Below, piece by piece: positions 1 through 64,000 of a stretch of 64,000 nucleotides of DNA. Source of the DNA: a virus. The stretch lies in the IMG/VR virus record IMGVR_UViG_3300021373_000005; one strand, written 5' to 3'. Numbering within the stretch: the stretch's first letter is position 1; each line of letters opens with the position of its first letter. A program made the position numbers and the translations under genes. The notes under the pieces are model-generated. The model had not been told where the DNA came from, ran no database searches, and saw only the letters and a program-made list of their open reading frames with translations.

Positions 1-147
1 TTATTGCCTAAACAACTTGGATTACATGAATATATTGATACTGAACTTCAGTTTGATAAAGTATTCTTAAATCCTATTCAATCAATCCTAGATGCGGTTG
101 GTTGGTCAGCTGAACGAGTAAATACGATTGAAGATTTTTTCAGCTAA
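1..147 (+). CDS. 43: DNA polymerase gp43, C-terminal fragment (not in ORF track)
   Basis: Frame 1 reads LLPKQLGLHEYIDTELQFDKVFLNPIQSILDAVGWSAERVNTIEDFFS*, typical of the family-B T4-like polymerase C-terminus with its clamp-binding tail. Confidence 0.9.
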   Translation, partial: LLPKQLGLHEYIDTELQFDKVFLNPIQSILDAVGWSAERVNTIEDFFS

Positions 148-151
148 ACTA

Positions 152-180
152 TTGACATTTATATTAAAGTGTGATATAAT
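152..180 (+). promoter_or_regulatory. sigma70-type early/middle promoter
   Basis: TTGACA(152-157)-17 bp-TATAAT(175-180), perfect consensus. Confidence 0.9.
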
Positions 181-204
181 AAACAACACTAAAGGAGAAT
201 TGCT

Positions 205-495
205 ATGAGCGATGTACAAATTGTAAGACTATCAACCGGAGAAGAGGTTGTAGCAAAAGTGGTATATGATAAAGGTTTCTATACATTAACAGATGGAATC
301 TTGTTAGTACCAGCAGGTGAAGGTAAAATTGGAATGGTTCCTTTCGTACCTTACGCAAAAAGAAAACCAGTATCTATTGGTGAACAACATGTGATGTTTG
401 TTGTAGAACCTGCAGATGAATTAAAGAAACAAGTTATAGAAGCAACATCAGGAATCGCACTACCTGACAGTCAAGGAGGACTGAAGTTAGTATGA
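205..495 (+). CDS. conserved hypothetical protein of T4-like phages (small beta-rich)
   Basis: IVRLSTGEEVVAKV N-terminus; AGGAG RBS; lies directly after the promoter. Confidence 0.7.
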   Translation: MSDVQIVRLSTGEEVVAKVVYDKGFYTLTDGILLVPAGEGKIGMVPFVPYAKRKPVSIGEQHVMFVVEPADELKKQVIEATSGIALPDSQGGLKLV

Positions 496-707
496 TAAAA
501 ATTTACGGTAAAGACAATTGTGCATACTGTAATATGGCAAAACAGCTATGCGAATCAAAAGGACTTGATTACGAATACTTAATGCTTGATGAAGATTACA
601 AGCAAGAAGAATTTTTTGAAACTTTTCCCGGTGCAAGAACCTTTCCTCAAATTCAAAAGGATGGAGAAAACATCGGTGGCTTTATGGAATTAAGAGAATT
701 ATTATGA
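492..707 (+). CDS. nrdC: glutaredoxin
   Basis: CAYC active site, TFPQI cis-Pro motif, IGGF motif. Confidence 0.92.
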   Translation: MIKIYGKDNCAYCNMAKQLCESKGLDYEYLMLDEDYKQEEFFETFPGARTFPQIQKDGENIGGFMELRELL

Positions 708-1123
708 GTAAAGATTGGGTTAAAGATATACAAGATATGCAAACCAAATATCAGACAAGAGATTGGGTTGCGAATAACGCAAATGACATTAACAAATTAA
801 AAGCGTTTTTGAGATTTAGAATTGATTTCTTGGAAGAGGAATTAACTGAAACTCGAAATGCGCAAAAAGTTATCGACTCCGAAGAAATCGTAGATGGTTT
901 AGTTGACCTTTGTGTAGTGGCAATCGGTACTCTTGATGCCTTCGGAGTCGACCCTTATAAAGCTTGGGACGCAGTTCTCGAAGCAAACATGGCAAAAGAA
1001 GTAGGTGTAAAGGAAGGAAGGCCAAATCCACTTGGTGTACCTGACTTAATGAAACCAGAAGGATGGACGGCTCCATCTCATGAAGGAAATCATGGAGTCC
1101 TACCAACATTAAAAGGAGAATAA
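704..1123 (+). CDS. MazG/PRA-PH-like all-alpha dNTP pyrophosphohydrolase
   Basis: EEELTE...EEIVDGLVDL..V..G....G.D......V..ANM.K motif pattern. Confidence 0.8.
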   Translation: MSKDWVKDIQDMQTKYQTRDWVANNANDINKLKAFLRFRIDFLEEELTETRNAQKVIDSEEIVDGLVDLCVVAIGTLDAFGVDPYKAWDAVLEANMAKEVGVKEGRPNPLGVPDLMKPEGWTAPSHEGNHGVLPTLKGE

Positions 1124-1124
1124 T

Positions 1125-1352
1125 ATGGCTATGAGTGAATTATTAGTAAATGCGTTAATCGCAAAGTATGAAGGACAGATTGCTGAACATTCAGCAAACA
1201 TTGCTGTCTTTTTGGAAAATGGAGTTGGAGTAGCAGAACATCCTGGTACGGTTGAAACTCTTGATGCAGAAGTGGCAAAACTTGCTGAGGCTGAAGATAA
1301 ATTACAGTCAATTAGGCAGTTTGCTCTACCTGTTCCACCAAAAGTTGTATAA
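1125..1352 (+). CDS. conserved hypothetical helical protein
   Basis: Intact ORF with GGAG RBS; GVGVAEHP motif between two helices. Confidence 0.7.
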   Translation: MAMSELLVNALIAKYEGQIAEHSANIAVFLENGVGVAEHPGTVETLDAEVAKLAEAEDKLQSIRQFALPVPPKVV

Positions 1353-1378
1353 ATTTCAACTCTTTATAGTTTTCTTTG

Positions 1379-1386
1379 TATAAATA
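1379..1386 (+). promoter_or_regulatory. T4 late-type promoter (TATAAATA)
   Basis: Exact TATAAATA in the intergenic region upstream of 1451. Confidence 0.55.
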
Positions 1387-1388
1387 AT

Positions 1389-1428
1389 TGTAACACAAAT
1401 GTAACATTTTTGTTTCATTAGTGTAACA
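1389..1428 (+). repeat. four 11-bp-period direct repeats (TGTAACA), Pho-box/OmpR-family-like
   Basis: TGTAACA at 1389, 1400 and 1422, and TGTTTCA at 1411. Confidence 0.7.
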
Positions 1429-1450
1429 TAAACAAACAAGGAGAACGCCA

Positions 1451-1795
1451 ATGATAAAGGTAGCAACTTTATCAGTAATGTTTAGCCTGTTGTTCTCTAC
1501 TGCCGCGATGGCAGCAGACCACATCTCGCAAAAATCTATACAAGATATAAACATTACTGAGACAGGAAAAATATTTTTCCATACAAAAACAGATATATTT
1601 GGAGGAGAATTCATCCAACATTGTCCAGTAAAGAAGTATATAGATAAAACTATAAACTCCGAATCCGATAACTTAGGACTCTACGCTCACGGTGTTAGAA
1701 TTCGAGAAGGAACAAGAATTTCCTTTTTAGATGCAGGAACCCGAAACAAAAGTATGGGATCTTGTAAAATCCAAAACTTGGAGAGACTCGGATGA
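1451..1795 (+). CDS. secreted/periplasmic protein with signal peptide and two Cys
   Basis: MIKVATLSVMFSLLFSTAAMA-A signal peptide with an AxA site; AGGAG RBS; C...C.I..L pattern, tentatively DUF6491-like. Confidence 0.7.
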   Translation: MIKVATLSVMFSLLFSTAAMAADHISQKSIQDINITETGKIFFHTKTDIFGGEFIQHCPVKKYIDKTINSESDNLGLYAHGVRIREGTRISFLDAGTRNKSMGSCKIQNLERLG

Positions 1796-1863
1796 AATAC
1801 TTACATAAATTGATGAAATCCAGCAGAATACAAAATGTTTGGAGAGTAATCTTAAAATAACTA

Positions 1864-1892
1864 TTGACATTTCGTAGGAAGTATAGTATAAT
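1864..1892 (+). promoter_or_regulatory. sigma70-type promoter
   Basis: TTGACA-17 bp-TATAAT. Confidence 0.9.
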
Positions 1893-1922
1893 ATATCTAT
1901 AAATTGAAATAGACTTTATATT

Positions 1923-2429
1923 ATGCAAACAGAAATGTTTAACGAAGACCTGTCGGTAGATGGGTCTTTATTAAAAGAACATCTAAGTAAGATGATATTC
2001 ATCGGCACGTTAAAAATAGACGGAGAGCAGCTTGAGTATCAAAAATCACCAAACATTCAACGCAAAGAACTAAATGAAGATTTAGTATATTATATGGTGT
2101 GTAAAGGTCAATTAATGAAAATTGGCATAGCAGGCGGTATGATGGGTTGGAATGGTCGTGTAGGAATGTACCGAAAAGGTATTCTTAACGGCAAAGGTGA
2201 TGGAACAAATCACAGAATCTTTCGTATTATGAAAGAACGCGGATTAACCAAAGAACTTATTTACGTATTTGGAATCTATACACCTCCACAGGTTGTTGAT
2301 GTAATATGTCCTATGAATGGAAAAGTTATGCAGCAAGAAGTTCAAATACATCGTAATATAGAAAGGTCTTTAACCGCAGAGTTTTTATCAGAAGGTTATG
2401 AGTTACCTTTCAGTAAGCAATTAAATTAA
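1923..2429 (+). CDS. denA: GIY-YIG endonuclease, DenA (endonuclease II)-like
   Basis: LVYYMVCKGQLMKIG...RVGMYRKGI resembles T4 EndoII VIYAIAINDELVYIG...RINYYRTAI; C-terminal E...P..N. Confidence 0.65.
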   Translation: MQTEMFNEDLSVDGSLLKEHLSKMIFIGTLKIDGEQLEYQKSPNIQRKELNEDLVYYMVCKGQLMKIGIAGGMMGWNGRVGMYRKGILNGKGDGTNHRIFRIMKERGLTKELIYVFGIYTPPQVVDVICPMNGKVMQQEVQIHRNIERSLTAEFLSEGYELPFSKQLN

Positions 2430-2434
2430 AACTA

Positions 2435-2463
2435 TTGACATTGTACACAAAATAATTTATAAT
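2435..2463 (+). promoter_or_regulatory. sigma70-type promoter
   Basis: TTGACA-17 bp-TATAAT. Confidence 0.9.
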
Positions 2464-2489
2464 AGTACTTTACATTATGGAGATTGCCT

Positions 2490-2834
2490 ATGAGCAAACA
2501 AACAAACCCAGTTTCGGTTGATGTACTACAAGAGTGCGTTGACCTTCAGTTGAAAAAGTCTCGCGATTATCAGAATCCGAACTCAACTGTTCAACAAGCC
2601 GACTACTATCCTAACGGTATTACAACCATTCATGATATTATGCATGCAAAAATGCTTCGTATGAAATCTGTTATGGAAGCAATGCAGTCGGATGATTATG
2701 ATCCTAACTTTGAATCCCTTGAAGATTCAGCAAAAGATTTAATTAACTATTCAAGTTTCTTTGTCTCTTACTGTCGTAAAGGTATTAAAGGTCAAGATCC
2801 AACTAAAGATGTATTTAATAGGAGTACTAAATAA
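2490..2834 (+). CDS. nucleotide-modification-associated domain protein (DUF1599/Nmad1-like, MazG-like fold)
   Basis: KKSRDY...K..R...ESLEDSAKDLINY motif; GGAG RBS 7 nt before ATG 2490. Confidence 0.7.
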   Translation: MSKQTNPVSVDVLQECVDLQLKKSRDYQNPNSTVQQADYYPNGITTIHDIMHAKMLRMKSVMEAMQSDDYDPNFESLEDSAKDLINYSSFFVSYCRKGIKGQDPTKDVFNRSTK

Positions 2835-3088
2835 TGAGTAATGTGATATTACCGTCAAGTGACGAAGACAAGAAAAGAATCCGTGGCTGCATGGAAGAAA
2901 TGAGCAATTCATTTACAAGAATGGAATCAGAACGTGATTTTCAAAAAGAAGCAATTAATGCTTTGGCTGAAGAAGTACAGATTCCAAAATCAATCCTAAG
3001 GAAAACCGCAAGAGCTTTCCATAATCAAAATGTTTCAGATCTCGTTGCTGAAGTATCGGATATTGAAGCGTTAATGGAAACAATTTAA
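2834..3088 (+). CDS. dsbA: DsbA-like dsDNA-binding protein
   Basis: Helical pattern E....IPK..LRK.ARAFH.QN....VAE...IE.L.ETI parallels T4 DsbA. Confidence 0.7.
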   Translation: MSNVILPSSDEDKKRIRGCMEEMSNSFTRMESERDFQKEAINALAEEVQIPKSILRKTARAFHNQNVSDLVAEVSDIEALMETI

Positions 3089-3762
3089 TGGACAGAGTTT
3101 CTAATATTCAACAAACCATCATTGACAAATATCTCAGTGAAGATTTTGTCATTGACAAGACAGGTGTAAAAACTGTTGAAATTATTGGTGCAACATTTAT
3201 TGCTGATAGAGATTATGTCATTCGTAAACCTGCGTATGAATATATCCAACGCGAATTAGAATGGTATAAATCACAATCATTATATGTTGATGATATTCCT
3301 GGTGGTGCTCCACAAATTTGGAAAGATGTCTCATCTGACGAAGGTAAGATTAATTCAAATTATGGTTGGTGCATTTACTCTGAAGAGAATGGTAATCAAT
3401 ACAAACATGTTCAGCGTGAATTGAGAAACAATCCAAACTCTCGTAGAGCAACAATGATTTATAATCGACCAAGTATGCATTTGGATTACAACCGAGATGG
3501 TATGTCTGACTTTATGTGTACCTATGCAAATACTTTTTATATTCGCGATGGTAAACTTGACTCACATTACCTAATGCGTTCTAACGACGCAGTCTTTGGT
3601 TATAATAATGATTATGCTTGGGCAAGATATGTTCAGAATCAACTTGCTGAAGATCTTGGTATTGAAGTTGGTAATCTGATTTGGACAGCATCAAACTTCC
3701 ATGTATATGAAAGACATTTCAACTTTATTGAGGAATTAATTGATGGACTCAAAGTGGGATAA
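3088..3762 (+). CDS. 42: dCMP hydroxymethylase (thymidylate synthase family)
   Basis: Extensive match to T4 gp42: DKTGVKT.EIIGA.F.AD, EYIQRELEWYKS.SL, INSNYGW, DGMSDFMCT (catalytic Cys), MRSND.VFG..ND with the dCMP-specifying Asp. Confidence 0.93.
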   Translation: MDRVSNIQQTIIDKYLSEDFVIDKTGVKTVEIIGATFIADRDYVIRKPAYEYIQRELEWYKSQSLYVDDIPGGAPQIWKDVSSDEGKINSNYGWCIYSEENGNQYKHVQRELRNNPNSRRATMIYNRPSMHLDYNRDGMSDFMCTYANTFYIRDGKLDSHYLMRSNDAVFGYNNDYAWARYVQNQLAEDLGIEVGNLIWTASNFHVYERHFNFIEELIDGLKVG

Positions 3763-4195
3763 ACGCTTTATGCGTGTTGCTCAGGAAATATCTTCTTGGA
3801 GCAAAGATCCTTCAAAACAAATAGGAGCAGTGGCAGTTAACTCTGACCGTCGTATCCTAGCAACTGGGTATAATGGATTTCCAAAAGGAATTGAAGATAT
3901 ACCTGCTCGGTATGAAGATAGAACAATTAAATATGACTTGGTTGTTCATGCCGAGATGAACTGTATATACAATGCGACCTTTTCTGGCATTTCATTAAAG
4001 GATTCTACAATGTATGTATGGGGATTACCAGTTTGCCACGATTGTGCAAAAGGTATTATCCAAGTAGGCATAAATAGAATTGTCATTGGTATGTTGGATT
4101 CTCCACAAAAGTGGTTAGATTCATTTGAAAAATCAAGACGTATGTTTGACGAAGCAGATATTGCTATTGACTTTTTACATGATACTGTCAACTAA
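3743..4195 (+). CDS. cd: dCMP deaminase
   Basis: HAEMN and PVCHDC zinc motifs; GYNGFP. Confidence 0.92.
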   Translation: MDSKWDKRFMRVAQEISSWSKDPSKQIGAVAVNSDRRILATGYNGFPKGIEDIPARYEDRTIKYDLVVHAEMNCIYNATFSGISLKDSTMYVWGLPVCHDCAKGIIQVGINRIVIGMLDSPQKWLDSFEKSRRMFDEADIAIDFLHDTVN

Positions 4196-4199
4196 TCTA

Positions 4200-4228
4200 T
4201 TGACATTTATAGTAAACCATGTTATAAT
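4200..4228 (+). promoter_or_regulatory. sigma70-type promoter
   Basis: TTGACA-17 bp-TATAAT. Confidence 0.9.
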
Positions 4229-4256
4229 GGTAGTTAAATTTTAAGGATATTATATT

Positions 4257-4457
4257 ATGAAAGAAATTATTACAGATATGACTTATGGCATCGCGTTCGT
4301 TGCTATTATTTTCGGAACACTAGCAGGCGCTGTATTTTTAATGGAAGCAATCAATATGACTAAAGATAGTATTCGTATTGCTATTGCCGTTCCTTTATTC
4401 CTCTTCTTCTGTTATCACTTTGGTGGATTAACAAGATCCATTATCTTCAAGAAATAA
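4257..4457 (+). CDS. small two-TM membrane protein
   Basis: Two hydrophobic stretches in 66 aa. Confidence 0.6.
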   Translation: MKEIITDMTYGIAFVAIIFGTLAGAVFLMEAINMTKDSIRIAIAVPLFLFFCYHFGGLTRSIIFKK

Positions 4458-4459
4458 TT

Positions 4460-5494
4460 ATGGCATTACACAAAAGAATAGTACTTGACTTTGACGACAC
4501 ATTAGCGTTTACGTCAAACAGAGATTGGGAAAACGCAGAACCCAACATTGCTTTGATTGAAAAATGTAATGAATTATATAATGCAGGTTGGCAAGTAGAT
4601 ATTTTTACTGCTCGTGGTTCTATTTCTTGTAGGAGTAGAGTTGAAGCAGAAGAAAAGTATGGAGAACAAATACGGTCTTGGTTAGAAAAGCATCATGTAA
4701 AATATCATATGTTATCTTTTGATAAACCACTTGCTGCATATTATATTGATGATAAAGGTATTACACCTGAAGATTTTATATATGCTGACATTCGTGAATT
4801 AGAAGGTGGTCTATCAGGATCTGATATTTACACTGATGGTATGTTAGTACATAAGACCGCAAGTAATGCTCATGAAGTAGCAAAGTGGTACAAAGAAACA
4901 GGTTCAGCAGTTATGACTCCTGAAATCCATAGAGTGGTTGGTGATACAATTACAATGGATTACATTGACCACGATGAAGAGTTCTTCAAGCATTCTCCAT
5001 ATAAAGCATTAGCAATGATTCAAGAAGCACTTGATGAATTCGGTCATATACCTACTAAAAAGTTTTTAACATTTGATGACTATATCGCAAGGATTGTAGG
5101 TCATGTTCAGTTAGCTGATGTACCTGTGTTTAATGATATTGTTGAAAGAATGGCAAATATTAATTTAGAATACGGATATTGTCACGGAGATTTTGGTGTT
5201 AAGAACATGCTCTTTACAGAACATAACATGCACTTAATTGACCCTATCCCTAATGTATTTGGTTGTCGTGAACTTGACATAGCAAAATTTATCGCAAGCT
5301 TACTAATTAATCGTTATAACATTGAACTACAAGATCTTTCAATCAATACACTGTTAGCTTACAATCCTCAAATAGAAAGAAACACATTAATAATTTTAAC
5401 AGCAGCTGAGATTATTCGTGTATATAAGTATCACCCTGATAAAGATTTTATTATACAATGTGTTAACGACATTACGGAAGAATTATGTTTTTAG
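4460..5494 (+). CDS. HAD phosphatase (capsule EcbF/BcbF-like) fused to an APH/kinase-like phosphotransferase
   Basis: N-terminal LDFDDTL, FTARG, KP...YYIDDK (HAD motifs I-IV); C-terminal HGDFGVKNML and LIDP (kinase catalytic and metal loops). Confidence 0.8.
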   Translation: MALHKRIVLDFDDTLAFTSNRDWENAEPNIALIEKCNELYNAGWQVDIFTARGSISCRSRVEAEEKYGEQIRSWLEKHHVKYHMLSFDKPLAAYYIDDKGITPEDFIYADIRELEGGLSGSDIYTDGMLVHKTASNAHEVAKWYKETGSAVMTPEIHRVVGDTITMDYIDHDEEFFKHSPYKALAMIQEALDEFGHIPTKKFLTFDDYIARIVGHVQLADVPVFNDIVERMANINLEYGYCHGDFGVKNMLFTEHNMHLIDPIPNVFGCRELDIAKFIASLLINRYNIELQDLSINTLLAYNPQIERNTLIILTAAEIIRVYKYHPDKDFIIQCVNDITEELCF

Positions 5495-5919
5495 ATAGAA
5501 AGAAATTACCTCAAGATTTTAAAGTAGGATTTACATGTTCTACTTTTGATTTGTTTCACGCAGGTCATATTGTAATGTTACAAGAAGCAAAGACATTGTG
5601 TGATTATTTGATTGTTGGATTATTAATTGACCCAACAGTGGATCGTCCTGAGTCAAAGAACAAGCCTATTCAAACTCCTTTTGAGAGATACATACAGGTT
5701 TCATCTTGTAAGTATGTTGACGAAGTTATTCCTTTTACAACAGAACAAGAAATCGTTGATATGATCTTGACGATTAATCCTGACATAAGAATTGTTGGTG
5801 AAGAATATAAAGACCAAGAACATACAGGTAAAGGCTTATGTCCTGTTCATTATAATAGACGAAGACACTCATTCAGTTCAACAGAGCTCAGACAACGTGT
5901 AGTCAATTCTAATAAATAA
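5485..5919 (+). CDS. TagD/RfaE-II-like nucleotidyl(cytidylyl)transferase
   Basis: TFDLFHAGH (HxGH), LIVGL, ER...V..CKYVDEV, SSTELR. Confidence 0.88.
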   Translation: MFLDRKKLPQDFKVGFTCSTFDLFHAGHIVMLQEAKTLCDYLIVGLLIDPTVDRPESKNKPIQTPFERYIQVSSCKYVDEVIPFTTEQEIVDMILTINPDIRIVGEEYKDQEHTGKGLCPVHYNRRRHSFSSTELRQRVVNSNK

Positions 5920-5944
5920 AAATACAGTCGGATAATTATACATT

Positions 5945-7204
5945 ATGAAAAACATTGGATTCGCAAAGATTGGCAAGTCAGTCAAGTTTAAACGCAATAG
6001 GTTCTCACCTATCGGTGGAGACAACGAGCCATCTTCAGTTCTAATTGCACTCGCAAATAATAACCCAGACAAAACATTTTATATTATCGGTCGTTCTGAC
6101 TTCAGCACTCTTTCTGAATCTGAAGCTTTGGATTTATTTCCGTATGATAATGTAATTGATATTTGGAAAGGTATTAAGAATGATGAAACCGATAGCTTTT
6201 ATCGTCATGTGATTAACTATTTTAATCAGAGAGGATTTAAGTTAGATTATACTGTTATGATGGTAGGTCAAGTTGGTACTGTTACGATCCCAGGTAAGAT
6301 TACTCAAGTGAAACATTTAAAAGAAGGTATCACTGACGGTAAACCTGCTTCTGTGATTGATATGACAAAGAACTATACTTCTCCTATTGCGATTTGGTTA
6401 AATGAAGAAAAGCCTGACTACGTTGAGATTGTAAATGATCCACGATATGTAATGAATCAATCAAGAGATATCTTTCATTTACCAAATAAGTCGTTAGGTC
6501 AATATGATTATAAGTATAAAGCAAGTACAATAGAATCATATGAAAACCAAGAACGATCCGACAAATTTGTAGAATCTGTATATGCAGGAATGGAAACAAA
6601 CTTTTGTGTTCGTTACGACTATACAGAAGAATTTAATACAACAAGAAACATTCCTTTTATGGTCATATTGAATGAAGGTAAACCTTCAAGATATGGATTG
6701 ATGAAGGAATGGGTATTGAACGATTTTGAAGATGTTGAAGTTTATGGAAAATGGGAACACCCAGATACAGAAACTGATGCTAGGTTCAAAGGTTCTATTC
6801 ATCTTGACGATGTAATTCGTAAATTGGATAATGTTAAATTTACGTTTATTATTCCAATTGAAAAAGGTTGGGTAACAGCAAAGTATATTGAAATGATACA
6901 CGCAGGAGTTGTTCCTTTCTTACATCCAACATATGATGAACAGAAACATTTACCTATACCTGACTTCTTACGACCAAAAACTCCAACTGAGTTTAAAGAA
7001 AGAATGGATAGATTACTAAATAATGAAGAAGAGTACTTATCAGTAGTTAAAGGATTGCGTAAACTTATATGCAAGCCTGAGTTATATGATGGCACCTTCT
7101 TAAACAATAAAATTATGACAGCAATTGATGAAGATTATATCGCTACTGATATATCACAATACGAAAAGAAAACTGCTGCTACACTTGAGGACTTTTTTGG
7201 ATGA
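5945..7204 (+). CDS. GT-B glycosyltransferase, T4 beta-glucosyltransferase-like
   Basis: VNDPRY aligns with BGT FTDIRL (catalytic Asp); the VYGK...FKGSI...VTAKYIEM...P..EF.ER...L C-terminal lobe parallels BGT. Confidence 0.7.
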   Translation: MKNIGFAKIGKSVKFKRNRFSPIGGDNEPSSVLIALANNNPDKTFYIIGRSDFSTLSESEALDLFPYDNVIDIWKGIKNDETDSFYRHVINYFNQRGFKLDYTVMMVGQVGTVTIPGKITQVKHLKEGITDGKPASVIDMTKNYTSPIAIWLNEEKPDYVEIVNDPRYVMNQSRDIFHLPNKSLGQYDYKYKASTIESYENQERSDKFVESVYAGMETNFCVRYDYTEEFNTTRNIPFMVILNEGKPSRYGLMKEWVLNDFEDVEVYGKWEHPDTETDARFKGSIHLDDVIRKLDNVKFTFIIPIEKGWVTAKYIEMIHAGVVPFLHPTYDEQKHLPIPDFLRPKTPTEFKERMDRLLNNEEEYLSVVKGLRKLICKPELYDGTFLNNKIMTAIDEDYIATDISQYEKKTAATLEDFFG

Positions 7205-8421
7205 AACAAGATATAACATGGGCACCACTTATTCCGCTTATTGGTGGACAAATGCTAGGAGCGGAAAAAGCTTTCGGTAAACCACCCGAAGCAATTTATT
7301 CTTATAGTGGATTTGAAGCTAACGATGGACATTATGTCAATTATCAACAAGTAACGAAAGGACGTGATATTCCTTATGTATTACTTGATTCTGAAAATCC
7401 AAATATTAAACAAGTGGATGTAGTATCAGGTACTCCACCTTGCGCTGCATTATCACAATTAAATACTGGATTAACTGAAGAATCAAAAGGTGCTAAATGT
7501 GCAAAGAACGAATTTATGTATCAGGTCTTTCAAGATGGTATTGATGTTTTAGGAGCAAAGGTTGTTATTGTTGAGAACGCTCCTGCACTATATACAAACA
7601 AAGGTCGTCCAGTCGCAAATAGACTGTATGAAATTTGTGCTGAGAGAGGTTATTCTTTATCTCTGTATAAAACCTCAACGAGATATCATGGAGTTCCTCA
7701 GGGACGAGATAGAACGTTTGCGATTGGTTGGAAGTCAAGTACTTCTCCTGTATTAAACTGGTATAACCGTGATCGTAAATCATTTGCCGAATATCTTAAA
7801 GAAATTCCTGATGATGCATTACAACACGATTTGATTATTAATAAGAATGTACCTGAAGAACCTTACTATACATTTATTAAAACAAAAACAAACCGTGATG
7901 TAAGAGAGATTATGTTAGAAGAAGATGTAAAGACAACTCTCAATTATGTTAACAAAAAAGGTTGGATGAAAGAAGCAAACGAATGGTTCCATAAGACAGG
8001 ACATGAAAAAGGTATTAAGTATTCTGACCACGCAATTAAAAAGTATGCTGATGGATTAGGTGTATGGGATGGTTCAGTACATGTCTTTGGTGATTATATG
8101 AATGCAGTCATTGGTCGTAATATGGTTGATACGATTCACCCAACTGAAGATAGGTCATTAACTATTCGTGAAGCTCTACATATGATGGGATTCCCAGAAG
8201 ACTTTGAACTATTAGGTGGATTGCCTAAAGTAAATCATATTGCTCAAAATGTTCCTGTACCTACATCAAGAGATTTACATTCTGAGATTGGTAAATTTTT
8301 AAGAGGCGAACTAACATTATCTGATACCACTTATTTAAGACAAAACAATCATAAACAATTAATGGAGTTTGACCCTAACGGAAAAGATACAACTCCATCT
8401 CTTGAAGAATTTATGTCATAA
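7201..8421 (+). CDS. DNA cytosine-C5 methyltransferase-like protein with degenerate motif I
   Basis: GTPPC (IV), ENAP (VI), PQGRDR (VIII), RSLTIREALHMMGFP (IX), AQNVP (X); motif I reads IPLIGG instead of FxGxGG. Confidence 0.82.
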   Translation: MKQDITWAPLIPLIGGQMLGAEKAFGKPPEAIYSYSGFEANDGHYVNYQQVTKGRDIPYVLLDSENPNIKQVDVVSGTPPCAALSQLNTGLTEESKGAKCAKNEFMYQVFQDGIDVLGAKVVIVENAPALYTNKGRPVANRLYEICAERGYSLSLYKTSTRYHGVPQGRDRTFAIGWKSSTSPVLNWYNRDRKSFAEYLKEIPDDALQHDLIINKNVPEEPYYTFIKTKTNRDVREIMLEEDVKTTLNYVNKKGWMKEANEWFHKTGHEKGIKYSDHAIKKYADGLGVWDGSVHVFGDYMNAVIGRNMVDTIHPTEDRSLTIREALHMMGFPEDFELLGGLPKVNHIAQNVPVPTSRDLHSEIGKFLRGELTLSDTTYLRQNNHKQLMEFDPNGKDTTPSLEEFMS

Positions 8422-8425
8422 ACTA

Positions 8426-8454
8426 TTGACATTCAATAAAAAATAGAGTATAAT
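8426..8454 (+). promoter_or_regulatory. sigma70-type promoter
   Basis: TTGACA-17 bp-TATAAT. Confidence 0.9.
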
Positions 8455-8461
8455 ATACACC

Positions 8462-9100
8462 ATGAGAAATGATTTAATAATAGACTTTGAAACAATGGGT
8501 CAAGACGTACATAATTGTGCTGTCATTGATATGTCAGTAATGGTATTTCAATGGGACAAGTTTACGTCTGACGATCCATACAATTTAGGCGATGTATTCA
8601 AGGTGAAGAAATTCAAATTGAATGTATCGGAGCAAGTCAAGAATTACAATTGGGTAGTTGATAAAGGTACATTGGACTTTTGGTCGCAGCAGGATTCTGA
8701 AGTAAGAAAGAATATTGCTCCTAAGAGTTCTGATTTATCTGTTGCTGATTTTGTAAAACAATTCACAGATTTTTTAATTGATAGCCCAAAGATTGATTTT
8801 TGGTGGTCAAGGTCTAATTCATTTGACCCAGTTATTCTGGAAAGATTATTTAAATCTCAGAATAAAGTAAATCATTTACAATCACACTTACAACATTGGA
8901 AAGTTAGAGATACAAGAACTTTTATTGATGCAAAGTTTGATTTTGGTTTGAAGAAGAATGGATTCCCTCCTTGTGCTAATGAAGATAAATGGGATTCTGT
9001 ATTTAAAGCACATGATTCAGCTTGGGATATATTGGCAGACGTAATGAGATTACAATCAATCACAAGAGCTGAAAATGATATGGAGCAAATCACAGTATGA
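8462..9100 (+). CDS. dexA: DexA 3'-5' exonuclease
   Basis: IIDFETMG, SFDPVIL, RDTRT, AHDSAWD..AD (DEDDh) match T4 DexA. Confidence 0.88.
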   Translation: MRNDLIIDFETMGQDVHNCAVIDMSVMVFQWDKFTSDDPYNLGDVFKVKKFKLNVSEQVKNYNWVVDKGTLDFWSQQDSEVRKNIAPKSSDLSVADFVKQFTDFLIDSPKIDFWWSRSNSFDPVILERLFKSQNKVNHLQSHLQHWKVRDTRTFIDAKFDFGLKKNGFPPCANEDKWDSVFKAHDSAWDILADVMRLQSITRAENDMEQITV

Positions 9101-9966
9101 AATTAGAAGTAAAAACAGAAGAACTACAAAAACAACGACTCTTTATTGGAACACCTATGTATGGTGGATCTTGTGCAGGATTATATACAAAGTCAACAAA
9201 TGATTTAAGTATGTTATGTTCATCGCATAAAATTCCAATGAAATACTATTTCTTATTTAACGAAAGTTTAGTACAAAGAGCTAGGAATTATATTGTTGAT
9301 GAATTCCTTCGTTCTGACTGTACTCATTTATTGTTTATAGATTCAGATATTGGATTTGACCCAAGAGATGCATTAGCATTACTTGCATTACAAATATCAG
9401 ACCCAGAGAAGTATGATATTGTATGCGGTCCATATCCAAAGAAAACAATTGCATGGGAAAAGGTTTCTGTAGCAGCACAGCAAGGTGTTGGAAAGGAAAA
9501 TCCTTTTGAACTTGAACAATATACATCAGATTTTGTCTTTAACCCTGTTGCGGATATAAGACAATTTAAACTCTCCGACCCTGTTGAAGTGGCAGAAGGT
9601 GGAACTGGGTTTATGTTAATTACAAGAGATGCTCTCGAAAGATATCGAGACACATATCCAGAGTTATCATATAAACCTGACCATGTTCGTACTGACAAGT
9701 TTGACGGTACTCGTGAGATTCATGCTTTCTTTGATTGTGTCATTGACCCAGAGTCAAAGAGGTACTTATCCGAGGATTACTTTTTCTGTAAGATGGCTCG
9801 TAAAGCAGGTCTTTCAGTTTGGATGTGTCCTTGGATGAAAATCAACCATGTTGGTTCTTATATCTTTAAGGGTGACATGGGTGCTCTAGGTCAACTAGGA
9901 GTTACTGCTACTGCAGATTCTAAATCTAATAAGAAAGCTTATAATCCTGTTGACAAGTCCAAGTAA
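9097..9966 (+). CDS. GT-A (GT2-like) glycosyltransferase
   Basis: IGTPMYGG, ESLVQRARN, LFIDSD (DxD), GTGFMLI, LSEDYFFC. Confidence 0.82.
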   Translation: MKLEVKTEELQKQRLFIGTPMYGGSCAGLYTKSTNDLSMLCSSHKIPMKYYFLFNESLVQRARNYIVDEFLRSDCTHLLFIDSDIGFDPRDALALLALQISDPEKYDIVCGPYPKKTIAWEKVSVAAQQGVGKENPFELEQYTSDFVFNPVADIRQFKLSDPVEVAEGGTGFMLITRDALERYRDTYPELSYKPDHVRTDKFDGTREIHAFFDCVIDPESKRYLSEDYFFCKMARKAGLSVWMCPWMKINHVGSYIFKGDMGALGQLGVTATADSKSNKKAYNPVDKSK

Positions 9967-9978
9967 ATGGTATATAAT
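9950..9978 (+). promoter_or_regulatory. sigma70-type promoter
   Basis: TTGACA-17 bp-TATAAT overlapping the end of the GT-A gene. Confidence 0.88.
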
Positions 9979-10013
9979 ATACCACAAATAATATCAATGG
10001 AGAAACTTATATT

Positions 10014-10676
10014 ATGAAATTTTCTAACGAAACTTTGACGGTCTTAAAAAGCTTTACTCAAATCAACAAGTCAATCTTGATGAAAGAAGGTAATGTTCTT
10101 AAGACTATCACTCCGGAGAAGACATTAATTGCTATCGCAGACATTCCTGATGAAATTCCATCAGATGCATGTGTATACGATCTTTCAAGATTTTTATCAA
10201 TTTTGTCTTTATATAATGACCCAGATGTAGAGTTTTTTGATAAATACTTTATTATCTCGGAAGGTAAGCGTAGAACGAAATATGTCTATGCAGATTTATC
10301 AATGATACATACACCACCTGAAAAGGATATTACTATTCCTTCAGCAGATGTTGTAGTTAATGTATCTAATGATGAATTAACTTCAGTGCTCAAAGCAGCA
10401 GGGGTATTACAATTTTCAGAGATTGCGTTTGTAGGCGAAGGCGGCAAATGCTATCTGAAAGCAATCGACAGTACGAACGAAGGCGCAGATGACTTTGGCG
10501 TTGAAATCGGGGATACTGCCGACGAGTTTAAAATTATTATTAAAACTGATAATTTAAAACTCATGCCTTTGGATTATGAGGTTACGCTTTGTTCAAAAGG
10601 TATCTCAGAATTTAAAGGTCAAGGTGTCACATATTATGTGGCTATAGATTCAAAGTCGACTTATAATAAAAGGTGA
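10014..10676 (+). CDS. 45: sliding clamp
   Basis: MKFS.ETL.VLK.F..IN.SI, YDL..FL, YYVA.D; located before the clamp loader. Confidence 0.93.
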   Translation: MKFSNETLTVLKSFTQINKSILMKEGNVLKTITPEKTLIAIADIPDEIPSDACVYDLSRFLSILSLYNDPDVEFFDKYFIISEGKRRTKYVYADLSMIHTPPEKDITIPSADVVVNVSNDELTSVLKAAGVLQFSEIAFVGEGGKCYLKAIDSTNEGADDFGVEIGDTADEFKIIIKTDNLKLMPLDYEVTLCSKGISEFKGQGVTYYVAIDSKSTYNKR

Positions 10677-10680
10677 AATT

Positions 10681-10968
10681 ATGAATGAACCAGTACAAGG
10701 TAACTTTGGTCAACAACAAGGCCAAGAACAAGAAGTGGTTATCAATCTTGGAGACCTATCAACTGTGTTGCAGATTATTGACGTAGTCTCTCAGCGTGGT
10801 GGATTCCAAGGACAGGAACTTGCTGGAATAGGAATGCTAAGAAATAAAATCGAAGCATTTTTAAGACAGAAAGGACCTCAGCAAGACGCAAGTCTTGGTG
10901 AACAGGATGCCAATGTTGATACATCAGTAACTGAAGGTGCTCCTTTAGCTGATAAAGTTGTTGAGTAA
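10681..10968 (+). CDS. conserved hypothetical protein
   Basis: IIDVVSQRGGFQG.EL..IG.LR.K core; lies between genes 45 and 44. Confidence 0.7.
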   Translation: MNEPVQGNFGQQQGQEQEVVINLGDLSTVLQIIDVVSQRGGFQGQELAGIGMLRNKIEAFLRQKGPQQDASLGEQDANVDTSVTEGAPLADKVVE

Positions 10969-10992
10969 TCAATAACTCATTTCTCGAGAAGT

Positions 10993-11020
10993 GAGGGTGG
11001 TCAAACGCCCTCAACTTTTT
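10993..11020 (+). terminator. hairpin with short U tract
   Basis: GAGGGTG-loop-CGCCCTC followed by AACTTTTT. Confidence 0.5.
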
Positions 11021-11052
11021 CTCAAATTTTTATATTATGTTTATGGTGAATT

Positions 11053-12006
11053 ATGATTGATGCAAAATCAAACGAAGTCTTATGGGTTGAGAAATATCGT
11101 CCGCAAGTAGTTGCTGATACTATTCTACCTGATAAGACAAAAGAAACATTCCGTAAGTTCGTATCAGACGGCAGTGTTCCAAATCTATTATTAACAGGCG
11201 GTCCTGGTGTAGGTAAAACTACAATCGCAAAGGCAATGCTTGAAGAACTTGGTTGCGATTATATCGTAAAGAATGGTTCTCTTAATGTTAATATTGATAC
11301 TCTCCGATACGATATCTCTACTTTCGCATCTGCTGTTTCTCTAACAGGTACAGGTCGTAAGTATGTAATTTTTGATGAAGCAGATTATCTGAACGCAGCA
11401 AATGTTCAGCCTGCTCTTCGTAACTTTATTGAAGAATATTCCTCTAACTGTGGATTTATCTTTACTTGTAATTTCAAGAATCGTATTATCAGTCCATTAC
11501 GTTCAAGACTATCTGAAGTTGACTTTTCAATTGATACCGAAGATCGTCCAATGATGGCAATGGCATTCTTCAAACGTGTTAAGGCAATTCTTGACCGAGA
11601 AGAAGTTCAATATGATCCTAAGGTAGTTGCTAAAGTAATTGAAAAACACTTCCCTGATTTCCGTCGTGTATTAACTGAACTACAATCATATGCAGCTTCA
11701 GGTAAAATTGACGAAGGTATCTTTGTTAATCTGAAACAAGAATCTATTGATGACCTATTTCGTTTATTAAAAGGTAAACAATTTACCGATATGCGTAAAT
11801 GGGTAGCAAAGAATTCTGACCAAGATATGAATGAAATGTTTCGTCGTATCTACGATATGTGTTCAGAAAAGGTAACTTTACAATCACAAGCTGGATTTAT
11901 AGTTACATTAGCTGATTATATGTACAAGTCAGGTTTAGTTGCTGACCAAGAAATTAATATGGTTGCATTCTTAACTGAGGTTATGATTGAATGTGAGTAT
12001 GTATAA
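11053..12006 (+). CDS. 44: clamp loader large subunit
   Basis: LWVEKYRP, GGPGVGKT (Walker A), IFDEAD (Walker B), FPDFRR. Confidence 0.95.
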   Translation: MIDAKSNEVLWVEKYRPQVVADTILPDKTKETFRKFVSDGSVPNLLLTGGPGVGKTTIAKAMLEELGCDYIVKNGSLNVNIDTLRYDISTFASAVSLTGTGRKYVIFDEADYLNAANVQPALRNFIEEYSSNCGFIFTCNFKNRIISPLRSRLSEVDFSIDTEDRPMMAMAFFKRVKAILDREEVQYDPKVVAKVIEKHFPDFRRVLTELQSYAASGKIDEGIFVNLKQESIDDLFRLLKGKQFTDMRKWVAKNSDQDMNEMFRRIYDMCSEKVTLQSQAGFIVTLADYMYKSGLVADQEINMVAFLTEVMIECEYV

Positions 12007-12188
12007 TGTTAAAGACAAGATGTTTTAACTGTAATACAACAACGACAAAAAAGAAAGCATATACTGTTGAAATGAATACTTCGGAAGGTAAGCATAAAGT
12101 TACTTTGTGTGAATCTTGTGGTAAAGACTTTGACATATTAGCAAAAGAGCTTCAGGAGGTACTTGATGAAAGACCTAACACCATTTGA
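12006..12188 (+). CDS. small zinc-ribbon protein
   Basis: CFNC...LCESC; translationally coupled between genes 44 and 62. Confidence 0.6.
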   Translation: MLKTRCFNCNTTTTKKKAYTVEMNTSEGKHKVTLCESCGKDFDILAKELQEVLDERPNTI

Positions 12189-12558
12189 TTTTATGAATGC
12201 TGCATCCTTTACAAAGGAAGATATTATTCGTAACTCAGATATACCTGAACATACTGAAAAGATGTACAACGCCTTTATCGTGAACCGTGGCTTCGTTAAT
12301 TTTGAAGATACGATATTACATGCAAACGAAATGAATATGCGACATCATTTATTTGATGGAGCTCAGTTTGATTATTATCGTTCTGTTCTAAGAAAGCGTA
12401 AAAGATTTTCCAAATGGCCTAAAGCCGAAAAGGATACAAATCTTGACGCAATCCAACAAGTATATCAATGTAATCGTACCGTAGCAAAACAATATCTTAA
12501 AGTTCTATCAAAAGAACAACTTGAAGTTGTCCATGAAAAATTAAATGAAGGTGGTTAA
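12166..12558 (+). CDS. 62: clamp loader small subunit
   Basis: PFDF, Y..FIVNRG, ANEMN, QFDYY..V.RKRKRFSKW. Confidence 0.9.
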   Translation: MKDLTPFDFMNAASFTKEDIIRNSDIPEHTEKMYNAFIVNRGFVNFEDTILHANEMNMRHHLFDGAQFDYYRSVLRKRKRFSKWPKAEKDTNLDAIQQVYQCNRTVAKQYLKVLSKEQLEVVHEKLNEGG

Positions 12559-12569
12559 GATATGATTTT

Positions 12570-12577
12570 TATAAATA
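12570..12577 (+). promoter_or_regulatory. T4 late-type promoter
   Basis: TATAAATA upstream of regA. Confidence 0.55.
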
Positions 12578-12635
12578 AATCTTATATGGTTATATACCAT
12601 GCCACTAAAAATAATTAATAAGGTGAATATAAATC

Positions 12636-13040
12636 ATGGACACAGATATTTTCAAAGGAGTTGGCGTAGAAGTCGAACTCCCCACACAAGATAGCTTCCT
12701 CAAGATTAAAGAAACATTGACTCGTATCGGTATATCGAGTCGCAAAGAAAAGAAACTTTATCAATCTTGTCACATCCTTCATAAGAAAGGAAGATATGCT
12801 ATCCTACATTTTAAAGAATTGTTTATTTTAGACGGTAAGCACAATACATTAACAGAAGAAGACATTTCACGTCGTAATACGATTGTGAACCTATTAGAAG
12901 AATGGGAACTTGTTAAGATTGTGGATCCTTCAAAATCAGCGGATCCAATTGCTTCTCTAAATCAAATAAAAATCATTTCATTTAAAGAAAAGAATGAATG
13001 GGATTTAACAGTTAAATATAATATTGGTAAAAAAGAATAG
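12636..13040 (+). CDS. regA: RegA translational repressor
   Basis: DSFLKIKETLTRIGI, LYQSCHILHK.G.Y.I.HFKELF, RRNTI..LL.EW. Confidence 0.95.
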   Translation: MDTDIFKGVGVEVELPTQDSFLKIKETLTRIGISSRKEKKLYQSCHILHKKGRYAILHFKELFILDGKHNTLTEEDISRRNTIVNLLEEWELVKIVDPSKSADPIASLNQIKIISFKEKNEWDLTVKYNIGKKE

Positions 13041-13078
13041 TTGACATTCTTATCAAACTAGTATATAATATATAAATA
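13041..13078 (+). promoter_or_regulatory. tandem sigma70 promoter and late promoter for hsp20
   Basis: TTGACA(13041)-17 bp-TATAAT(13064) followed immediately by TATAAATA(13071). Confidence 0.8.
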
Positions 13079-13165
13079 ATTTAGTAAGGTGCCGTAAGGG
13101 CTTTACAAAAGGTGATGGGTAATAACCATCGAATAATAATATCTAGCTTATTAAAGGAGATAAAA

Positions 13166-13615
13166 ATGACTGGATTAAATATAAATCAACTACACCCTTT
13201 TGCTGTAGGATTCGATAGAGTCTTCGACAGATTGGTGGAGTTCCCTCAAGTACATCAATCACAAGGCTTCCCGCCTTACAATATCAGAAGAGACGAAGAC
13301 AAGTTCTATATTGACCTTGCTTTGGCAGGACTTGATATTGATGATGTAGAAATCGAAGTAAAAGAAGATGTATTAACCATTCGTTCCACATGGGATGAAG
13401 CAGGTGATTACTTCAATGGCGGCGGTGAGTATGTTCACCGTGGTATTTCTTTCAAGAAGTTCAAAAGAAGCTTTACTCTTGCGGACGATATTGAAGTAAT
13501 TGACGCCAACTTCGCAAACGGTCTTTTAACTGTCTCATTGGAAAGAATTATTCCTGAGGCAAAGAAAGCACGTAAAATTAAGATTAAAACTGAGAAAGAA
13601 CTTCTCAAAGGTTAA
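13166..13615 (+). CDS. small heat-shock protein Hsp20 (IbpA-like)
   Basis: GFDR.F, FPPYNI, LAG, RGIS...F.RSF.LA, NGLL; AAGGAG RBS before ATG 13166. Confidence 0.93.
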   Translation: MTGLNINQLHPFAVGFDRVFDRLVEFPQVHQSQGFPPYNIRRDEDKFYIDLALAGLDIDDVEIEVKEDVLTIRSTWDEAGDYFNGGGEYVHRGISFKKFKRSFTLADDIEVIDANFANGLLTVSLERIIPEAKKARKIKIKTEKELLKG

Positions 13616-13628
13616 TCTATTTTAATCC

Positions 13629-13649
13629 GGGAGGTCGCAATGGCCTCCC
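13629..13649 (+). other. intergenic RNA hairpin without U tract
   Basis: GGGAGGTC-GCAAT-GGCCTCCC stem in the prx leader. Confidence 0.5.
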
Positions 13650-13669
13650 AACTAAAAGGAAACTATATT

Positions 13670-14179
13670 ATGAAACAAGTACCTAACGTTACTTTCAAAG
13701 TAAGAAGCAGAAATGTAGACACAGGTGATTTTGAATGGCAACATCCAACAACCAATGATTATTTTGGTGGTAAGAGAGTTGTAATGTTCTCATTACCTGG
13801 CGCATTTACACCAACCTGTTCTAATAATCAAGTACCAGGATTCGATGTCCTATATGACCAAATTATTGAAGCAGGTATTGATGAAGTATATTGCGTATCC
13901 TGTAATGATACATTCGTTATGAATGCATGGGCTGAAGATCTTAGAGTCAAGAATGTTAAATTCATTCCTGATGGATCTTGTGAATTTACAGCAGGTATGG
14001 AAATGTTAGTCGCAAAGGATAATCTTGGTTTCGGTAAAAGATCTTGGAGATATGCTGCTGTCGTAGAAGACGGTGTTGTTGAAAAGATGTTTGTTGAACC
14101 TGGATTTGAAGATGACTGTCCAACAGATCCTTATGGTGAATCTTCGCCTGAAACTGTTCTTGCTTATTTAAAACAATAA
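13670..14179 (+). CDS. peroxiredoxin (Prx5 type)
   Basis: SLPGAFTPTCS..QVPG, SCND.FVM.AW, RSWRYA. Confidence 0.93.
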   Translation: MKQVPNVTFKVRSRNVDTGDFEWQHPTTNDYFGGKRVVMFSLPGAFTPTCSNNQVPGFDVLYDQIIEAGIDEVYCVSCNDTFVMNAWAEDLRVKNVKFIPDGSCEFTAGMEMLVAKDNLGFGKRSWRYAAVVEDGVVEKMFVEPGFEDDCPTDPYGESSPETVLAYLKQ

Positions 14180-14234
14180 AAACAATCCTCGTTGGACAAC
14201 ACTGATAAAGTTGCACCCAGCTCGGCCGTTTTTA

Positions 14235-14259
14235 GGGGATCCTTCGGGGTCCCTTTTTT
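14235..14259. terminator. intrinsic terminator between convergent modules
   Basis: GGGGATCC-TTCG-GGGTCCCT stem (cUUCGg loop) followed by a T tract. Confidence 0.88.
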
Positions 14260-14261
14260 AT

Positions 14262-16223
14262 TTAACCACCGTTTGGATTCAATAGTGCGTCAATACCTGC
14301 GGCACTAAAGTTATATTTTGAATTTGTAGATTTATCTGAGCTATCAATATTTGTCTGTGAATCGCCTGCTTTGATAATTGTGATTGCTTGGTCTGGAGTA
14401 ATTGCTCCGGAACTGATTGCATCTAATGCTTGGTTCATTACTTCTTCACTAGCTTTAAAATCAATTTTACCATCACCGTCAACATCAGATCCTTCGTAAT
14501 CTTCAAACATTTTTCTGAAGTCTTCTAATCTATCTTCTCGTCTATCGCTTGAGTCTTCCCATATATCTTTAAAGCCTTCCCAGAAACCTTTTGGTGCAAG
14601 ATAAATGAAATTGTCTTCATCAGCACCTTCAGCAACTCTCTTATCACGCCTTGCTTCTAATTCTGCCATTACTCTTAATTGTTCTGCTAGGTTTGCATCT
14701 CGTTGTGCTTGCAGTTCAGCAATTCTTGTAGCATCTGTTATATCAATATATGTACCACCGCCCATTCCGTCAGGAACGAACTGTTGATATACTCCACTCT
14801 CTTGTTGCTTTTTTGCTCTCTCTAATATATTCTTTTGTTTGTTTAGTTGTTCTGCTAAGACTGTGTCTGTTTCTAATCTTACTTCTTGGATTTGTTGGTC
14901 AAGTTGACTTTGCCCATCAATCATCGGTTCACCAGTTTCAGGATTTAAACCAGCTTGTATTCTTAAAGCTTTAAGTGATGCATCTGATAGAGTAAAGGAT
15001 GCATCTTCCGCGTGTCTCTTTAACATTTCTAACGCTGCTAAACGATCCGCTTCTATTTCATCCATTTTTAATCGTTCTTCAATTTCAGCAACATCTACCT
15101 TTTCTTCAGTTGTTCTTTGCATTGCTTCAAAGACTAATTTACCTGCACCAACAGCGGCACCAATTGCGAGTCCGATTAAGGCTCCTTTTTTTCCAAAATA
15201 TGAACCAAGTGTTGCACCTGCTGCAGCATAACCAGTAATTGAAATTGCTGTACTCTTCGGTGTTTGGAAATTAGCACGTTCTGCTTTTAATACTTCGTCA
15301 TCAGTTAAGTTTTCATAAGCTACGCTCTCGGCAAGTTTTTCTGTGATTCCGGCAATTGCTATCCCAGCCAATGCAAGCATACCACCCTTTAATGCTTTTT
15401 GAGCGCTGAAGAATCCTGGAGCTGATTTAATTTGGCCCGGTGACATTTTTGCCAATGTAGTTGTTAGGGCGTTTGTTCTTAATGCCTCTCCAACAATGTT
15501 AACTGCTAAAGGTGCACCAAAGTCAACTAATAACCAACTTCCAAGTACAGCGGCAAAAGCAGACCATTTATTACTAAATAATAAATCAGAAAACGATTTG
15601 ATTGATTGTCCAAGACCTTCCCAGTCAATGTCTTCAATAAATTTAGACATTGCTCCACCAGTAAATGCGTCAACAACTCCTCTTATAACATTGAACCCAA
15701 TAAAACCAATCATTGCGCCTTTTATTACTTTGGTCAAGAAACTTACAGGGTTAGACACCAATTGTCCAGTTACTGTATTTTCTTTTAGATTTTTTATATT
15801 TTCATCGCCTTGCTTTTTCAGACGATCTTTCTTTTCCTGTTCTTGTTTCTCTTTTTCTTCTAATTCTTTTCTAGTTAATTCAGCATCATCAAGATCCGCT
15901 TGACGTCTCATTTGGTCTCTTAACTGTTCTAAGACTTCTGTTTGGTCTTCTTGACCTTCAAATGCTTCCCTTAAAGCAGCGGCTTGTCCTGCTGCACCAC
16001 CGACTGATATTGTACCTTCCGCGCCTTCTCCTCCAACCATCTGTCTCATCGAAGCGGATATATCTGCTAATACCTGATTCATAGCATTAAAGCTTTCTTG
16101 GAATTTCTCAAGCTTAATGTTAACAGTTTTTATTGAATTAGTTCTACCATCATTACGCAATAGTCTGCCCTGCTCCGTTAGAGCATCTATTATTGCTTGT
16201 GTATCTGCACTTAATTCAGCCAT
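14262..16223 (-). CDS. probable tape measure / gp29-like hub protein
   Basis: 653 aa, coiled-coil plus Gly/Ala-rich hydrophobic segments; immediately follows gp26/gp51. Confidence 0.55.
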   Translation of the reverse strand: MAELSADTQAIIDALTEQGRLLRNDGRTNSIKTVNIKLEKFQESFNAMNQVLADISASMRQMVGGEGAEGTISVGGAAGQAAALREAFEGQEDQTEVLEQLRDQMRRQADLDDAELTRKELEEKEKQEQEKKDRLKKQGDENIKNLKENTVTGQLVSNPVSFLTKVIKGAMIGFIGFNVIRGVVDAFTGGAMSKFIEDIDWEGLGQSIKSFSDLLFSNKWSAFAAVLGSWLLVDFGAPLAVNIVGEALRTNALTTTLAKMSPGQIKSAPGFFSAQKALKGGMLALAGIAIAGITEKLAESVAYENLTDDEVLKAERANFQTPKSTAISITGYAAAGATLGSYFGKKGALIGLAIGAAVGAGKLVFEAMQRTTEEKVDVAEIEERLKMDEIEADRLAALEMLKRHAEDASFTLSDASLKALRIQAGLNPETGEPMIDGQSQLDQQIQEVRLETDTVLAEQLNKQKNILERAKKQQESGVYQQFVPDGMGGGTYIDITDATRIAELQAQRDANLAEQLRVMAELEARRDKRVAEGADEDNFIYLAPKGFWEGFKDIWEDSSDRREDRLEDFRKMFEDYEGSDVDGDGKIDFKASEEVMNQALDAISSGAITPDQAITIIKAGDSQTNIDSSDKSTNSKYNFSAAGIDALLNPNGG

Positions 16224-16235
16224 TTCTTATTCCTG

Positions 16236-16418
16236 TTAACCTCTGTTATTTTCCCGTGCTTCTTTTTGCTTTTCCAAAAACTCTAATAGCATTTGAAAAT
16301 ATAAATCTCTTTCCCAAGGCATCATACCTTCTATATCACTCAAACTCCATTTATGGTGTTGAGTTAAACCGAATATAATTTGATAATAATGCCCTAGACT
16401 TATATGACTAAGGCCTAG
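16236..16418 (-). CDS. 51: gp51-like baseplate hub assembly chaperone, with no start codon (missed by ORF track)
   Basis: LGLSHISLGHYYQIIFGLTQHHKWSLSDIEGMMPWERDLYFQMLLEFLEKQKEARENNRG*; lies in the -1 frame relative to the gp26 end. Confidence 0.85.
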   Translation of the reverse strand, partial: LGLSHISLGHYYQIIFGLTQHHKWSLSDIEGMMPWERDLYFQMLLEFLEKQKEARENNRG

Positions 16419-17116
16419 GTAAAAAAAGTACGAATGCCCTCTACGACAAACGTCTTATCATCTCCATTACTATTTGTATATTTCAGTTCTTGTTTTAATT
16501 TTGGCATTGTTTCAAAAAATCTTGTGATCTTTTTAATTACGTCTCCAGACATATTATCCATAAAGTCAGCAATCTCTTGTTCACTATGTTCTTTAAATGA
16601 AATTACTTCATCTTCAGTTGCGATCTTATCTAAACATGCAACCATAATTGTATAATTCAATAATGGGTCGTTTGGACTCATCTCAAGAATACCAGCAAAG
16701 TCATCAATAGATGGGTAATTCAAAAATAAAACTAAGTCATCATTAATTTGAATTTCCTTAGAGTGTTCTGGGTCATGAATTACTTCCATTGTTTCAACAT
16801 CAAAATCAAGTTTAACTTGTTCCTTTGTGTCAGGATCTGTAATCATAAATTCTGTCATATTACTTACAGAGCTTGCTCTTAATTTTAAAAAGACATATTC
16901 TAAATCTATCATTGAGATGTTAGATACATCAACATCAAATAAGCAATTACCTACAACTTGCTTAATTGCCATCATTTCAGCATAAGGGTCTTTAGTCTCT
17001 GCTGCTACTAATAAAATCTTTTCTTCTTTAACCGTAAACGGTCTATATTTAATCTTCTCACCTGAGCTGGGTAATGCCAACTCATTCAAAGGTAAATCAA
17101 TTTTTGGTAATGCCAT
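16415..17116 (-). CDS. 26: baseplate hub assembly chaperone gp26
   Basis: MALPKI..P...L.LPS.G.KIKYRPFTVKEEKILL, F..MPKL, EGI..FF. Confidence 0.9.
   Translation of the reverse strand: MALPKIDLPLNELALPSSGEKIKYRPFTVKEEKILLVAAETKDPYAEMMAIKQVVGNCLFDVDVSNISMIDLEYVFLKLRASSVSNMTEFMITDPDTKEQVKLDFDVETMEVIHDPEHSKEIQINDDLVLFLNYPSIDDFAGILEMSPNDPLLNYTIMVACLDKIATEDEVISFKEHSEQEIADFMDNMSGDVIKKITRFFETMPKLKQELKYTNSNGDDKTFVVEGIRTFFT
16421..16427 (-). other. slippery heptamer U_UUU_UUU, predicted -1 frameshift site
   Basis: gp26 ends ACT TTT TTT ACC TAG; the -1 frame continues into gp51. Confidence 0.7.
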
Positions 17117-17130
17117 AATATATCTCCTAT

Positions 17131-17934
17131 TTAAGTACCTGTACCATTATTTTGTGGAATGTTATCTGAAACGCTATCAACTGCGTTTCCTAATCTTTGT
17201 AATCTATTCACTGCGTCTTGTATTGACCTTGGCTTCCCAGCTTTAAGTGTTCCTCTTACTGTATCAGCGAATCCTGCGATATCACCAAGAAGGTCTAATA
17301 AACCTCCTCCTCTTGTTGAACGAGCTCCTGTGTTTCCTGCTTTATCAGAACTGAACTTATAATCTTCAATAGCAAAGTCAACTGTTATCATAGCAACTCC
17401 ACCATTTGTCCAATCTAAACTTAAAGGTGATACTTTAGTAGGAAACGCTCTTTGAATTTCTGTAGAGTAATATACTCCTGGCTGACTATCAGTTGAATAG
17501 TGTCGTATTTCTAAATCAGAAACATAGTTATCAGGAAATCCTGCTTCTCCTTTTAACTTACCACCAAACTCAGAATGTATTCCGCCTGCAGAACTATAGT
17601 TCATTACTTCTCTCATCCATCTATGAAAGAACCTTACTGTATTATGATCTGAATCGCAATAGAAAGTACAAGAGATTGGACCGGGTGTTGTTACTGAAGC
17701 AGGTATTGACCTTGATAGTTGTCCTACATAATCCATTGGAGTCGTAGCTAAATCAACACCAGGAAAATCAACTTTATTACAAAATAAACTAAAGTCTCTT
17801 TCGTTAAACTCTGTAAACTTTTCAGTATCATTCATCCATCTAGGTCTGCCCATTCTTACTTCAAATAAAGAAAGCTTACCAGGACCACCCATTCTTTCCA
17901 TGGACGATTTAAATTTATTAATGTTAAACGACAT
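17131..17934 (-). CDS. 54: baseplate-tail tube initiator (gp54/gp19 tube fold)
   Basis: F...F.V, C.KV.FPG, TFYCD.D.....FF..WM, FPT.V..L.L tube-fold pattern; synteny. Confidence 0.65.
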   Translation of the reverse strand: MSFNINKFKSSMERMGGPGKLSLFEVRMGRPRWMNDTEKFTEFNERDFSLFCNKVDFPGVDLATTPMDYVGQLSRSIPASVTTPGPISCTFYCDSDHNTVRFFHRWMREVMNYSSAGGIHSEFGGKLKGEAGFPDNYVSDLEIRHYSTDSQPGVYYSTEIQRAFPTKVSPLSLDWTNGGVAMITVDFAIEDYKFSSDKAGNTGARSTRGGGLLDLLGDIAGFADTVRGTLKAGKPRSIQDAVNRLQRLGNAVDSVSDNIPQNNGTGT

Positions 17935-17940
17935 ATTTTA

Positions 17941-18555
17941 TTATCCTGCTATTATCTTTCTTGAATCTGCCCAAACGGTTCTAGCACCTTTTTTCTGGAA
18001 TTGCGATACTGGTAAGAATAAAGCAATGTCCCATTCAGAAGCTTCTATTTTAATAAACCTAGACTGAACGTGTTTTGCTAAGTACCTTTTAATACAAGGC
18101 TTAAATGCTTTAAACTGTCCTGCCTTTGCTAATACCTCATAGCTTAATTGTAATCTTGTATCTTCGTTATATCTATCATCACTCGATAAACTATACAACG
18201 CATCCATTAATTGTGCTCTTAACTGTGGTGGTAAGTAATGCATATTCAATCCATAGAAACCACCTTTTGCTTTATTTATTGGAAATACAAGTGGAAATGT
18301 ATCGTAATAAGGTAGATCCTCTTTTGTCTTTGGATCATATTTAAAAAAGTACATTTCTCCAATAAATCCTTCGCCTTGTAATCTTGCCTTGGATCTTCCT
18401 TTTTCTGTAGTACTTGTAATTGCTTCTGCTGTGATTTCTCGACCAGCTTTTGATGTAGCTTGGTTACGATACCATTCTCGGGCGGACTTTGTCCTAGCAG
18501 GTATTTCACCGCGTCTTACACCTTTTGCTAATATATCTGAAAATAAGGTTGCCAC
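17941..18555 (-). CDS. 2: DNA end protector gp2
   Basis: GEMYFF.YDPKTK..LPYYD.FPL, GLN.HYLP, PCIKRYL..HV, EWD.A..LP. Confidence 0.92.
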   Translation of the reverse strand: MATLFSDILAKGVRRGEIPARTKSAREWYRNQATSKAGREITAEAITSTTEKGRSKARLQGEGFIGEMYFFKYDPKTKEDLPYYDTFPLVFPINKAKGGFYGLNMHYLPPQLRAQLMDALYSLSSDDRYNEDTRLQLSYEVLAKAGQFKAFKPCIKRYLAKHVQSRFIKIEASEWDIALFLPVSQFQKKGARTVWADSRKIIAG

Positions 18556-19017
18556 TTATCGAGCTCCTGGAATATGTTTTTCGGTCATAATTGTAAATTG
18601 CCAACCTCTATCTGCACAAAAGGATTTTGCTGCCTTCCATTTGGCTTCATTGATTCCCCATGTTTTAACTTCATTTAAATATCTTCTTGATATTCTACCT
18701 GTCTTTGTTTTATTTTTATTCTTCGGATCTGGTGGTCTACATTGAGCACTTGGTTTAATCTCAATCATAATCGTTTGAGGATTACCAAGATTATCTTTCT
18801 TGTGTACTATCACATCCGGAAAATATCTGTGCACTTTACCATCTATCGGAGACCTGTAAGGAACAATCACTTCTTCGGATTGCCACCATATAACATCACG
18901 ATGCATATCCATCCATTTAAACACTTTAAATTCCCATAAAGACCTATAAATAATCTTAGTAGGATCACCTTTATACTTATCGGGATTTTTTGGTCTAAAT
19001 TTACCCTTATATGCCAT
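18556..19017 (-). CDS. 4: head completion nuclease gp4
   Basis: MAYKGKF.PKNP.KYKGD...I.YRS.WE, WQSEE..VPY, HRYFPD, IEIKP, N.AKW.AA. Confidence 0.93.
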   Translation of the reverse strand: MAYKGKFRPKNPDKYKGDPTKIIYRSLWEFKVFKWMDMHRDVIWWQSEEVIVPYRSPIDGKVHRYFPDVIVHKKDNLGNPQTIMIEIKPSAQCRPPDPKNKNKTKTGRISRRYLNEVKTWGINEAKWKAAKSFCADRGWQFTIMTEKHIPGAR

Positions 19018-19038
19018 TATATACTTTCCGTCTACTGT

Positions 19039-19046
19039 TATAAATA
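19039..19046 (+). promoter_or_regulatory. T4 late promoter in the divergent gp4/gp48 gap
   Basis: TATAAATA; a variant AATAAATA lies on the - strand at 19066-19073. Confidence 0.75.
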
Positions 19047-19106
19047 ATCTATTATCCGTACTACATATTTATTAGAATTAAACGGAATGATCCGAGGAAA
19101 TCATCG

Positions 19107-20165
19107 ATGGCAAGACCTAAAAACGTAAAGTCAAACGCATACAAAACTGGAACTGATAGGTTACAATGGCCTTCAGCTTCATTTCCTCATGGAATTCAAA
19201 TGATTTTCAAGAAATATGACTATAAGGAATTTGTGTCAGGTTCAAAAGTTGGTAATTTATCTTCTGCAGCAGCGGCTGCAGGCGGAGCAGCAGGTTCAAC
19301 TCAATGGAGAACGGCAGAACAAAGAAGAGCAGTGGAATCTGAAGCCTTTGTATTAGAATTACCTATTCCAAAATCTCTCACTGATAGTACAGGAGTTCAA
19401 ATCAGTTCATTTGAAAGAAGCTTCATCGAAGAATTTTTAGTATCGTCAGGTCTTGCAGCAGCAGGCGATCCAATTGGTACTGCCAAGAAACTTGGTAATG
19501 CAATTGCTGGTGGAACAACCGCATTACTTACAGGTAAAGGCGGTGATGTAATTGACGGTGATATAGGAAAAACCTTTGCTCGTCTTATCGGTACATTAGG
19601 AACAAGTGTACTTGGTGGTTTAGGTATCGGAGAAAAATCAATTGGTGCTGCAATGGGTTCAGTTACAAATCCTTTAACAACATTACACTTTAGTGGAGTT
19701 GACCTTCGTTCATTTACTTTTGATTGGCAATTATATCCAGCAAATCCTCAAGAAGCAGATAGTATACGTGATATTGTTAAAAAAGTAAAAGCAAAAATAT
19801 TACCTAAAGTTCAAGGACTAGTTCCATCAGAACAATCAGCTGCAGCACTTACCGCATCTTCAATAGGAAAAGCTTATTTAGAATATCCTTCAGTTGTTTA
19901 TATTAATCTTTTAGGTGTTAATGAAGATCACTATCCTAAATTTAAACCATGTTTGTGTAGTAATATTACAATTAATTATGCAGAAGGAAATGTCTTGACA
20001 GTTGCCGAAGGTGGTGTACCGATGGGCATTTCAATTCAAATGGCTTTCCAAGAACTCGAAATACAAACTGCAGAAGATTACGATGCAGATCCGAACGCAG
20101 GAGTCTCGTTTGACTTGGTTGCTGAAGTATCAAACGCCACACCTACAGATACAGGAACAGAATAA
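19107..20165 (+). CDS. 48: baseplate tail-tube cap gp48
   Basis: NP...LHFSGVDLRSFTF.W.L.P.N..EA..I..I, YP....I, FKPC....I.INY. Confidence 0.85.
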   Translation: MARPKNVKSNAYKTGTDRLQWPSASFPHGIQMIFKKYDYKEFVSGSKVGNLSSAAAAAGGAAGSTQWRTAEQRRAVESEAFVLELPIPKSLTDSTGVQISSFERSFIEEFLVSSGLAAAGDPIGTAKKLGNAIAGGTTALLTGKGGDVIDGDIGKTFARLIGTLGTSVLGGLGIGEKSIGAAMGSVTNPLTTLHFSGVDLRSFTFDWQLYPANPQEADSIRDIVKKVKAKILPKVQGLVPSEQSAAALTASSIGKAYLEYPSVVYINLLGVNEDHYPKFKPCLCSNITINYAEGNVLTVAEGGVPMGISIQMAFQELEIQTAEDYDADPNAGVSFDLVAEVSNATPTDTGTE

Positions 20166-20545
20166 TGAGTAAGAAATATTTTGAAGATTTTCCAATTATT
20201 AATTATCAAGGCCGAAAGGTTAGAGATATATCAAGAAGAGCTTCTTTTGTAAGAGCAGTATCTACTAACCCCTATGTATATTATTCTTATACAGTTCAAG
20301 AAGGTGAAAGAGCTGAAGATATTGCTTTGGAATATTACGGTTCAGTGGATTATGTTTGGTTAGTTTATATGGCTAACAATATTGTTGACCCGTATTACGA
20401 ATGGCCGATGGATGCACAAACGTTTAATGATTATTTAGTTTATAAGTACACAGACCAGTCAGGTGAAGTTGGAGAGGATGTTGTCACTTGGACGAGAAGA
20501 GAAGACATTGATGAAAACATATTATATTATATCAAAAAAGTATAG
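20165..20545 (+). CDS. 53: baseplate wedge gp53, N-terminal part
   Basis: YF..FP.I.Y, Y.V..GERAE.IA..YYGS....W.V..AN.I.DPY.EWP. Confidence 0.88.
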   Translation: MSKKYFEDFPIINYQGRKVRDISRRASFVRAVSTNPYVYYSYTVQEGERAEDIALEYYGSVDYVWLVYMANNIVDPYYEWPMDAQTFNDYLVYKYTDQSGEVGEDVVTWTRREDIDENILYYIKKV

Positions 20546-20554
20546 GAATAGCAA

Positions 20555-20812
20555 ATGGCAGTAAATGATATTATTTTAGCACCGGAATCATTCCGAACGA
20601 TTTATCTTCGTAGAGAAGACCGCGTCATTCTGCGTACCGAACGTGGTGAAAAGATAATCATCAAAAGAATTATTCCTGACGATTGGGTAGCTTATCGTAT
20701 TTATGAATACGAAGAAACCATTAATAACAATAAGAAAGAAATCTTTTTGTTTGATAACGCATACTTAAATCAACTTAATCGAGAATTTACTAAAAGTATA
20801 ACTGGTACATAA
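20555..20812 (+). CDS. gp53 C-terminal-like polypeptide encoded as a separate ORF
   Basis: YEYEE..NN.KKEI.L....YL.Q resembles the gp53 C-terminus; same frame as 20165, separated by TAG GAA TAG CAA. Confidence 0.7.
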   Translation: MAVNDIILAPESFRTIYLRREDRVILRTERGEKIIIKRIIPDDWVAYRIYEYEETINNNKKEIFLFDNAYLNQLNREFTKSITGT

Positions 20813-22113
20813 TGGAAACTTTTAACCCTGGATATTGCACAATAGAATCTGCTATCCTTACGAATCATCGTGGGGATGAAGAGAATATTACTGGAATGAT
20901 TGGAGGTCTTTCTTTACTTCAGTCAATGGCGTCTGTTGCTTTATCAGGTGAAATTGAATTATTAGACGGTGTAGGACTTATTAATAGTCTTCCTATTCGT
21001 GGTGAAGAAGGATTAAAGATACAACTTAAATGTCACGATTTACAAACCGAAGTTAATTTAGATTTACAAGTGATTGAAATTGCTGATGTAGTTCAGCAGC
21101 CAGGCTCAGGTGATATGTATGCTTATGTTTTAAAGTTTATCACAAAGTCTTCTTTTAATGCAGCAAAACAAAATGTCATTACTGCGTTTAGAGATAAGAA
21201 GGCTTCTTTTGCTGTTAATAATATTTTTAAGAAATATTTTAAACCAAATTTTGAAGCATCAAGAAAATTTAATGTTGAAGAGTCAGAAGGTAATATGAGA
21301 GTTATTATTCCTGACTATACTCCACAAGAAGCAATGAAATTCTTAGCAGCAAAGGCATTCTCTAAAAGTTCAAAGTCAGCAACATATAGATTCTTTGAAA
21401 CGACAAGAGGTTATAATTGGGTTACTGATGAATGGTTATTATCTGAAGCACAAAAAGGTGAAATTAAAAAATTAAAGTACACTGCGGTTGTTGATAGAAA
21501 TCCTTTAGATGGTCCTGTCATTATGGAAACATTAGAAACTTTTAATCAAGCATCTCACGTTTCAACAATGAACGATATGCATAAAGGTGCTTATAAGAAT
21601 GTTGTTATGGAGATAGATTTAACAACACACAAGAAAAGAGAATTTCATTATGATTACCTAAAGAAGAAAGGTTCTTATAAAGGAATGCAAGGACAAATTG
21701 GTGGAATCTCTGGTGGTAAACATACTGTTGAATTTATTAACGATACATTTACAAAAGAAAATGCACCTCAAAGTATTGTGTATAGAGATTGGACTCCTTC
21801 TGGGAAAGAAGTAGCAGACGGTCAAGTAAATCGTGAAGAACAACATATGACTGAGATTATTCAAAATAGAAAAGCATATAATTATCATATGACAAATAAT
21901 ATGTGTACTGCTGGAATGAGAGGAAGAATAGATTTAATTCCAGGTGAAGTAATTAATTTATCAATTGTAGAACCTAATGCTCTTATGGAAGGAGAGCAAA
22001 ATAAAAGATTAAGTGGTTATTATTTAATTTATGCTACTGCGCATAATATGACAGGCGATAGTTTAGAAACATCTCTACAGCTTGTTAAATTTGATTGGGA
22101 AACTGACGTATGA
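20812..22113 (+). CDS. baseplate hub protein (gp27-like)
   Basis: Directly upstream of gp5; G.I.L.D..G, F.FFET..G, G...L..G.VI.L, SG.YLI pattern. Confidence 0.65.
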   Translation: METFNPGYCTIESAILTNHRGDEENITGMIGGLSLLQSMASVALSGEIELLDGVGLINSLPIRGEEGLKIQLKCHDLQTEVNLDLQVIEIADVVQQPGSGDMYAYVLKFITKSSFNAAKQNVITAFRDKKASFAVNNIFKKYFKPNFEASRKFNVEESEGNMRVIIPDYTPQEAMKFLAAKAFSKSSKSATYRFFETTRGYNWVTDEWLLSEAQKGEIKKLKYTAVVDRNPLDGPVIMETLETFNQASHVSTMNDMHKGAYKNVVMEIDLTTHKKREFHYDYLKKKGSYKGMQGQIGGISGGKHTVEFINDTFTKENAPQSIVYRDWTPSGKEVADGQVNREEQHMTEIIQNRKAYNYHMTNNMCTAGMRGRIDLIPGEVINLSIVEPNALMEGEQNKRLSGYYLIYATAHNMTGDSLETSLQLVKFDWETDV

Positions 22114-23828
22114 TTAATCAGTCGGGTATAGGACAGCCTCAATTCTTTATAGGAATTGTAGAGAATAATGTAGACGAATCTCGAGAAGGGAAGATTCAAG
22201 TACGTGCGTTTGGAATACACGGAACACATTCTGATATTAAAACTAAAGATTTACCTTGGGCACTATGTGCTTCAGGTTCTTACGATCCTAATAATCCACC
22301 ACCTCCTCTTAATTCTTTTGTATATGGTATGTTCCTTGATGGAAGAATGGCACAACATCCATTAATACTAGGACTTATCCCAGGTACTTATAATACTGAA
22401 TTAAATCCTAATGAAGATGGGTATGGTGTTGTTGCTGCTAAAGATGGTGAATTGTTAGGTGGCACTTATGCTCCTAGAAATTTCAATGCAGGTGGCGGTC
22501 CTGATAAATTAGCAACAGGTGAAAAGTTATTAGAAACATACTTATTAGCAATGGCAGCTAATCGTGTTCATGACCAAAAGATTGCTAACAGCGATGAAAC
22601 TTGGGCTGAACCTACTCCTGCTTATAATGCAAAGTATCCTTATAACAAAGTAATTAAAACAGCAAGACATTCAATTGAAATTGATGATTCTCCCGGCGCT
22701 GAAAGAATTATGATACATCACAATAGTGGTGCTTATATTCAAATAGATGCAAAAGGAACAGTTTCAGAAAAAGCAACAGCAGATCGTTATGAAGTTAATA
22801 TTGGAACAAAACATGAATCGTCAGGTCATAGTGTAGTTACGATTAACGGTAATGCTCATGTATATGTAAAAGGTAATAAGACCGAAGAAATTGAAGGTGA
22901 TTATAGAATGCTTGTTCATGGCAATGCCGAGTTTGGTGTTGGTGGTCAAATGAATTTGAATGGTGGTGAACAAGTTCAGTTAAGAGGTGGAGATGTTAAG
23001 TTAGAAGCCAACGCAGGTATTATGACTGTCTTTGGTAAAAAGGAAATACAGTTTGAGTCAGTCAATCAATTAAACTTCGTTGCTAAGAACATTAAAAATA
23101 CAGCATTAAATACTTATGATGTATTCTCAACAAAAGCAATTAAATTATCTACACCAGGTGATATACATAATACTGCTTCAAATATAATCAGTTTAGCAAG
23201 TGGATTAATACCTCCTACTCCTTTAACAGGAACATCAGTACCAACACCAGGATGGAGTTTAACAACGCCTGCTATGCAAATTGCTTCTATCACAACTTCA
23301 CATACTGGAGTATTTAATACAACTGCTGTGAATTCAGGTGCAATTACTTCAAGCAGTGTTGTCAATTCTCCATCAGTTATTGCTACATCAGTCGCGGCAA
23401 CAAGTGGTGACTTTACAACATTAGGTGCTCCACTTATGACTGCTACAGGTGCTGCATATAATGGTGCTTATCGTCCACCAGTTGTAAGCGTATCAATACC
23501 AACTGTACCTGGTTTAATACCTCCTGCTGTTTCCGCACCTGTCGTTGCTCCTCTTCCTGGGATTACTTCAGGTTGGGCATATCCTACAGGTAATAGTGCA
23601 GAGTTCTATGCTAAGATATTAAATCCTGTATCTGCTTTCTTATCTGTTGTAGCTGACTTTACACCTTTTGATTTTGGTGCTTGGGGTATGACACAAGCTA
23701 AGATGCCTGAACCACCAAGCAAGTCAACATCTATTGTTCCTCAAGGATATTTCGCAATGGGTTATTCGGCAGGTGTTCTTGCACCTATTGATGATTCTGC
23801 AGTTGACACAACTAGGAGTATTTTATAA
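22110..23828 (+). CDS. 5: baseplate central spike gp5 (OB fold; no lysozyme domain seen)
   Basis: FFIG.VENN.D....G...VR.FG.H, LPWA, V.G.FLDG...Q.P.ILG, YPYN.V, H..E.DD.PG.ERI. Confidence 0.88.
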   Translation: MINQSGIGQPQFFIGIVENNVDESREGKIQVRAFGIHGTHSDIKTKDLPWALCASGSYDPNNPPPPLNSFVYGMFLDGRMAQHPLILGLIPGTYNTELNPNEDGYGVVAAKDGELLGGTYAPRNFNAGGGPDKLATGEKLLETYLLAMAANRVHDQKIANSDETWAEPTPAYNAKYPYNKVIKTARHSIEIDDSPGAERIMIHHNSGAYIQIDAKGTVSEKATADRYEVNIGTKHESSGHSVVTINGNAHVYVKGNKTEEIEGDYRMLVHGNAEFGVGGQMNLNGGEQVQLRGGDVKLEANAGIMTVFGKKEIQFESVNQLNFVAKNIKNTALNTYDVFSTKAIKLSTPGDIHNTASNIISLASGLIPPTPLTGTSVPTPGWSLTTPAMQIASITTSHTGVFNTTAVNSGAITSSSVVNSPSVIATSVAATSGDFTTLGAPLMTATGAAYNGAYRPPVVSVSIPTVPGLIPPAVSAPVVAPLPGITSGWAYPTGNSAEFYAKILNPVSAFLSVVADFTPFDFGAWGMTQAKMPEPPSKSTSIVPQGYFAMGYSAGVLAPIDDSAVDTTRSIL

Positions 23829-25375
23829 TGGCTGAAGTATGTATTGACAGAAATGACCAAACAACTCAGAATAAGTTATCCTTAAGTCCTAAACCTATTG
23901 TTGACCAAGAAGGTAGATATACTCTTGCTCAGATTGATGCAGTGACTGCAGAGATTGCACAAAGTATTGTTAATGAAGCAGAAACGAATCCATTATCAAA
24001 AGCAGTTAACAAATATGGACAAACATTATATAATGCAACCGATTATTTAAATAACTTATTAAGACAAAAGATTGGTAATTTAGATTCTTATCCTGACCTC
24101 GCAGGAAGATGGGAAAGAGGTAATATTTCTAATTTGGAAATGGCTGACTTTCTACAAAATTATAATTACACTCCTGATGGATTTTTAAACGAAAACGATA
24201 CAGTAAGACTTGCTCGTAATTTAGATGCTTATTATAAAAACGATTTCAGTACAAGTATCCTTGGTGGATTCTGTGATAGGTTTGATTCTCTCTTTGCTTC
24301 AATTGATGCATTCTTTGATTTAATCGGACAAGTTGAAGCTCTCGTAGGTCAAGTATTAGATATTATTAATAAAATAAGAACATACGATGGTATAAAAGAT
24401 TTAACCGTCGCAGGTTTAGTTGAAAAACTAATTGATGAAGTTAAGAAAAAGATTGAAGATGTTATTGATAAAATCTTTCAAGAAGTACAAGACAAAATAG
24501 ATAACTTTGACCCAGCAGGTATTGTCGCAGGATTTGAAACTTTTGTAGACGCAAAGGTTGTAAAAGGTATTATGACAGTAAGAGAACAATCTTGTGCATT
24601 CTTTACTGACGCAAATAAAAAAGGTATTAAAGATAAAATAAGTGGATTAATTGATTACGCAGTAAGTTTATTTGAATCACCTGGAATCGAAGAAATACAA
24701 TTCCTCATTGCTCGTATATGTGCTCTTGCTGGAAACATAGAAGCCCTTATTAAGGACATTAATTCTCCACTTGATAATTATACATCCAGGTACAGTACGA
24801 TTGTAAACCGCCTTAAACGAATCTCTCAAATCAATGAATCGTCAGCGGTAAGAGCCGGAGCTATAAGGTATTCCCCAACAACTCGTCAAGAGGTAATAAA
24901 TAGATTAGAAGGCAGATGGACTGAGACGGGTGGAGAGGTCATTACAAATACAGGTGAACCTCCACAAAATATAGCACCAATTACTGCAGCAGATTATAGA
25001 GATCTTCCAAGATGTGGAGCAGTATTTAAAGGTAGTGATACAAGCTTTGGAGTTGAAGGAGATTCTTTTGACGAAAAAGAAGGTGATGGAATATATGCTT
25101 ACACAAGAGTTGACCTTGATGTTAAAGTATATTTGAAAAGAGTACAACAGGAAATCGGTACCAAGCTTATTATTACAAATGGTTGGGTAAGTAAAGCTTA
25201 TAATAAAAAGAAAGAATACGCAGAGGATAATTCACATTTAAGTGGAATGGTAGTTGACATTAAGAAGACAGATTTTGAAGCAGACCAATTTATTGAATCT
25301 GCATTTAAAAATGGATTTAAATATGTTAAAGAATACGACGATTTCATTCATTTAGATTTAAGAGAAATATTATAA
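23828..25375 (+). CDS. helical virion protein with a C-terminal peptidase M15 domain
   Basis: SHLSGMVVD (H-x6-D) and FIHLD zinc-ligand motifs at the C-terminus. Confidence 0.72.
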   Translation: MAEVCIDRNDQTTQNKLSLSPKPIVDQEGRYTLAQIDAVTAEIAQSIVNEAETNPLSKAVNKYGQTLYNATDYLNNLLRQKIGNLDSYPDLAGRWERGNISNLEMADFLQNYNYTPDGFLNENDTVRLARNLDAYYKNDFSTSILGGFCDRFDSLFASIDAFFDLIGQVEALVGQVLDIINKIRTYDGIKDLTVAGLVEKLIDEVKKKIEDVIDKIFQEVQDKIDNFDPAGIVAGFETFVDAKVVKGIMTVREQSCAFFTDANKKGIKDKISGLIDYAVSLFESPGIEEIQFLIARICALAGNIEALIKDINSPLDNYTSRYSTIVNRLKRISQINESSAVRAGAIRYSPTTRQEVINRLEGRWTETGGEVITNTGEPPQNIAPITAADYRDLPRCGAVFKGSDTSFGVEGDSFDEKEGDGIYAYTRVDLDVKVYLKRVQQEIGTKLIITNGWVSKAYNKKKEYAEDNSHLSGMVVDIKKTDFEADQFIESAFKNGFKYVKEYDDFIHLDLREIL

Positions 25376-25795
25376 ATGGCATTAGTAGATTACATATCAC
25401 CGAAAGCAAAGAAGGTTAATCTTTATTCTGATTTCAGAAAGGATTTAACTACGAGTCCTGTATCAAAAGACATTGTCTTACTTAAAGATGAAAATGCAGT
25501 TAAAGACGCAATTAAGAATTTAATTTTAACCGACCGTGGTGAAAGACCAATGCAGCCTTTCTTGGGTGGAAGTATACGTGATATGCTTTTTGAAAATCTT
25601 ACACCAGGTACAATGAAACTCATTAAAGATAGAGTAGCATCTACAATAAAAACATATGAACCGCGCGCTGAGTTATTAGACGTATATGTTTCTGGAGATT
25701 TGGATAATGGTCAAGTTGTTGTAAGAATTACGTTTTATGTTCAAAACGAGCAACAACCAATTAATTTAGATGTTATATTAAAAAGGAATAGATAG
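25376..25795 (+). CDS. 25: baseplate wedge gp25
   Basis: YSDF, AVK.AIKNLILT..GERP.QP..G..I...LFE, I..YEPR. Confidence 0.93.
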   Translation: MALVDYISPKAKKVNLYSDFRKDLTTSPVSKDIVLLKDENAVKDAIKNLILTDRGERPMQPFLGGSIRDMLFENLTPGTMKLIKDRVASTIKTYEPRAELLDVYVSGDLDNGQVVVRITFYVQNEQQPINLDVILKRNR

Positions 25796-25797
25796 AG

Positions 25798-27663
25798 ATG
25801 GCAAATCCAAAAACACCAATTACCGAATTAGATTTCGCGGCAATTAAAGAACAGTTTAAAGTATATCTTCAAACGCAAACGCAGTTTAAAGATTACAACT
25901 TTGAAGGTTCAAATATGTCTGCACTACTTGATGTACTTTCATTTAACAGTTATCAAAATAACTTCTATACAAATATGGCACTTAACGAAATGTTTCTTGA
26001 CTCTGCCGTCCTCAAGAATTCAATCGTATCTCATGCAAAAGAATTAAATTATATTCCAAGATCACGTAAGTCTGCCAAGGCTGTTTTAAATCTAACTATT
26101 AATGATACAACAACGAATGCTTCAACAATTACAGTTCCTCAGTATTTTGAATTGTCTGCTAACTATCAAGGTGAAAGTTATAACTTTGTTACTAATGAAG
26201 CTTATACAGCAAGAAGAACTGCACCAGGAGTATATGAAGCACAAAATGTTGAATTCTTTGAAGGAGAAATGTTACAGAGTTTCCAAAGAGAAGGATTTAT
26301 TGTTGATGCTGATGGAGTATTAAGAGTTTATTTAACAAACAATGAAGTAGATACTGATTCACTTGTTGTGTTTGTTGATGCTGAAGCAACTGACGATGCA
26401 AATGTATTTACAAGAGCAACAACTATCTTTGGTGTTAATCCTACAGATAAAGTATTTTATTTAGAACCTTATCTCGATGATCGTTATTCTATTTACTTTG
26501 GTAAGAATCAGTTTGGTTTACAACCTGAAGAATTTGAAGATGTAAGAGTAAGGTATAGAATCTGTTCAGGTGCAGAACCTAACGGTGCCGCAGAATTTGG
26601 AACTGGTTCTATTAACGATACAGGAACAGTATCAGCAACAGTTGTTCAAGCAGCAGCAGGTGGTCAAGAAAGAGAGTCAATGGAATCTATTCGATACTTT
26701 GCTCCTAAGGCATTACAGGTTCAGGAAAGAGCAGTAACGACAAAAGATTACGAAGTATTATTACAACAGGCTTTCCCTGAAATTACAGCGGTTTCTGCTT
26801 ATGGTGGTGAACAACTTGACCCACCTCAATATGGCCGTGTTGCTATTTCAGTTTACTTAAATGATAATACTGAAATCATTTCTTCAACATTATCTAATTC
26901 ATATATTGCATATTTAAAAGAAAGAGCACCACTAGGTATTGAACCAATCTTTGTGGCAACTGAATTTGTATACGGTGATATGGCAGTTAATGTAACTTAT
27001 ACGAGAAAGAATACAGAAAAATCAAAAGCTGAATTAGAATCATTAGTACGAGCTGCGATTCAAAAATATTCTGACGACAATCTCGAAGGATTTGATAAAT
27101 CATTACGTGTATCAAAACTTTCAAGTATTATTGATGGATTAGACACAGGTATTGAGAGTAATGAAATTTCTGTATTGCCTATTATTGAATATTCACCTCC
27201 ACTTAATTTTAATACAAATCCTGCATTTAGATTTGAAGCAGAATTAATTAAGCCCTATCCTTTCAAGAGTGCAAACGGTTTCGTAGATTATAAACCTGCG
27301 ATTAAGTCAACAGTATTTGATGTTGATGGTACTTGTGTATTCTTACAGGATGATGGTCAAGGTAATGTGATGACAATTACAGATGAAGTTACGAATCCAC
27401 AAATTATTAATCCTACTGCAGGAACGGTTGATTATAAAACAGGTGAAGTTAAATTAACAAACTTTAAAGTAGAAACATTTACAGGCTCAGCAATTAAGAT
27501 TAGTGCAAAAACTAAAACTGCTGATATTAAAGCGCCAAAAGGAAGAGTATTCATTATAAGAGATACTGATGTTAAAGTAACGATGAACTTGTCAGAATTT
27601 AATAGACCTATTGCTACGCAATCAGCAACGAATCCTCCAACAGGAACAACGACATCTTATTAA
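25798..27663 (+). CDS. 6: baseplate wedge gp6
   Basis: LDF..IK.....YL..Q..FKDYNFEGS.MS.LLDVL, EMFLDSA, Q.RAVT..DY. Confidence 0.95.
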   Translation: MANPKTPITELDFAAIKEQFKVYLQTQTQFKDYNFEGSNMSALLDVLSFNSYQNNFYTNMALNEMFLDSAVLKNSIVSHAKELNYIPRSRKSAKAVLNLTINDTTTNASTITVPQYFELSANYQGESYNFVTNEAYTARRTAPGVYEAQNVEFFEGEMLQSFQREGFIVDADGVLRVYLTNNEVDTDSLVVFVDAEATDDANVFTRATTIFGVNPTDKVFYLEPYLDDRYSIYFGKNQFGLQPEEFEDVRVRYRICSGAEPNGAAEFGTGSINDTGTVSATVVQAAAGGQERESMESIRYFAPKALQVQERAVTTKDYEVLLQQAFPEITAVSAYGGEQLDPPQYGRVAISVYLNDNTEIISSTLSNSYIAYLKERAPLGIEPIFVATEFVYGDMAVNVTYTRKNTEKSKAELESLVRAAIQKYSDDNLEGFDKSLRVSKLSSIIDGLDTGIESNEISVLPIIEYSPPLNFNTNPAFRFEAELIKPYPFKSANGFVDYKPAIKSTVFDVDGTCVFLQDDGQGNVMTITDEVTNPQIINPTAGTVDYKTGEVKLTNFKVETFTGSAIKISAKTKTADIKAPKGRVFIIRDTDVKVTMNLSEFNRPIATQSATNPPTGTTTSY

Positions 27664-27675
27664 GAGAGAAGAAAC

Positions 27676-30600
27676 ATGCCTCAGGGTGAAATAGAAAAAA
27701 ATATATCGCTTTTTATAAAGCGCCAATTCCCTGCCATTTATCGGGAAGATGGACCTGAGCTTGTTCAATTAGTAGAAGATTACTATAAGTGGTCGGAAAC
27801 TCAAGAGAATCAACATATCTATCAGCAAAGAAGATTCTTTGAAACAAAAGATATTGATACTACATTAGAGAATATGATTATATTCTTTAAGAAAAAGTTT
27901 CTTGCTGACCTACCACTTAAAACGGATATCATCAAGTTTATTATTAAAAATATTCTTGACTTATATCGTTCAAAAGGTACTGCTCGTGGTATCGAATTAT
28001 TCTTTGCGATATTTTATCAAGAGTTTGATATTGAAATCATATATCCTTCAGAAAGAATGGCAAAGATTTCTGATTCTGATTGGAAGCAAGGTGTATACTT
28101 ACAAATGTTTCCAAATCAAAACAAATTTACATCAAAGAGTGGTAAAGAATATACTTACTTTGATTTATTATCTCGTAACATTACAGGTGCCTTCTCTGGT
28201 GCAAAAGCATCAGTCCGTTCAGTTAACTTCTTTATCTTAAATGGAATTAAAACTGCGGTTGTATATCTCGATGGAATTAAAGGTAACTTTGATAAGTTTG
28301 AAGATATCACAACAAAAATAAGTGGTGAAGTTGTTTCGTTTGGTAAAGTAAATGGTTCCTTATCAGGTTTCATTATTGATACTTTTGATAAAGGAATGAC
28401 AGGAAGGTCAGTTGGTGAAATCTTTGACGTAAAACAAAAAGACGGTAATTCAGGTAAAGCAATCGTTACTGCTATTTCCGATGAAACAACAGGAAGAATT
28501 TCATATGATGTTCTTGACGGTGGTTATGGTTATACAATTGATAATACACGCTTATTAGTTTCTAATCAATCTCTCATAACAAATAATGAAGATTTAAATT
28601 ATGTCATAGGCGAAACCGTTGAAGACCAAGGTGGTAACGAAGGTATTGTCATTGGACAAAATGCAAGTTCTGTTGGATTCAGAATGAATGCAGGTAATGC
28701 ATTTAACGCAGGAAGTGTTATTACAACAACTCGTGGTTCAAATGAATATGTAGTTACAGTTTCTTCACAAGGTAATGAAGTTACGCAGAAAAATGAATCG
28801 TCTCCTGGTCCGTTATATCCTGACACTTCTGATACTGATGATGTTATTGTATCAAGTTTGGCAGATACTTCTGTCGCTTCTGTTATTACTGATTTAATTC
28901 AACCTCATTTAGGAACAACATTAAATATAGCTGATTACGAAGCCGTAGCTCCATTCTCAGGAACCGCATCTCCAGTTAATTTATCAACTCCTTTAGAAGA
29001 TGCATTCGCAATACAAGATTTAACAATAGGTACTATATCTGGGTTTAATAATATTAATCCAGGTTCTGAATATAAAAACGATGTATTTGCGATAGCACAA
29101 GACAGTGTGTTCAAAAACTTTGAACGCAAAAATCAAATACTTCAATTTGCCGATGCAGGCGTCGCAGGAAACTTTTCAATAGGCGATCGTATTGTTGGTA
29201 TAGGTACTGGAATTACTGCTGTTGTTAAAAGAACAAATTTAGAAGCTGGAAGTATTACGGTTACTCCATTTGCTTATTACGGTTTCAGTGGAGAAGATAT
29301 ACGTTTTGAATCTTCACCTGAGCCTGACTTTGAAGTTATCGCAGTTGAAACCGATTATGAGAATAGTCTATCATTTGGTGATAACGCAATCATTAATCCA
29401 GAAACTGAATTCGCAATAGGAAGAGTTAAAGAAGTTAATATTTTATCTTCAGGATTTGGATATGTTGATTATGGAACTGAGCCAGAAATATTTGCTGAAG
29501 GTAAAGGTGAATTAAGAGATGCAAATAATGACATTGTTGCTACAGGTTGGATTGAAGCAACACAACAAGGTGTCACATCAGGTTATTGGTCAATTGAAAA
29601 TTCTCATTTAAGTGGATATAGAACAGAGCCAGGTCAATCTTCAGATAATACATTAGAATATTATGATTCAGGAGCAAGAATACAAGATAGTGACTTCTAT
29701 CAAGAGTATTCATATCAAATTAAATCTACATTACCTTTACAAGAATACCAAACATTATTAAGAGAAAATGTTCACCTAGCAGGTTCAAAATTGTTTGGTG
29801 ACTTTATCTTTAAGGCATATGTTGGTTCAGGAATGAAACAACGATTCTTGAGATTGTTTAATGACCAAGGTACTGGATCACCATTTGATTTAGCTGACAT
29901 TGAAAGCTTAAGAGCTTCAGTTACAAACTATACTTCTGATAGTACTTATGTATCAGCTGACCATATACCGGGCGGTTCAGGTGGTTTAACATTAAGTACA
30001 GCTTCAGCAACAGATTTAACAATTACAAAGAATTGGAGTCAAGGCTTCCATGATTACGAAGTAACAGTACAAATGCCTACAGTAGGAACGGCTCCTTACC
30101 CAGTTGCTATTTTATTACACGGTAATGGTGGAACAGGTGCTGGTTCAGTTTCGCAATTTGCTGATAACTTAACAGGACATATATTAATTGGAGTTGATGG
30201 ATTTGCGAATTCATGGAACATTGCGAATGAAACTTCAAAAGGTCCTGACATTGAAATGTTAGAAGAACTTATTGAAATGTTAAAAATATATAATAACGTT
30301 GATGAGAATAAGATTCGTATTGTAGGTACAAGTAATGGTGGTGCTCTTGCATTAAGGGCAGCAGTTGAAATTGGTGATACTGCAGTTGATACTATTGTCT
30401 GTATGATATCACAAGCACACAACGAACAATATAGAAACGGTTATTTCTATTACCCATCTAATGAAGAAATAACTGGAGGGGCAACTCCAAATCTTGGTTA
30501 TGATTATATCAAGAACCCAATACCTCAAAGAAGGCTTGTTCTAATGAATGGTCTTCAAGATAATGTAGTCCCATACGCAGGTGGAACGGCGTTAGGAGTG

Positions 30601-30819
30601 GAGTTCTTAAAGGCTCAAGATAGTGCATATAGATTTGCACAAGCACAAGGATGGACAGGAAATCAAAATCTTGGTGGAGCCGCTTATGGGGCAGACAGTT
30701 TAATTGTTGATTATGATACAGTTATCTTCTTGAAGGACGATGTAGGACATACCGTTTCTGACGATATGAAGAACCTATTGAATAAGTACCTTGAAGATGA
30801 CTACAATATAACATATTAA
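27676..30819 (+). CDS. 7: baseplate wedge gp7-like protein with a C-terminal alpha/beta-hydrolase domain
   Basis: QFP..YRE, LY.SKGT..GI..FF, IQDS.FYQEYSY.I.S, VH.AG..LFG; followed by LHGNGG, GTSNG, QDNVVP, GH. Confidence 0.8.
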   Translation: MPQGEIEKNISLFIKRQFPAIYREDGPELVQLVEDYYKWSETQENQHIYQQRRFFETKDIDTTLENMIIFFKKKFLADLPLKTDIIKFIIKNILDLYRSKGTARGIELFFAIFYQEFDIEIIYPSERMAKISDSDWKQGVYLQMFPNQNKFTSKSGKEYTYFDLLSRNITGAFSGAKASVRSVNFFILNGIKTAVVYLDGIKGNFDKFEDITTKISGEVVSFGKVNGSLSGFIIDTFDKGMTGRSVGEIFDVKQKDGNSGKAIVTAISDETTGRISYDVLDGGYGYTIDNTRLLVSNQSLITNNEDLNYVIGETVEDQGGNEGIVIGQNASSVGFRMNAGNAFNAGSVITTTRGSNEYVVTVSSQGNEVTQKNESSPGPLYPDTSDTDDVIVSSLADTSVASVITDLIQPHLGTTLNIADYEAVAPFSGTASPVNLSTPLEDAFAIQDLTIGTISGFNNINPGSEYKNDVFAIAQDSVFKNFERKNQILQFADAGVAGNFSIGDRIVGIGTGITAVVKRTNLEAGSITVTPFAYYGFSGEDIRFESSPEPDFEVIAVETDYENSLSFGDNAIINPETEFAIGRVKEVNILSSGFGYVDYGTEPEIFAEGKGELRDANNDIVATGWIEATQQGVTSGYWSIENSHLSGYRTEPGQSSDNTLEYYDSGARIQDSDFYQEYSYQIKSTLPLQEYQTLLRENVHLAGSKLFGDFIFKAYVGSGMKQRFLRLFNDQGTGSPFDLADIESLRASVTNYTSDSTYVSADHIPGGSGGLTLSTASATDLTITKNWSQGFHDYEVTVQMPTVGTAPYPVAILLHGNGGTGAGSVSQFADNLTGHILIGVDGFANSWNIANETSKGPDIEMLEELIEMLKIYNNVDENKIRIVGTSNGGALALRAAVEIGDTAVDTIVCMISQAHNEQYRNGYFYYPSNEEITGGATPNLGYDYIKNPIPQRRLVLMNGLQDNVVPYAGGTALGVEFLKAQDSAYRFAQAQGWTGNQNLGGAAYGADSLIVDYDTVIFLKDDVGHTVSDDMKNLLNKYLEDDYNITY

Positions 30820-30864
30820 GAATAAATAATAAATTAAATAAATTAATTTTAGGAAAGAACAGCT

Positions 30865-32604
30865 ATGGCCAAGCAAACAATTAATATTGGTGTATCGGCG
30901 AATGACGGAACAGGTGATCCGCTTCGTAATGCATTCGATAAAACAAACGATAACTTTAATGAGTTATACCTTGCATTAGGAGGTTCGCAAAACGCAACCG
31001 ACTTATTTGATACAGAAGGTAATTTAGATTTATTGGGTAAACCCCACAAGGTATCATTCTTATATTCAACAGAAGCAGAACTGCTTGCCGTTGACCCAAG
31101 TACTTATCACGGTGCAATCGGACACGCTCATGATACAGGATCTTTATATTACGCTCATGGATCTTGGAGAAAATTATTATCTGATACCTCAGCAGGAACA
31201 ATTACTAATCACACAGACCCACTTAACTCATTTGTATATTCGGCCAATATATTAAATAGTGAAACCGATGGTTATGTTCTTGGAACAAGTGCAAACGGTT
31301 CTTACAGTTGGGTTGAAGCTGGTGGTGGAAGTAGTTTTGGAACTGGAGATGTTGATACACATTTAAATATTTCGGGTGCAAGCTCTAATGATATCTTATC
31401 TTGGGATGGTTCTGATTATGCTTGGATTTCTCAAGCAGGTGGCGGTTCTTATTCTGATAACGATGTAAGTGCTCATTTAAATATAAGTAGTGCACAAGCT
31501 AACGAAGTATTACAATGGAGTGGTTCTGATTATCAATGGGCTGCTTTACCAGCAACATTTGCTACAAGTGATGTTGATACACATCTGAATGTTTCGGGCG
31601 CAGGTACAGGTGAAATACTTAGTTGGGATGGTTCAGACTATGCTTGGATTTCAGCTGGCGGTGGTAGCGGATATACAGATGCTGATGTTAATAATCATTT
31701 AAATCAAGGCACGGCAGGAACTAATGAAGTATTAAGTTGGGATGGTTCTGATTATGCTTGGGTTGCTCAAAGTGGTGGCGGTGGCGGTTCTTCAACACTA
31801 GCCGCTTTAACTGAAGTTAATACAGCAGATCTTGATGTACATGATATGGCATATCCTGCTACAACAGTTCATGTTATGACACCAAACGGTTCAAGTGCAT
31901 ATCGTTCAGATCATTATGGCACAACAGATAATCCAACACTATATGTTAATGCAGGTGAAACAATTGCTTTTGATTTAACTAGTGTTACTGCTTCGCATCC
32001 ATTTGAAATTCGTTCAGATGCAAGTACTGCATATAATACAGGACTTGTTCATATTGCTCCTGATGGAACTAAAACAACAGGTGCAAGTGCACAAGGTAAA
32101 ACATCAGGTGTTTTATATTGGAAAGTACCTGGCGATATAAGTGGAACATATAAGTATATTTGTACTGTTCACGGTTCAATGATTGGTGATATTGAAATTG
32201 CTGACCCATCAGCAAGTGGTGGTGGCGGTTCATTACCAACAAGAACAACAAAGACCACAGTAACAGGTGGTATGACCGCTGACCAAAATGCAAATATTAT
32301 TATTGATGGTTTCAAATCATTTGCATTATTTAAAATTGAGACAACGCATGCAGCTTGGGTAAGGTTATATGTTGATACTGCTTCAAGAACAGCAGATGCT
32401 TCAAGATTAGAAACAACAGATCCTGCTCCTGATGCAGGTGTGATTGCTGAAGTTATTACAACAGGTGCTGAAACTGTTAAGTTCGGTCCTGGTGTGATAG
32501 GTTGGTTAGAATCAGGAAATTCAATTTCCGCGGCTGTTAAAAATAAGTCAGGCGCAACAAATAATGTTGGTGTAACTTTAACTCTTATGCAATTAGAGGC
32601 TTAA
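30865..32604 (+). CDS. fibre-like virion protein with tandem repeats and a cupredoxin-like domain
   Basis: MAKQTINIG..ANDGTGD.LR.AF.K.N.NF.ELY N-terminus; HPF...YICTVHGSM. Confidence 0.75.
   Translation: MAKQTINIGVSANDGTGDPLRNAFDKTNDNFNELYLALGGSQNATDLFDTEGNLDLLGKPHKVSFLYSTEAELLAVDPSTYHGAIGHAHDTGSLYYAHGSWRKLLSDTSAGTITNHTDPLNSFVYSANILNSETDGYVLGTSANGSYSWVEAGGGSSFGTGDVDTHLNISGASSNDILSWDGSDYAWISQAGGGSYSDNDVSAHLNISSAQANEVLQWSGSDYQWAALPATFATSDVDTHLNVSGAGTGEILSWDGSDYAWISAGGGSGYTDADVNNHLNQGTAGTNEVLSWDGSDYAWVAQSGGGGGSSTLAALTEVNTADLDVHDMAYPATTVHVMTPNGSSAYRSDHYGTTDNPTLYVNAGETIAFDLTSVTASHPFEIRSDASTAYNTGLVHIAPDGTKTTGASAQGKTSGVLYWKVPGDISGTYKYICTVHGSMIGDIEIADPSASGGGGSLPTRTTKTTVTGGMTADQNANIIIDGFKSFALFKIETTHAAWVRLYVDTASRTADASRLETTDPAPDAGVIAEVITTGAETVKFGPGVIGWLESGNSISAAVKNKSGATNNVGVTLTLMQLEA
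31348..31790 (+). repeat. four ~35-aa repeats DV..HLN.S.A...E.LSWDGSDYAW...GGG
   Basis: Directly visible in both protein and DNA. Confidence 0.9.
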
Positions 32605-32608
32605 TTAA

Positions 32609-34300
32609 ATGAAGGAATATATTGTCACTCTTCATAATAGAGAAGACTTAGAGGATTTCTATAATGATATGGAAACTCCAGGAGGTGACTTATACATTCC
32701 TGATAGAGCAGTTGACTTACAGTTAAGAAGAGCAATAAGTCGTAATACTCATTACATGTTAACTTTTGAAGAAGCTGAACAATTAAAAGAAGATCCTAGA
32801 GTATGGGACGTTACTTCAAAAGATTTATTAGATGCAATTGAATGGAAATCAGAAGGATATACAGAATCAGGAACTTGGAGAAGAGCTGGTCTGGCTGTTC
32901 CTCAGGATAATGAAAATAATTGGGGTTTATATCGACATACACAAACTACTAACCCAGGCGGAAACTGGGGGTCAGATGACGTTGCAGATAAGACTGCTTC
33001 TTTTACAATTACAGCATCAGGAAAAAATGTTGATGTATTAATTGTGGATGGAAGTATTACAACAACTGCAGGTAATCATCCAGAGTTTGCCGTCAATCCT
33101 GACGGTACAGGTGGTACAAGAGTTCAATATTTTAATTGGTTCTCATTAACAAATCAATTAGGATTAGGATTTAACGGTACTTACGACTATAACACAATAG
33201 GTTCGGCTTCAGATACAAATCACGGCTGTCACGTCGCAGGAACAGTGGCAGGGAATACTTTAGGTTGGGCAAGAGATGCAAATATTTACAATATAGAATT
33301 TGATTATTTTGGCTCCGTAAACTATGGGCCTATGTCTATGAGTACTATGTGGGATTACATTCGCGAATGGCATAATACAAAACCAATTAATCCAGACACA
33401 GGCCGACGTAATCCTACAATAAGTAATCACAGTTATGGGTCTACTTTTACAAAAGATTCCTTAGTCACAAGTAATCCTAATTATGACGGTATAGGAGCAA
33501 TAAAATACCGCGGTGTTACTCTTGATGAATATAATACTAATGGAAACGATGTAAGTGATGCACAATTAGAAGCAAGAGGTGTTAATGTACCAGCTGACTC
33601 AAATTTTACAATTTCAGCTTACACTACAGATTATGTAGCAGATGTTCAAGATGCTATAAGTGACGGAATTATTATAGTGACCTCAGCTGGAAATCATTCT
33701 CAAAAAAATGTTTTATTTGGTGACCAAGATTATGATAACATATTGTATTTAAGAGAAGATAGTACTTATACTGCTATCGTTTATTCTAATAGGGGTGGCC
33801 AATCGGCTGGAAAAAATGTATCTCAAGCACTCGTAGTAGGGAGCCTTTACCACGACAGCGATGATAAAAAATCTCCTTCATCTGTTTGTGGTAATATTGT
33901 AGATGTATTCGCAGCAGGATATGGTATTATGAGTTCTGTATTAACTGGATCTCGTGCAGACTTAAGAGATAGCAATTTTTACTTATCTAAGTATGGCGGT
34001 TCAAGTATGGCAAGTCCACAGGTGGCAGGTGTATTGGCATTATTTGCTGAAAGTAATCCAAACTTAACAATGTCAGAAGCACACGACTTTATTACAAATA
34101 CAGCAACTCCAAATATAATGCAAGATACAGGAACTGATGATTGTACTGACTTTGAAAGTTTACAAGGAGCAGCAAACAAAATTTTATATTGGATAAACCA
34201 AAGACCTGAAACAGGTTTAAGTTTTCCAAAAATTAATGCAAAAGTAAGACCTAGCTCAGGAAGAACTTGGCCTAGACCAAGAATGAGAGTTAAAGGTTAG
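32609..34300 (+). CDS. subtilisin-like S8 peptidase
   Basis: LIVDG (Asp), HGCHVAGT (His), SAGN (oxyanion), GSSMASPQVAG (Ser). Confidence 0.88.
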   Translation: MKEYIVTLHNREDLEDFYNDMETPGGDLYIPDRAVDLQLRRAISRNTHYMLTFEEAEQLKEDPRVWDVTSKDLLDAIEWKSEGYTESGTWRRAGLAVPQDNENNWGLYRHTQTTNPGGNWGSDDVADKTASFTITASGKNVDVLIVDGSITTTAGNHPEFAVNPDGTGGTRVQYFNWFSLTNQLGLGFNGTYDYNTIGSASDTNHGCHVAGTVAGNTLGWARDANIYNIEFDYFGSVNYGPMSMSTMWDYIREWHNTKPINPDTGRRNPTISNHSYGSTFTKDSLVTSNPNYDGIGAIKYRGVTLDEYNTNGNDVSDAQLEARGVNVPADSNFTISAYTTDYVADVQDAISDGIIIVTSAGNHSQKNVLFGDQDYDNILYLREDSTYTAIVYSNRGGQSAGKNVSQALVVGSLYHDSDDKKSPSSVCGNIVDVFAAGYGIMSSVLTGSRADLRDSNFYLSKYGGSSMASPQVAGVLALFAESNPNLTMSEAHDFITNTATPNIMQDTGTDDCTDFESLQGAANKILYWINQRPETGLSFPKINAKVRPSSGRTWPRPRMRVKG

Positions 34301-34344
34301 AAACTGGTAATAAATAAACAAAAATATAGAAGAGTTAACTCAAC

Positions 34345-36309
34345 ATGGCAGAAATCTTAACAAACAATTTTAAGAGTGATGTAAATAAAATTTTCATCGC
34401 CGACGCAAAAGCGAACGACAATTATTATATGTTTGTTTCGAGCATTGGAACATTCAACCCAGTTGACTCTGCTGTTTCGCAAAACGAGTTCTTAGAGAAT
34501 ACACTCTTCGCAAAACGAATTGATAATGCAGATATTAATTTTATGATAAAGTATTATCCTTGGCAAAGAGGTGTAGTATATACACAATATGATGATACTG
34601 TTGATTTAGCTGGAACAAACTTTTATGCAGTTGTTGGACCTAATGATAATGACACAGGTGATTATCGAGTTTATAAATGTTTAAATAATGGCTCAGGTGC
34701 AACCGCAGAATCCCCACCAACTTTTGATACTGCTAACTTAAATCAAATATATGAAACTGCAGACGGTTATACATGGAAGTACATGTATCGTTTAACAACA
34801 TTACAGTTTGAAGGTTATAACGCTTTGGGTTATATTCCAATTGACCCAGCAGCAGTCATTGAACCAAATTCAGTTTATGGTGGTGGTATTTCTGATATAC
34901 AAGTTGCGAATCCAATTGCTAACCAAGGTTATCAAATTAAGTTTGGTGTTATGGATTATATCTTCGGTCGAGTAGGTGGTATTAATAATCACGGTGAAGT
35001 TTCAGTTAGTTTAGATCCTGTAAATAATGATTTTTCTTCAATTGACAACTACTATGTTGGTCAATATCTTTATATTACAAACCCAAGCTCAAGTGTTACG
35101 AATTTATTTAAAATAGATTATTATAAATTTAATACTTCTTCTGGTAAAGCAGAAATAAGAGTAGGACCTGAACTTTCAAATCCAAGCAGAGGAAATGTTG
35201 AAGGTGCAACTCAAGCTGACCCAGTTGTTATTACATCAGCAGGTCATAATCTTGTAGCAAGACAACCTATACGTTTTAGAAATGTTGGCGGTATGGTAGA
35301 ATTAAATGATGATGACGGTGACGGAAATCCAGTTTATTATGTTGTACCAATCGACGACGATACGTTTTCTCTTAGGACAAATACTTCACTATCAGAAAAC
35401 TTGGACGGTACCGCGTTTACTGCATTTACATCAGGCGGAACTTGGGAAGCTGATAAAGATTTAATCACTGCAGGAGTTAAAGTAAATGGTCCTGCTAACA
35501 TTATTCCTAGAATTGATATTAAAGGAGATGGTGTCGGAGCTGTAGCAATACCTAATTTAAATGACGATACAATAGAATCAGTCACTGTACTAAATAAAGG
35601 TTCAGGATATACAAATGTAACTGCTAATGTTGTTGACCCTATAGTCGACTTTAATCCTGATGACCCAACAACGACAGATGTAAGATGTGTAATTAAACCA
35701 GTCATTGAACCTAAAGGTGGACACGGATATAATTTAATTGATGAACTCAAATGTAAACATTTTGGAATGTATGCATATATTACTGCAGAAGATAATACAA
35801 AGATAGGTGATGTAAATACCTATGGATCTTTAGGTATTGTAAGAACTCCGTCCTTTAGGGATGTTGGTGCAGGTACATGGAGAAGCGGACAGGCAAATAC
35901 AGCAGTTATACCTGATGTGTTTGATAATAGGATAGCGGTCACAACAGATGATTATGGAAGCCTAACAGCAAATAGTATCGTAACACAAGTTGATGGAAGT
36001 AACGAAATTACATTTACTGCTCAAGTACATGAAATTGATGATACATCAAATACTGTTTTCTTAGCAGAATATATGGGTCCTAATCAAAATAATCTCTTAG
36101 TTGGGAATGGAGATACATCATTTAACCCTAATCTTCAAATTGTCTCAGATACAGGTCAGAGAATCACAATAAATAATCCAGTAGCAGATAATATTGTATA
36201 CTCAGATTATATACAAAGAACAGGTGAAGTATACTTCATGGAAGATTTCTTCCCATTAGCAAGAACCGACTTATCAAGAGAAGAATTTAAGTTTGTATTG
36301 GAATTTTAA
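34345..36309 (+). CDS. 8: baseplate wedge gp8-like protein
   Basis: YRVYKCL.N, DGY.WKYMY, P.GGHG.N...EL, ED..P..R.....EE.K.VLEF. Confidence 0.85.
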   Translation: MAEILTNNFKSDVNKIFIADAKANDNYYMFVSSIGTFNPVDSAVSQNEFLENTLFAKRIDNADINFMIKYYPWQRGVVYTQYDDTVDLAGTNFYAVVGPNDNDTGDYRVYKCLNNGSGATAESPPTFDTANLNQIYETADGYTWKYMYRLTTLQFEGYNALGYIPIDPAAVIEPNSVYGGGISDIQVANPIANQGYQIKFGVMDYIFGRVGGINNHGEVSVSLDPVNNDFSSIDNYYVGQYLYITNPSSSVTNLFKIDYYKFNTSSGKAEIRVGPELSNPSRGNVEGATQADPVVITSAGHNLVARQPIRFRNVGGMVELNDDDGDGNPVYYVVPIDDDTFSLRTNTSLSENLDGTAFTAFTSGGTWEADKDLITAGVKVNGPANIIPRIDIKGDGVGAVAIPNLNDDTIESVTVLNKGSGYTNVTANVVDPIVDFNPDDPTTTDVRCVIKPVIEPKGGHGYNLIDELKCKHFGMYAYITAEDNTKIGDVNTYGSLGIVRTPSFRDVGAGTWRSGQANTAVIPDVFDNRIAVTTDDYGSLTANSIVTQVDGSNEITFTAQVHEIDDTSNTVFLAEYMGPNQNNLLVGNGDTSFNPNLQIVSDTGQRITINNPVADNIVYSDYIQRTGEVYFMEDFFPLARTDLSREEFKFVLEF

Positions 36310-36324
36310 GGAACATAAGCAAAG

Positions 36325-39300
36325 ATGCCTATTAATAAAAATTTAAACATTGCTCCATACTTCGATGACTACGATGTTGAGAAGCAATTTTACAGAGTCA
36401 TGTTCAAACCTGGGTATGCTATTCAGGCAAGAGAGCTTACTCAATTACAAACTATTCTCCAGGGTCAGGTTGAGGCATTTGGCGATAACATATTTAAAGA
36501 AGGTTCAGTTGTAAAAGGATGTAACTTTACTGAACTCGATGATCTTCAGTTTGTAAAAGTAAATGACGGTCCTTCAGGATTTAATGCAGAAGCATATATT
36601 AGTGGACCTGTAGTAGAAAGTATTCAAGGCCAAGATGTTGAACTTGATTATGTTTATGAAGTTGTTGGACAAACAACTGGATTGAGAGCAGAAATTGTTC
36701 AAGCTTCAGTAGGTTTCCAAACAAGACCACCAGATTTAAATACATTTTATATTAACTACTTAAATACAACTTCATTAGCAACTCAATTCCAAGCTGGTGA
36801 AAACCTTGTTATTAATCGACACAAATATTTAAGAGGAACAACAACAGGTACTTTAACAAGTGAAGCTGTTATTACTTCAGGACTTGCAGTAAGTGCAGGT
36901 ATATCAACACCACATGTTGGTAAGTCTTTCGGTATTGAATCTGCTCCTGGTATTATATTCCAAAAAGGTAATTTTATATTCGTTTCAGAACAAAGAATCG
37001 TTGTTGAGAAATATAATAACTTACCTGATGGAAAGTCTGTTGGTTATCAAGTAGATGAATCTTTAGTTAATGCGTTACAAGATGCAAGTCTTTATGATAA
37101 TGCAAACGGTTCTAGAAATGAAAATGCTCCAGGTGCCGACAGATTAAAATTAGTACCAAGATTGGTTGTTGTAGAAACCGCCACGAAAACTTCAGACTTC
37201 TTTACATTAGTTCGTTATCAAAATGGTAATGCAATTACTGTTCGTGACGTTTCACAATACAATGTATTAGGTGAAGAACTTGCTCGAAGAACATATGAAG
37301 AATCAGGAAACTATGTTTTAGAACAATTCCCATTAAGCACGGATGATCGTATTCCAGCAGGTGAAGCAAATACACAGGTTCAAGTTGTCATTGGACCAGG
37401 AACCGCATATGTAAAAGGTTATCGAGTAGAGAATTCTGCTGACCGAGCATTTACTGTTGACCAAATTACAGGCACAGAAGAAATTACAAACCAAAATGTT
37501 TCAATGGAATATGGAAACTATTTTGAAGTAACAGGTGGAGATGGTGGTTCAGGGTGGAATGGAAGATTAGATATTGATATATCAGACCCACCAGCAACTG
37601 CACAAACTTCAGCAGCAGCAACAGTAGGTAGTATCACAATACATAATATTACTCCTACTCGAGTATATGCTCATTCATCTGCATACACAGGTGCTGTAGC
37701 AATTACTGATATGGATAGAATTAATGATGGGAATGGTTATGTACAACTTCAACCTACATCAAGCGGTGCACCATTAATTAAAGAAACAAATAAAAAGGCA
37801 CTTGTATTTGACACAGGTGTAAATGGTTTATTTGGAACAAACAATACATTAGTTCCTGTAAGGGCTCAAGTGGCTGCTACGCATACAAACGGAACAATTA
37901 CTTTAACTGCTAACCCAGGTGAAGATTTTAATTGTCTTAACGATGATATGTTAGTTGTTGATAGTACTTCAGTTCAGCAACCTATCACAAGTTATTCAAC
38001 ATCACTAAATAATTCTCAGCTTGATATTCAAATTTCTAGTGGATCTGCTACTAACGTAACAGTTTATTATAATAAGAGATTAATTGGTTCGTCAGACGGA
38101 ATTGACCCATATAACAAAGTTGTAAGAAGTCCTTATATTAAATTCAATTATGCAGGTGGAACAACTAAGTATAGTTTAGGATTCCCTGATGTATTTGACA
38201 TTATCAGTATTGTAGATTCTTCAGGTGAAGATTATTCAAACAGCTTTAGATTAAAACCAAATCAAAAAGATACATATTACGATATATCTTATTTAGAATA
38301 TATTGAAGGAAGACCTGAACCAACAGGACAAATGACAGTTCAGTTAAAAGTATTTGAAGTAAATACCTCAACTGGTGAATACTTCTTTACAATTAACAGT
38401 TATCCTAATTCATTAGAAGGTTGGGAAATTCCTTCTTATGTATCTTCTTCAGGAACTGTTTATAATTTAAGAGATTGCTTTGACTTCAGAGCTTACAACG
38501 CAAAAGATACAAACGCAGATTATAATAATACATCTGCAGGTTCAGCACCTGTTATAACAGCAACAGTTGGAACTTATGGAATAGATTTTTCAACTTACGG
38601 TGCACCTTTAATTCCTGCAGCTCAACAATCTTTACAAACAGATTTAGAATATTACTTAACAAGAATAGATACACTTGCTTGCGATTCATACGGAAATATT
38701 AGTTTAATCAAAGGTGAAGAAGATAGAAATGCAGTTCCACCAAGATTAGGAACAGACAAGCTTGCGATTGCACATGTTGAAATTCCAACATACCCTGCAC
38801 TATCTAAGAAACAAGCTGAGGTTCTTCGTAAGTCTGATTACGCAATACGACCAAGAGCAACTGGTATTAAAGCTTACACAATGAAAGATATGCACAATCT
38901 TGAGAAGAAGATTGATAATATGGCGTATTATATTTCATTGAACCAATTGGAATCTGAAACTTCAAATTTAGTTATCAGAGACGAACAAGGTTTAAATAGA
39001 TTTAAGAACGGATTTATTGTTGACCCATTTAATGATTTAACATTATCTGAAATAACACACCCACAATTTAATGCTGCAGTACCATTTAATCAAAAGATTT
39101 TAACTCCGTCACTAAAAACATTCGCATTAGATTTAGTCTATGATTCTTCAACAGGTTCTTCTATATTCCCGAACTCTGATGAAGGACAGGTAGCAACAGT
39201 TGGAAGAAATTCTAATGTTTCTATTATTTCACAACCTTACGCTTCTAATTTTAGAAACTGTGTTTCTAATTTTTACAAGTATGTCGGTGATGGAATTATA

Positions 39301-41769
39301 TCTCCACCTTATGATGCTGCTTACGACACAACAGTTAACCCTGCTTCTATTGATATTGATTTAACTACTCCTTTCCAAGAGTTTGTTGATAGTATTCAAT
39401 CGTTCTTACCTATGACTGACACATCGGTGTCAACAGTATTTGAAAGAGACCCAGGTCGACGAGGCCGTCGTGGTGCAGGTACACAAACTCAAACAATCAC
39501 TACAAGAACAAGTGAAATTGTAATTGATAACAGTACAACAACAGAACAGTTTGTTGGAGAATTTGTTTCTGACTTTAGATTCCAACCGTTTATGGCGGCA
39601 AGAGATATTAAAGTGTATATGTCAGGATTAAGACCTAACCAAAGACATTACTTCTTCTTTGATGGAATTGATGTAAATGCTCATGTTATGCCAGGTTCAG
39701 TTACTGCTGATTCTGTAGGAGATGTTCAAAGATTTGGTGAAAAAGGTGCCGCAGTATCAACAGATGCAAATGGTGTATTAAGAGCGGTCTTTGCTTTACC
39801 ACCTGAAACATTCTATGTAGGTGATAGAGTATTAGAAATTGTCGACGTGAATCAATATGAAAGCATTGATTCTGGTTCAACCTCAAAAGGATTCGTTACC
39901 TACCGTGCATACAACTTCAGTGTTGAAAAGACAAGTTTAACAACATCTACAAGAGCACCAAACTTTGATGTAAATACAACAACGTCAGTACGAAATGTTG
40001 CTCGACGTATTCGAGGTCGTGATCCACTTGCACAAACATTCTTTGTTAAGAAAGGTATGGGACAAGGTTCAAATTCAGTTTACTTATCTGATGTTGATAT
40101 TTACTTTAAACGTAAGCCTTCTCAAACTGCAGCAGGTTCAAACGCAAATGCTGCATTGAATGGTGTTAGTGTTCAAATCCGAGAAGTAGTAAACGGTTAT
40201 CCAACAAATCAAATTTTACCTTTCGCAAATGTTCATAAGTTACCTGCTTCGGTATTTACTTCTGAAGATGCTTCGGTAGCAACCAAGTTTACATTTGATG
40301 CACCAGTTAGATTAGATATTGAAAAAGAATACGCAATTGTGATTCAGCCTGATGCATCAGATCCAAATTACTTAGTATATACTTCTAAGGTTGGTGGTAC
40401 TGATTTAACTCCAGGTGATACACAAGGTTCTGCGATTGTTCAGGATTGGGGTGACGGTGTTCTATTTACTTCAACAAATAACTCTGCTTGGAAATCTTAT
40501 CAAGATGAAGATATTAAGTTTACTGTAAATAGACATAACTTTAATTCTTCGGCAGGTACTGTAAAATTAACAAATAACAAAAACGAATTCTTTACAGTAA
40601 ATAATATCACCGGAAGATTTACGGCAGGTGAAACAATTTATCAAGCAAAAGGAACAAGTGCAACAGTTGGATTAACAAATAATAGTAAAACAGTTACAGG
40701 TACTGCCTTATCAAGTGTATACAATGAAGGTGACTTCATGATGATTGAAGGTGGTAATCCAGTTGTGAAAGGATTATATAAAGTTGTCACAATTGTTAAT
40801 GCTGATACATTAACTCTTGATAGACCTTGGCCAATTACAACAGGTTCAGCAAATGCAACTCCTGTCGTAACTGGTGATTTGTGTTTCTATGATTTACGAA
40901 ATCCTTTTGAAATGCATTTAGAAAATTCATCTATAAGTTCAGCAAGAGTATTTACGTTAAGTAATCCTTCTGATAATACTACAGCAATTTATGGTATTGA
41001 TAGTGGTTCATCTGCGGACATTGCATCAATTGATAATATCAACTTAAGTTATATTCAACCAATGATTATGAAAGCATCCGATGATGTTTCAAAGACTACA
41101 TTAAGCGGTGAGTTTGTATCTCCTTCTAATGTAAATACATCATACACAATGCCGATGAAGTTTAATGATAATAATTACTTCAGTAAAAATGGTGTTGTAA
41201 TATACAGTATGTCTAATGATCCTTCAAGAACAAAAGTATTTAATATAAATGTCGGTCTTGAAAATGGAAGTAATGTAACTTCTACACCTTTTGTTGATAT
41301 TGAAGCATCTAAGTTAATTGCATATCAACACAAGATTACTAACAGTGCTGATACAACGGCAAAATATATTAGTAAGACGATTGAGTTATCTGAAGATCTT
41401 GATGCTGAAGATTTCAATTTAATTCTTACAGCTTATCGACCAACAGGAACAGATATTAAAGTTTATATTAAAGCTCAGAATGCTTATGATAATGATGAGT
41501 TTGATAATTTAGCTTGGACTGAATTAGAATTATTTGAAGGAGTAGGTACTTATTCAACAATTACAAACTTACAAGATTACAGAGAACTTAAATTTAGAAT
41601 TAATAAAACAAATAAAACTGGAGGCCTTGCTGCTAATCCGTTTACTTATACTTCACAGGGTGGTGTATTTGAAGGATTTAAGAGATTCCAAATTCGTATA
41701 GATTTATTATCTCCTAACATTCATAATGCCCCAACATTAAAGGACTATCGCGGAATTGCGTTGACATAA
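36325..41769 (+). CDS. large virion structural protein (DUF4815/VrlC-like)
   Basis: NLN.APYFDDYD..K.FYRV.FKPG.A.QARELTQLQ, APGADRLK, RFKNGF.VD.F, DPLAQTF. Confidence 0.85.
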   Translation: MPINKNLNIAPYFDDYDVEKQFYRVMFKPGYAIQARELTQLQTILQGQVEAFGDNIFKEGSVVKGCNFTELDDLQFVKVNDGPSGFNAEAYISGPVVESIQGQDVELDYVYEVVGQTTGLRAEIVQASVGFQTRPPDLNTFYINYLNTTSLATQFQAGENLVINRHKYLRGTTTGTLTSEAVITSGLAVSAGISTPHVGKSFGIESAPGIIFQKGNFIFVSEQRIVVEKYNNLPDGKSVGYQVDESLVNALQDASLYDNANGSRNENAPGADRLKLVPRLVVVETATKTSDFFTLVRYQNGNAITVRDVSQYNVLGEELARRTYEESGNYVLEQFPLSTDDRIPAGEANTQVQVVIGPGTAYVKGYRVENSADRAFTVDQITGTEEITNQNVSMEYGNYFEVTGGDGGSGWNGRLDIDISDPPATAQTSAAATVGSITIHNITPTRVYAHSSAYTGAVAITDMDRINDGNGYVQLQPTSSGAPLIKETNKKALVFDTGVNGLFGTNNTLVPVRAQVAATHTNGTITLTANPGEDFNCLNDDMLVVDSTSVQQPITSYSTSLNNSQLDIQISSGSATNVTVYYNKRLIGSSDGIDPYNKVVRSPYIKFNYAGGTTKYSLGFPDVFDIISIVDSSGEDYSNSFRLKPNQKDTYYDISYLEYIEGRPEPTGQMTVQLKVFEVNTSTGEYFFTINSYPNSLEGWEIPSYVSSSGTVYNLRDCFDFRAYNAKDTNADYNNTSAGSAPVITATVGTYGIDFSTYGAPLIPAAQQSLQTDLEYYLTRIDTLACDSYGNISLIKGEEDRNAVPPRLGTDKLAIAHVEIPTYPALSKKQAEVLRKSDYAIRPRATGIKAYTMKDMHNLEKKIDNMAYYISLNQLESETSNLVIRDEQGLNRFKNGFIVDPFNDLTLSEITHPQFNAAVPFNQKILTPSLKTFALDLVYDSSTGSSIFPNSDEGQVATVGRNSNVSIISQPYASNFRNCVSNFYKYVGDGIISPPYDAAYDTTVNPASIDIDLTTPFQEFVDSIQSFLPMTDTSVSTVFERDPGRRGRRGAGTQTQTITTRTSEIVIDNSTTTEQFVGEFVSDFRFQPFMAARDIKVYMSGLRPNQRHYFFFDGIDVNAHVMPGSVTADSVGDVQRFGEKGAAVSTDANGVLRAVFALPPETFYVGDRVLEIVDVNQYESIDSGSTSKGFVTYRAYNFSVEKTSLTTSTRAPNFDVNTTTSVRNVARRIRGRDPLAQTFFVKKGMGQGSNSVYLSDVDIYFKRKPSQTAAGSNANAALNGVSVQIREVVNGYPTNQILPFANVHKLPASVFTSEDASVATKFTFDAPVRLDIEKEYAIVIQPDASDPNYLVYTSKVGGTDLTPGDTQGSAIVQDWGDGVLFTSTNNSAWKSYQDEDIKFTVNRHNFNSSAGTVKLTNNKNEFFTVNNITGRFTAGETIYQAKGTSATVGLTNNSKTVTGTALSSVYNEGDFMMIEGGNPVVKGLYKVVTIVNADTLTLDRPWPITTGSANATPVVTGDLCFYDLRNPFEMHLENSSISSARVFTLSNPSDNTTAIYGIDSGSSADIASIDNINLSYIQPMIMKASDDVSKTTLSGEFVSPSNVNTSYTMPMKFNDNNYFSKNGVVIYSMSNDPSRTKVFNINVGLENGSNVTSTPFVDIEASKLIAYQHKITNSADTTAKYISKTIELSEDLDAEDFNLILTAYRPTGTDIKVYIKAQNAYDNDEFDNLAWTELELFEGVGTYSTITNLQDYRELKFRINKTNKTGGLAANPFTYTSQGGVFEGFKRFQIRIDLLSPNIHNAPTLKDYRGIALT

Positions 41770-41770
41770 T

Positions 41771-41953
41771 ATGGATAATTTAAATAGAGATAAGACTGGT
41801 GCTGTATTAAATACCGACGCAGCTGCGCTGAATAAATATAAGGTAGAAAGGAATTTGTATCGTAAAGTCGATAGAATTCAACAGGACTTATGCGATATTA
41901 AAAAAAGCATAGTTGATATTTACGAAAGAATAGAAAAACTGGAAGAAAGATAA
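41771..41953 (+). CDS. small coiled-coil protein
   Basis: RD.TGAVLNTD...L..YK..R; coupled to its neighbours. Confidence 0.65.
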   Translation: MDNLNRDKTGAVLNTDAAALNKYKVERNLYRKVDRIQQDLCDIKKSIVDIYERIEKLEER

Positions 41954-41954
41954 G

Positions 41955-43202
41955 ATGGCTCGTAATATAGGCACAATTAATACAACACAAACCTTTCAGA
42001 ATTGGTTTGATAAGACCAATGATCTTGTTGAAGAATTACGAGATAACATTATTACGGCCTCTTCAGGTGGAGATACCACAACAGGGGATGCAACTTTAGT
42101 CGGTGATTTTACATCTACTAATTTAATCGCAAGTACTTTACTATCATCCGACCAAATAAGTTCTTCTTCGGGTGGTGTAATTAATTTCCAAGATCCAATA
42201 CAAATTACAGGTACATCTGCTACAACTGCTACTTTCCTTTTCGCAGGAACCGGTGGTCAGACAAGATATACAGACGGAAGTTTATCTTGGGACGTTGGAT
42301 TAGAAAGTTCAAATCCTGGTCATTTTATTATTGATACTGGAACAGGTCAAAATAAATTACAATTATCAGTCGCAGGTACATTAACCGTTCCTGATGCAGT
42401 CGTAACTGGTTCTTTAACTGTAGGAAGCTTGTCAATTGGTGCAGGTGGTGCCGGTTTAAATACAGATGATATTACTGAAGGTTCAACTAACTTATACTTT
42501 ACAAATGCAAGAGCAAGAGGTGCTTTCTCAGGCGGAGACGGTATTGCCATTTCTTCAGGTGGAGTAATATCATTTGATGGTGAAGGTAAATTAACCACTT
42601 ATGAAGGTAATGAATTTAGATTAGCAGGTTCTGTTGATGTAGGAAACAGTTTAAAATCTTATTTAACAGGTGCTCTAGCATTTGGTGTACCGCAAGGACA
42701 ATTAAAATCTGATTGGGCAGGTAATACTTATGAAGTGTTAACATGGTTCCCAGCCGGAGTTTCAGTTAATGGTTATGGTTATTTCACAGATGATATACGA
42801 ACAAACGGCGGAGACATTGTTGTTAAGACAGGTTCAACTATCAAAGCGTTTATGGACCAAGACGGCAATGGTTACTTTACAGGTGATGTAACGACAAACG
42901 GAAGCGCATCAGACGAAAGATTAAAAGAAAATATAATTCCTCTCGAGAAGGGATTAGAAACAGTAGAACAAATAAAAACTTATAAGTTTAATTATAAAGA
43001 CAGACCTGAGGATACACTACCAGGTGTTATTGCTCAGGAGATTGAAAAATTAATACCAGAAGTAGTTTATGATATTGAAATGGAAGATGATACTTACAAA
43101 GCTGTAAGATATCAACAAATTGTGCCAGTACTAATTAACGCAATTAAAGATTTGAGTTTGAAGGTAAAAGATTTAGAAAACCGTCTAAATAACGACGAGT
43201 AA
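41955..43202 (+). CDS. tail fibre protein with a C-terminal S74 intramolecular chaperone
   Basis: TF..W..KTN N-terminus; SDERLKENI...GVIAQE....IPE.V. Confidence 0.85.
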   Translation: MARNIGTINTTQTFQNWFDKTNDLVEELRDNIITASSGGDTTTGDATLVGDFTSTNLIASTLLSSDQISSSSGGVINFQDPIQITGTSATTATFLFAGTGGQTRYTDGSLSWDVGLESSNPGHFIIDTGTGQNKLQLSVAGTLTVPDAVVTGSLTVGSLSIGAGGAGLNTDDITEGSTNLYFTNARARGAFSGGDGIAISSGGVISFDGEGKLTTYEGNEFRLAGSVDVGNSLKSYLTGALAFGVPQGQLKSDWAGNTYEVLTWFPAGVSVNGYGYFTDDIRTNGGDIVVKTGSTIKAFMDQDGNGYFTGDVTTNGSASDERLKENIIPLEKGLETVEQIKTYKFNYKDRPEDTLPGVIAQEIEKLIPEVVYDIEMEDDTYKAVRYQQIVPVLINAIKDLSLKVKDLENRLNNDE

Positions 43203-43216
43203 TTGAAGATTGGTCT

Positions 43217-43224
43217 TATAAATA
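43217..43224 (+). promoter_or_regulatory. T4 late promoter
   Basis: TATAAATA 29 nt before ATG 43253. Confidence 0.8.
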
Positions 43225-43252
43225 ATAGGTAATACCAAAAGGGAAAGCATAA

Positions 43253-46200
43253 ATGGCAAAAATTTCAGAATTACCTCCGATTACCGGTGCCAATACCAGG
43301 CCTGAAGACCTGTTCGTAATCGTCAACCTTGTTCAAGGAGACGACGGCACAAGTAATATTACTAGGAAGGAATTAGTTGAAGCAATTCAATACGAAATCT
43401 TTTCTAGAATAAACATCACTGGTGGAACAATCTCCGGTGTGGTTATGTCTGACTCACGATTAAATAACGTTGAGATAGATAATTCTGAAATTGAAGATAC
43501 CGATTTTATTCGCGGTTCAATTGATGATACCGTAATCACAAACAGTACTGCCAATAATATTACAATGACTTATAGTAGTTTCCAATTTGGAACACTGCTT
43601 GATTCTTCTGCTAACAATTTAACAATTACTTCATCTGACTTTTCACAAGGCACAGGTAATAATAACGTACTCACAAATACTACACTACTTGATGGTAGTG
43701 CTAATAATTTTGTTATTACAGACTCAACTGCCAACAACATTATCATTACGAATTCAGAACTTAATGACAGTACAGCAAATAATGTTGCGATTACAGATTC
43801 AACAGTAAATAACACAATCATAACAAGTTCTGAGTTTAATGACGGAACTGCTAACAACGTAGCAATTACTCAATCTGATTTTTCTGACGGAACAATTAAT
43901 CAATCAGTTATTGAAACTTCCGAGTTTAATAATGGTACGATGGAGACAGTTACTGGTATTAATTTAGATATCAGCAACTCTGCATATGCTAACGGAACTG
44001 TTTCTGATTCTATATTAACAGATAATACTATCCTTAACGGTACAGCAAATAATATTGCGATTACAGATTCAACCGCTAATAATACTATTATAACAAATTC
44101 TGAATTTAATGATGGCACAGGCAACAATGTCACATTAACTAATTCAACAATTGATGATTCACTATTCAGTGATGGTACTATTTCTAATACCTCATTCACA
44201 GGTACAATGGATAGTGTTGTCGCAACCAACATACAAATCAGAAGTTCAACTGCTGATGGTTTAGGTGCAAACAATTCAACGTTTGAAAATGGTGGAATAT
44301 CAGGTTCAACCTTTGACGGTGGCGTAATTAATAAATCCAATCTTGTCGACTTCGACATGGATATTAATACAGAATTTGAAGCACCAATGGATGATGAATC
44401 CTATTTTGCTATTCGTAACGAAAAGACAGGTGATACAGAACAAATTAACTTCGGTCAATTATTCGACGAAGTATCTAAGAAAACAGCACAGGCATTAAAG
44501 GTACACGTTGACGCAGGATCTGGTGATGATAAGAACCCAGGTACTCAATTACAACCTGTTAGAACATTAGAAAAAGCATTTGAACTTTGTTTAGAAAAAG
44601 CAGGTGGCGAATTAAATCGTAACGCAATTAATAACTCTGTTCATATTTCAGTTGGGCCAGGAACATATTATACAAAAGGTAATCTGCAGTTACCTGATGA
44701 CTGTTCAATTACTTCCACATCAGGACAGTATGCGACAGTCATCGAATTAGAAAAAGGTTATGAAAATAATAATGGTATTCTTGTAGGTTCTGGTTGTTAT
44801 GCTCAAGGATTTGCATATCAGAATTTCCAAGTTGATAACTTTGATTTCCCAGAAGGCGGATTCGCGGTTGCGTATCGTCCTGGTGCTAAGTTATTGCGTT
44901 CACCGTACTTAAGAGATAGTTCACAGTTATCAAACTTCTTACGTGCTGATGTTGAACCACCTTTGAATCCTTACAACTCAAAAGGTACTCTTGCTGACTT
45001 AGGTAGAGAATTTACATTAAGTAATATTTCAGATCCTACCAAGTTTGCGATTGATGATGAAATAGAATTCTCATCAGGTGCAATCGGTTATGTATCTTAT
45101 ATTTCTGAAATTGCTTCAGATAGTAAAATACACGTTAGAAATTTAAAGAACAATCAAGGATTCGCTGTAGGAGATACAATTACTGCTGAATCTGGTGGTA
45201 CTGCTGTTATTCAAGAAATCGGAATTGACGACTTCCCTAACAGAGAGGTTGGTCGAGGCGGTGGTTGTGTACTTGCAGATAGAAGAGTACTTGATACCGA
45301 TTCATTATATACATATGTATTATGTTTTGGTTTCACACCTCGTTCACAAAACGGTATCGGTTATGTAGCAAGAGACGGTGCTGGTGTTAACGGTATTGGT
45401 TCATTGTCCATCTTTGTTCGTTGCGCATTCTATGCTCTGAATGGTGGTCAGATGACGCTGAACAACTCAGGTACTCAGTTCGGTGATATCTCAATGAGGG
45501 CAAAAGGTACTACTGAGTTCTTTGCTCCAAAATCAACAACAGCAACAATTATTGGTAATACTGCATTCGCTGATACGGTTGATAATGCTGCTGATGATAT
45601 CATTGATGATGTTGTTGAGTATTTAACTGCCAATACAGCAAATGGTGGATTAGGTTATCAAGCATACGATTCAGAAAAATGTTTAAGAGATTCAGGTATC
45701 GTACTTGATGGTACAGGATATGACGTTGCTCTTGATACGAACTATTGGGGAAGACTTGGTGGAATTACATATAGGTCTCCTATCAGTTATGTTGTACCAG
45801 GTGAACAGCTTGAAGAAACAAAAGGTGCATTAGAATACCTAAGAGATAGAACAAAAGAAATCTTTGTAACGGGTAATTCTGAAGTTAACGAACGTGTTGA
45901 AGCATCCTTTGGGGAACTTTTAAATGTCCTTGAATACGGTGAAGAAAATATCAACCCGATTATATGGCAAGATACTTCAGTACCTCGAACAGCTGCCAGA
46001 AACCTCATACAAGACAACCGAGAGTTTATTACTGGAGAGTTAATTGATTGGATAGAAAACAACGATGAATTCTATGCTTACGATAGTAAAGCTTGTCGAC
46101 GTGATGTATCTGACTATATTCTACCTGCTGTTAAAAACGATATGCAATTTGACACAAACTATAATGCTGTCACTGCAGGTCGTGCTTATTACATGGCTGC

Positions 46201-49200
46201 AGCTAAAACTGTTATTGAAAATCAGAATAACGAAACAGTTGAAGCATATCGCAGATTAAAGGACCAAACAAACGAATTACTTGATGGAGATTCATATACT
46301 GCTTCTGCGAAAACCGATGCAGCCTTTGATGAAATCTTATCTATCCTTGAAAATAAAGGAAAACAGTTTACACCTACTGCCGCTACTTATGACCCAGAAA
46401 CTGGGAAATCAGTTATCACACTCGGCACAGGCCACGGATTAACAGTTGGAAGATATGTACTTCTAAAAACTGGTGGACTCATATTTACTTGTGACCGAGA
46501 TAATCATACAACAAGAACAGGATATCCTCGAGCTTCTGACCCAGCTGCAGGTACTCCGGTTGAAATTATTGGTGCAAACGAAACCAAGATTACAGTTAAT
46601 GTTGGTAAGTCAGCAATTGTTGATGTACACAAATTTGTTGAAGCATTACCTAATTCTGTATCAGTTCTTGGTTCAGCAATTGCATGGAGTGATTCATCGT
46701 CTATTCCTGCTGATAAGAGAAACGCAAGAAAACAACTCGAAGCAAACAGAGAATTCTTACAAGACTTAGTATTAGGATATATTGATAATAACTATTTCAG
46801 ATATGATTCTAACAAGTGCCGTAGAGATATTCAAGATTATATTTTACCTGCGGTTGAAAGAGACATCCTAACAGGTTCAAACTATAATGCATATCAGACA
46901 GGTATTGCTTATCGTTCAGGTACTACTCTTGCGGACAATGTAATTAACGAACAGTTGGTAGAAACAACTGGAGCAATTAACGAATTAAAAACAAGAGTAA
47001 ATACTGATGAGATTGGTTCTCAATTTACTCCGACCAATGCTACTTACGACCCAGTAACTGGAAGATTTGAGGCAACTATTGGTATACATAGTTTACAACC
47101 AGGTGATTATGTAAGGTTCCTTGAAGATGGTATTACATTTAGTTGTGATACAGGAAGCGGACCTACAAACGATGCAGTTCCAAATCCAGGACATCCTTTC
47201 TATAATCATCCTTGCCCTGTTCACTCAGTTACACCTACAACTATTGTATGTTATGTAGGAACAGGCGGTACTAACGATCATACATTTGTATCAGCCCTAA
47301 CAAATGCAATTAGTCATGTGATTGGTATTTCTGATAAGGCATCAGAACATCGTTCAGATGAAGCATTTGATAAAATCATTGGTATTTTAAATAGTGCAAA
47401 TAAAACATACGATACATCTTCTGCTAATTATGACCCAGTGACAGGATTAACTGAAATTACAATCGGTGCTCACGATTTACAAGTCGGTGACGAAGTAATG
47501 ATTGCAGCTGACAGTATGACATTTACTTGTGCAACTGATGGTAATGCAACACAACATACTTACCCAACGACAACAATTACAAGCTTTACTCCAAGTACTG
47601 CTACTTATGTACCTGAAACTGGAGAATTTACTGCTAACATCGGACCTCATAAATTAAAAGTTGGAGATGAAATTGAATTTGCTCCAAGAGGTATTACATT
47701 TACTTGTGAACTTGATGGTAATGTTACTGAACATTCTGCTCCTGAACCACATCATCCTTTCTGGGACAAGAAAGTTAAATTAACTTCAGTTGAAGGAAAT
47801 GTAATTGGATGTAATGTTGGTGCAGTTGCTAACGGCGGTGGAGTACATACATTTGTATCTGCTATCACAAACGCAATCAAAGGTGAAAGACAACATCCTG
47901 CTTATAAGAAACCAGTTGTGGTCGCAGCAACAACAGCAACAACATTTACTGTTAATGTAGGTACCTCAACTGATACTTCTGTTCATACATTCGTATCTGC
48001 TACAGCAGGAAATATTAAAACTGCTAAACATATTTCAACATATACACCTTATGACGCAACATACGATCCTGCGACTGGAGTCTTTGTTGCTTCAATTGGA
48101 AAACACAATTTAGAAGCTGGTGATTATGTAATGATTAAACCTAATTCGGTTATCTTTACATGCGACTTGGACGGTAATGTTACTGAACATGCTGCTCCTC
48201 AATCACACCATCCTGCATACAGAACACCTGTTAAATTGGATTCAGTAACTACTGATACAATTACAATGAACATTGGAACAGGTACTGGAGGTGCTCATAC
48301 ATTTGTTAGAGCAACACAAGGTGCAATTGATTCTGATGCGTTAGTATTTACTGACCCAGCATCTTATGTATCTCATTATACTCCAACAACTGCTACATAC
48401 GATCCTGTCACAGGAATCAGTGTAATTACAATCCCAGGTCATGATTTAACAACAAATGATTATATTGAGTTTGCTCCATATTCATTTACTTATACTTGTG
48501 CTCAAGATAGTAACGCAACTGAACATTCATATCCAAGAAAAGGTGATAGTAATTACAGAACTCCAATGGCAATCACAAATGTTGCTGGTGATGATATTAC
48601 TGTTCAACTTGCTGCATCTTCAGGTGGAGCTCATACATTTGTATCAGTAATTAAGGATGCGGTATCTAAAGTTACTTACAATTCTCAAGGTCAATACGCA
48701 AGAGAACAATTACAGAAAAACAAAGAATTCTTGGCTAAGGAAGTTTCATCTTACTTAGAATCAAATTACTTTGTATTTGACGGAAACAAATGTTCAAGAG
48801 ATACAGGATATATTCTTGATGCCGTAAGACGTGATGTTGCTACAGGTTCTAATTATCATACTGTATTTACAGGACTAGGTTATCAAATAGGAACAAAAGG
48901 TTCTAACGAAGTTATAACAGAACAGTTAACTGAAACAGTTGCTGCTATCAATTATATGAAAGCAAAAGTTGCTGCTGATGTGAATGTCACAGGAACTGCA
49001 TTAACAAGAGCTAACGCTGCGTTTGATGAAATTATTGATATTATGCAAAATGGTTCAGGTAATGCTAATGTTCTAGGTTATGGTTCTGCTGCAGCCGTTC
49101 CTAATGGAGTTGATGCAACTGACGCTTTAATTACAAACAGAACATTCTTACAAAAAGAAGTTACAGCTTACATTGCTCAAAACTTCCCAACAGTATCATA

Positions 49201-52200
49201 CAATGTTGCTAAATGTGAAAGAGATACTGGTTATCTTGTAGATGCAATTGTATGGGATGTAAGATTTGGTTCTAATGCAGCTGCGATTAACTTCGCAAGA
49301 TTATATTACGAAAATGCAATCAGTGTATTACCTGAAGACCAAAAATTACCTACTGCTAAAACATGGGAACACCTCGCAGAAGTTTGTTATAAAATAGCAA
49401 GGCAAGAAACTGTAACTCCAACAACAGGAAACGGTGAAGTATTTACTGCTATCGCAAGTGATGCAGGAATTGAAATTGCGAATGCAATACGCAACGGTGT
49501 TAATGTCACAACGCAAATTATTAGAGATGATGATTTAAAATCATTACCTACATTGAACGAAGGTGAAGTTGAAACCGCAATGATTGCTGCAGTAAATGCA
49601 ATTGATGGTTTAACAGAAAATCTTCAAGAAAGTGTTATTAAATATCTTAAAGATGAACATAACGGATTACCATTCAGTAAAGCAGTTTGTGAAAGAGATG
49701 TTGGTATTATCATCGATGCAGTATCAAGAGATATTGAATACGGCGGTAATGAAAATACAGTTGAAGTATTTGAGTATTACTTCAAGAGATTCAATACAAC
49801 ATCGGCTGATTACGAACAACTACGTTCAACCAATGTTCTTCCAATCGAAGTCAAAGGTCAATTTAAAACATTATCCGATTACGAAGATACAGCAAATGTT
49901 TCAGGTTTAAGAGAAGCAATTAACGTATTACCTTACGAACAGCGTGAACCAACAAGAGAAGCATTTAATCATCTTGCTGATATGGCAGAAAAGATTGTTA
50001 AAGAAGTTGCTCATACTTCAACATATACAAGTTATACACCAACTAATGCTACTTATGACCCGGCAACTGGAGTCTTCGTGGCAACTATCGGTGCTCACAA
50101 TTTTGTAAAAGGTGATACGATATATCTGAAACCAAACGGAATTACATTTAGTTGTAATATGGGAAGTGGTGCTGCCAACCATACTTCACCACAACCACAT
50201 CATCCTTATTATCAGAAAGCAATAACACTTACTGATACTGATGCGACAACAATTACAATGAATGTAGGAACAGGTGGTTCTGGTCAATATCCTCATACAT
50301 TTGTATCTGCTCTTGCGGATTCAATTAGTGAAGGTCCATATCAGGATGTTGATGGAACTGCGGCCGATGCAACAACAGGTACTGCGGTACATGATTTAAT
50401 TGCGACTGTTGCTAACCTGATTGACGATACAAATATTGAAGATGATGAAATGCCTGTAATTACAAAGGCAAGCTTTGACCCTAACAGAACATTAGCAAGA
50501 AAACAATTACAAAGAAACAGAGACTTTATTATCGAAGAAGTCCAAGGTTATCTCAAAGATCGTTACTATGTATTTGACGGTGATAAGTGTAAAAGAGATA
50601 TCGGATTCCTTCTTGATGCTGTAGCAGTTGATGTATTGACTGGTTCAAACTATAATGCAGTATTTAACGGTGTTGCATATAGAATAGGAACAGTTGGTGC
50701 TGATGCGGTAATTAACGAACAGTTAACTGAAACAGTATCAGCAATTAAATATGCTCAAGGTTTAGCAGTTGCTGCTGTCACTGACAGCACAATGAAAACA
50801 AAAGTAAATGAAGCATTTGCTGAAATCATTGATGTTATGACAAATGGTAGAGCAGCCGCTGATACAATTGACTATACAAGTGTTGCACCAAGCTTTAACC
50901 GACTTAATGCAAGGTCTCAGTTACAAAATAACAGAACATTCCTTATTGCTGAAATGACAGCATGGCTTGCAGCAAATCGTCCATCATTAACTTATGATGT
51001 TGCTAAATGTGAAAGAGATACAGGATACTTAATTGATGCTGTTTCTCATGATGCTCAGTTCGGTGGAAACTTTGCTACTCTCAATGATGCAAAACTATAC
51101 TTTGAGAATGCGGTCATTCAATTACCTGAAGAACAAAGACAACCTACAGCAGATGCATTTAAACATTTAGGTGATTGTGCTGAGTTAATTTGTTTAGACC
51201 AAGACATCGGTGGATTAAAATCTGCAGGTAACGGTGAAACACAAGATAGGACAGCAGGTGGTGCAGGAGCAGGTATATCGGCTTCAATAGAAGGATTATT
51301 TGATATCGTAGCAGGTTCAATTGAGAACAATACTACTTTACTTAATCCTGCTCAAGAGTTACCTGATGCAACTTCATTTAACGCTGTAAATTCAACAGCG
51401 TTTGCTCAAGTACAAGGTGTTATCCCAACAGTTCAATCTGGTGTTCTAGGACATCTTGCTACATACTTTGAGATACTTCCATATAGTGAAACAAAATGTC
51501 GAAGAGATACAGGTTATATCATCGATGCAGTTGCACACGATATTCAATATGGTGGAAACGCAGCAACAGTTCAAACTGCAGGAATGTATTTTGAGAATGC
51601 TGTTAACACTGGATTACAAATTGAACAAAGAATGGGAACAAGAGATGCATTCTTACACATGGCAAAAATCATTGAACATGTCGTAGGTGCTAAATCTATT
51701 ACAACAACTTTATTCCCAAGAGTTAAGAAATATTACACAGGTGATATTTTAACTCAATACGATTATTGGAACGGAATACATTCTTATCAATCAGTTGAAG
51801 CTCAAGATATGGCAGTACATGGTGCAAACCCTGATACTTCTATCGCAGCAAGAAAACTTGTTGAAATTATTGCGAATGCGGTTGATGATAATGTTGAAGT
51901 TAGAAATACAATCCCAGATCGCATTGATGTTGACCAAACTTGGATGGGTGCTAACTATATTACTTCTAAGGAATTAGTTGAAAGTCAATCAGATGTATAT
52001 TCTGAAGCAGTTATTAGTTATCTTACAACAACACATAACGGTTTAAGTTTCAGAGATGCAAAATGTAGAAGAGATATCGGATACTTAATTGATTCCGCTA
52101 TGCACGATGTTCAACATGACACAAACTTTGCTATGCGTCAATCAGCAGGAATTTACTTCGAGAATGGAGTATCAGTACTTCCTGTAGATGCAAGAATAGC

Positions 52201-53809
52201 AACTGCTGACATTTATGAATTCTTAGGTGATGCTGCTAAGCAAGTTGTTGAAGGTGTTGCCGTAACGAACGCAAGTACATATACATTAATGCCTCAAGAT
52301 ACAACTACTCATACTGCAGCAACAACTGCTGAAGGTGATAGAGTTCATGAGTTAATTGAATATGTTGAAGATGTAATTAGAGCCAACGATGTTGATGAGT
52401 TACCTGGACCTGAGTTCACAGCTTCTTGGGTACCTGCAGAATTAACAACTGCTGCTCAAACTATTGTTGATAATACAGAAGAACTTGCTTCTGATGTAAC
52501 GAATCATATTAATACAAACTTCAACGTTCTTGATTACAGTAAAGCAAAATGTAGAAGAGATACAGGATACTTACTTGATGCATTCAGCTTCGACTTGAAC
52601 TTCGGTGGTAATACTGCTTCACGTTGGAACGCAGACTTCTACTTCTGGAATTCAGTATATCGTTTACCTGAAGACCAAAGAATACCTACTGCGAAAGCAT
52701 ATCGTCAATTAGGTAGAATTTGTAAAGATATCGTATTAGGTGAATATAAAGGACAAACAACAATTGGTGAAGTAGGAACTTCGGTTGAAAGTCTGAAAGT
52801 TGAAATGTTAGCAAATATCTTCTATAAGACACAACTATATAACGATACCAAGTACTTACCTGTTAAGGAAGAGCCTGATTATACATACAGTGATGCTGTA
52901 TTTACAAATGCACAAAATATTATTGAGCAAAGAAGAAAACAATTACAGAAAGATACTGTAAGATTTGTAAATGCTGCTTACGACTTCATTGATATTAATC
53001 TAACAAGACGTGATGCAAGAAACTTGTTAACCGCTCTTCAGAATGATTTCAAATATGAAGATCTTCAAGTACCTGTTCCAAGTTATACAACAAACGGTAA
53101 TCAGAATGCAGTAAGAACATATACCGCTTCATTCTTCAATTACGACGGAACTCATGTATTCCCAGTATTTAATCCTTCGGATCCAACATTAGGATTGAAG
53201 TATAAAGGTTCAGTTAATGATGTTGCTGATTTAGGAAGTCTTACAGGAATGAAACCAAACTGGGCATATATTGTTGCGACTGATTATGCAACTAATTACT
53301 ATGCCGGTGATATATATTATTGGAATGGTATTCAGTTCGTAAATGCAGGAGCAAACAATACTGACCTATTAGATGCATTTGTTGGATCATGGGACAGAAT
53401 GAGAACATACATTGTAAATAATCTATCTCCTGACTCAGACCACAGTCTGATGATTGAAGGATTATTTGACGATTGCTTGAAGGATAATATCTTGAGACCT
53501 AATACATTGGTATTCGGATCATTGGTTGAATCCATTGCTCACCAGTTTAACGGTGCATCGGCTGGTGTTAACAGAAATGCATTACCTCTAAACTTCAGAA
53601 ACTTAGGTGCTGCTATATCAGCGATTGCCTCGGTACTGAATGAAGATGGTGGTAGAATCCGATGGTCAGGTGCTGATGAATTGAATAACCAGTACTTCGC
53701 AAGAGGACTAAGAATTAACGGTAGAACAGGTCGTATTGAAGGCCGACCATTTACTTCCTCTGTAAGAAAGCTCGCAAGACGTGCTTCGAACAGTAGGGCA
53801 GTAGTTTAA
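43253..53809 (+). CDS. giant (3518 aa) multi-repeat virion/fibre protein
   Basis: MAKISELP fibre-type start, Asn/Ser/Thr repeats, a beta-helix-like region (VGPGTY), 11 CxRD helical repeats and 7 His/Cys beta repeats; late promoter. Confidence 0.85.
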   Translation: MAKISELPPITGANTRPEDLFVIVNLVQGDDGTSNITRKELVEAIQYEIFSRINITGGTISGVVMSDSRLNNVEIDNSEIEDTDFIRGSIDDTVITNSTANNITMTYSSFQFGTLLDSSANNLTITSSDFSQGTGNNNVLTNTTLLDGSANNFVITDSTANNIIITNSELNDSTANNVAITDSTVNNTIITSSEFNDGTANNVAITQSDFSDGTINQSVIETSEFNNGTMETVTGINLDISNSAYANGTVSDSILTDNTILNGTANNIAITDSTANNTIITNSEFNDGTGNNVTLTNSTIDDSLFSDGTISNTSFTGTMDSVVATNIQIRSSTADGLGANNSTFENGGISGSTFDGGVINKSNLVDFDMDINTEFEAPMDDESYFAIRNEKTGDTEQINFGQLFDEVSKKTAQALKVHVDAGSGDDKNPGTQLQPVRTLEKAFELCLEKAGGELNRNAINNSVHISVGPGTYYTKGNLQLPDDCSITSTSGQYATVIELEKGYENNNGILVGSGCYAQGFAYQNFQVDNFDFPEGGFAVAYRPGAKLLRSPYLRDSSQLSNFLRADVEPPLNPYNSKGTLADLGREFTLSNISDPTKFAIDDEIEFSSGAIGYVSYISEIASDSKIHVRNLKNNQGFAVGDTITAESGGTAVIQEIGIDDFPNREVGRGGGCVLADRRVLDTDSLYTYVLCFGFTPRSQNGIGYVARDGAGVNGIGSLSIFVRCAFYALNGGQMTLNNSGTQFGDISMRAKGTTEFFAPKSTTATIIGNTAFADTVDNAADDIIDDVVEYLTANTANGGLGYQAYDSEKCLRDSGIVLDGTGYDVALDTNYWGRLGGITYRSPISYVVPGEQLEETKGALEYLRDRTKEIFVTGNSEVNERVEASFGELLNVLEYGEENINPIIWQDTSVPRTAARNLIQDNREFITGELIDWIENNDEFYAYDSKACRRDVSDYILPAVKNDMQFDTNYNAVTAGRAYYMAAAKTVIENQNNETVEAYRRLKDQTNELLDGDSYTASAKTDAAFDEILSILENKGKQFTPTAATYDPETGKSVITLGTGHGLTVGRYVLLKTGGLIFTCDRDNHTTRTGYPRASDPAAGTPVEIIGANETKITVNVGKSAIVDVHKFVEALPNSVSVLGSAIAWSDSSSIPADKRNARKQLEANREFLQDLVLGYIDNNYFRYDSNKCRRDIQDYILPAVERDILTGSNYNAYQTGIAYRSGTTLADNVINEQLVETTGAINELKTRVNTDEIGSQFTPTNATYDPVTGRFEATIGIHSLQPGDYVRFLEDGITFSCDTGSGPTNDAVPNPGHPFYNHPCPVHSVTPTTIVCYVGTGGTNDHTFVSALTNAISHVIGISDKASEHRSDEAFDKIIGILNSANKTYDTSSANYDPVTGLTEITIGAHDLQVGDEVMIAADSMTFTCATDGNATQHTYPTTTITSFTPSTATYVPETGEFTANIGPHKLKVGDEIEFAPRGITFTCELDGNVTEHSAPEPHHPFWDKKVKLTSVEGNVIGCNVGAVANGGGVHTFVSAITNAIKGERQHPAYKKPVVVAATTATTFTVNVGTSTDTSVHTFVSATAGNIKTAKHISTYTPYDATYDPATGVFVASIGKHNLEAGDYVMIKPNSVIFTCDLDGNVTEHAAPQSHHPAYRTPVKLDSVTTDTITMNIGTGTGGAHTFVRATQGAIDSDALVFTDPASYVSHYTPTTATYDPVTGISVITIPGHDLTTNDYIEFAPYSFTYTCAQDSNATEHSYPRKGDSNYRTPMAITNVAGDDITVQLAASSGGAHTFVSVIKDAVSKVTYNSQGQYAREQLQKNKEFLAKEVSSYLESNYFVFDGNKCSRDTGYILDAVRRDVATGSNYHTVFTGLGYQIGTKGSNEVITEQLTETVAAINYMKAKVAADVNVTGTALTRANAAFDEIIDIMQNGSGNANVLGYGSAAAVPNGVDATDALITNRTFLQKEVTAYIAQNFPTVSYNVAKCERDTGYLVDAIVWDVRFGSNAAAINFARLYYENAISVLPEDQKLPTAKTWEHLAEVCYKIARQETVTPTTGNGEVFTAIASDAGIEIANAIRNGVNVTTQIIRDDDLKSLPTLNEGEVETAMIAAVNAIDGLTENLQESVIKYLKDEHNGLPFSKAVCERDVGIIIDAVSRDIEYGGNENTVEVFEYYFKRFNTTSADYEQLRSTNVLPIEVKGQFKTLSDYEDTANVSGLREAINVLPYEQREPTREAFNHLADMAEKIVKEVAHTSTYTSYTPTNATYDPATGVFVATIGAHNFVKGDTIYLKPNGITFSCNMGSGAANHTSPQPHHPYYQKAITLTDTDATTITMNVGTGGSGQYPHTFVSALADSISEGPYQDVDGTAADATTGTAVHDLIATVANLIDDTNIEDDEMPVITKASFDPNRTLARKQLQRNRDFIIEEVQGYLKDRYYVFDGDKCKRDIGFLLDAVAVDVLTGSNYNAVFNGVAYRIGTVGADAVINEQLTETVSAIKYAQGLAVAAVTDSTMKTKVNEAFAEIIDVMTNGRAAADTIDYTSVAPSFNRLNARSQLQNNRTFLIAEMTAWLAANRPSLTYDVAKCERDTGYLIDAVSHDAQFGGNFATLNDAKLYFENAVIQLPEEQRQPTADAFKHLGDCAELICLDQDIGGLKSAGNGETQDRTAGGAGAGISASIEGLFDIVAGSIENNTTLLNPAQELPDATSFNAVNSTAFAQVQGVIPTVQSGVLGHLATYFEILPYSETKCRRDTGYIIDAVAHDIQYGGNAATVQTAGMYFENAVNTGLQIEQRMGTRDAFLHMAKIIEHVVGAKSITTTLFPRVKKYYTGDILTQYDYWNGIHSYQSVEAQDMAVHGANPDTSIAARKLVEIIANAVDDNVEVRNTIPDRIDVDQTWMGANYITSKELVESQSDVYSEAVISYLTTTHNGLSFRDAKCRRDIGYLIDSAMHDVQHDTNFAMRQSAGIYFENGVSVLPVDARIATADIYEFLGDAAKQVVEGVAVTNASTYTLMPQDTTTHTAATTAEGDRVHELIEYVEDVIRANDVDELPGPEFTASWVPAELTTAAQTIVDNTEELASDVTNHINTNFNVLDYSKAKCRRDTGYLLDAFSFDLNFGGNTASRWNADFYFWNSVYRLPEDQRIPTAKAYRQLGRICKDIVLGEYKGQTTIGEVGTSVESLKVEMLANIFYKTQLYNDTKYLPVKEEPDYTYSDAVFTNAQNIIEQRRKQLQKDTVRFVNAAYDFIDINLTRRDARNLLTALQNDFKYEDLQVPVPSYTTNGNQNAVRTYTASFFNYDGTHVFPVFNPSDPTLGLKYKGSVNDVADLGSLTGMKPNWAYIVATDYATNYYAGDIYYWNGIQFVNAGANNTDLLDAFVGSWDRMRTYIVNNLSPDSDHSLMIEGLFDDCLKDNILRPNTLVFGSLVESIAHQFNGASAGVNRNALPLNFRNLGAAISAIASVLNEDGGRIRWSGADELNNQYFARGLRINGRTGRIEGRPFTSSVRKLARRASNSRAVV
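43480..44340 (+). repeat. ~10-aa-period N/S/T/D repeats (NN..IT.S....) suggesting a beta-solenoid
   Basis: e.g. ANNIAITDSTANNTIITNSEFNDGT recurs. Confidence 0.75.
45600..53050 (+). repeat. 11 helical ~140-190-aa repeats with L..NR.F...E...YI...Y...KCxRDxGY..DA...D...G.N
   Basis: Cys codons at 45680, 46094, 46817, 48791, 49214, 49688, 50588, 51008, 51497, 52064 and 52550; a degenerate 12th copy (TRRD) near 53005. Confidence 0.9.
46366..50330 (+). repeat. seven ~100-aa beta repeats TP..ATYDP.TG....IG.H.L..GD...F(T/S)C...H..P..HP...HTFV
   Basis: Copies start near 46366, 47025, 47408, 47585, 48040, 48380 and 50033. Confidence 0.88.
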
Positions 53810-53831
53810 CATAAGATAGGAATAAAATAAA

Positions 53832-54257
53832 ATGCCAATTACAACTATACAAACTTCTCAGGCACCTGACGCAAAACCAGTTGCCAAGAATCTTGTCCTA
53901 TCGACTAACTGGCAGGAAATCATAAACGTACCAAATTATGAAGTTCCTGAACTAGTATTCGGTGGGTCTACAACTGTTGAGCCAGGTGTGGGTGAAGTTA
54001 TTTCACCTTTAGTATTATGTAATACAACAGCATCGACAGTGAGATGCGATGTACAGGTATATCGTTACGATGAAAATGTTACTTATTACATTATTCGTAA
54101 TTTACCAGTACCTGCATATGACACAATCCCAATTCCTCTGAATGGACAGTTTTTAAAGTCAGGTGATATACTTGAGGCGAAAGCCGATGCTGATTTAGCA
54201 ATACATAGTACATTATCATTTACTTTAGGTCAATCAGAAGAAGACGATGTTGTTTAA
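53832..54257 (+). CDS. conserved hypothetical virion-region protein
   Basis: Intact 141-aa ORF; CN......V...V, VP..DT......G..L..GD.L. Confidence 0.7.
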   Translation: MPITTIQTSQAPDAKPVAKNLVLSTNWQEIINVPNYEVPELVFGGSTTVEPGVGEVISPLVLCNTTASTVRCDVQVYRYDENVTYYIIRNLPVPAYDTIPIPLNGQFLKSGDILEAKADADLAIHSTLSFTLGQSEEDDVV

Positions 54258-54261
54258 TACA

Positions 54262-54269
54262 TATAAATA
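54262..54269 (+). promoter_or_regulatory. T4 late promoter
   Basis: TATAAATA upstream of 54308. Confidence 0.75.
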
Positions 54270-54307
54270 TATTATTAATAAAACTGATTTTTAAGGAAAT
54301 AAACTAG

Positions 54308-57300
54308 ATGGCCAGCAGATTTGGAACATTATCAGGAAAAGGGCAGGTAGTCGGTCACGGCGTACCTCAAACTTTTCCGGTTCAGCTTGACCCAGTACCT
54401 TTTGAAGGTGCGGTAATTTATGCTGATAACGGGGAGTTAAGATACTCCGACGGTACTGCTTGGCTGCCACTCGGCACAGGACCACAAGGTACGCAAGGAA
54501 CAACTGGTATTCAAGGAAACCAAGGTGTTCAAGGTGATTACGGTCCAGGATTTACAATCATTGGTTCTATTGTAGGACCAGGTGACCAATCTAGTTTAAA
54601 TACAGCATTCCCATCAGCAAACATCGGTGAAGGTGTAATTGACCAATCTGATGATACTCTATGGATTTACGATGGCACCAATTGGGTTAATATTGGCGGC
54701 TTCCGTGGTGTTCAAGGTTTCCAAGGAGTTCAAGGTGTTCAGGGTGTTCAAGGAACAATAGGTAACGAAGGTATTCAGGGTGAAAGAGGATTCCGTGGTT
54801 TCCAAGGTGAACGCGGTGTTCAAGGTTTCCAAGGTGTTCAAGGTCTATTAGGTTTCCAAGGTATTCAAGGAAGACGCGGACCACAAGGTGTTCAGGGTAC
54901 GACAGGTATTCAAGGTGATGTCGGTATTCAAGGAACACAAGGACGTGCAGGACCTCAAGGTGTTCAAGGCACAACAGGTATTCAAGGTGATGTCGGTATT
55001 CAAGGATTTAGTGGTTCATACGGCGGAGTATCATTTGAGTTTGATTTTGATACTGGAGTTGTTGCTTCTAACCCAGGTGCAAATACTTTTGAAATCAATA
55101 ATGCAAACGAAACATCAGCATCAGCTTTATTCATAAACAATATTGCCAAGAATGGTGCAAACATAGAAGCACTATATGATTCTATTAACGAGGTCACAGG
55201 ACCTGTAAAAGGATTCATACAAATTACAAACATTGCTGATAATCAAAAGTTTATCACATATGAAATAACAAATATTACAGACAACACAGGTTGGCATACG
55301 CTCTTTATTAACTATGTCACGTCAACCGCTACCGTTTCAGATTTAACTGCAAGTCCTGCTTGTATCATTTCATTTACAAGGGCAGGCGATTTAGGTACTC
55401 AAGGAATACAAGGTGTTAATGGTATTCAAGGCTTCACAGGTATTCAGGGTAGTTTAGGTCCTCAAGGTATTCAAGGTTTACAAGGTCCTCAAGGAACGCA
55501 GGGTCTTCAAGGTTTACAAGGCCCACAAGGTGTTCAAGGATTACAAGGCGAAATAGGTTTACAGGGATTACAAGGTAACGATGGTCTTCAAGGATATATC
55601 GGTTTCAGTGGTGGATTAACATTTGACTGGGATTATAATTCTTCAACGACTGAAGGGTTCCCAGGATTAAATCAATGGTTATTAAATAACGCAGATGTAA
55701 CATCAGCGGATAAACTTTATATTGATGATCTTACAAATACAGGAAGAAGAGTAGATGGTTTATTTGACTTCTTGGATGGTTTAACATCTCAACCAAAAGG
55801 TCAAATTTTTGTAAGAACATATAAAGATACAACTTCAGATGATTACGAATTCTTAATTTATAACTTTACAAATTGGACTTGGTCGGCAACAGGAACAGGA
55901 AAAGATTGGGGTCATTTTGACATTACCTTTGTTGGTGCTTCTAATTTAGGTGGAACCGATGCAGCTCCTGGTACGAGTTGGACGAACGGTGTTGTACCTA
56001 CTTATGGTAATACAACTATCATCAACTTTATTCCTAACGGTCAACAAGGTATTCAAGGTATACAAGGATCACAAGGTCTTCAAGGTGACTTTGGTCCACA
56101 AGGTACGCAAGGTGTTCAAGGACAGCAGGGTACGACAGGTATTCAAGGTCTTCAAGGTTTGCAGGGTATACAAGGCGAATCTATTCAAGGTTCCCAAGGT
56201 ATTCAAGGATTACAAGGTCTTCAAGGTTTACAGGGTCTACAAGGTTTACAAGGTCCTATAGGGACTACTGGTATTCAAGGTACGCAAGGTACAACTGGTT
56301 TACAAGGTCTTCAAGGTTTACAAGGTGAACAAGGTCAATACGGTGGCTTAACATGGATATGGAACTTCACAAATAATATTGTTGGAGGTACAGACCCAGG
56401 TACAAATAATTGGAAACTTAATAATGCCAACCCAGCAAGTGCTACATTAATTACACTTGATGATATTCCTGCTGACCAATATACACAAGAGATTGATGCT
56501 TTCTTAGATTTCATCGATGCTCAACCAGGTGCAGTCAAAGGTTATCTAAAAATACAAGAAGGTAATTACGACGATGGAAATGGTCCTGCTGGTCACCATT
56601 GGATGGTTTATGAAATTACAGATTGGACTTGGGATTCTGGTGCTAAGAATTACGGTTTCTTTGATGTTAACTATGTTGACGGTAATGTATCAAGTTGGCA
56701 AACACAAGTTAACGCAGTACACGGTCCTGCTACATTAATTACATTTATTCCAAGAGGTCCTGCTGGTATTCAAGGAGCAACAGGTCTTCAAGGGTTCCAA
56801 GGATTACAAGGTTTAATAGGTGCTGGTGTACAAGGTCCTCAAGGTACTCAAGGTACATTAGGTTTACAAGGTGCTGAAGGTTCATTTGGTGGAATTACAT
56901 TTGATTACACTTTTGACTCAAGTACTTTAAATAACGATCCTGGTGGTAACGGTTGGATTAAATTAAATAACGGTACTTATTCTTCAGCTACATCAATGTA
57001 CATTGATGACAGAGATGATAACTTTATTGATATTCAACCTTTCTTAAGAACGATTGATGACTCTACAAGTCCTCTTAAAGGTCATTTCAAAATTACAAAG
57101 AAATCACAACCAGAGATATTTGTAATTTTCTCAATATCGGCTCTTGCAGAGTTAAGTGGATATTTCAATGTTACTTGTGCTTATGTAAGTGGTAATGGTA
57201 CATTCGCTGACGGCGAAGATATTACAATTACATTCGCAAGAACTGGTGATGCAGGTGCAACAGGTGCAACTGGTCCACAGGGTGTTCAAGGCACAACAGG

Positions 57301-59428
57301 TATTCAAGGTTTACAAGGTTTACAAGGTCAAACTGGCGCGGGTGCTCAGGGTGCTACAGGCGGTCCTGGTATTCAAGGTCCTCAAGGTCCTCAAGGACTA
57401 CAAGGTAATGATGGTAATGCAGGGGCTCAGGGACCCCAAGGTGCTGTCGGACTTCAAGGTGACTTAGGTTTCCAAGGACCTGGTGGTTCTGGAGCACAGG
57501 GTATTCAAGGTATTCAGGGTAATGACGGTGCTCAAGGTATCGCAGGTGCCGGAGGAATTGGAGGTCAAGGTACTCAAGGACCTCAAGGACCACAAGGAGC
57601 GGACGGTGGAGAAGGTCTTCAAGGACCTGGCGGTCTAGACGGTCAGCCTGGTCCTACTGGTCCTCAAGGTACTCAAGGTACTGATGGTTCCGGTTCGCAA
57701 GGACTTCAAGGTATTCAAGGACCTCAGGGTGCTGATGGAACTGGTACACAAGGTATGCAAGGTATCCAGGGTATTTCAGGTATCACAGGAGCAGGTACTC
57801 AAGGTTTCCAAGGACCACAAGGTACTGATGGTTTCCAAGGTATTCAAGGATTTGATGGAAGTGGTATTCAGGGTCCTGCTGGTTTCCAAGGTACTCAAGG
57901 TTTCCAAGGTGTTCCTGGGACAGGTGGTCAAGGAGCTCAAGGTGATACTGGTTTCCAAGGTATTCAAGGACTTATTGGTATTCAAGGACAATCCGCACCT
58001 GGTACTCAAGGCTTACAAGGTGTTCAAGGTTTCCAAGGTGTTCAAGGACCTCCGGGAACAGGTGCTCCTGGTATTCAAGGACCTCAAGGTATTCAAGGTA
58101 TTCAAGGTGGCCCAGGAGACCCAGGTGGAGAAGGTGTCCAAGGTACTCAAGGATATTCAGGTTATCAAGGTGTCCAAGGTAATGATGGAGCTGGAGAGCA
58201 AGGTGCTCAAGGTCCTATCGGTCCACAAGGTTTCCAAGGACCAAGTGGTGACGGTGGTGGTCAAGGTACTCAAGGTATTATAGGTCCACAGGGTACTACA
58301 GGTGAAGATGGAATACAAGGTCCTGTAGGTGCTGGTTCAGATGGTGCTCAAGGTCCTGCCGGTCCACAAGGTGAGGCGGGATTAGGTGGTTCTGCAGGTG
58401 CTCAAGGTTCAACAGGCCCAACTGGACCACAAGGTACAATAGGTGATGACGGTGGTCCTGGCCCAGAAGGTCCTCAAGGTCCGGCGGGTGCAGGTGCTCA
58501 AGGTACAACAGGTTCTCCTGGTGCTCAGGGTGCAGATGGTTTCCAAGGTCCTCAAGGTCCATTTGGTCCACAAGGTATTTCAGGTATTACAGGTTCTGGG
58601 TTACAAGGTATTCAAGGTATTCAAGGACCTATAGGTATATCCGTTCAAGGTACACAGGGTCCATCAGGTAGTGCTGCTTCTGTAGATGTTGCTTCAATCC
58701 ATACAACTGGATTACAAGGTACAGCAATGTTTGTCACAATGGTTCAAGGTGGCTCAGGTGCAAGACCTTTATATGGAACTACATCTCCTAACCCAGGTGG
58801 TGAACAGAACTTCTTCTATATTGCAGATGACGATGAGTTAACTCTTGAGAACTTGAACATTGATGGTTCAGTAACACTTAATGGTTCAACAATTACAACA
58901 TGGCCGACAGGCGGTGGAGGTTCGTTTGACGGAACTGCTACTAATACTGTATCATCAGGTAAGTTGGTCTTCCAAGATGGCACAAATGGCGGCGGCGGTT
59001 CGGCATACTTTGGAACAGGAGAAGATGTTCAGTTTTATGATAATGGAACTGCAATGTATATTGACTTTGACGCATCCCATGATTTATATATGCGTGAAGG
59101 TACAACCACAAGGTTTACATTTGATACAGGAACAGGTGATTTTACAGCAACAGGTAATGTCACAACAAACTCTGACTCAAGACTAAAAGAAAATGTTAAC
59201 ACAATAACAAACGCCCTTGATAAGGTTGATAATTTGAGAGGCGTAACTTATAATAAGATTGACAATGACAGAAAGGAAATTGGTTTAATTGCACAGGAAG
59301 TTGAAGAATTCTTACCTGAGGTAGTAATTGATGGAGAATACAAATCAATCTCATACGGAAATATTACAGCTGTTCTGATTGAAGCAATCAAAGAACTTAA
59401 AGCTGAGATTGAACAACTGAAGAAATAA
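54308..59428 (+). CDS. collagen-like tail fibre with an S74 chaperone
   Basis: Long G-X-Q triplet runs, three related globular inserts (GG.TF.....PG...W.LNN...A..L.IDD), C-terminal SDSRLKENV...GLIAQEVE. Confidence 0.88.
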   Translation: MASRFGTLSGKGQVVGHGVPQTFPVQLDPVPFEGAVIYADNGELRYSDGTAWLPLGTGPQGTQGTTGIQGNQGVQGDYGPGFTIIGSIVGPGDQSSLNTAFPSANIGEGVIDQSDDTLWIYDGTNWVNIGGFRGVQGFQGVQGVQGVQGTIGNEGIQGERGFRGFQGERGVQGFQGVQGLLGFQGIQGRRGPQGVQGTTGIQGDVGIQGTQGRAGPQGVQGTTGIQGDVGIQGFSGSYGGVSFEFDFDTGVVASNPGANTFEINNANETSASALFINNIAKNGANIEALYDSINEVTGPVKGFIQITNIADNQKFITYEITNITDNTGWHTLFINYVTSTATVSDLTASPACIISFTRAGDLGTQGIQGVNGIQGFTGIQGSLGPQGIQGLQGPQGTQGLQGLQGPQGVQGLQGEIGLQGLQGNDGLQGYIGFSGGLTFDWDYNSSTTEGFPGLNQWLLNNADVTSADKLYIDDLTNTGRRVDGLFDFLDGLTSQPKGQIFVRTYKDTTSDDYEFLIYNFTNWTWSATGTGKDWGHFDITFVGASNLGGTDAAPGTSWTNGVVPTYGNTTIINFIPNGQQGIQGIQGSQGLQGDFGPQGTQGVQGQQGTTGIQGLQGLQGIQGESIQGSQGIQGLQGLQGLQGLQGLQGPIGTTGIQGTQGTTGLQGLQGLQGEQGQYGGLTWIWNFTNNIVGGTDPGTNNWKLNNANPASATLITLDDIPADQYTQEIDAFLDFIDAQPGAVKGYLKIQEGNYDDGNGPAGHHWMVYEITDWTWDSGAKNYGFFDVNYVDGNVSSWQTQVNAVHGPATLITFIPRGPAGIQGATGLQGFQGLQGLIGAGVQGPQGTQGTLGLQGAEGSFGGITFDYTFDSSTLNNDPGGNGWIKLNNGTYSSATSMYIDDRDDNFIDIQPFLRTIDDSTSPLKGHFKITKKSQPEIFVIFSISALAELSGYFNVTCAYVSGNGTFADGEDITITFARTGDAGATGATGPQGVQGTTGIQGLQGLQGQTGAGAQGATGGPGIQGPQGPQGLQGNDGNAGAQGPQGAVGLQGDLGFQGPGGSGAQGIQGIQGNDGAQGIAGAGGIGGQGTQGPQGPQGADGGEGLQGPGGLDGQPGPTGPQGTQGTDGSGSQGLQGIQGPQGADGTGTQGMQGIQGISGITGAGTQGFQGPQGTDGFQGIQGFDGSGIQGPAGFQGTQGFQGVPGTGGQGAQGDTGFQGIQGLIGIQGQSAPGTQGLQGVQGFQGVQGPPGTGAPGIQGPQGIQGIQGGPGDPGGEGVQGTQGYSGYQGVQGNDGAGEQGAQGPIGPQGFQGPSGDGGGQGTQGIIGPQGTTGEDGIQGPVGAGSDGAQGPAGPQGEAGLGGSAGAQGSTGPTGPQGTIGDDGGPGPEGPQGPAGAGAQGTTGSPGAQGADGFQGPQGPFGPQGISGITGSGLQGIQGIQGPIGISVQGTQGPSGSAASVDVASIHTTGLQGTAMFVTMVQGGSGARPLYGTTSPNPGGEQNFFYIADDDELTLENLNIDGSVTLNGSTITTWPTGGGGSFDGTATNTVSSGKLVFQDGTNGGGGSAYFGTGEDVQFYDNGTAMYIDFDASHDLYMREGTTTRFTFDTGTGDFTATGNVTTNSDSRLKENVNTITNALDKVDNLRGVTYNKIDNDRKEIGLIAQEVEEFLPEVVIDGEYKSISYGNITAVLIEAIKELKAEIEQLKK
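54476..58675 (+). repeat. Gln-rich collagen-type Gly-X-Y repeats (CAAGGT-rich DNA)
   Basis: Six blocks of (G-X-Q)n; the longest runs ~57245-58675. Confidence 0.92.
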
Positions 59429-59475
59429 TATATTATGGAGTATAATTTGCTCTAGATCATTTCAAAATTGATTAA

Positions 59476-59507
59476 CAAAAAGGGCATTTTTATACAATGT
59501 CCTTTTT
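59476..59507 (+). terminator. intrinsic terminator
   Basis: AAAAAGGGCATT-loop-AATGTCCTTTTT. Confidence 0.75.
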
Positions 59508-59526
59508 CATTTGAGTAGCCATATCT

Positions 59527-59534
59527 TATAAATA
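59527..59534 (+). promoter_or_regulatory. T4 late promoter
   Basis: TATAAATA upstream of 59574. Confidence 0.78.
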
Positions 59535-59573
59535 AGGTAATAATAGAAAAATTTAAAAAAAGGTTTCATCACC

Positions 59574-59912
59574 ATGGCATCAAGAGCTAACATATACATC
59601 GATAAAGGAATGGACTTCAGGACCGAGCTGAACCTGTTTAATGACGAGGGTGTCGAATATGATGACGCAACTATTTCTGTTTATAATTTCTATAGCAGCA
59701 TAAGAAAAGTATATTCGTCCACAGCAGCAGTCAACTTTAATATTGAAGTCGCAAACAATGACATCACCTTGGTACTTACTGACCAACAAACTGATTCACT
59801 AGCACCTGGGAAATATCAATATGATGTTGTAATGGAAAAACAAACAGGAGAACGAACCAAAATAGTTGAAGGTCTAGCAATCGTAGTCGAAACTATTACG
59901 GAGGTTTCGTGA
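59574..59912 (+). CDS. small Ig-like/baseplate-associated virion protein
   Basis: ANIYIDKG.DF, I.L.LT..QT..L..GKY.YDV, T.IVEG motif. Confidence 0.7.
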   Translation: MASRANIYIDKGMDFRTELNLFNDEGVEYDDATISVYNFYSSIRKVYSSTAAVNFNIEVANNDITLVLTDQQTDSLAPGKYQYDVVMEKQTGERTKIVEGLAIVVETITEVS

Positions 59913-62900
59913 GCATAAAGGTCAAAATCGGTGGCGGCCGCTCGATTAAGGCTGTACCGAAACAGGGTCAATCCACTCCTATTGTAGCTCCAGCAGAACG
60001 AAAACCACAAATCGTTCCGGATAGTGTTGTCCTTGGAATTGACACTATTGGTGAATACGTTGTTTCCGTCGCGAACACGGTCGGTATTACAGTATCACAA
60101 ACAGTTTACGACCAAGGCGCTAATGTTGTCATTGGTCATGCTGATACATCAAACGCAGTCAGCACAACAAATCCAAATTTATCGTATCCTAAAAATATCT
60201 CAATTGATACATTTGGTCATATTACAGATTTTGAAAATGTAAGTTTTAATCCATTAAACTTTACTGCCAATTCCACAGTTATTTCTTCTGCCGATATTAC
60301 TCTCGGTACAACTTCACTTACATTAGGCGAAACAACTCCAGTTATTGAAGGTCTTACTGACTTAACAATATCAAATTTATTCACTGCAGAAAATGGTGCA
60401 TTCTTAAATGGAATTGATGTTACTGGGCAGGCAGAAGTTGGTTCATTAAATGTTGAAGATTTAACACCAGGTCGTATTGTATATGCAGGAGCTGATGGAG
60501 AATTAATTGATTCACCTGGACTTACATTTAACGGCACAAGTATTATCGCAACAGGCGGGGTGTTCTTAGATGACTTATCCGTTCCTGGGCAAGCAACATT
60601 AGGAAGTGTTAATATTACTGACCTCAATGAAGGTCGTATTATGTATGCCGGGGCAAACGGCGAATTAATTGATTCTGCTAACCTATCTTTTGATGGTGTT
60701 TCCATTACAGCAACAGGTGGTGTATTTTTAGATATACTTAGAGTACCTGGTCAAACAGAATTAGGTTCAGTTAATGTTACTGATTTAACATCAGGCAGAG
60801 TTGTATTCTCAGGTGTTGACGGAGAACTTGTTGATAGTGATAAGTTAACATTTAACGGAACAACATTTACAGTAGATGGTGACACGGATATTACAGGTAA
60901 TGTCACTATAGGCGGTAATTTAACATTAGGTGATAATCAAGTTGATACCATTAATGTTGTTGCTGACTTTACATCGGACTTGATTCCTGATGTATCAGAT
61001 ACATACAGTTTAGGTACGCCTACTAAAGAATGGCGTAGAATATTTACTCCGACACTTAAGAGTTCTTCAGGTGTCGTAACGATTGATGAAACCGGCGCTC
61101 TTACACTACCTGTAGGTGGAACCTCAGACCGACCAACCGCTGCTATAGGTATGGTTCGTTATAATACTTCGGATAGTAGATTTGAAGGTTATGATGGAAC
61201 TAATTGGTCTGAATTAGCAGGTAGTGTTAAGGACGTTGATAAAGATACATTCATCCGAGCTGAAACTGGGCCAGGCGCTGATGGTGATGATCTTGACTTC
61301 TTTACCGCTGGTGTTCAGAGATTACAAATTAACCAAGATGGTGATTTAAAATACGGTCCTAACGATGAAATAGAATTTGACTTTTCAACAGGTGGAGCAA
61401 CATTTGGTTCAGTTTCTGTTTCTGCGATCGCACCAGGTTCTGTTGTATATACCTCGGCAGGAGGAAGATTAGAAGGACAAGCAAACCTTGCCTGGGACGG
61501 AACAAATTTAACAATCGTTGGTGGTATTACAGTTGATGGTGACTTTAGTACATCAGGTGGTTTATCTGGTGATAGTTTATCAGTAGGTAACTTACAAGCG
61601 AACACAATGATGTTCGTATCAGACACTGGTGCATTATCTTCAAACAATAATATCCAGTTTGACGGTTCGCATATGAACGTGAACGCAACTTCTGCGTTCT
61701 TTGTTGCACCAACAATTGAAACGGTTTCAGAAGGTCAAGTATTTGTTGCTGGAGCAAACGGTGCTTTACTTGGTGATGCAGGTTTAACATACGACGTTGA
61801 TACTAATGAATTATCGGTTGGTTCTCTTACAGATAATCGTGTTGTTGTCGCAGGACCAAGTGGCTTATTATCCGACGATGCGAATTTTACTTGGGACGGA
61901 ACAACATTAGCAGTTACAGGTTCAGGTACATTTACAGGTGATCTTGATGTTGATGGTGATGTTACTATCGCAGGTAATCTAACATTAGGTGACCAAGTAC
62001 AAGATACAATTAATGTTGTTGCTGACTTTACATCAGACTTATTACCTAAAGACGATGCTACTTACGACCTTGGTGCAACAGGATCGCAATGGGATAAGTT
62101 ATTCGTAACAACAATTGACAGTGATAATGAAGTATTAGTTATTGATACGACAGGAGCAATCACAGTTCCTGTTGGTACTACTGCGGATAGACCATCTTCA
62201 TTAACGGCCGGTATGGTTCGTTTCAATACAAGTGATGGAGTATTTGAAGGTTATAGTGGAAATGCTTGGGCATCACTAGGTGGTGTTAAAGACGTTGACC
62301 AAGATACATTTATTGAAGCAGAATCAAGTCCTGGTGCAGATAATGATGAATTAAGATTTGTCACTGCAGGTATTACTGCATTTACAGTTGACAACCAACA
62401 ACGAATTACAACCCCTGCCGCAACTGACCTTGTATTTAATGTCACTGGTAATATCGATGTAAGCAATACAATTATAACAGGTTTAGCAGAGCCTGTCAAC
62501 AATTCCGATGCAGTTACCAAGTTTTATGTAGAAAATACTTTTGATAGAGATTTCCATATAACGAAAGGTGCTAATACGTATGTATTGGATTTATTTAATA
62601 CAACGAATACACCAAGTTTTGAAATTGGAACCGCATTAACAATTGAAACATATGATTCTGGAAATAATGTTGTTCAAGTTGGATTAGACCCAGTATGGCA
62701 ATCATTCTCAGGATTAAGAGAAGCTGGTGTTGAAGGCACGGTTCCAAACTTTGAGTTTGACGTTTATGGTCGTGTTCGTTCTCTTGTAAATATTCCATTA
62801 TCTGTATCGTCCAACGCGGTTGTTGACTTCGTTCCATCTATTTTTGGTGTTGTTGAAGATGCTGTTAGAAATGGTAATATCGAACGCGGTTTAACTGTTA

Positions 62901-63859
62901 CGGCAAACAACGTGTCACAGAAAGTAAACTTTGAAACTGATAACTTTGATATTACATTAACAGGTGCAGTTACTGGTACAGATACAGTTGTTCATAACTC
63001 AAATGTTTCAATCGCAACATCGTTTGATTATGTAACACTTGACGCAAGATATATTAATGCTGAAGGTGGTGATACATCAAATGGTGATTTGCGAGCAACG
63101 AAGTTTGTAAGTAAAGACGATTTAAATTATTATGCCGACCCACAGGGTACTTCAAGATTTGCTGATTTATGGGTAGGTTATAATAAACCAAGTACAACAC
63201 TTACTTTCGGTACTGGTACTGGAAATATGTATATGTATGCTCAAGGATCCAAACTTGGTTTCCTAAGTAGTACATTCAATTTCGGTACATACTTTGATAC
63301 AATAAATAATAGTTGGTACGTTGAAGATGGTTCCGTATTTTCAAGGAACTTCATTGATAGTCAGGATACTAATTATAGAATTAACCCTGCGGGTGGAAAC
63401 TCCAGACTATTAGGCTTAAATATAGATACGCAAATGTTGTTAGGAAGTAATTTCCTATTTGCGAATTCTGCTATTTCCACCACTTCAGGTGATATTACAA
63501 TCAATCCTGCTTCTGGTGTATTTAGCGTTGATAACTCTATTATAACAAATGTTAGCGATCCTGTCAATAGTTTAGATGCAGTAAATAAGCAATCTTTAGA
63601 TACTGCTATCAACAGCTTGACAATTGGCGGTATTTCTATCGGAGCAGAAACAGGCACTGTAGATACAGTTGCTCTTGGTGAGACAATCACTTTTGCTGCG
63701 GGAGAAGGTATTGACACAACGGTCGCGAATAATCAAATAACAATTGCTGGTGAAATAGCAACAGATACCAATATTGGTGTTGCGAAATTCAACGCAGCGA
63801 ATTTTACAGTGACAGGCGGAGATGTAACCGTCACAACACTAGATGGAGGAACCTTTTAA
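59909..63859 (+). CDS. tail fibre-like protein with internal duplications
   Basis: GTG start; two copies of GA.T.PVG...DRP...GMVR.NTSD..FEGY.G..W..L...KDVD.DTFI.AE..PGAD.D.L.F.TAG and repeated GR..YAG..GEL.DS. Confidence 0.78.
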   Translation: MSIKVKIGGGRSIKAVPKQGQSTPIVAPAERKPQIVPDSVVLGIDTIGEYVVSVANTVGITVSQTVYDQGANVVIGHADTSNAVSTTNPNLSYPKNISIDTFGHITDFENVSFNPLNFTANSTVISSADITLGTTSLTLGETTPVIEGLTDLTISNLFTAENGAFLNGIDVTGQAEVGSLNVEDLTPGRIVYAGADGELIDSPGLTFNGTSIIATGGVFLDDLSVPGQATLGSVNITDLNEGRIMYAGANGELIDSANLSFDGVSITATGGVFLDILRVPGQTELGSVNVTDLTSGRVVFSGVDGELVDSDKLTFNGTTFTVDGDTDITGNVTIGGNLTLGDNQVDTINVVADFTSDLIPDVSDTYSLGTPTKEWRRIFTPTLKSSSGVVTIDETGALTLPVGGTSDRPTAAIGMVRYNTSDSRFEGYDGTNWSELAGSVKDVDKDTFIRAETGPGADGDDLDFFTAGVQRLQINQDGDLKYGPNDEIEFDFSTGGATFGSVSVSAIAPGSVVYTSAGGRLEGQANLAWDGTNLTIVGGITVDGDFSTSGGLSGDSLSVGNLQANTMMFVSDTGALSSNNNIQFDGSHMNVNATSAFFVAPTIETVSEGQVFVAGANGALLGDAGLTYDVDTNELSVGSLTDNRVVVAGPSGLLSDDANFTWDGTTLAVTGSGTFTGDLDVDGDVTIAGNLTLGDQVQDTINVVADFTSDLLPKDDATYDLGATGSQWDKLFVTTIDSDNEVLVIDTTGAITVPVGTTADRPSSLTAGMVRFNTSDGVFEGYSGNAWASLGGVKDVDQDTFIEAESSPGADNDELRFVTAGITAFTVDNQQRITTPAATDLVFNVTGNIDVSNTIITGLAEPVNNSDAVTKFYVENTFDRDFHITKGANTYVLDLFNTTNTPSFEIGTALTIETYDSGNNVVQVGLDPVWQSFSGLREAGVEGTVPNFEFDVYGRVRSLVNIPLSVSSNAVVDFVPSIFGVVEDAVRNGNIERGLTVTANNVSQKVNFETDNFDITLTGAVTGTDTVVHNSNVSIATSFDYVTLDARYINAEGGDTSNGDLRATKFVSKDDLNYYADPQGTSRFADLWVGYNKPSTTLTFGTGTGNMYMYAQGSKLGFLSSTFNFGTYFDTINNSWYVEDGSVFSRNFIDSQDTNYRINPAGGNSRLLGLNIDTQMLLGSNFLFANSAISTTSGDITINPASGVFSVDNSIITNVSDPVNSLDAVNKQSLDTAINSLTIGGISIGAETGTVDTVALGETITFAAGEGIDTTVANNQITIAGEIATDTNIGVAKFNAANFTVTGGDVTVTTLDGGTF

Positions 63860-63898
63860 TTTTGCCTAAATAGGTATATGATATAGAAGGACATATAT

Positions 63899-64000
63899 AT
63901 GTCAACATTAATTAAATTAAGAAGAAGTGCCGTACCTGGTCGCGCGCCAACGACAGCTCAGCTGGAGTTAGGTGAACTTGCGATTAACACAGCTGACGGC
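63899..64000 (+). CDS. tail fibre protein, N-terminal fragment (runs off the window)
   Basis: MSTLIKLRRSAVPGRAPTTAQLELGELAINTADG, a common fibre N-terminal motif. Confidence 0.75.
   Translation, partial: MSTLIKLRRSAVPGRAPTTAQLELGELAINTADG

What the first reader, a model, noticed from the sequence alone, without database searches (positions are those of the whole stretch)
2490..9966. hmC hypermodification cluster that appears to build its own NDP-sugar/polyol donor
Seen in sequence: a gp42 dCMP hydroxymethylase (with the dCMP-specifying Asp) and dCMP deaminase are followed by a HAD-phosphatase/kinase fusion, an HxGH nucleotidyltransferase and a BGT-like GT-B enzyme. An Nmad1-like protein, a C5-MTase-like protein, DexA and a GT-A enzyme lie alongside. 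Established knowledge: T4 glucosylates hmC using host UDP-glucose and needs no donor genes. The kinase -> HAD phosphatase -> HxGH nucleotidyltransferase series is the logic of the ADP-heptose pathway, and TagD-type enzymes make CDP-polyols. Inference: this phage makes a non-glucose activated donor and transfers it to hmC, giving a probably uncharacterised modified base.
Basis: partly seen in the sequence, partly recalled or inferred. Interest (0 to 1): 0.85.

Follow-up and report, generated by a model that had tools for sequence, protein, structure and literature searches.

The report
Phage hmC sugar-donor and transferase operon
An uncultured marine T4-like phage most likely makes hydroxymethylcytosine, builds its own activated sugar and attaches it to its DNA; this is an untested variant of a pathway recently solved in RB69-type phages.

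Summary
A T4 gp42-type dCMP hydroxymethylase and a dCMP deaminase form one early transcription unit. The next unit holds a small ORF, a phosphatase-kinase fusion, an HxGH nucleotidyltransferase, a GT-B glycosyltransferase and a C5-methyltransferase-like gene. The GT-B's best structural match is T4 beta-glucosyltransferase.

Comparative evidence supports a self-made donor that goes onto DNA:
- The phosphatase-kinase + nucleotidyltransferase pair sits beside a dCMP-type thymidylate-synthase homologue in marine T4-like contigs and in two unrelated gut-type phages.
- In one marine lineage the pair sits next to a non-homologous, AGT-like DNA glycosyltransferase instead.
- Only the two DNA-acting enzymes carry the DNA polymerase's C-terminal clamp-type tail.

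The idea that a phage builds its own donor is no longer new. RB69, DLP3 and HY126 make UDP-arabinose with a homologous phosphatase and a kinase of the same fold (PMC13326640). This locus differs in four ways:
- the base is hmC-type, not 5-hydroxycytosine;
- the phosphatase and kinase are fused;
- a non-orthologous nucleotidyltransferase does the activation step;
- the transferase is BGT-like.

The sugar and the nucleotide carrier remain unknown. DexA and the "GT-A" gene form a separate unit and are not specific to hmC phages. The Nmad1 call is weak. This scan has noted the same module in other genomes.

The parts
1..147 (+). 3' end of the DNA polymerase (gp43) gene; the protein ends ...NTIEDFFS
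   Evidence: Translation. It serves as the reference for the C-terminal tail shared with the GT-B and the C5-MTase-like protein.
704..1123 (+). MazG/PRA-PH-type NTP pyrophosphohydrolase; a possible dCTPase analogue (context, role inferred)
   Evidence: PF01503 E 9e-9; phrog_671 E 2.4e-21. No gp56 orthologue was found in the window.
2435..2463 (+). Perfect TTGACA-N17-TATAAT promoter opening unit 1
   Evidence: about 0.02 such sites are expected by chance in this region.
2484..2834 (+). 116-aa helical protein, weakly DUF1599/Nmad1- and MazG-like; a possible nucleotide-pool enzyme
   Evidence: phrog_18404 E 5e-13; DUF1599 E 0.026, below the cut-off. Kept upstream of gp42 in relatives.
2834..3088 (+). 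DsbA-like late-transcription regulator homologue (bystander)
   Evidence: phrog_639 E 4e-13; PF11126 E 4.6e-4.
3088..3762 (+). gp42-type dCMP hydroxymethylase
   Evidence: E 8.6e-74 to T4 gp42. It reads MRSND, with Asp at the ThyA-169 position, where the RB69 5-hydroxy-dCMP synthase reads MRSQN. It is only 26% identical to RB69 gp48.
3740..4195 (+). dCMP deaminase
4200..4228 (+). Perfect consensus promoter (with a TG extension) opening unit 2, the donor/transferase operon
4257..4457 (+). 66-aa ORF of unknown function, first gene of unit 2
   Evidence: Kept in most type-1 relatives at 45-96% identity. No family hit.
4460..5494 (+). HAD phosphatase (about residues 1-110) fused to an APH/choline-kinase-fold sugar kinase (about residues 115-344)
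   Evidence: Invariant catalytic residues in 36 homologues: D10, D12, D13, T14, K89, D97, D98, K132, H242, G243, D244, N249, D261.
5485..5919 (+). HxGH-class nucleotidyltransferase; overlaps the preceding gene by 10 nt
   Evidence: PF01467 E 3e-15. rfaE_dom_II 76.8 bits and TagD 52.9 bits, both far below their cut-offs. The HAGH and SST..R motifs are visible in the translation.
5945..7204 (+). GT-B glycosyltransferase, BGT-like, with the C-terminal tail ...TLEDFFG
   Evidence: The tail is kept in 79 of 80 homologues, the last ending ...GLEGFF.
7201..8421 (+). C5-cytosine-methyltransferase-like enzyme with the tail ...SLEEFMS; its start overlaps the GT-B stop
   Evidence: PF00145, 79 bits. Invariant PPC, ENA, QxRxR, RE and QN motifs. 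The tail is kept in the 65 homologues examined.
8426..8454 (+). Perfect consensus promoter opening unit 3
8462..9100 (+). DexA-type 3'-5' exonuclease (neighbour; probably not part of the modification pathway)
   Evidence: PF16473 E 1.4e-18; phrog_255 E 6e-32.
9097..9966 (+). phrog_1574 protein, possibly GT-A fold; a gene kept widely in T4-like phages and not hmC-specific
   Evidence: phrog_1574 E 1e-58. Found in 63 phage records, including Synechococcus phages, Cr30, phiM12 and Pelagibacter phages. GT-A is only a lead.
10014..10676 (+). gp45 sliding clamp, the inferred docking partner of the tails
   Evidence: PF09116 E 6e-14.

Best explanation
This is a replication-coupled cytosine hypermodification system.

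Steps shown by homology:
- gp42 makes 5-hydroxymethyl-dCMP, which is built into the DNA as hmC.
- The second early operon encodes a phosphatase, a kinase, a nucleotidyltransferase and a glycosyltransferase.

Inferred mechanism:
1. The APH-fold kinase phosphorylates the anomeric position of a host sugar phosphate. A pentose 5-phosphate is the leading guess.
2. The fused AfhF-like HAD domain removes the distal phosphate, leaving a sugar 1-phosphate.
3. The HxGH nucleotidyltransferase couples that to an NTP (probably ATP or CTP rather than UTP), giving an NDP-sugar that the host does not supply.
4. The BGT-like GT-B, held at the gp45 clamp by a polymerase-like C-terminal tail, transfers the sugar to the hydroxymethyl group of hmC in newly made DNA.

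The co-transcribed, clamp-tailed C5-MTase-like enzyme acts on the same DNA. It most simply methylates cytosines that escaped replacement.
For: Base:
- The gp42 identity and its diagnostic residues.
- The D169N rule that separates hydroxymethylases from 5-hydroxy-dCMP synthases (PMC13326640).

Donor module:
- The HAD domain is 33% identical to RB69 gp51 and to PDB 9iqw. 9iqw aligns with the same residues as RB69 gp51, so it is probably the HY126 AfhF-type phosphatase.
- The kinase has the APH/choline-kinase fold (Z about 18). The matches include methylthioribose kinase, a furanose anomeric kinase (Z about 16). The paper reports the same fold class for the RB69/DLP3 kinase domain.
- Catalytic residues are invariant across homologues.
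- The nucleotidyltransferase has the HxGH motifs.

Transferase:
- T4 BGT stands about 3 Z units above the other GT-B enzymes. T4 AGT and the HY126 DNA glycosyltransferase are also among the matches.

Context:
- The order gp42 - deaminase - fusion - nucleotidyltransferase - GT-B - C5MT is kept in about 60 viral contigs.
- Sister contigs keep the same GT-B family but carry the RB69-type donor set instead: a stand-alone HAD plus an NTP_transferase-kinase fusion. This was seen upstream of the GT-B in all 18 sister contigs (L066-L084) that extend upstream of it, with the domain architecture confirmed for L084; L070 starts at the GT-B.
- The cultured Pseudoalteromonas phage XG4 and Enterococcus phage Planchet also carry that RB69-type set.
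- The row fusion - nucleotidyltransferase - GT - dCMP-type TS homologue recurs in Agathobaculum phage AB434P2 and in gut contig MT837767.
- In the L088/L089 lineage the same donor pair sits beside a non-homologous AGT-like DNA glycosyltransferase (PF11440, 27.8 bits against a cut-off of 25).

DNA as the acceptor:
- Of the 132 ORFs of at least 60 aa in the window, only the GT-B and the C5MT end in a [LIV]x[DE]F[FMLY] tail like gp43's TIEDFFS.
- The tail is kept in 79 of 80 GT-B and all 65 C5MT homologues examined. It also occurs on the unrelated AGT-like enzyme. It is absent from the donor enzymes, DexA and the phrog_1574 protein.

Expression:
- A perfect promoter at 4200 precedes the unit, and the gene junctions overlap.
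Against: - There is no chemistry: neither the sugar, the nucleotide, the acceptor nor the product was observed.
- No sugar-phosphate isomerase was found in the 64-kb window or in any related locus, so the substrate is a guess.
- The kinase resembles the RB69 kinase only at motif level (E 0.1).
- The nucleotidyltransferase class is best known for phospho-alcohol activation (TagD, ECT, CCT). Its best single PDB match among bacterial enzymes is TagD.
- A conserved, apparently active C5-MTase is hard to explain if hmC fully replaces C.
- No gp56 dCTPase orthologue was found in the window.
- Clamp binding by the tails is inferred from likeness to gp43.
Confidence: 0.62

Rival explanations
1. The donor is an NDP-alcohol (CDP-glycerol, CDP-ribitol, CDP-ethanolamine or CDP-choline type). 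The GT-B-fold enzyme would then act like TagF and put a phospho-alcohol, not a sugar, on hmC.
For: The nucleotidyltransferase's best PDB matches are ethanolamine-phosphate cytidylyltransferase (E 5.6e-23 over two domains) and TagD (E 1.1e-14). The top Foldseek hit of the kinase domain is a choline/ethanolamine-kinase family protein. From my own knowledge, TagF-type phosphotransferases also have a GT-B fold.
Against: - A fused, catalytically intact HAD phosphatase has no role in a kinase-then-cytidylyltransferase route. It is homologous to the sugar-bisphosphate phosphatase of the arabinose pathway.
- In sister phages the same GT-B family is paired with a sugar-1-phosphate-type NTP_transferase.
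- The profile score is higher for heptose-1-phosphate adenylyltransferase (76.8 bits) than for TagD (52.9 bits).
- The best structural matches of the GT-B are DNA and small-molecule glycosyltransferases.
Confidence: 0.12
2. The GT-B simply glucosylates hmC from host UDP-glucose, as T4 BGT does. The donor module would then feed something else: a second sugar added by another transferase, or glycosylation of virion proteins or the host envelope.
For: BGT is the closest structure. Sister lineages carry extra transferase-like ORFs inside the operon: a 305-aa ORF in 27 loci, with an Atlas lead to GT-A/GT8. Phage virion glycosylation cassettes exist (note e1-3259679, not checked).
Against: - The donor pair is adjacent to, and co-transcribed with, a DNA-type glycosyltransferase in three unrelated settings.
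- The pair stays when the transferase family is swapped.
- In AB434P2 no second glycosyltransferase was recognised among the genes beside the module; gene 8 (361 aa) has no family hit.
- No structural genes lie nearby.
Confidence: 0.14
3. The cluster is just the known arabinose pathway in another guise. The product would be NDP-arabinofuranose, and the DNA base arabinosyl-hmC or even arabinosyl-5-hydroxycytosine.
For: The HAD domain is homologous to the RB69 gp51/AfhF type. The kinase has the same fold. Sister contigs carry the canonical NTP_transferase-kinase fusion. A Gram-negative host could supply arabinose 5-phosphate through KdsD (my own knowledge).
Against: - The TS homologue is the hydroxymethylase type, not the D169N type, which excludes 5-hydroxycytosine by the published rule.
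- No arabinose-5-phosphate isomerase was found here, whereas RB69 and DLP3 keep one in their cluster.
- The same module occurs in a phage of a Gram-positive anaerobe, which should lack KdsD (the KdsD point is inference).
- The nucleotidyltransferase is non-orthologous.
- There is no detectable homology between this GT-B and RB69 gp47 (hhalign probability 0.1%).
Confidence: 0.2

Closest known systems
Afh / RB69-DLP3-HY126 arabinosyl-5-hydroxycytosine pathway (PMC13326640; He et al. as cited there)
   Same: - The phage encodes its own NDP-sugar route next to a thymidylate-synthase homologue and DNA glycosyltransferases.
- The HAD phosphatase is homologous (33% identity to RB69 gp51).
- The kinase has the APH fold.
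- The logic is kinase, then phosphatase, then nucleotidyltransferase.
   Different: - The base-forming enzyme is gp42-type (Asp, not Asn, at ThyA position 169).
- The phosphatase is fused to the kinase, rather than the kinase to the nucleotidyltransferase.
- The nucleotidyltransferase is HxGH class, not MurU/NTP_transferase class.
- No arabinose-5-phosphate isomerase was found.
- The transferase is BGT-like and unrelated in sequence to RB69 gp46:47.
- A C5-MTase-like gene is co-transcribed.
T4 hmC glucosylation (gp42, alpha- and beta-glucosyltransferases)
   Same: - gp42 is about 57% identical.
- dCMP deaminase is present.
- The transferase's closest structure is T4 BGT (Z 22.8).
- The setting is an early-gene, replication-linked region.
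   Different: - T4 uses host UDP-glucose and has no donor genes.
- The GT-B here has no sequence-level membership in the BGT family, is 70 residues longer and carries a clamp-type tail.
- No gp56 orthologue was seen in the window.
ADP-heptose pathway (GmhA, HldE, GmhB)
   Same: The formal order is the same: sugar phosphate, then 1,x-bisphosphate, then 1-phosphate, then NDP-sugar. The nucleotidyltransferase scores best against the rfaE domain II profile.
   Different: The kinase is APH-fold, not PfkB. The HAD is EcbF/BcbF-type, not GmhB. No isomerase was found. The rfaE-II score is 76.8 bits against a cut-off of 181.5.
TagD / CCT / ECT cytidylyltransferases
   Same: The HxGH and SST..R motifs are present, and pairwise E-values reach down to 1e-14.
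   Different: The score is far below the TagD equivalog cut-off (52.9 against 165.4). The genomic partners point to a sugar route, not a polyol route.

Membership tests
T4 gp42 dCMP hydroxymethylase (thymidylate synthase superfamily) | Full-length homology to the experimentally defined enzyme | tested here: met
   E 8.6e-74 to T4 gp42 over residues 17-215.
T4 gp42 dCMP hydroxymethylase (thymidylate synthase superfamily) | Catalytic Cys, and Asp at the ThyA N177 position (cytosine specificity) | tested here: met
   FMCT and NNDYAW align with T4 C148 and D179.
T4 gp42 dCMP hydroxymethylase (thymidylate synthase superfamily) | Asp, not Asn, at the ThyA D169 position (separates hydroxymethylases from 5-hydroxy-dCMP synthases) | tested here: met
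   The window reads MRSND; RB69 gp48 reads MRSQN. The rule comes from PMC13326640.
Afh/RB69-type NDP-arabinose donor pathway | AfhF-like HAD phosphatase | tested here: met
   33% identity to RB69 gp51 (E 5e-15); 9iqw E 2.2e-10.
Afh/RB69-type NDP-arabinose donor pathway | Bifunctional NTP_transferase (MurU-like) + kinase protein (AfhE) | tested here: not met
   The kinase is fused to the HAD domain instead. The nucleotidyltransferase is PF01467, not PF00483. The AfhE-type fusion is present in sister contigs.
Afh/RB69-type NDP-arabinose donor pathway | Arabinose-5-phosphate isomerase in the cluster | tested here: not met
   tblastn with RB69 gp55 found nothing in the window or in the 80 viral-contig loci then held. 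This is BLAST-level sensitivity only, and the rest of the genome was not available.
Afh/RB69-type NDP-arabinose donor pathway | 5-hydroxy-dCMP synthase (D169N) | tested here: not met
T4 beta-glucosyltransferase (BGT) | GT-B fold closest to BGT | tested here: met
   Z 22.8, rmsd 3.4 A, 312 residues aligned; the next family scores 19.4.
T4 beta-glucosyltransferase (BGT) | Sequence-family membership | tested here: not met
   No Pfam, NCBIfam, PHROG or PDB sequence hit. Structure-based identity is 14%.
T4 beta-glucosyltransferase (BGT) | UDP-glucose donor and hmC-DNA acceptor | not testable with these tools
   Needs an enzyme assay.
HldE domain II / TagD equivalogs | Score above the curated equivalog cut-off | tested here: not met
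   rfaE_dom_II 76.8 against 181.5; TagD 52.9 against 165.4. Superfamily membership is met (TIGR00125, 57.4 against 27.7).
C5 cytosine DNA methyltransferase | PF00145 above the cut-off, with catalytic motifs IV (PC), VI (ENV-like), VIII (QxRxR), IX and X | tested here: met
   79.4 bits against 22. Invariant P79, P80, C81, E125, N126, Q167, R169, R171, R323, E324, Q349, N350 in 22 homologues.
C5 cytosine DNA methyltransferase | Canonical FxGxG AdoMet-binding motif I | tested here: inconclusive
   The N-terminus reads PLIPLIGGQ. Only the GG is canonical, yet it is invariant.
Nmad1 (DUF1599) | Pfam score above the gathering cut-off | tested here: not met
   15.3 bits against 25; E 0.026.
GT-A glycosyltransferase (9097-9966) | Recognisable GT-A family or fold | tested here: inconclusive
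   GT21 at 18.6 bits against 21.7. There is an Atlas lead to a cluster in which 32% of members carry Anp1. A DSD motif is present. No fold was predicted.

The most novel reading that the evidence does not exclude
A large group of uncultured marine T4-like phages carries a DNA base not yet described: hmC bearing a sugar (possibly a pentofuranose such as ribose) delivered from an ADP- or CDP-linked donor. The base would be installed at the replication fork by modification enzymes that have each independently acquired the polymerase's clamp-binding tail. The conserved, clamp-tailed C5-MTase-like enzyme would not be an ordinary methylase. It would act on hmC itself, or convert leftover cytosines, so that every cytosine in the genome ends up modified.
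Probability: 0.3. Interest if true: 0.78.

Novelty: new variant of a known kind. Interest (0 to 1): 0.6.

Why it matters
Phage DNA hypermodification decides which restriction, CRISPR and glycosylase defences work against a phage. It is also a source of enzymes for labelling hmC.

This locus shows that the "make your own sugar donor" strategy, proven so far only for arabinosyl-5-hydroxycytosine, also exists on an hmC chassis. Here it uses a differently wired donor module that is exchanged as a cassette between marine myoviruses and gut phages of Firmicutes. The GT-B family alone gave 252 confirmed hits in viral contigs.

The clamp-type tails suggest a simple and testable way to couple modification to replication. 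If the product is confirmed, it would add a new natural DNA base and a new NDP-sugar route.

Tried and rejected
- Nucleotide search of phage records found nothing. The window's own assembly is not held, so the rest of the genome could not be searched for an isomerase, gp1 or gp56.
- tblastn with RB69 gp55 (isomerase), gp50, gp52, gp53, gp45 and gp46/47 against the window gave only the HAD match.
- RB69 gp56 found no orthologue.
- hhalign of the GT-B family against RB69 gp47 and against the L088 AGT-like protein showed no relation.
- A scan of bacterial and archaeal genomes for the phosphatase-kinase fusion gave only two MAG contigs. Both carry gp42, gp45 and gp44 and are therefore phage contigs binned by mistake. 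No bacterial capsule or LPS context was available to hint at the sugar.
- Literature searches for an hmC phage with this enzyme set, for Enterococcus-phage hmC glycosylation and for marine T4-like hmC clusters found nothing specific.
- Complex prediction of the gp45 trimer with the GT-B tail was asked for six times.
- I first considered DexA and the 9097-9966 protein to be parts of the system. I rejected this on promoter structure and on the wide distribution of the 9097-9966 family.
- I rejected the ADP-heptose and TagD readings as family assignments because of the scores and the kinase fold.

Full report
**What is there**

The window comes from an uncultured marine T4-like myovirus.
- gp43's end, gp45, gp44, gp62 and RegA flank the region.
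- The nearest cultured relatives by gp44 are Methylophilales phage Melnitz and cyanomyoviruses, at about 55% identity.
- Identical proteins lie on metagenomic contigs of up to about 190 kb.

Five perfect TTGACA-N17-TATAAT promoters stand in the intergenic gaps of 1800-10800, where about 0.02 are expected by chance. They divide the island into four units:
- unit 1: 2484-4195 (helical MazG/Nmad1-like protein, DsbA-like protein, gp42, dCMP deaminase);
- unit 2: 4257-8421 (small ORF, phosphatase-kinase fusion, nucleotidyltransferase, GT-B, C5-MTase-like);
- unit 3: 8462-9966 (DexA-like exonuclease, phrog_1574 protein);
- the clamp genes.

Inside unit 2 the fusion and nucleotidyltransferase genes overlap by 10 nt, and the GT-B and C5MT genes by 4 nt.

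**The base**

The TS homologue is about 57% identical to T4 dCMP hydroxymethylase (E 8.6e-74). It is 26% identical to RB69 gp48.

A 2026 paper showed that RB69-type enzymes make 5-hydroxy-dCMP, and that Asn at the ThyA-169 position marks them (PMC13326640). The window protein has Asp there (MRSND, against MRSQN in RB69). It also has Asp at the N177 position. hmC is therefore the expected base.

**The donor module**

- *Phosphatase domain.* The N-terminal 110 residues of 4460-5494 are an EcbF/BcbF-type HAD phosphatase. They are homologous to RB69 gp51 and to PDB 9iqw, the phosphatase step of the phage arabinose pathway.
- *Kinase domain.* The rest of the protein folds as an APH/choline-kinase-type kinase (pLDDT 89; Z about 18). 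Methylthioribose kinase is among the matches. The paper reports this fold class for the RB69/DLP3 kinase domain.
- *Active sites.* The catalytic residues of both domains are invariant in 36 homologues.
- *Nucleotidyltransferase.* 5485-5919 is an HxGH-class enzyme. It is closest by profile to heptose-1-phosphate adenylyltransferase and by pairwise score to TagD and ECT, far below every equivalog cut-off. Neither its substrate nor its nucleotide can be read from the sequence.
- *Isomerase.* No sugar-phosphate isomerase was found in the window or in related loci.

**The transferase**

5945-7204 has no sequence family. Its model is confident (pLDDT 91). T4 BGT matches it best (Z 22.8). BshA-type GT4 enzymes (Z 19.4), T4 AGT (Z 18.3) and the HY126 DNA glycosyltransferase (Z 17.9) follow.

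**Comparative evidence**

A scan of viral contigs gave 252 relatives of the GT-B, of which I examined 80.
- *Type 1.* About 60 contigs have the window's arrangement. Of these, 27 carry an extra 305-aa ORF between the fusion and the nucleotidyltransferase (Atlas lead: GT-A/GT8-like). Ten carry an extra 264-aa ORF.
- *Type 2.* The more distant contigs (L066-L084; GT-B 62-69% identical) have a stand-alone HAD plus a roughly 500-aa protein instead. In L084 that protein is an NTP_transferase-kinase fusion, which is the RB69/AfhE architecture. All 18 of these 19 contigs that extend upstream of the GT-B have it; L070 starts at the GT-B. The cultured Pseudoalteromonas phage XG4 and Enterococcus phage Planchet have this arrangement too, each next to a dCMP-type TS homologue with Asp at position 169.
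- *Gut-type phages.* The type-1 module (fusion, HxGH enzyme, a GT of the same family, dCMP-type TS homologue) recurs in one row in Agathobaculum phage AB434P2 and in gut contig MT837767.
- *Transferase swap.* In a further marine lineage (L088, L089) the same donor pair is kept but the GT-B is absent. A non-homologous 474-aa protein matching the T4 alpha-glucosyltransferase family lies directly upstream of the fusion.

A donor pair that stays beside gp42-type genes while the adjacent DNA glycosyltransferase is exchanged is good evidence that the donor feeds DNA glycosylation.

**Clamp-type tails**

- gp43 ends TIEDFFS, the GT-B ends TLEDFFG and the C5MT ends SLEEFMS.
- Of the 132 ORFs of at least 60 aa in the window, only these two end this way.
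- The tail is kept in 79 of 80 GT-B homologues (the other ends ...GLEGFF) and in all 65 C5MT homologues examined. It is absent from the fusion, the nucleotidyltransferase, DexA and the phrog_1574 protein.
- The unrelated AGT-like transferase of L088 ends GATLEGFF, and its C5MT ends STLEAFL.
- RB69 gp43 ends SLFDMFDF. From my own knowledge this is the peptide crystallised on the RB69 clamp (Shamoo and Steitz 1999).

**What does not belong**

- The phrog_1574 protein occurs in 63 phage records, mostly Synechococcus phages, plus Cr30, phiM12-type and Pelagibacter phages. It has its own promoter together with DexA.
- The Nmad1 call is sub-threshold. The protein is MazG-like, and a short MazG-like ORF also lies beside gp42 in L088. 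A dCTPase-like role is therefore possible but untested.

**Open problem**

The C5-MTase-like enzyme keeps all its catalytic motifs. It is linked to the transferase in every marine lineage. It should have no substrate in fully hmC-substituted DNA. There are three possibilities:
- replacement of C by hmC is incomplete;
- the enzyme acts on host DNA;
- the enzyme does something other than methylate cytosine.

**Verdict**

The principle of a phage-made NDP-sugar for cytosine glycosylation is already published. This locus is a new variant of it, with an hmC base, fused phosphatase and kinase domains, a non-orthologous nucleotidyltransferase, a BGT-like transferase with a clamp-type tail, and a partner C5MT.

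The scan has noted the same module in other genomes. The first-reader notes are e1-5725816, e1-5725830, e1-5857285 and e1-5857294. Follow-ups e1-128797 and e1-5377599 reached similar readings on related clusters. I did not check those.

Noticed in passing
window 152, 1864, 2435, 4200, 8426, 9950, 13041 (+); 63567, 62499 (-): There are nine perfect TTGACA-N17-TATAAT promoters in 64 kb, all at gene-unit boundaries where I checked. The early-promoter consensus is unusually strict for a marine T4-like phage.
   Followed up: partly
window 7201-8421 and its homologues (A4): A C5-MTase-like enzyme with intact catalytic motifs is co-transcribed with the hmC glycosyltransferase and carries a clamp-type tail. 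Its substrate in an hmC phage is unexplained. Its closest cultured homologues are in Pseudoalteromonas phage XG4 (49%) and S-TIM5-type cyanophages (31%).
   Followed up: partly
L088:3797-4569 (marine T4-like contig filed under a Rhodobacteraceae MAG): A 137-aa ferredoxin (Fer4 + DUF3470) and a 120-aa UDG-superfamily fragment lie between the dCMP deaminase and the AGT-like transferase. L088 and L089 are phage contigs binned into bacterial MAGs.
   Followed up: no
L024:7632-8549 (27 loci) and L021:3334-4128 (10 loci): Lineage-specific extra ORFs sit inside the modification island. The 305-aa ORF has an Atlas lead to GT-A/GT8-like transferases, which suggests a second sugar in those phages. The 264-aa ORF has no hit at all.
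   Followed up: partly
L003 (Enterococcus phage Planchet, 52-57 kb of the record) and L002 (Pseudoalteromonas phage vB_Psh_XG4, 0.1-6.6 kb): These cultured phages carry a dCMP-type TS homologue with Asp at position 169, a HAD, an AfhE-like fusion, the same GT-B family and a further GT. I found no report on their DNA, so they are practical test cases.
   Followed up: partly
window 13112-14179: Hsp20 and peroxiredoxin (Redoxin) genes follow regA. These are auxiliary genes typical of marine T4-like phages.
   Followed up: no
L004 (RB69 27708-28094) and many phage records: The AfhF-type HAD phosphatase is widely annotated as 'phosphoheptose isomerase' in phage records (and in phrog_1238). This looks like a propagated misannotation.
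   Followed up: no

Follow-up and report, generated by a model that had tools for sequence, protein, structure and literature searches.

Results

A giant structural gene in a T4-like baseplate/tail-fibre module

The window, by which we mean the whole 64,000-nt stretch of viral DNA analysed here, contains a giant structural gene within a T4-like baseplate/tail-fibre module. Upstream of it lie gp53, gp48, gp5, gp25, gp6, gp7, gp8 and gp9-like genes, and downstream are collagen-like fibre genes. The gene and the features at its 5' end are as follows.

43217..43224, + strand: T4-type late-promoter consensus TATAAATA, 29 nt before the ATG of the giant gene
43253..53809, + strand: giant structural gene, 3518 aa, a single uninterrupted ORF
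43421..44368, + strand: N-terminal pentapeptide-like repeat region, aa ~57-372, with repeats visible in the translation

The giant protein is matched by PHROG families annotated as tail fiber and as virion structural protein (E 1e-117 and 1e-114). Matches to the TATAAATA-type consensus are not above chance in the window (8 found, 8.5 expected); every one of them is on the + strand, and the majority lie directly 5' of ORF starts. The initial annotation had called the product a late virion protein. Judged from the module, the PHROG matches and the promoter consensus before the ATG, this is plausible, and we predict the product to be a late structural protein of an uncultured marine T4-like myovirus. 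Its N-terminal pentapeptide-like region, on which the Pfam family Pentapeptide_4 scores 36.7 bits, slightly below the cut-off of 38, probably forms a beta-helix. A query with the single protein found orthologues of the giant gene at 80 IMG/VR loci.

Eleven CxRD repeats and a second repeat module

A repeat profile search detected 11 strong copies of a domain of ~145 aa each in the giant ORF (E 1e-27 to 1e-46), and no copies elsewhere in the 64,000-nt window. The array consists of the following elements.

45518..45967, + strand: globin repeat 1, Cys aa 810, CLRD (repeat profile)
45944..46393, + strand: globin repeat 2, Cys aa 948, CRRD (repeat profile)
46358..46657, + strand: second repeat module, copy 1, 'TPTxATYDPxTG...FTC...'
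46673..47083, + strand: globin repeat 3, Cys aa 1189, CRRD (repeat profile)
47015..48697, + strand: second repeat module, copies 2-6, Cys/His-rich, FTC..H..P..HHP..HTFVSA
48653..49081, + strand: globin repeat 4, Cys aa 1847, CSRD (source of the sub-threshold Pfam Phycobilisome match)
49067..49495, + strand: globin repeat 5, Cys aa 1988, CERD (repeat profile)
49544..50086, + strand: globin repeat 6, Cys aa 2146, CERD (with a ~42-aa insertion after helix F)
50024..50362, + strand: second repeat module, copy 7
50447..50884, + strand: globin repeat 7, Cys aa 2446, CKRD (repeat profile)
50861..51292, + strand: globin repeat 8, Cys aa 2586, CERD (the copy used for the structure model)
51350..51787, + strand: globin repeat 9, Cys aa 2749, CRRD (repeat profile)
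51917..52351, + strand: globin repeat 10, Cys aa 2938, CRRD (repeat profile)
52406..52813, + strand: globin repeat 11, Cys aa 3100, CRRD (repeat profile)
52862..53062, + strand: degenerate 12th half-repeat, aa 3204-3270, 'LTRRDARNLL', Cys replaced by Thr (profile E 0.0017)

The 11 tandem CxRD repeats proposed in the initial annotation are borne out, with Cys, Arg and Asp invariant in all 11 copies. The computed array (45518-53062) corresponds to the coordinates given earlier (45600-53050), the earlier consensus motif agrees with the computed one, and the spacings previously reported between cysteines hold for directly adjacent copies (138, 141, 158, 140, 163, 189 and 162 aa). The larger gaps between globin repeats are occupied by the second repeat module. 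C.RD occurs 12 times in the 3518-aa protein, where 0.09 occurrences would be expected from its composition; 11 of these are in the repeat context, and the twelfth (aa 1080) sits in the second repeat module, outside the globin repeats. The degenerate 12th copy is also found in orthologues. The structural model described below leads us to predict a string of 11 globin-fold domains over the central and C-terminal two thirds of the giant protein.

The repeat motif is almost invariant among divergent copies

Nearly all orthologues have exactly 11 copies. Among about 80 related contigs, C.RD is kept in 830 of the 844 repeat copies; in repeat 7, some orthologues have C.AD, C.TD or CSGD. Over the 833 full-length copies, from which our conservation percentages were calculated, Cys is present in 100%, Arg in 99% and Asp in 100%. 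The other conserved positions in this set are D65 (100%), Y81 (100%), N71 (96%), T97 (93%) and Q93 (88%). Mean column identity is 25% in alignment A2, which comprises 141 diverse repeat copies.

The predicted fold is closest to that of phycobiliproteins

The AlphaFold2 model of repeat 8 has a globin fold (pLDDT 93.5, pTM 0.87). In a Foldseek search against the PDB, the top 50 matches were all phycobiliproteins, both for this final model and for an earlier shallow one, at E-values of only ~1e-2. VIA-align against 48,161 chains likewise ranked phycobiliproteins or the ApcE bilin domain in the top 8 places (Z 11.2-13.8, 120-143 residues aligned), followed by bilin/B12 photocobilins (Z ~10), sensor globins (9-10), RsbR (8.6) and haemoglobins (5-7). 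The phycobiliprotein-like globin fold that had been suggested from the motif is thus supported by the predicted structure and Foldseek. In the model, ~12 unstructured residues precede the first helix, and structural alignments begin at phycobiliprotein residues 17-34. The repeats are therefore predicted to be closest in fold to phycobiliproteins apart from the N-terminal X-Y hairpin, which is missing.

Sequence similarity to phycobiliproteins is concentrated in the motif

Alignment of the repeat with 27 cyanobacterial phycobiliproteins by hhalign gave 80.7% (E 1.3e-5, 112 columns), pairing Cys51 of the repeat with Cys84 and GG69-70 with G102-G103. By both HMMER and hhalign, the K-C-x-R-D-x-G-Y of the repeat pairs with Lys83, Cys84, Arg86, Asp87, Gly89 and Tyr90, and the invariant Cys lies at the beginning of the helix equivalent to phycobiliprotein helix E. 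When the 10-residue motif was masked, the hhalign value dropped to 1.1%, with a score of 17.3 versus 12.3 for the reversed control, while helices B and G stayed in register. The initial annotation had matched both the motif and the sequence preceding it to phycobiliproteins: the motif match stands, and similarity outside the motif is near background. Since masking leaves almost no signal, we claim no homology at the sequence level outside the motif. The repeats have none of the phycobiliprotein invariants D13, R93 and Y97, R93 being paired with Asp60, and D65, N71, Y81, Q93 and T97 form an invariant set of the repeats' own.

The Pfam family matched most often was PF00502: it was matched by 15 of the 141 single repeats at E <= 0.1, versus 3 for the next family. 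The best of these had E 0.0015, and none was reported over the cut-off. The whole giant protein scored 17.2 bits (E 0.005), and the gathering threshold of 22.2 bits was not reached. Profiles of the repeat built from 11 or 141 sequences gave no significant match among PDB sequences, phycocyanins appearing at E ~1 amid unrelated helical proteins, and the deeper 141-sequence profile brought no gain over the 11-sequence one. Among 5.8 billion proteins, 8 matched as free-standing homologues of 70-342 aa, and no bacterial single-domain relative was found. A contig was recorded for 7 of the 8, and 6 of these 7 are on contigs shorter than 3 kb, so that they are probably pieces of giant genes. A search of the ESM Atlas for relatives of the repeat returned nothing usable.

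Close relatives encode bilin synthesis

No tetrapyrrole gene is present in the 64,000-nt window. The proposed link to phage bilin-synthesis genes is strengthened by relatives of the window's phage, which carry hemO, a ferredoxin-dependent bilin reductase (FDBR) and alaS. The related contig G046 is collinear with positions 1-13 kb of the window (73-100% aa identity) and contains all three:

G046 44179-44619: hemO
G046 44864-45484: FDBR
G046 74514-75695: alaS

By synteny with G046, hemO-FDBR would be placed ~27 kb, and alaS ~57 kb, before the start of the window in the window's phage. In two more distant relatives, G003 and G033, the giant gene and hemO-FDBR are on the same contig, about 60 kb (62-64 kb) apart. 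The pair is thus not adjacent to the giant gene, and G003, G033 and G046 all belong to one lineage. The alaS gene is present in G002, G003, G045 and G046. Repeat profile A2 found no match in five other FDBR contigs, which are 21-42% fragments that stop short of where the giant gene would lie. Homologues of the lyases CpeT/CpeS were absent from 7 related contigs, in a search for which the S-PM2 control was positive for CpeT.

The domain and bilin synthesis do not always occur together. The complete genomes of Mosig (a pelagimyophage with hemO and pcyX) and P-SSM2 contain bilin genes and are devoid of the globin-repeat domain, and the domain is present in many cyanophages that do not themselves encode bilin synthesis. 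The idea that such proteins are the acceptor of phage-made bilins therefore does not hold in general form, since Mosig and P-SSM2 do without the domain.

The core genes are nearest to phages of alphaproteobacteria, with gp6 lying nearer to the group of Sinorhizobium phage phiM12. No psbA was found in five long related contigs, and its absence and the affinity of gp6 argue against a cyanophage. The window's phage is judged not to be a cyanophage, and its nearest cultured relatives infect alphaproteobacteria. Megablast against cultured phages gave no match for the giant gene or for positions 1-25000 of the window.

The domain family in cyanophages

The same domain family is present in gp7-like baseplate or 'virion structural' proteins of T4-like cyanophages (PHROG 701, 5342, 4527 and 18802), for example P-HM2 PHM2_086, Syn33_092 and S-PM2p218. 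These giant proteins are ~26% identical to the window's protein and share with it the gene neighbourhood of gp6, gp8 and gp9. They carry fewer and scattered copies, 2-9 per genome as against the 11 of the window, many with CxRD and many with CxDD variants. Their annotations are just tail fiber, structural or hypothetical, some depositors having used 'virion structural protein'.

Light-dependent adsorption of T4-like cyanophages is unexplained and is independent of host photosynthesis. In published adsorption experiments, S-PM2, P-HM1 and P-HM2, whose giant baseplate proteins contain the domain, adsorb in a light-dependent manner, and P-SSM2, in which the domain is absent, adsorbs in the dark; the four phages in this comparison amount to only three independent points.

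Discussion

Relation to known bilin-binding globins and phage cassettes

With phycobiliproteins (PF00502; C-phycocyanin, phycoerythrin, allophycocyanin and ApcE), the phage repeats share a globin-type fold and the bilin-attachment motif on helix E. They are shorter, ~145 aa versus 160-185 aa, and since the X-Y hairpin is missing, assembly into alpha-beta monomers or rings is not expected. Whereas phycobiliproteins are free subunits of the light-harvesting antenna of cyanobacteria, the 11 repeats are fused in a 3518-aa phage structural protein, and the likely host of the phage is not a cyanobacterium. The best functional analogy may be the BBAGs of heterotrophic bacteria, which are distant phycobiliprotein paralogues outside cyanobacteria, some with CXRD and associated with HO/FDBR; they bind bilins without lyases, and their function is unknown (Rockwell, Martin and Lagarias 2023, PMC10151467). 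The fold and the motif fit, the likeness being drawn from their published description. Each BBAG is a cellular protein of one domain whose gene adjoins that of the FDBR, in contrast to the 11 tandem repeats of a predicted virion protein ~60 kb from the cassette. Two weak PF00502 matches in a Chroococcus genome were considered as candidate BBAGs and dropped, two sequences being too few.

Phage hemO-pcyX/alaS cassettes have been described at the level of their enzymes by Ledermann et al. (PMC11480375), and in the parts of that text available to us the acceptor is left unknown, the cassette's purpose in phages that infect non-cyanobacterial hosts is described as 'enigmatic', with a bilin-binding globin among the possibilities raised. 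Relatives of the window's phage have precisely such a 'broken cassette', with hemO-FDBR together and alaS ~30 kb off. The same parts do not mention a giant globin-repeat protein. They assign the marine cassette contigs to pelagimyophages, whereas gp6 of the window's lineage is closer to the phiM12 group.

A candidate pigment-bearing virion protein

Our best explanation, to which we give about an even chance, is that the giant gene encodes a baseplate/tail-fibre protein with 11 phycobiliprotein-like domains, each taking one bilin, so that the virion bears pigment. Phage-made bilins, for which an acceptor has long been sought, may then have one in this protein. In favour of this reading are the repeated invariant Cys, Arg and Asp, the predicted fold, the alignment with the bilin site and the bilin genes of the relatives. 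Against it weigh the near-background similarity outside the motif, the missing X-Y hairpin and invariants D13, R93 and Y97, the two bilin-gene phages devoid of the domain, the many cyanophages that have the domain and lack bilin synthesis, and the ~60 kb between the cassette and the giant gene. During infection, each domain would acquire a single linear tetrapyrrole (bilin) inside the host cell, with the Asp and Arg keeping it in place and a thioether probably joining it to the repeat Cys. Attachment could proceed by itself, as in the self-assembling BBAG globins; since no CpeT/CpeS homologue was found in the related contigs searched, a lyase would not be needed. The pigment could be supplied by a route from phage alaS through the host haem pathway to hemO and the bilin reductase, for which close relatives have the genes. 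Once released, the virion would display a series of chromophores along a fibre attached to the baseplate. Their role may be in light-gated adsorption, photoprotection or receptor binding, the first of these being the most readily tested. The fuller version, in which a giant baseplate-attached protein holds 11 covalent bilins made by the phage's own alaS/hemO/FDBR and acts as a photoreceptor or antenna making adsorption light-dependent, we consider unlikely as a whole. If true, it would explain together the phage-made bilins in non-photosynthetic hosts and the light-dependent adsorption of cyanophages.

Several observations would also fit a domain that carries no chromophore at all, a globin-derived helical unit used as a rigid fibre building block, with the conserved residues serving folding or contacts. 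Phage fibres are commonly made of repeated domains, and this protein contains a second, unrelated repeat module; the resemblance to phycobiliproteins is near background beyond the motif; the domain and bilin genes can each be present in a phage without the other; and CxDD variants exist. We regard such a structural spacer as possible but doubtful. Conservation of a single Cys at 100% and of the adjacent Arg and Asp at 99-100% over 833 copies, at a mean identity of 25%, is unusual for packing, and in phycobiliproteins the same residues are established to serve the chromophore and not the fold (PMC10151467). The further invariants (D65, N71, Y81, Q93 and T97) are polar, so a binding site fits better than a core.

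The domains may instead hold something other than bilin, such as haem, another tetrapyrrole or a metal, for instance for a 'Ferrojan horse' presentation of haem or iron to a host receptor, or the Cys may form another covalent bond. The globin fold itself, the sensor globins at Z 9-10, the Cys/His-rich second module and the alaS of four relatives, which raises haem supply, are all compatible with this, and the invariant Tyr on helix F and the invariant Cys could act as axial ligands. We nevertheless think it distinctly unlikely: the proximal position has no conserved His, the best structural matches bind bilin and not haem, the motif equals the bilin site residue for residue, and in the relatives it is the haem-destroying hemO that accompanies the bilin reductase. 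It seems highly improbable that the repeat is an unrelated helical bundle with CxRD acquired by chance or convergence, its likeness in fold being a shared arrangement of helices. By VIA-align's own caution, helical models can reach Z ~13-14 against unrelated chains, and the modest Foldseek E-values and non-significant HMM-to-sequence searches would agree with such an origin. Against it, the matches are ordered as in the bilin-globin family tree (PMC10151467), from phycobiliproteins through photoglobins and sensor globins/RsbR to haemoglobins; the whole domain is aligned, with the motif at the topologically equivalent place; and helices B and G stay in register when the motif is masked.

Implications

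To our knowledge, no convincing acceptor has emerged in the roughly two decades since phage bilin synthesis (ho1, pebS, pcyA, pcyX and, more recently, alaS) came to light. The locus supplies a concrete phage-encoded candidate, testable in E. coli. We are not aware of any coloured phage particle having been described. Should bilin prove to be bound by the domains, the phage would provide the first known case of a virion with covalent light-absorbing pigments, and the bilin-binding globins, whose emergence outside cyanobacteria is an active subject of research (PMC10151467), would gain both a new branch and a new architecture. Bilin binding would further suggest a molecular basis for light-dependent adsorption, which shapes the daily timing of infection among the main primary producers of the ocean. 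Even without bilin, the repeats would constitute an unannotated globin-fold family, widespread in the giant baseplate proteins of marine T4-like phages, that deserves a name.

Repeat architecture of the giant protein

The window belongs to a T4-like myovirus: genes for the gp45/gp44 clamp and loader and for nucleotide metabolism are followed by baseplate genes (gp53, gp48, gp5, gp25, gp6, gp7, gp9 and gp8-like) and, downstream of these, by a number of very large proteins and by collagen-like tail fibres. The giant protein itself matches the PHROG categories "tail fiber" (E 1e-117) and "virion structural protein" (E 1e-114), and its ATG is preceded, at 29 nt, by a T4-type late-promoter consensus. 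Most matches to TATAAATA fall in short intergenic gaps directly 5' of ORF starts; their number in the window is no higher than chance.

Features of the giant gene and of the window (nucleotide positions are those of the window)
43253..53809 (+): giant gene, a single uninterrupted ORF of 3518 aa
aa 810, 948, 1189, 1847, 1988, 2146, 2446, 2586, 2749, 2938, 3100: Cys of the 11 globin repeats
46358-46657, 47015-48697, 50024-50362: second repeat module, 7 copies, between globin repeats
1379, 12570, 13071, 18945, 19039, 43217, 54262, 59527 (all +): the 8 matches to TATAAATA

The motif C.RD occurs 12 times in the giant protein, against 0.09 predicted from composition, and 11 of the 12 lie within the context ...NR.FL..EV..YL.....Y...KC.RD.GY..DAV..D...G.N......Y....LP.EQR..T..A...L... 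The initial annotation had described 11 tandem C.RD repeats with uninterrupted Cys-to-Cys spacings of 138-189 aa: a repeat profile recovered 11 copies in this one ORF (E 1e-27 to 1e-46), confirming the count, and the spacing was borne out for directly adjacent copies. The profile also found a degenerate 12th half-copy without Cys (aa 3204-3270, "LTRRDA") and had no match in the window outside the giant ORF. The larger inter-repeat gaps are occupied by the second module, which is about 105 aa long, Cys/His-rich and unrelated to the globin repeats ("YTPTxATYDPxTG...G.H.L..GD...FTC...G...H..P..HHP......VG....HTFVSA"); with its conserved Cys and four or five His, it may hold a metal site of the kind found in T4 fibre proteins. 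The N-terminus of the protein carries pentapeptide-like repeats.

At least 123 related stretches are present in IMG/VR, of which 80 were retrieved (37-99% identity). In nearly all complete orthologues the copy number is exactly 11; L074 (IMGVR_UViG_3300018876_000047) has 20. C.RD is retained in 830/844 copies; it is lost in the degenerate 12th copy and, at repeat 7, in a few C.AD, C.TD or CSGD variants. Among the 833 full-length copies, conservation is 100% for the Cys and Asp of C.RD, Asp65 and Tyr81, and 99% for Arg, 96% for Asn71, 93% for Thr97 and 88% for Gln93; across 141 diverse aligned copies, mean column identity is only 25%. Such a pattern means strong purifying selection on a group of residues most of which are polar.

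Predicted fold and relation to phycobiliproteins

The phycobiliprotein-like globin fold proposed for the repeats held up in structure prediction of a single repeat. An AlphaFold2 model built on an alignment of the 11 internal copies only had a pLDDT of 71.7; one built on the 141 diverse copies had a pLDDT of 93.5 and a pTM of 0.87, with six helices (residues 13-24, 26-40, 48-68, 72-81, 91-112 and 138-147). For both models, each of the 50 best Foldseek matches in the PDB was a phycobiliprotein (for the second, prob 1.0, TM 0.5-0.68, E >= 1e-2). In a comparison with 48,161 chains by a second aligner, independent of Foldseek, the first eight were phycobiliprotein or ApcE chains (Z 11.2-13.8, 120-143 residues aligned), scores to be read knowing that helical models may reach Z ~13 through arrangement alone. 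Next came two photocobilins, which are bilin-/B12-binding photoglobins (Z ~10), and lower down globin-coupled sensors (Z 9-10), RsbR (8.6) and ordinary haemoglobins (5-7), an order that agrees with the tree published for bilin-binding globins (PMC10151467). Since the ranking is family-ordered and the coverage whole-domain, the model argues for a real globin fold of phycobiliprotein type. In BFVD, the fold also occurs in pieces of giant proteins from T4-like cyanophages and uncultured Caudovirales, none of which has an annotation beyond tail, structural or hypothetical protein.

At the sequence level, the Pfam Phycobilisome family (PF00502) matched repeat 4 with 17.2 bits, under its threshold of 22.2, and was the family most often matched by single repeats (15/141; next family, 3); the repeat HMM reached phycocyanins among PDB sequences at a non-significant E ~1. 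Against 27 cyanobacterial phycobiliproteins drawn from genome loci, hhalign gave 80.7% (E 1.3e-5, 112 columns), placing Cys51 on Cys84 and GG69-70 on G102-G103. With 10 motif residues masked, the probability was 1.1% and the score 17.3 in an unchanged register (reversed control, 12.3). The proposed motif match stands, similarity outside the motif is close to background, and what the sequences share is therefore essentially K-C-x-R-D-x-G-Y(x11)GG. The case for common ancestry thus rests on the fold and on the motif at the equivalent place. True phycobiliproteins have an X-Y hairpin and the invariants D13, R93 and Y97; all are missing from the phage repeats, so the phage domain is no canonical member of the family. 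A search for free-standing homologues of the domain found none.

Bilin genes in relatives and likely host

The initial annotation called for a search for bilin-synthesis genes, which were found in relatives and not in the window, where no tetrapyrrole gene is present. The giant gene of the 170-kb contig G003 (protein 53% identical) has, ~62 kb upstream, a haem oxygenase gene (hemO) directly followed by a ferredoxin-dependent bilin reductase (FDBR) gene; the contig also carries a 5-aminolevulinate synthase gene (alaS) that scores well over the curated cut-off. The 77-kb contig G033 (41% identical) has the pair ~64 kb upstream. The most telling relative is the 89-kb contig G046, in which 17 ORFs are collinear with window positions 1-13 kb (73-100% aa identity); hemO and FDBR lie ~30 kb upstream of its thymidylate synthase gene, with alaS another 30 kb on. 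By this synteny, we infer a cassette ~27 kb upstream of the window's first base. Among relatives clearly spanning the expected position none lacked it, G005, whose sequence ahead of the giant gene spans ~64 kb, being borderline; the remaining contigs, including G002, which ends 2.3 kb past thyA, stop short of it and are therefore uninformative. As the three carriers form one lineage, they count as one evolutionary observation. G002, a 156-kb relative, has a 5-aminolevulinate synthase gene (G002:C1:14118-15311) with one in-frame TGA, which may stem from a sequencing error or from recoding, or mark a broken gene.

Neither CpeT nor CpeS was found in seven related contigs, which fits a possible lyase-independent attachment of the kind shown for bilin biosynthesis-associated globins, or BBAGs (PMC10151467). 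The arrangement is the "broken cassette" of metagenomic phages described in PMC11480375, where the purpose of hemO and FDBR in these phages is called "still enigmatic" and a bilin-binding globin is named as one possibility.

No cultured phage is close to the window at the DNA level. For its gp6 homologue, the best match is with the Sinorhizobium phage phiM12 group (40%), ahead of Caulobacter Cr30 (34.5%) and Pelagibacter HTVC008M (32%), and psbA is absent from the long related contigs searched. The phage therefore most likely infects a marine heterotroph, possibly an alphaproteobacterium; both observations argue against a cyanophage.

Other genes observed in the window
704-1123: MazG-like PRA-PH gene
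7201-8421: C5 cytosine DNA methylase gene
13112-14179: adjacent Hsp20/alpha-crystallin and peroxiredoxin (Redoxin/AhpC-TSA) genes, directly before the minus-strand baseplate block
18556-19017 (-): ORF with TnsA-like endonuclease N-terminal domain (Pfam E 2.4e-21) among baseplate genes, adjoining a gp2-like DNA end protector; may be a homing/mobile endonuclease

Distribution in other phages

Among T4-like cyanophages the domain turns up frequently, in giant proteins of the gp7-like baseplate or "virion structural" type (146 records by tblastn). Matches number 9 in S-PM2, where they lie in two giant ORFs, 3 in Syn33 and 5 each in P-HM1 and P-HM2. Many copies have the canonical CxRD; one subfamily has CxDD (e.g. 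CYDD, CVDD, CIDD, CEDD), keeping the Cys and replacing the Arg.

CxDD subfamily in cyanophage giant proteins
P-HM2 GU075905 PHM2_096 (L324)
Syn33_092 (L235)
S-PM2p218 (L236)

The hosts of these cyanophages produce bilins anyway. In S-PM2 (L236/L233; record 163952-164479 and 165928 onward), cpeT, a T-type bilin lyase homologue, lies ~1.4 kb upstream of a giant ORF with four CxRD-type domains, with a 2OG-Fe(II) oxygenase gene in between.

The profile had no match in phiM12, in P-SSM2, which carries ho1, pebS, pcyA and cpeT, or in the complete genome of pelagimyophage Mosig, which has hemO and pcyX. Because Mosig and P-SSM2 have bilin genes without the domain, the domain is no general partner of phage bilin genes. 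In Mosig (MT647606, L319; record 39650-43977), three 2OG-Fe(II) oxygenase genes and a ferrochelatase gene precede hemO-pcyX and neck protein genes directly follow, so that the pair sits at the edge of the structural module.

Adsorption of S-PM2, P-HM1 and P-HM2 requires light, and P-SSM2 adsorbs in the dark (PMC6628666). Domain presence follows this light dependence in 4/4 phages; P-HM1 and P-HM2 are near-identical, leaving three independent points at most, and we regard the match as a lead, not evidence.

Possible roles of the repeats

With the motif at the equivalent place in the predicted fold, a lack of common ancestry with phycobiliproteins is very improbable. A ligand other than bilin, such as haem, seems improbable for repeats whose model ranks ordinary haemoglobins far below phycobiliproteins. 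A purely structural role, for a domain that sits in putative virion proteins and is absent from some phages with bilin genes, is the strongest rival reading but less likely than bilin binding. The literature searched describes no phage structural protein with phycobiliprotein-like or globin domains, which is no proof of novelty. The 11 domains of this baseplate-associated giant protein very probably have a globin fold of the phycobiliprotein/BBAG type with the bilin-site motif preserved. Bilin binding by these candidate domains is, with middling confidence, the best single explanation of three features: how strictly Cys, Arg and Asp are conserved, the other invariant residues that are polar, and the presence of tetrapyrrole genes in the lineage.
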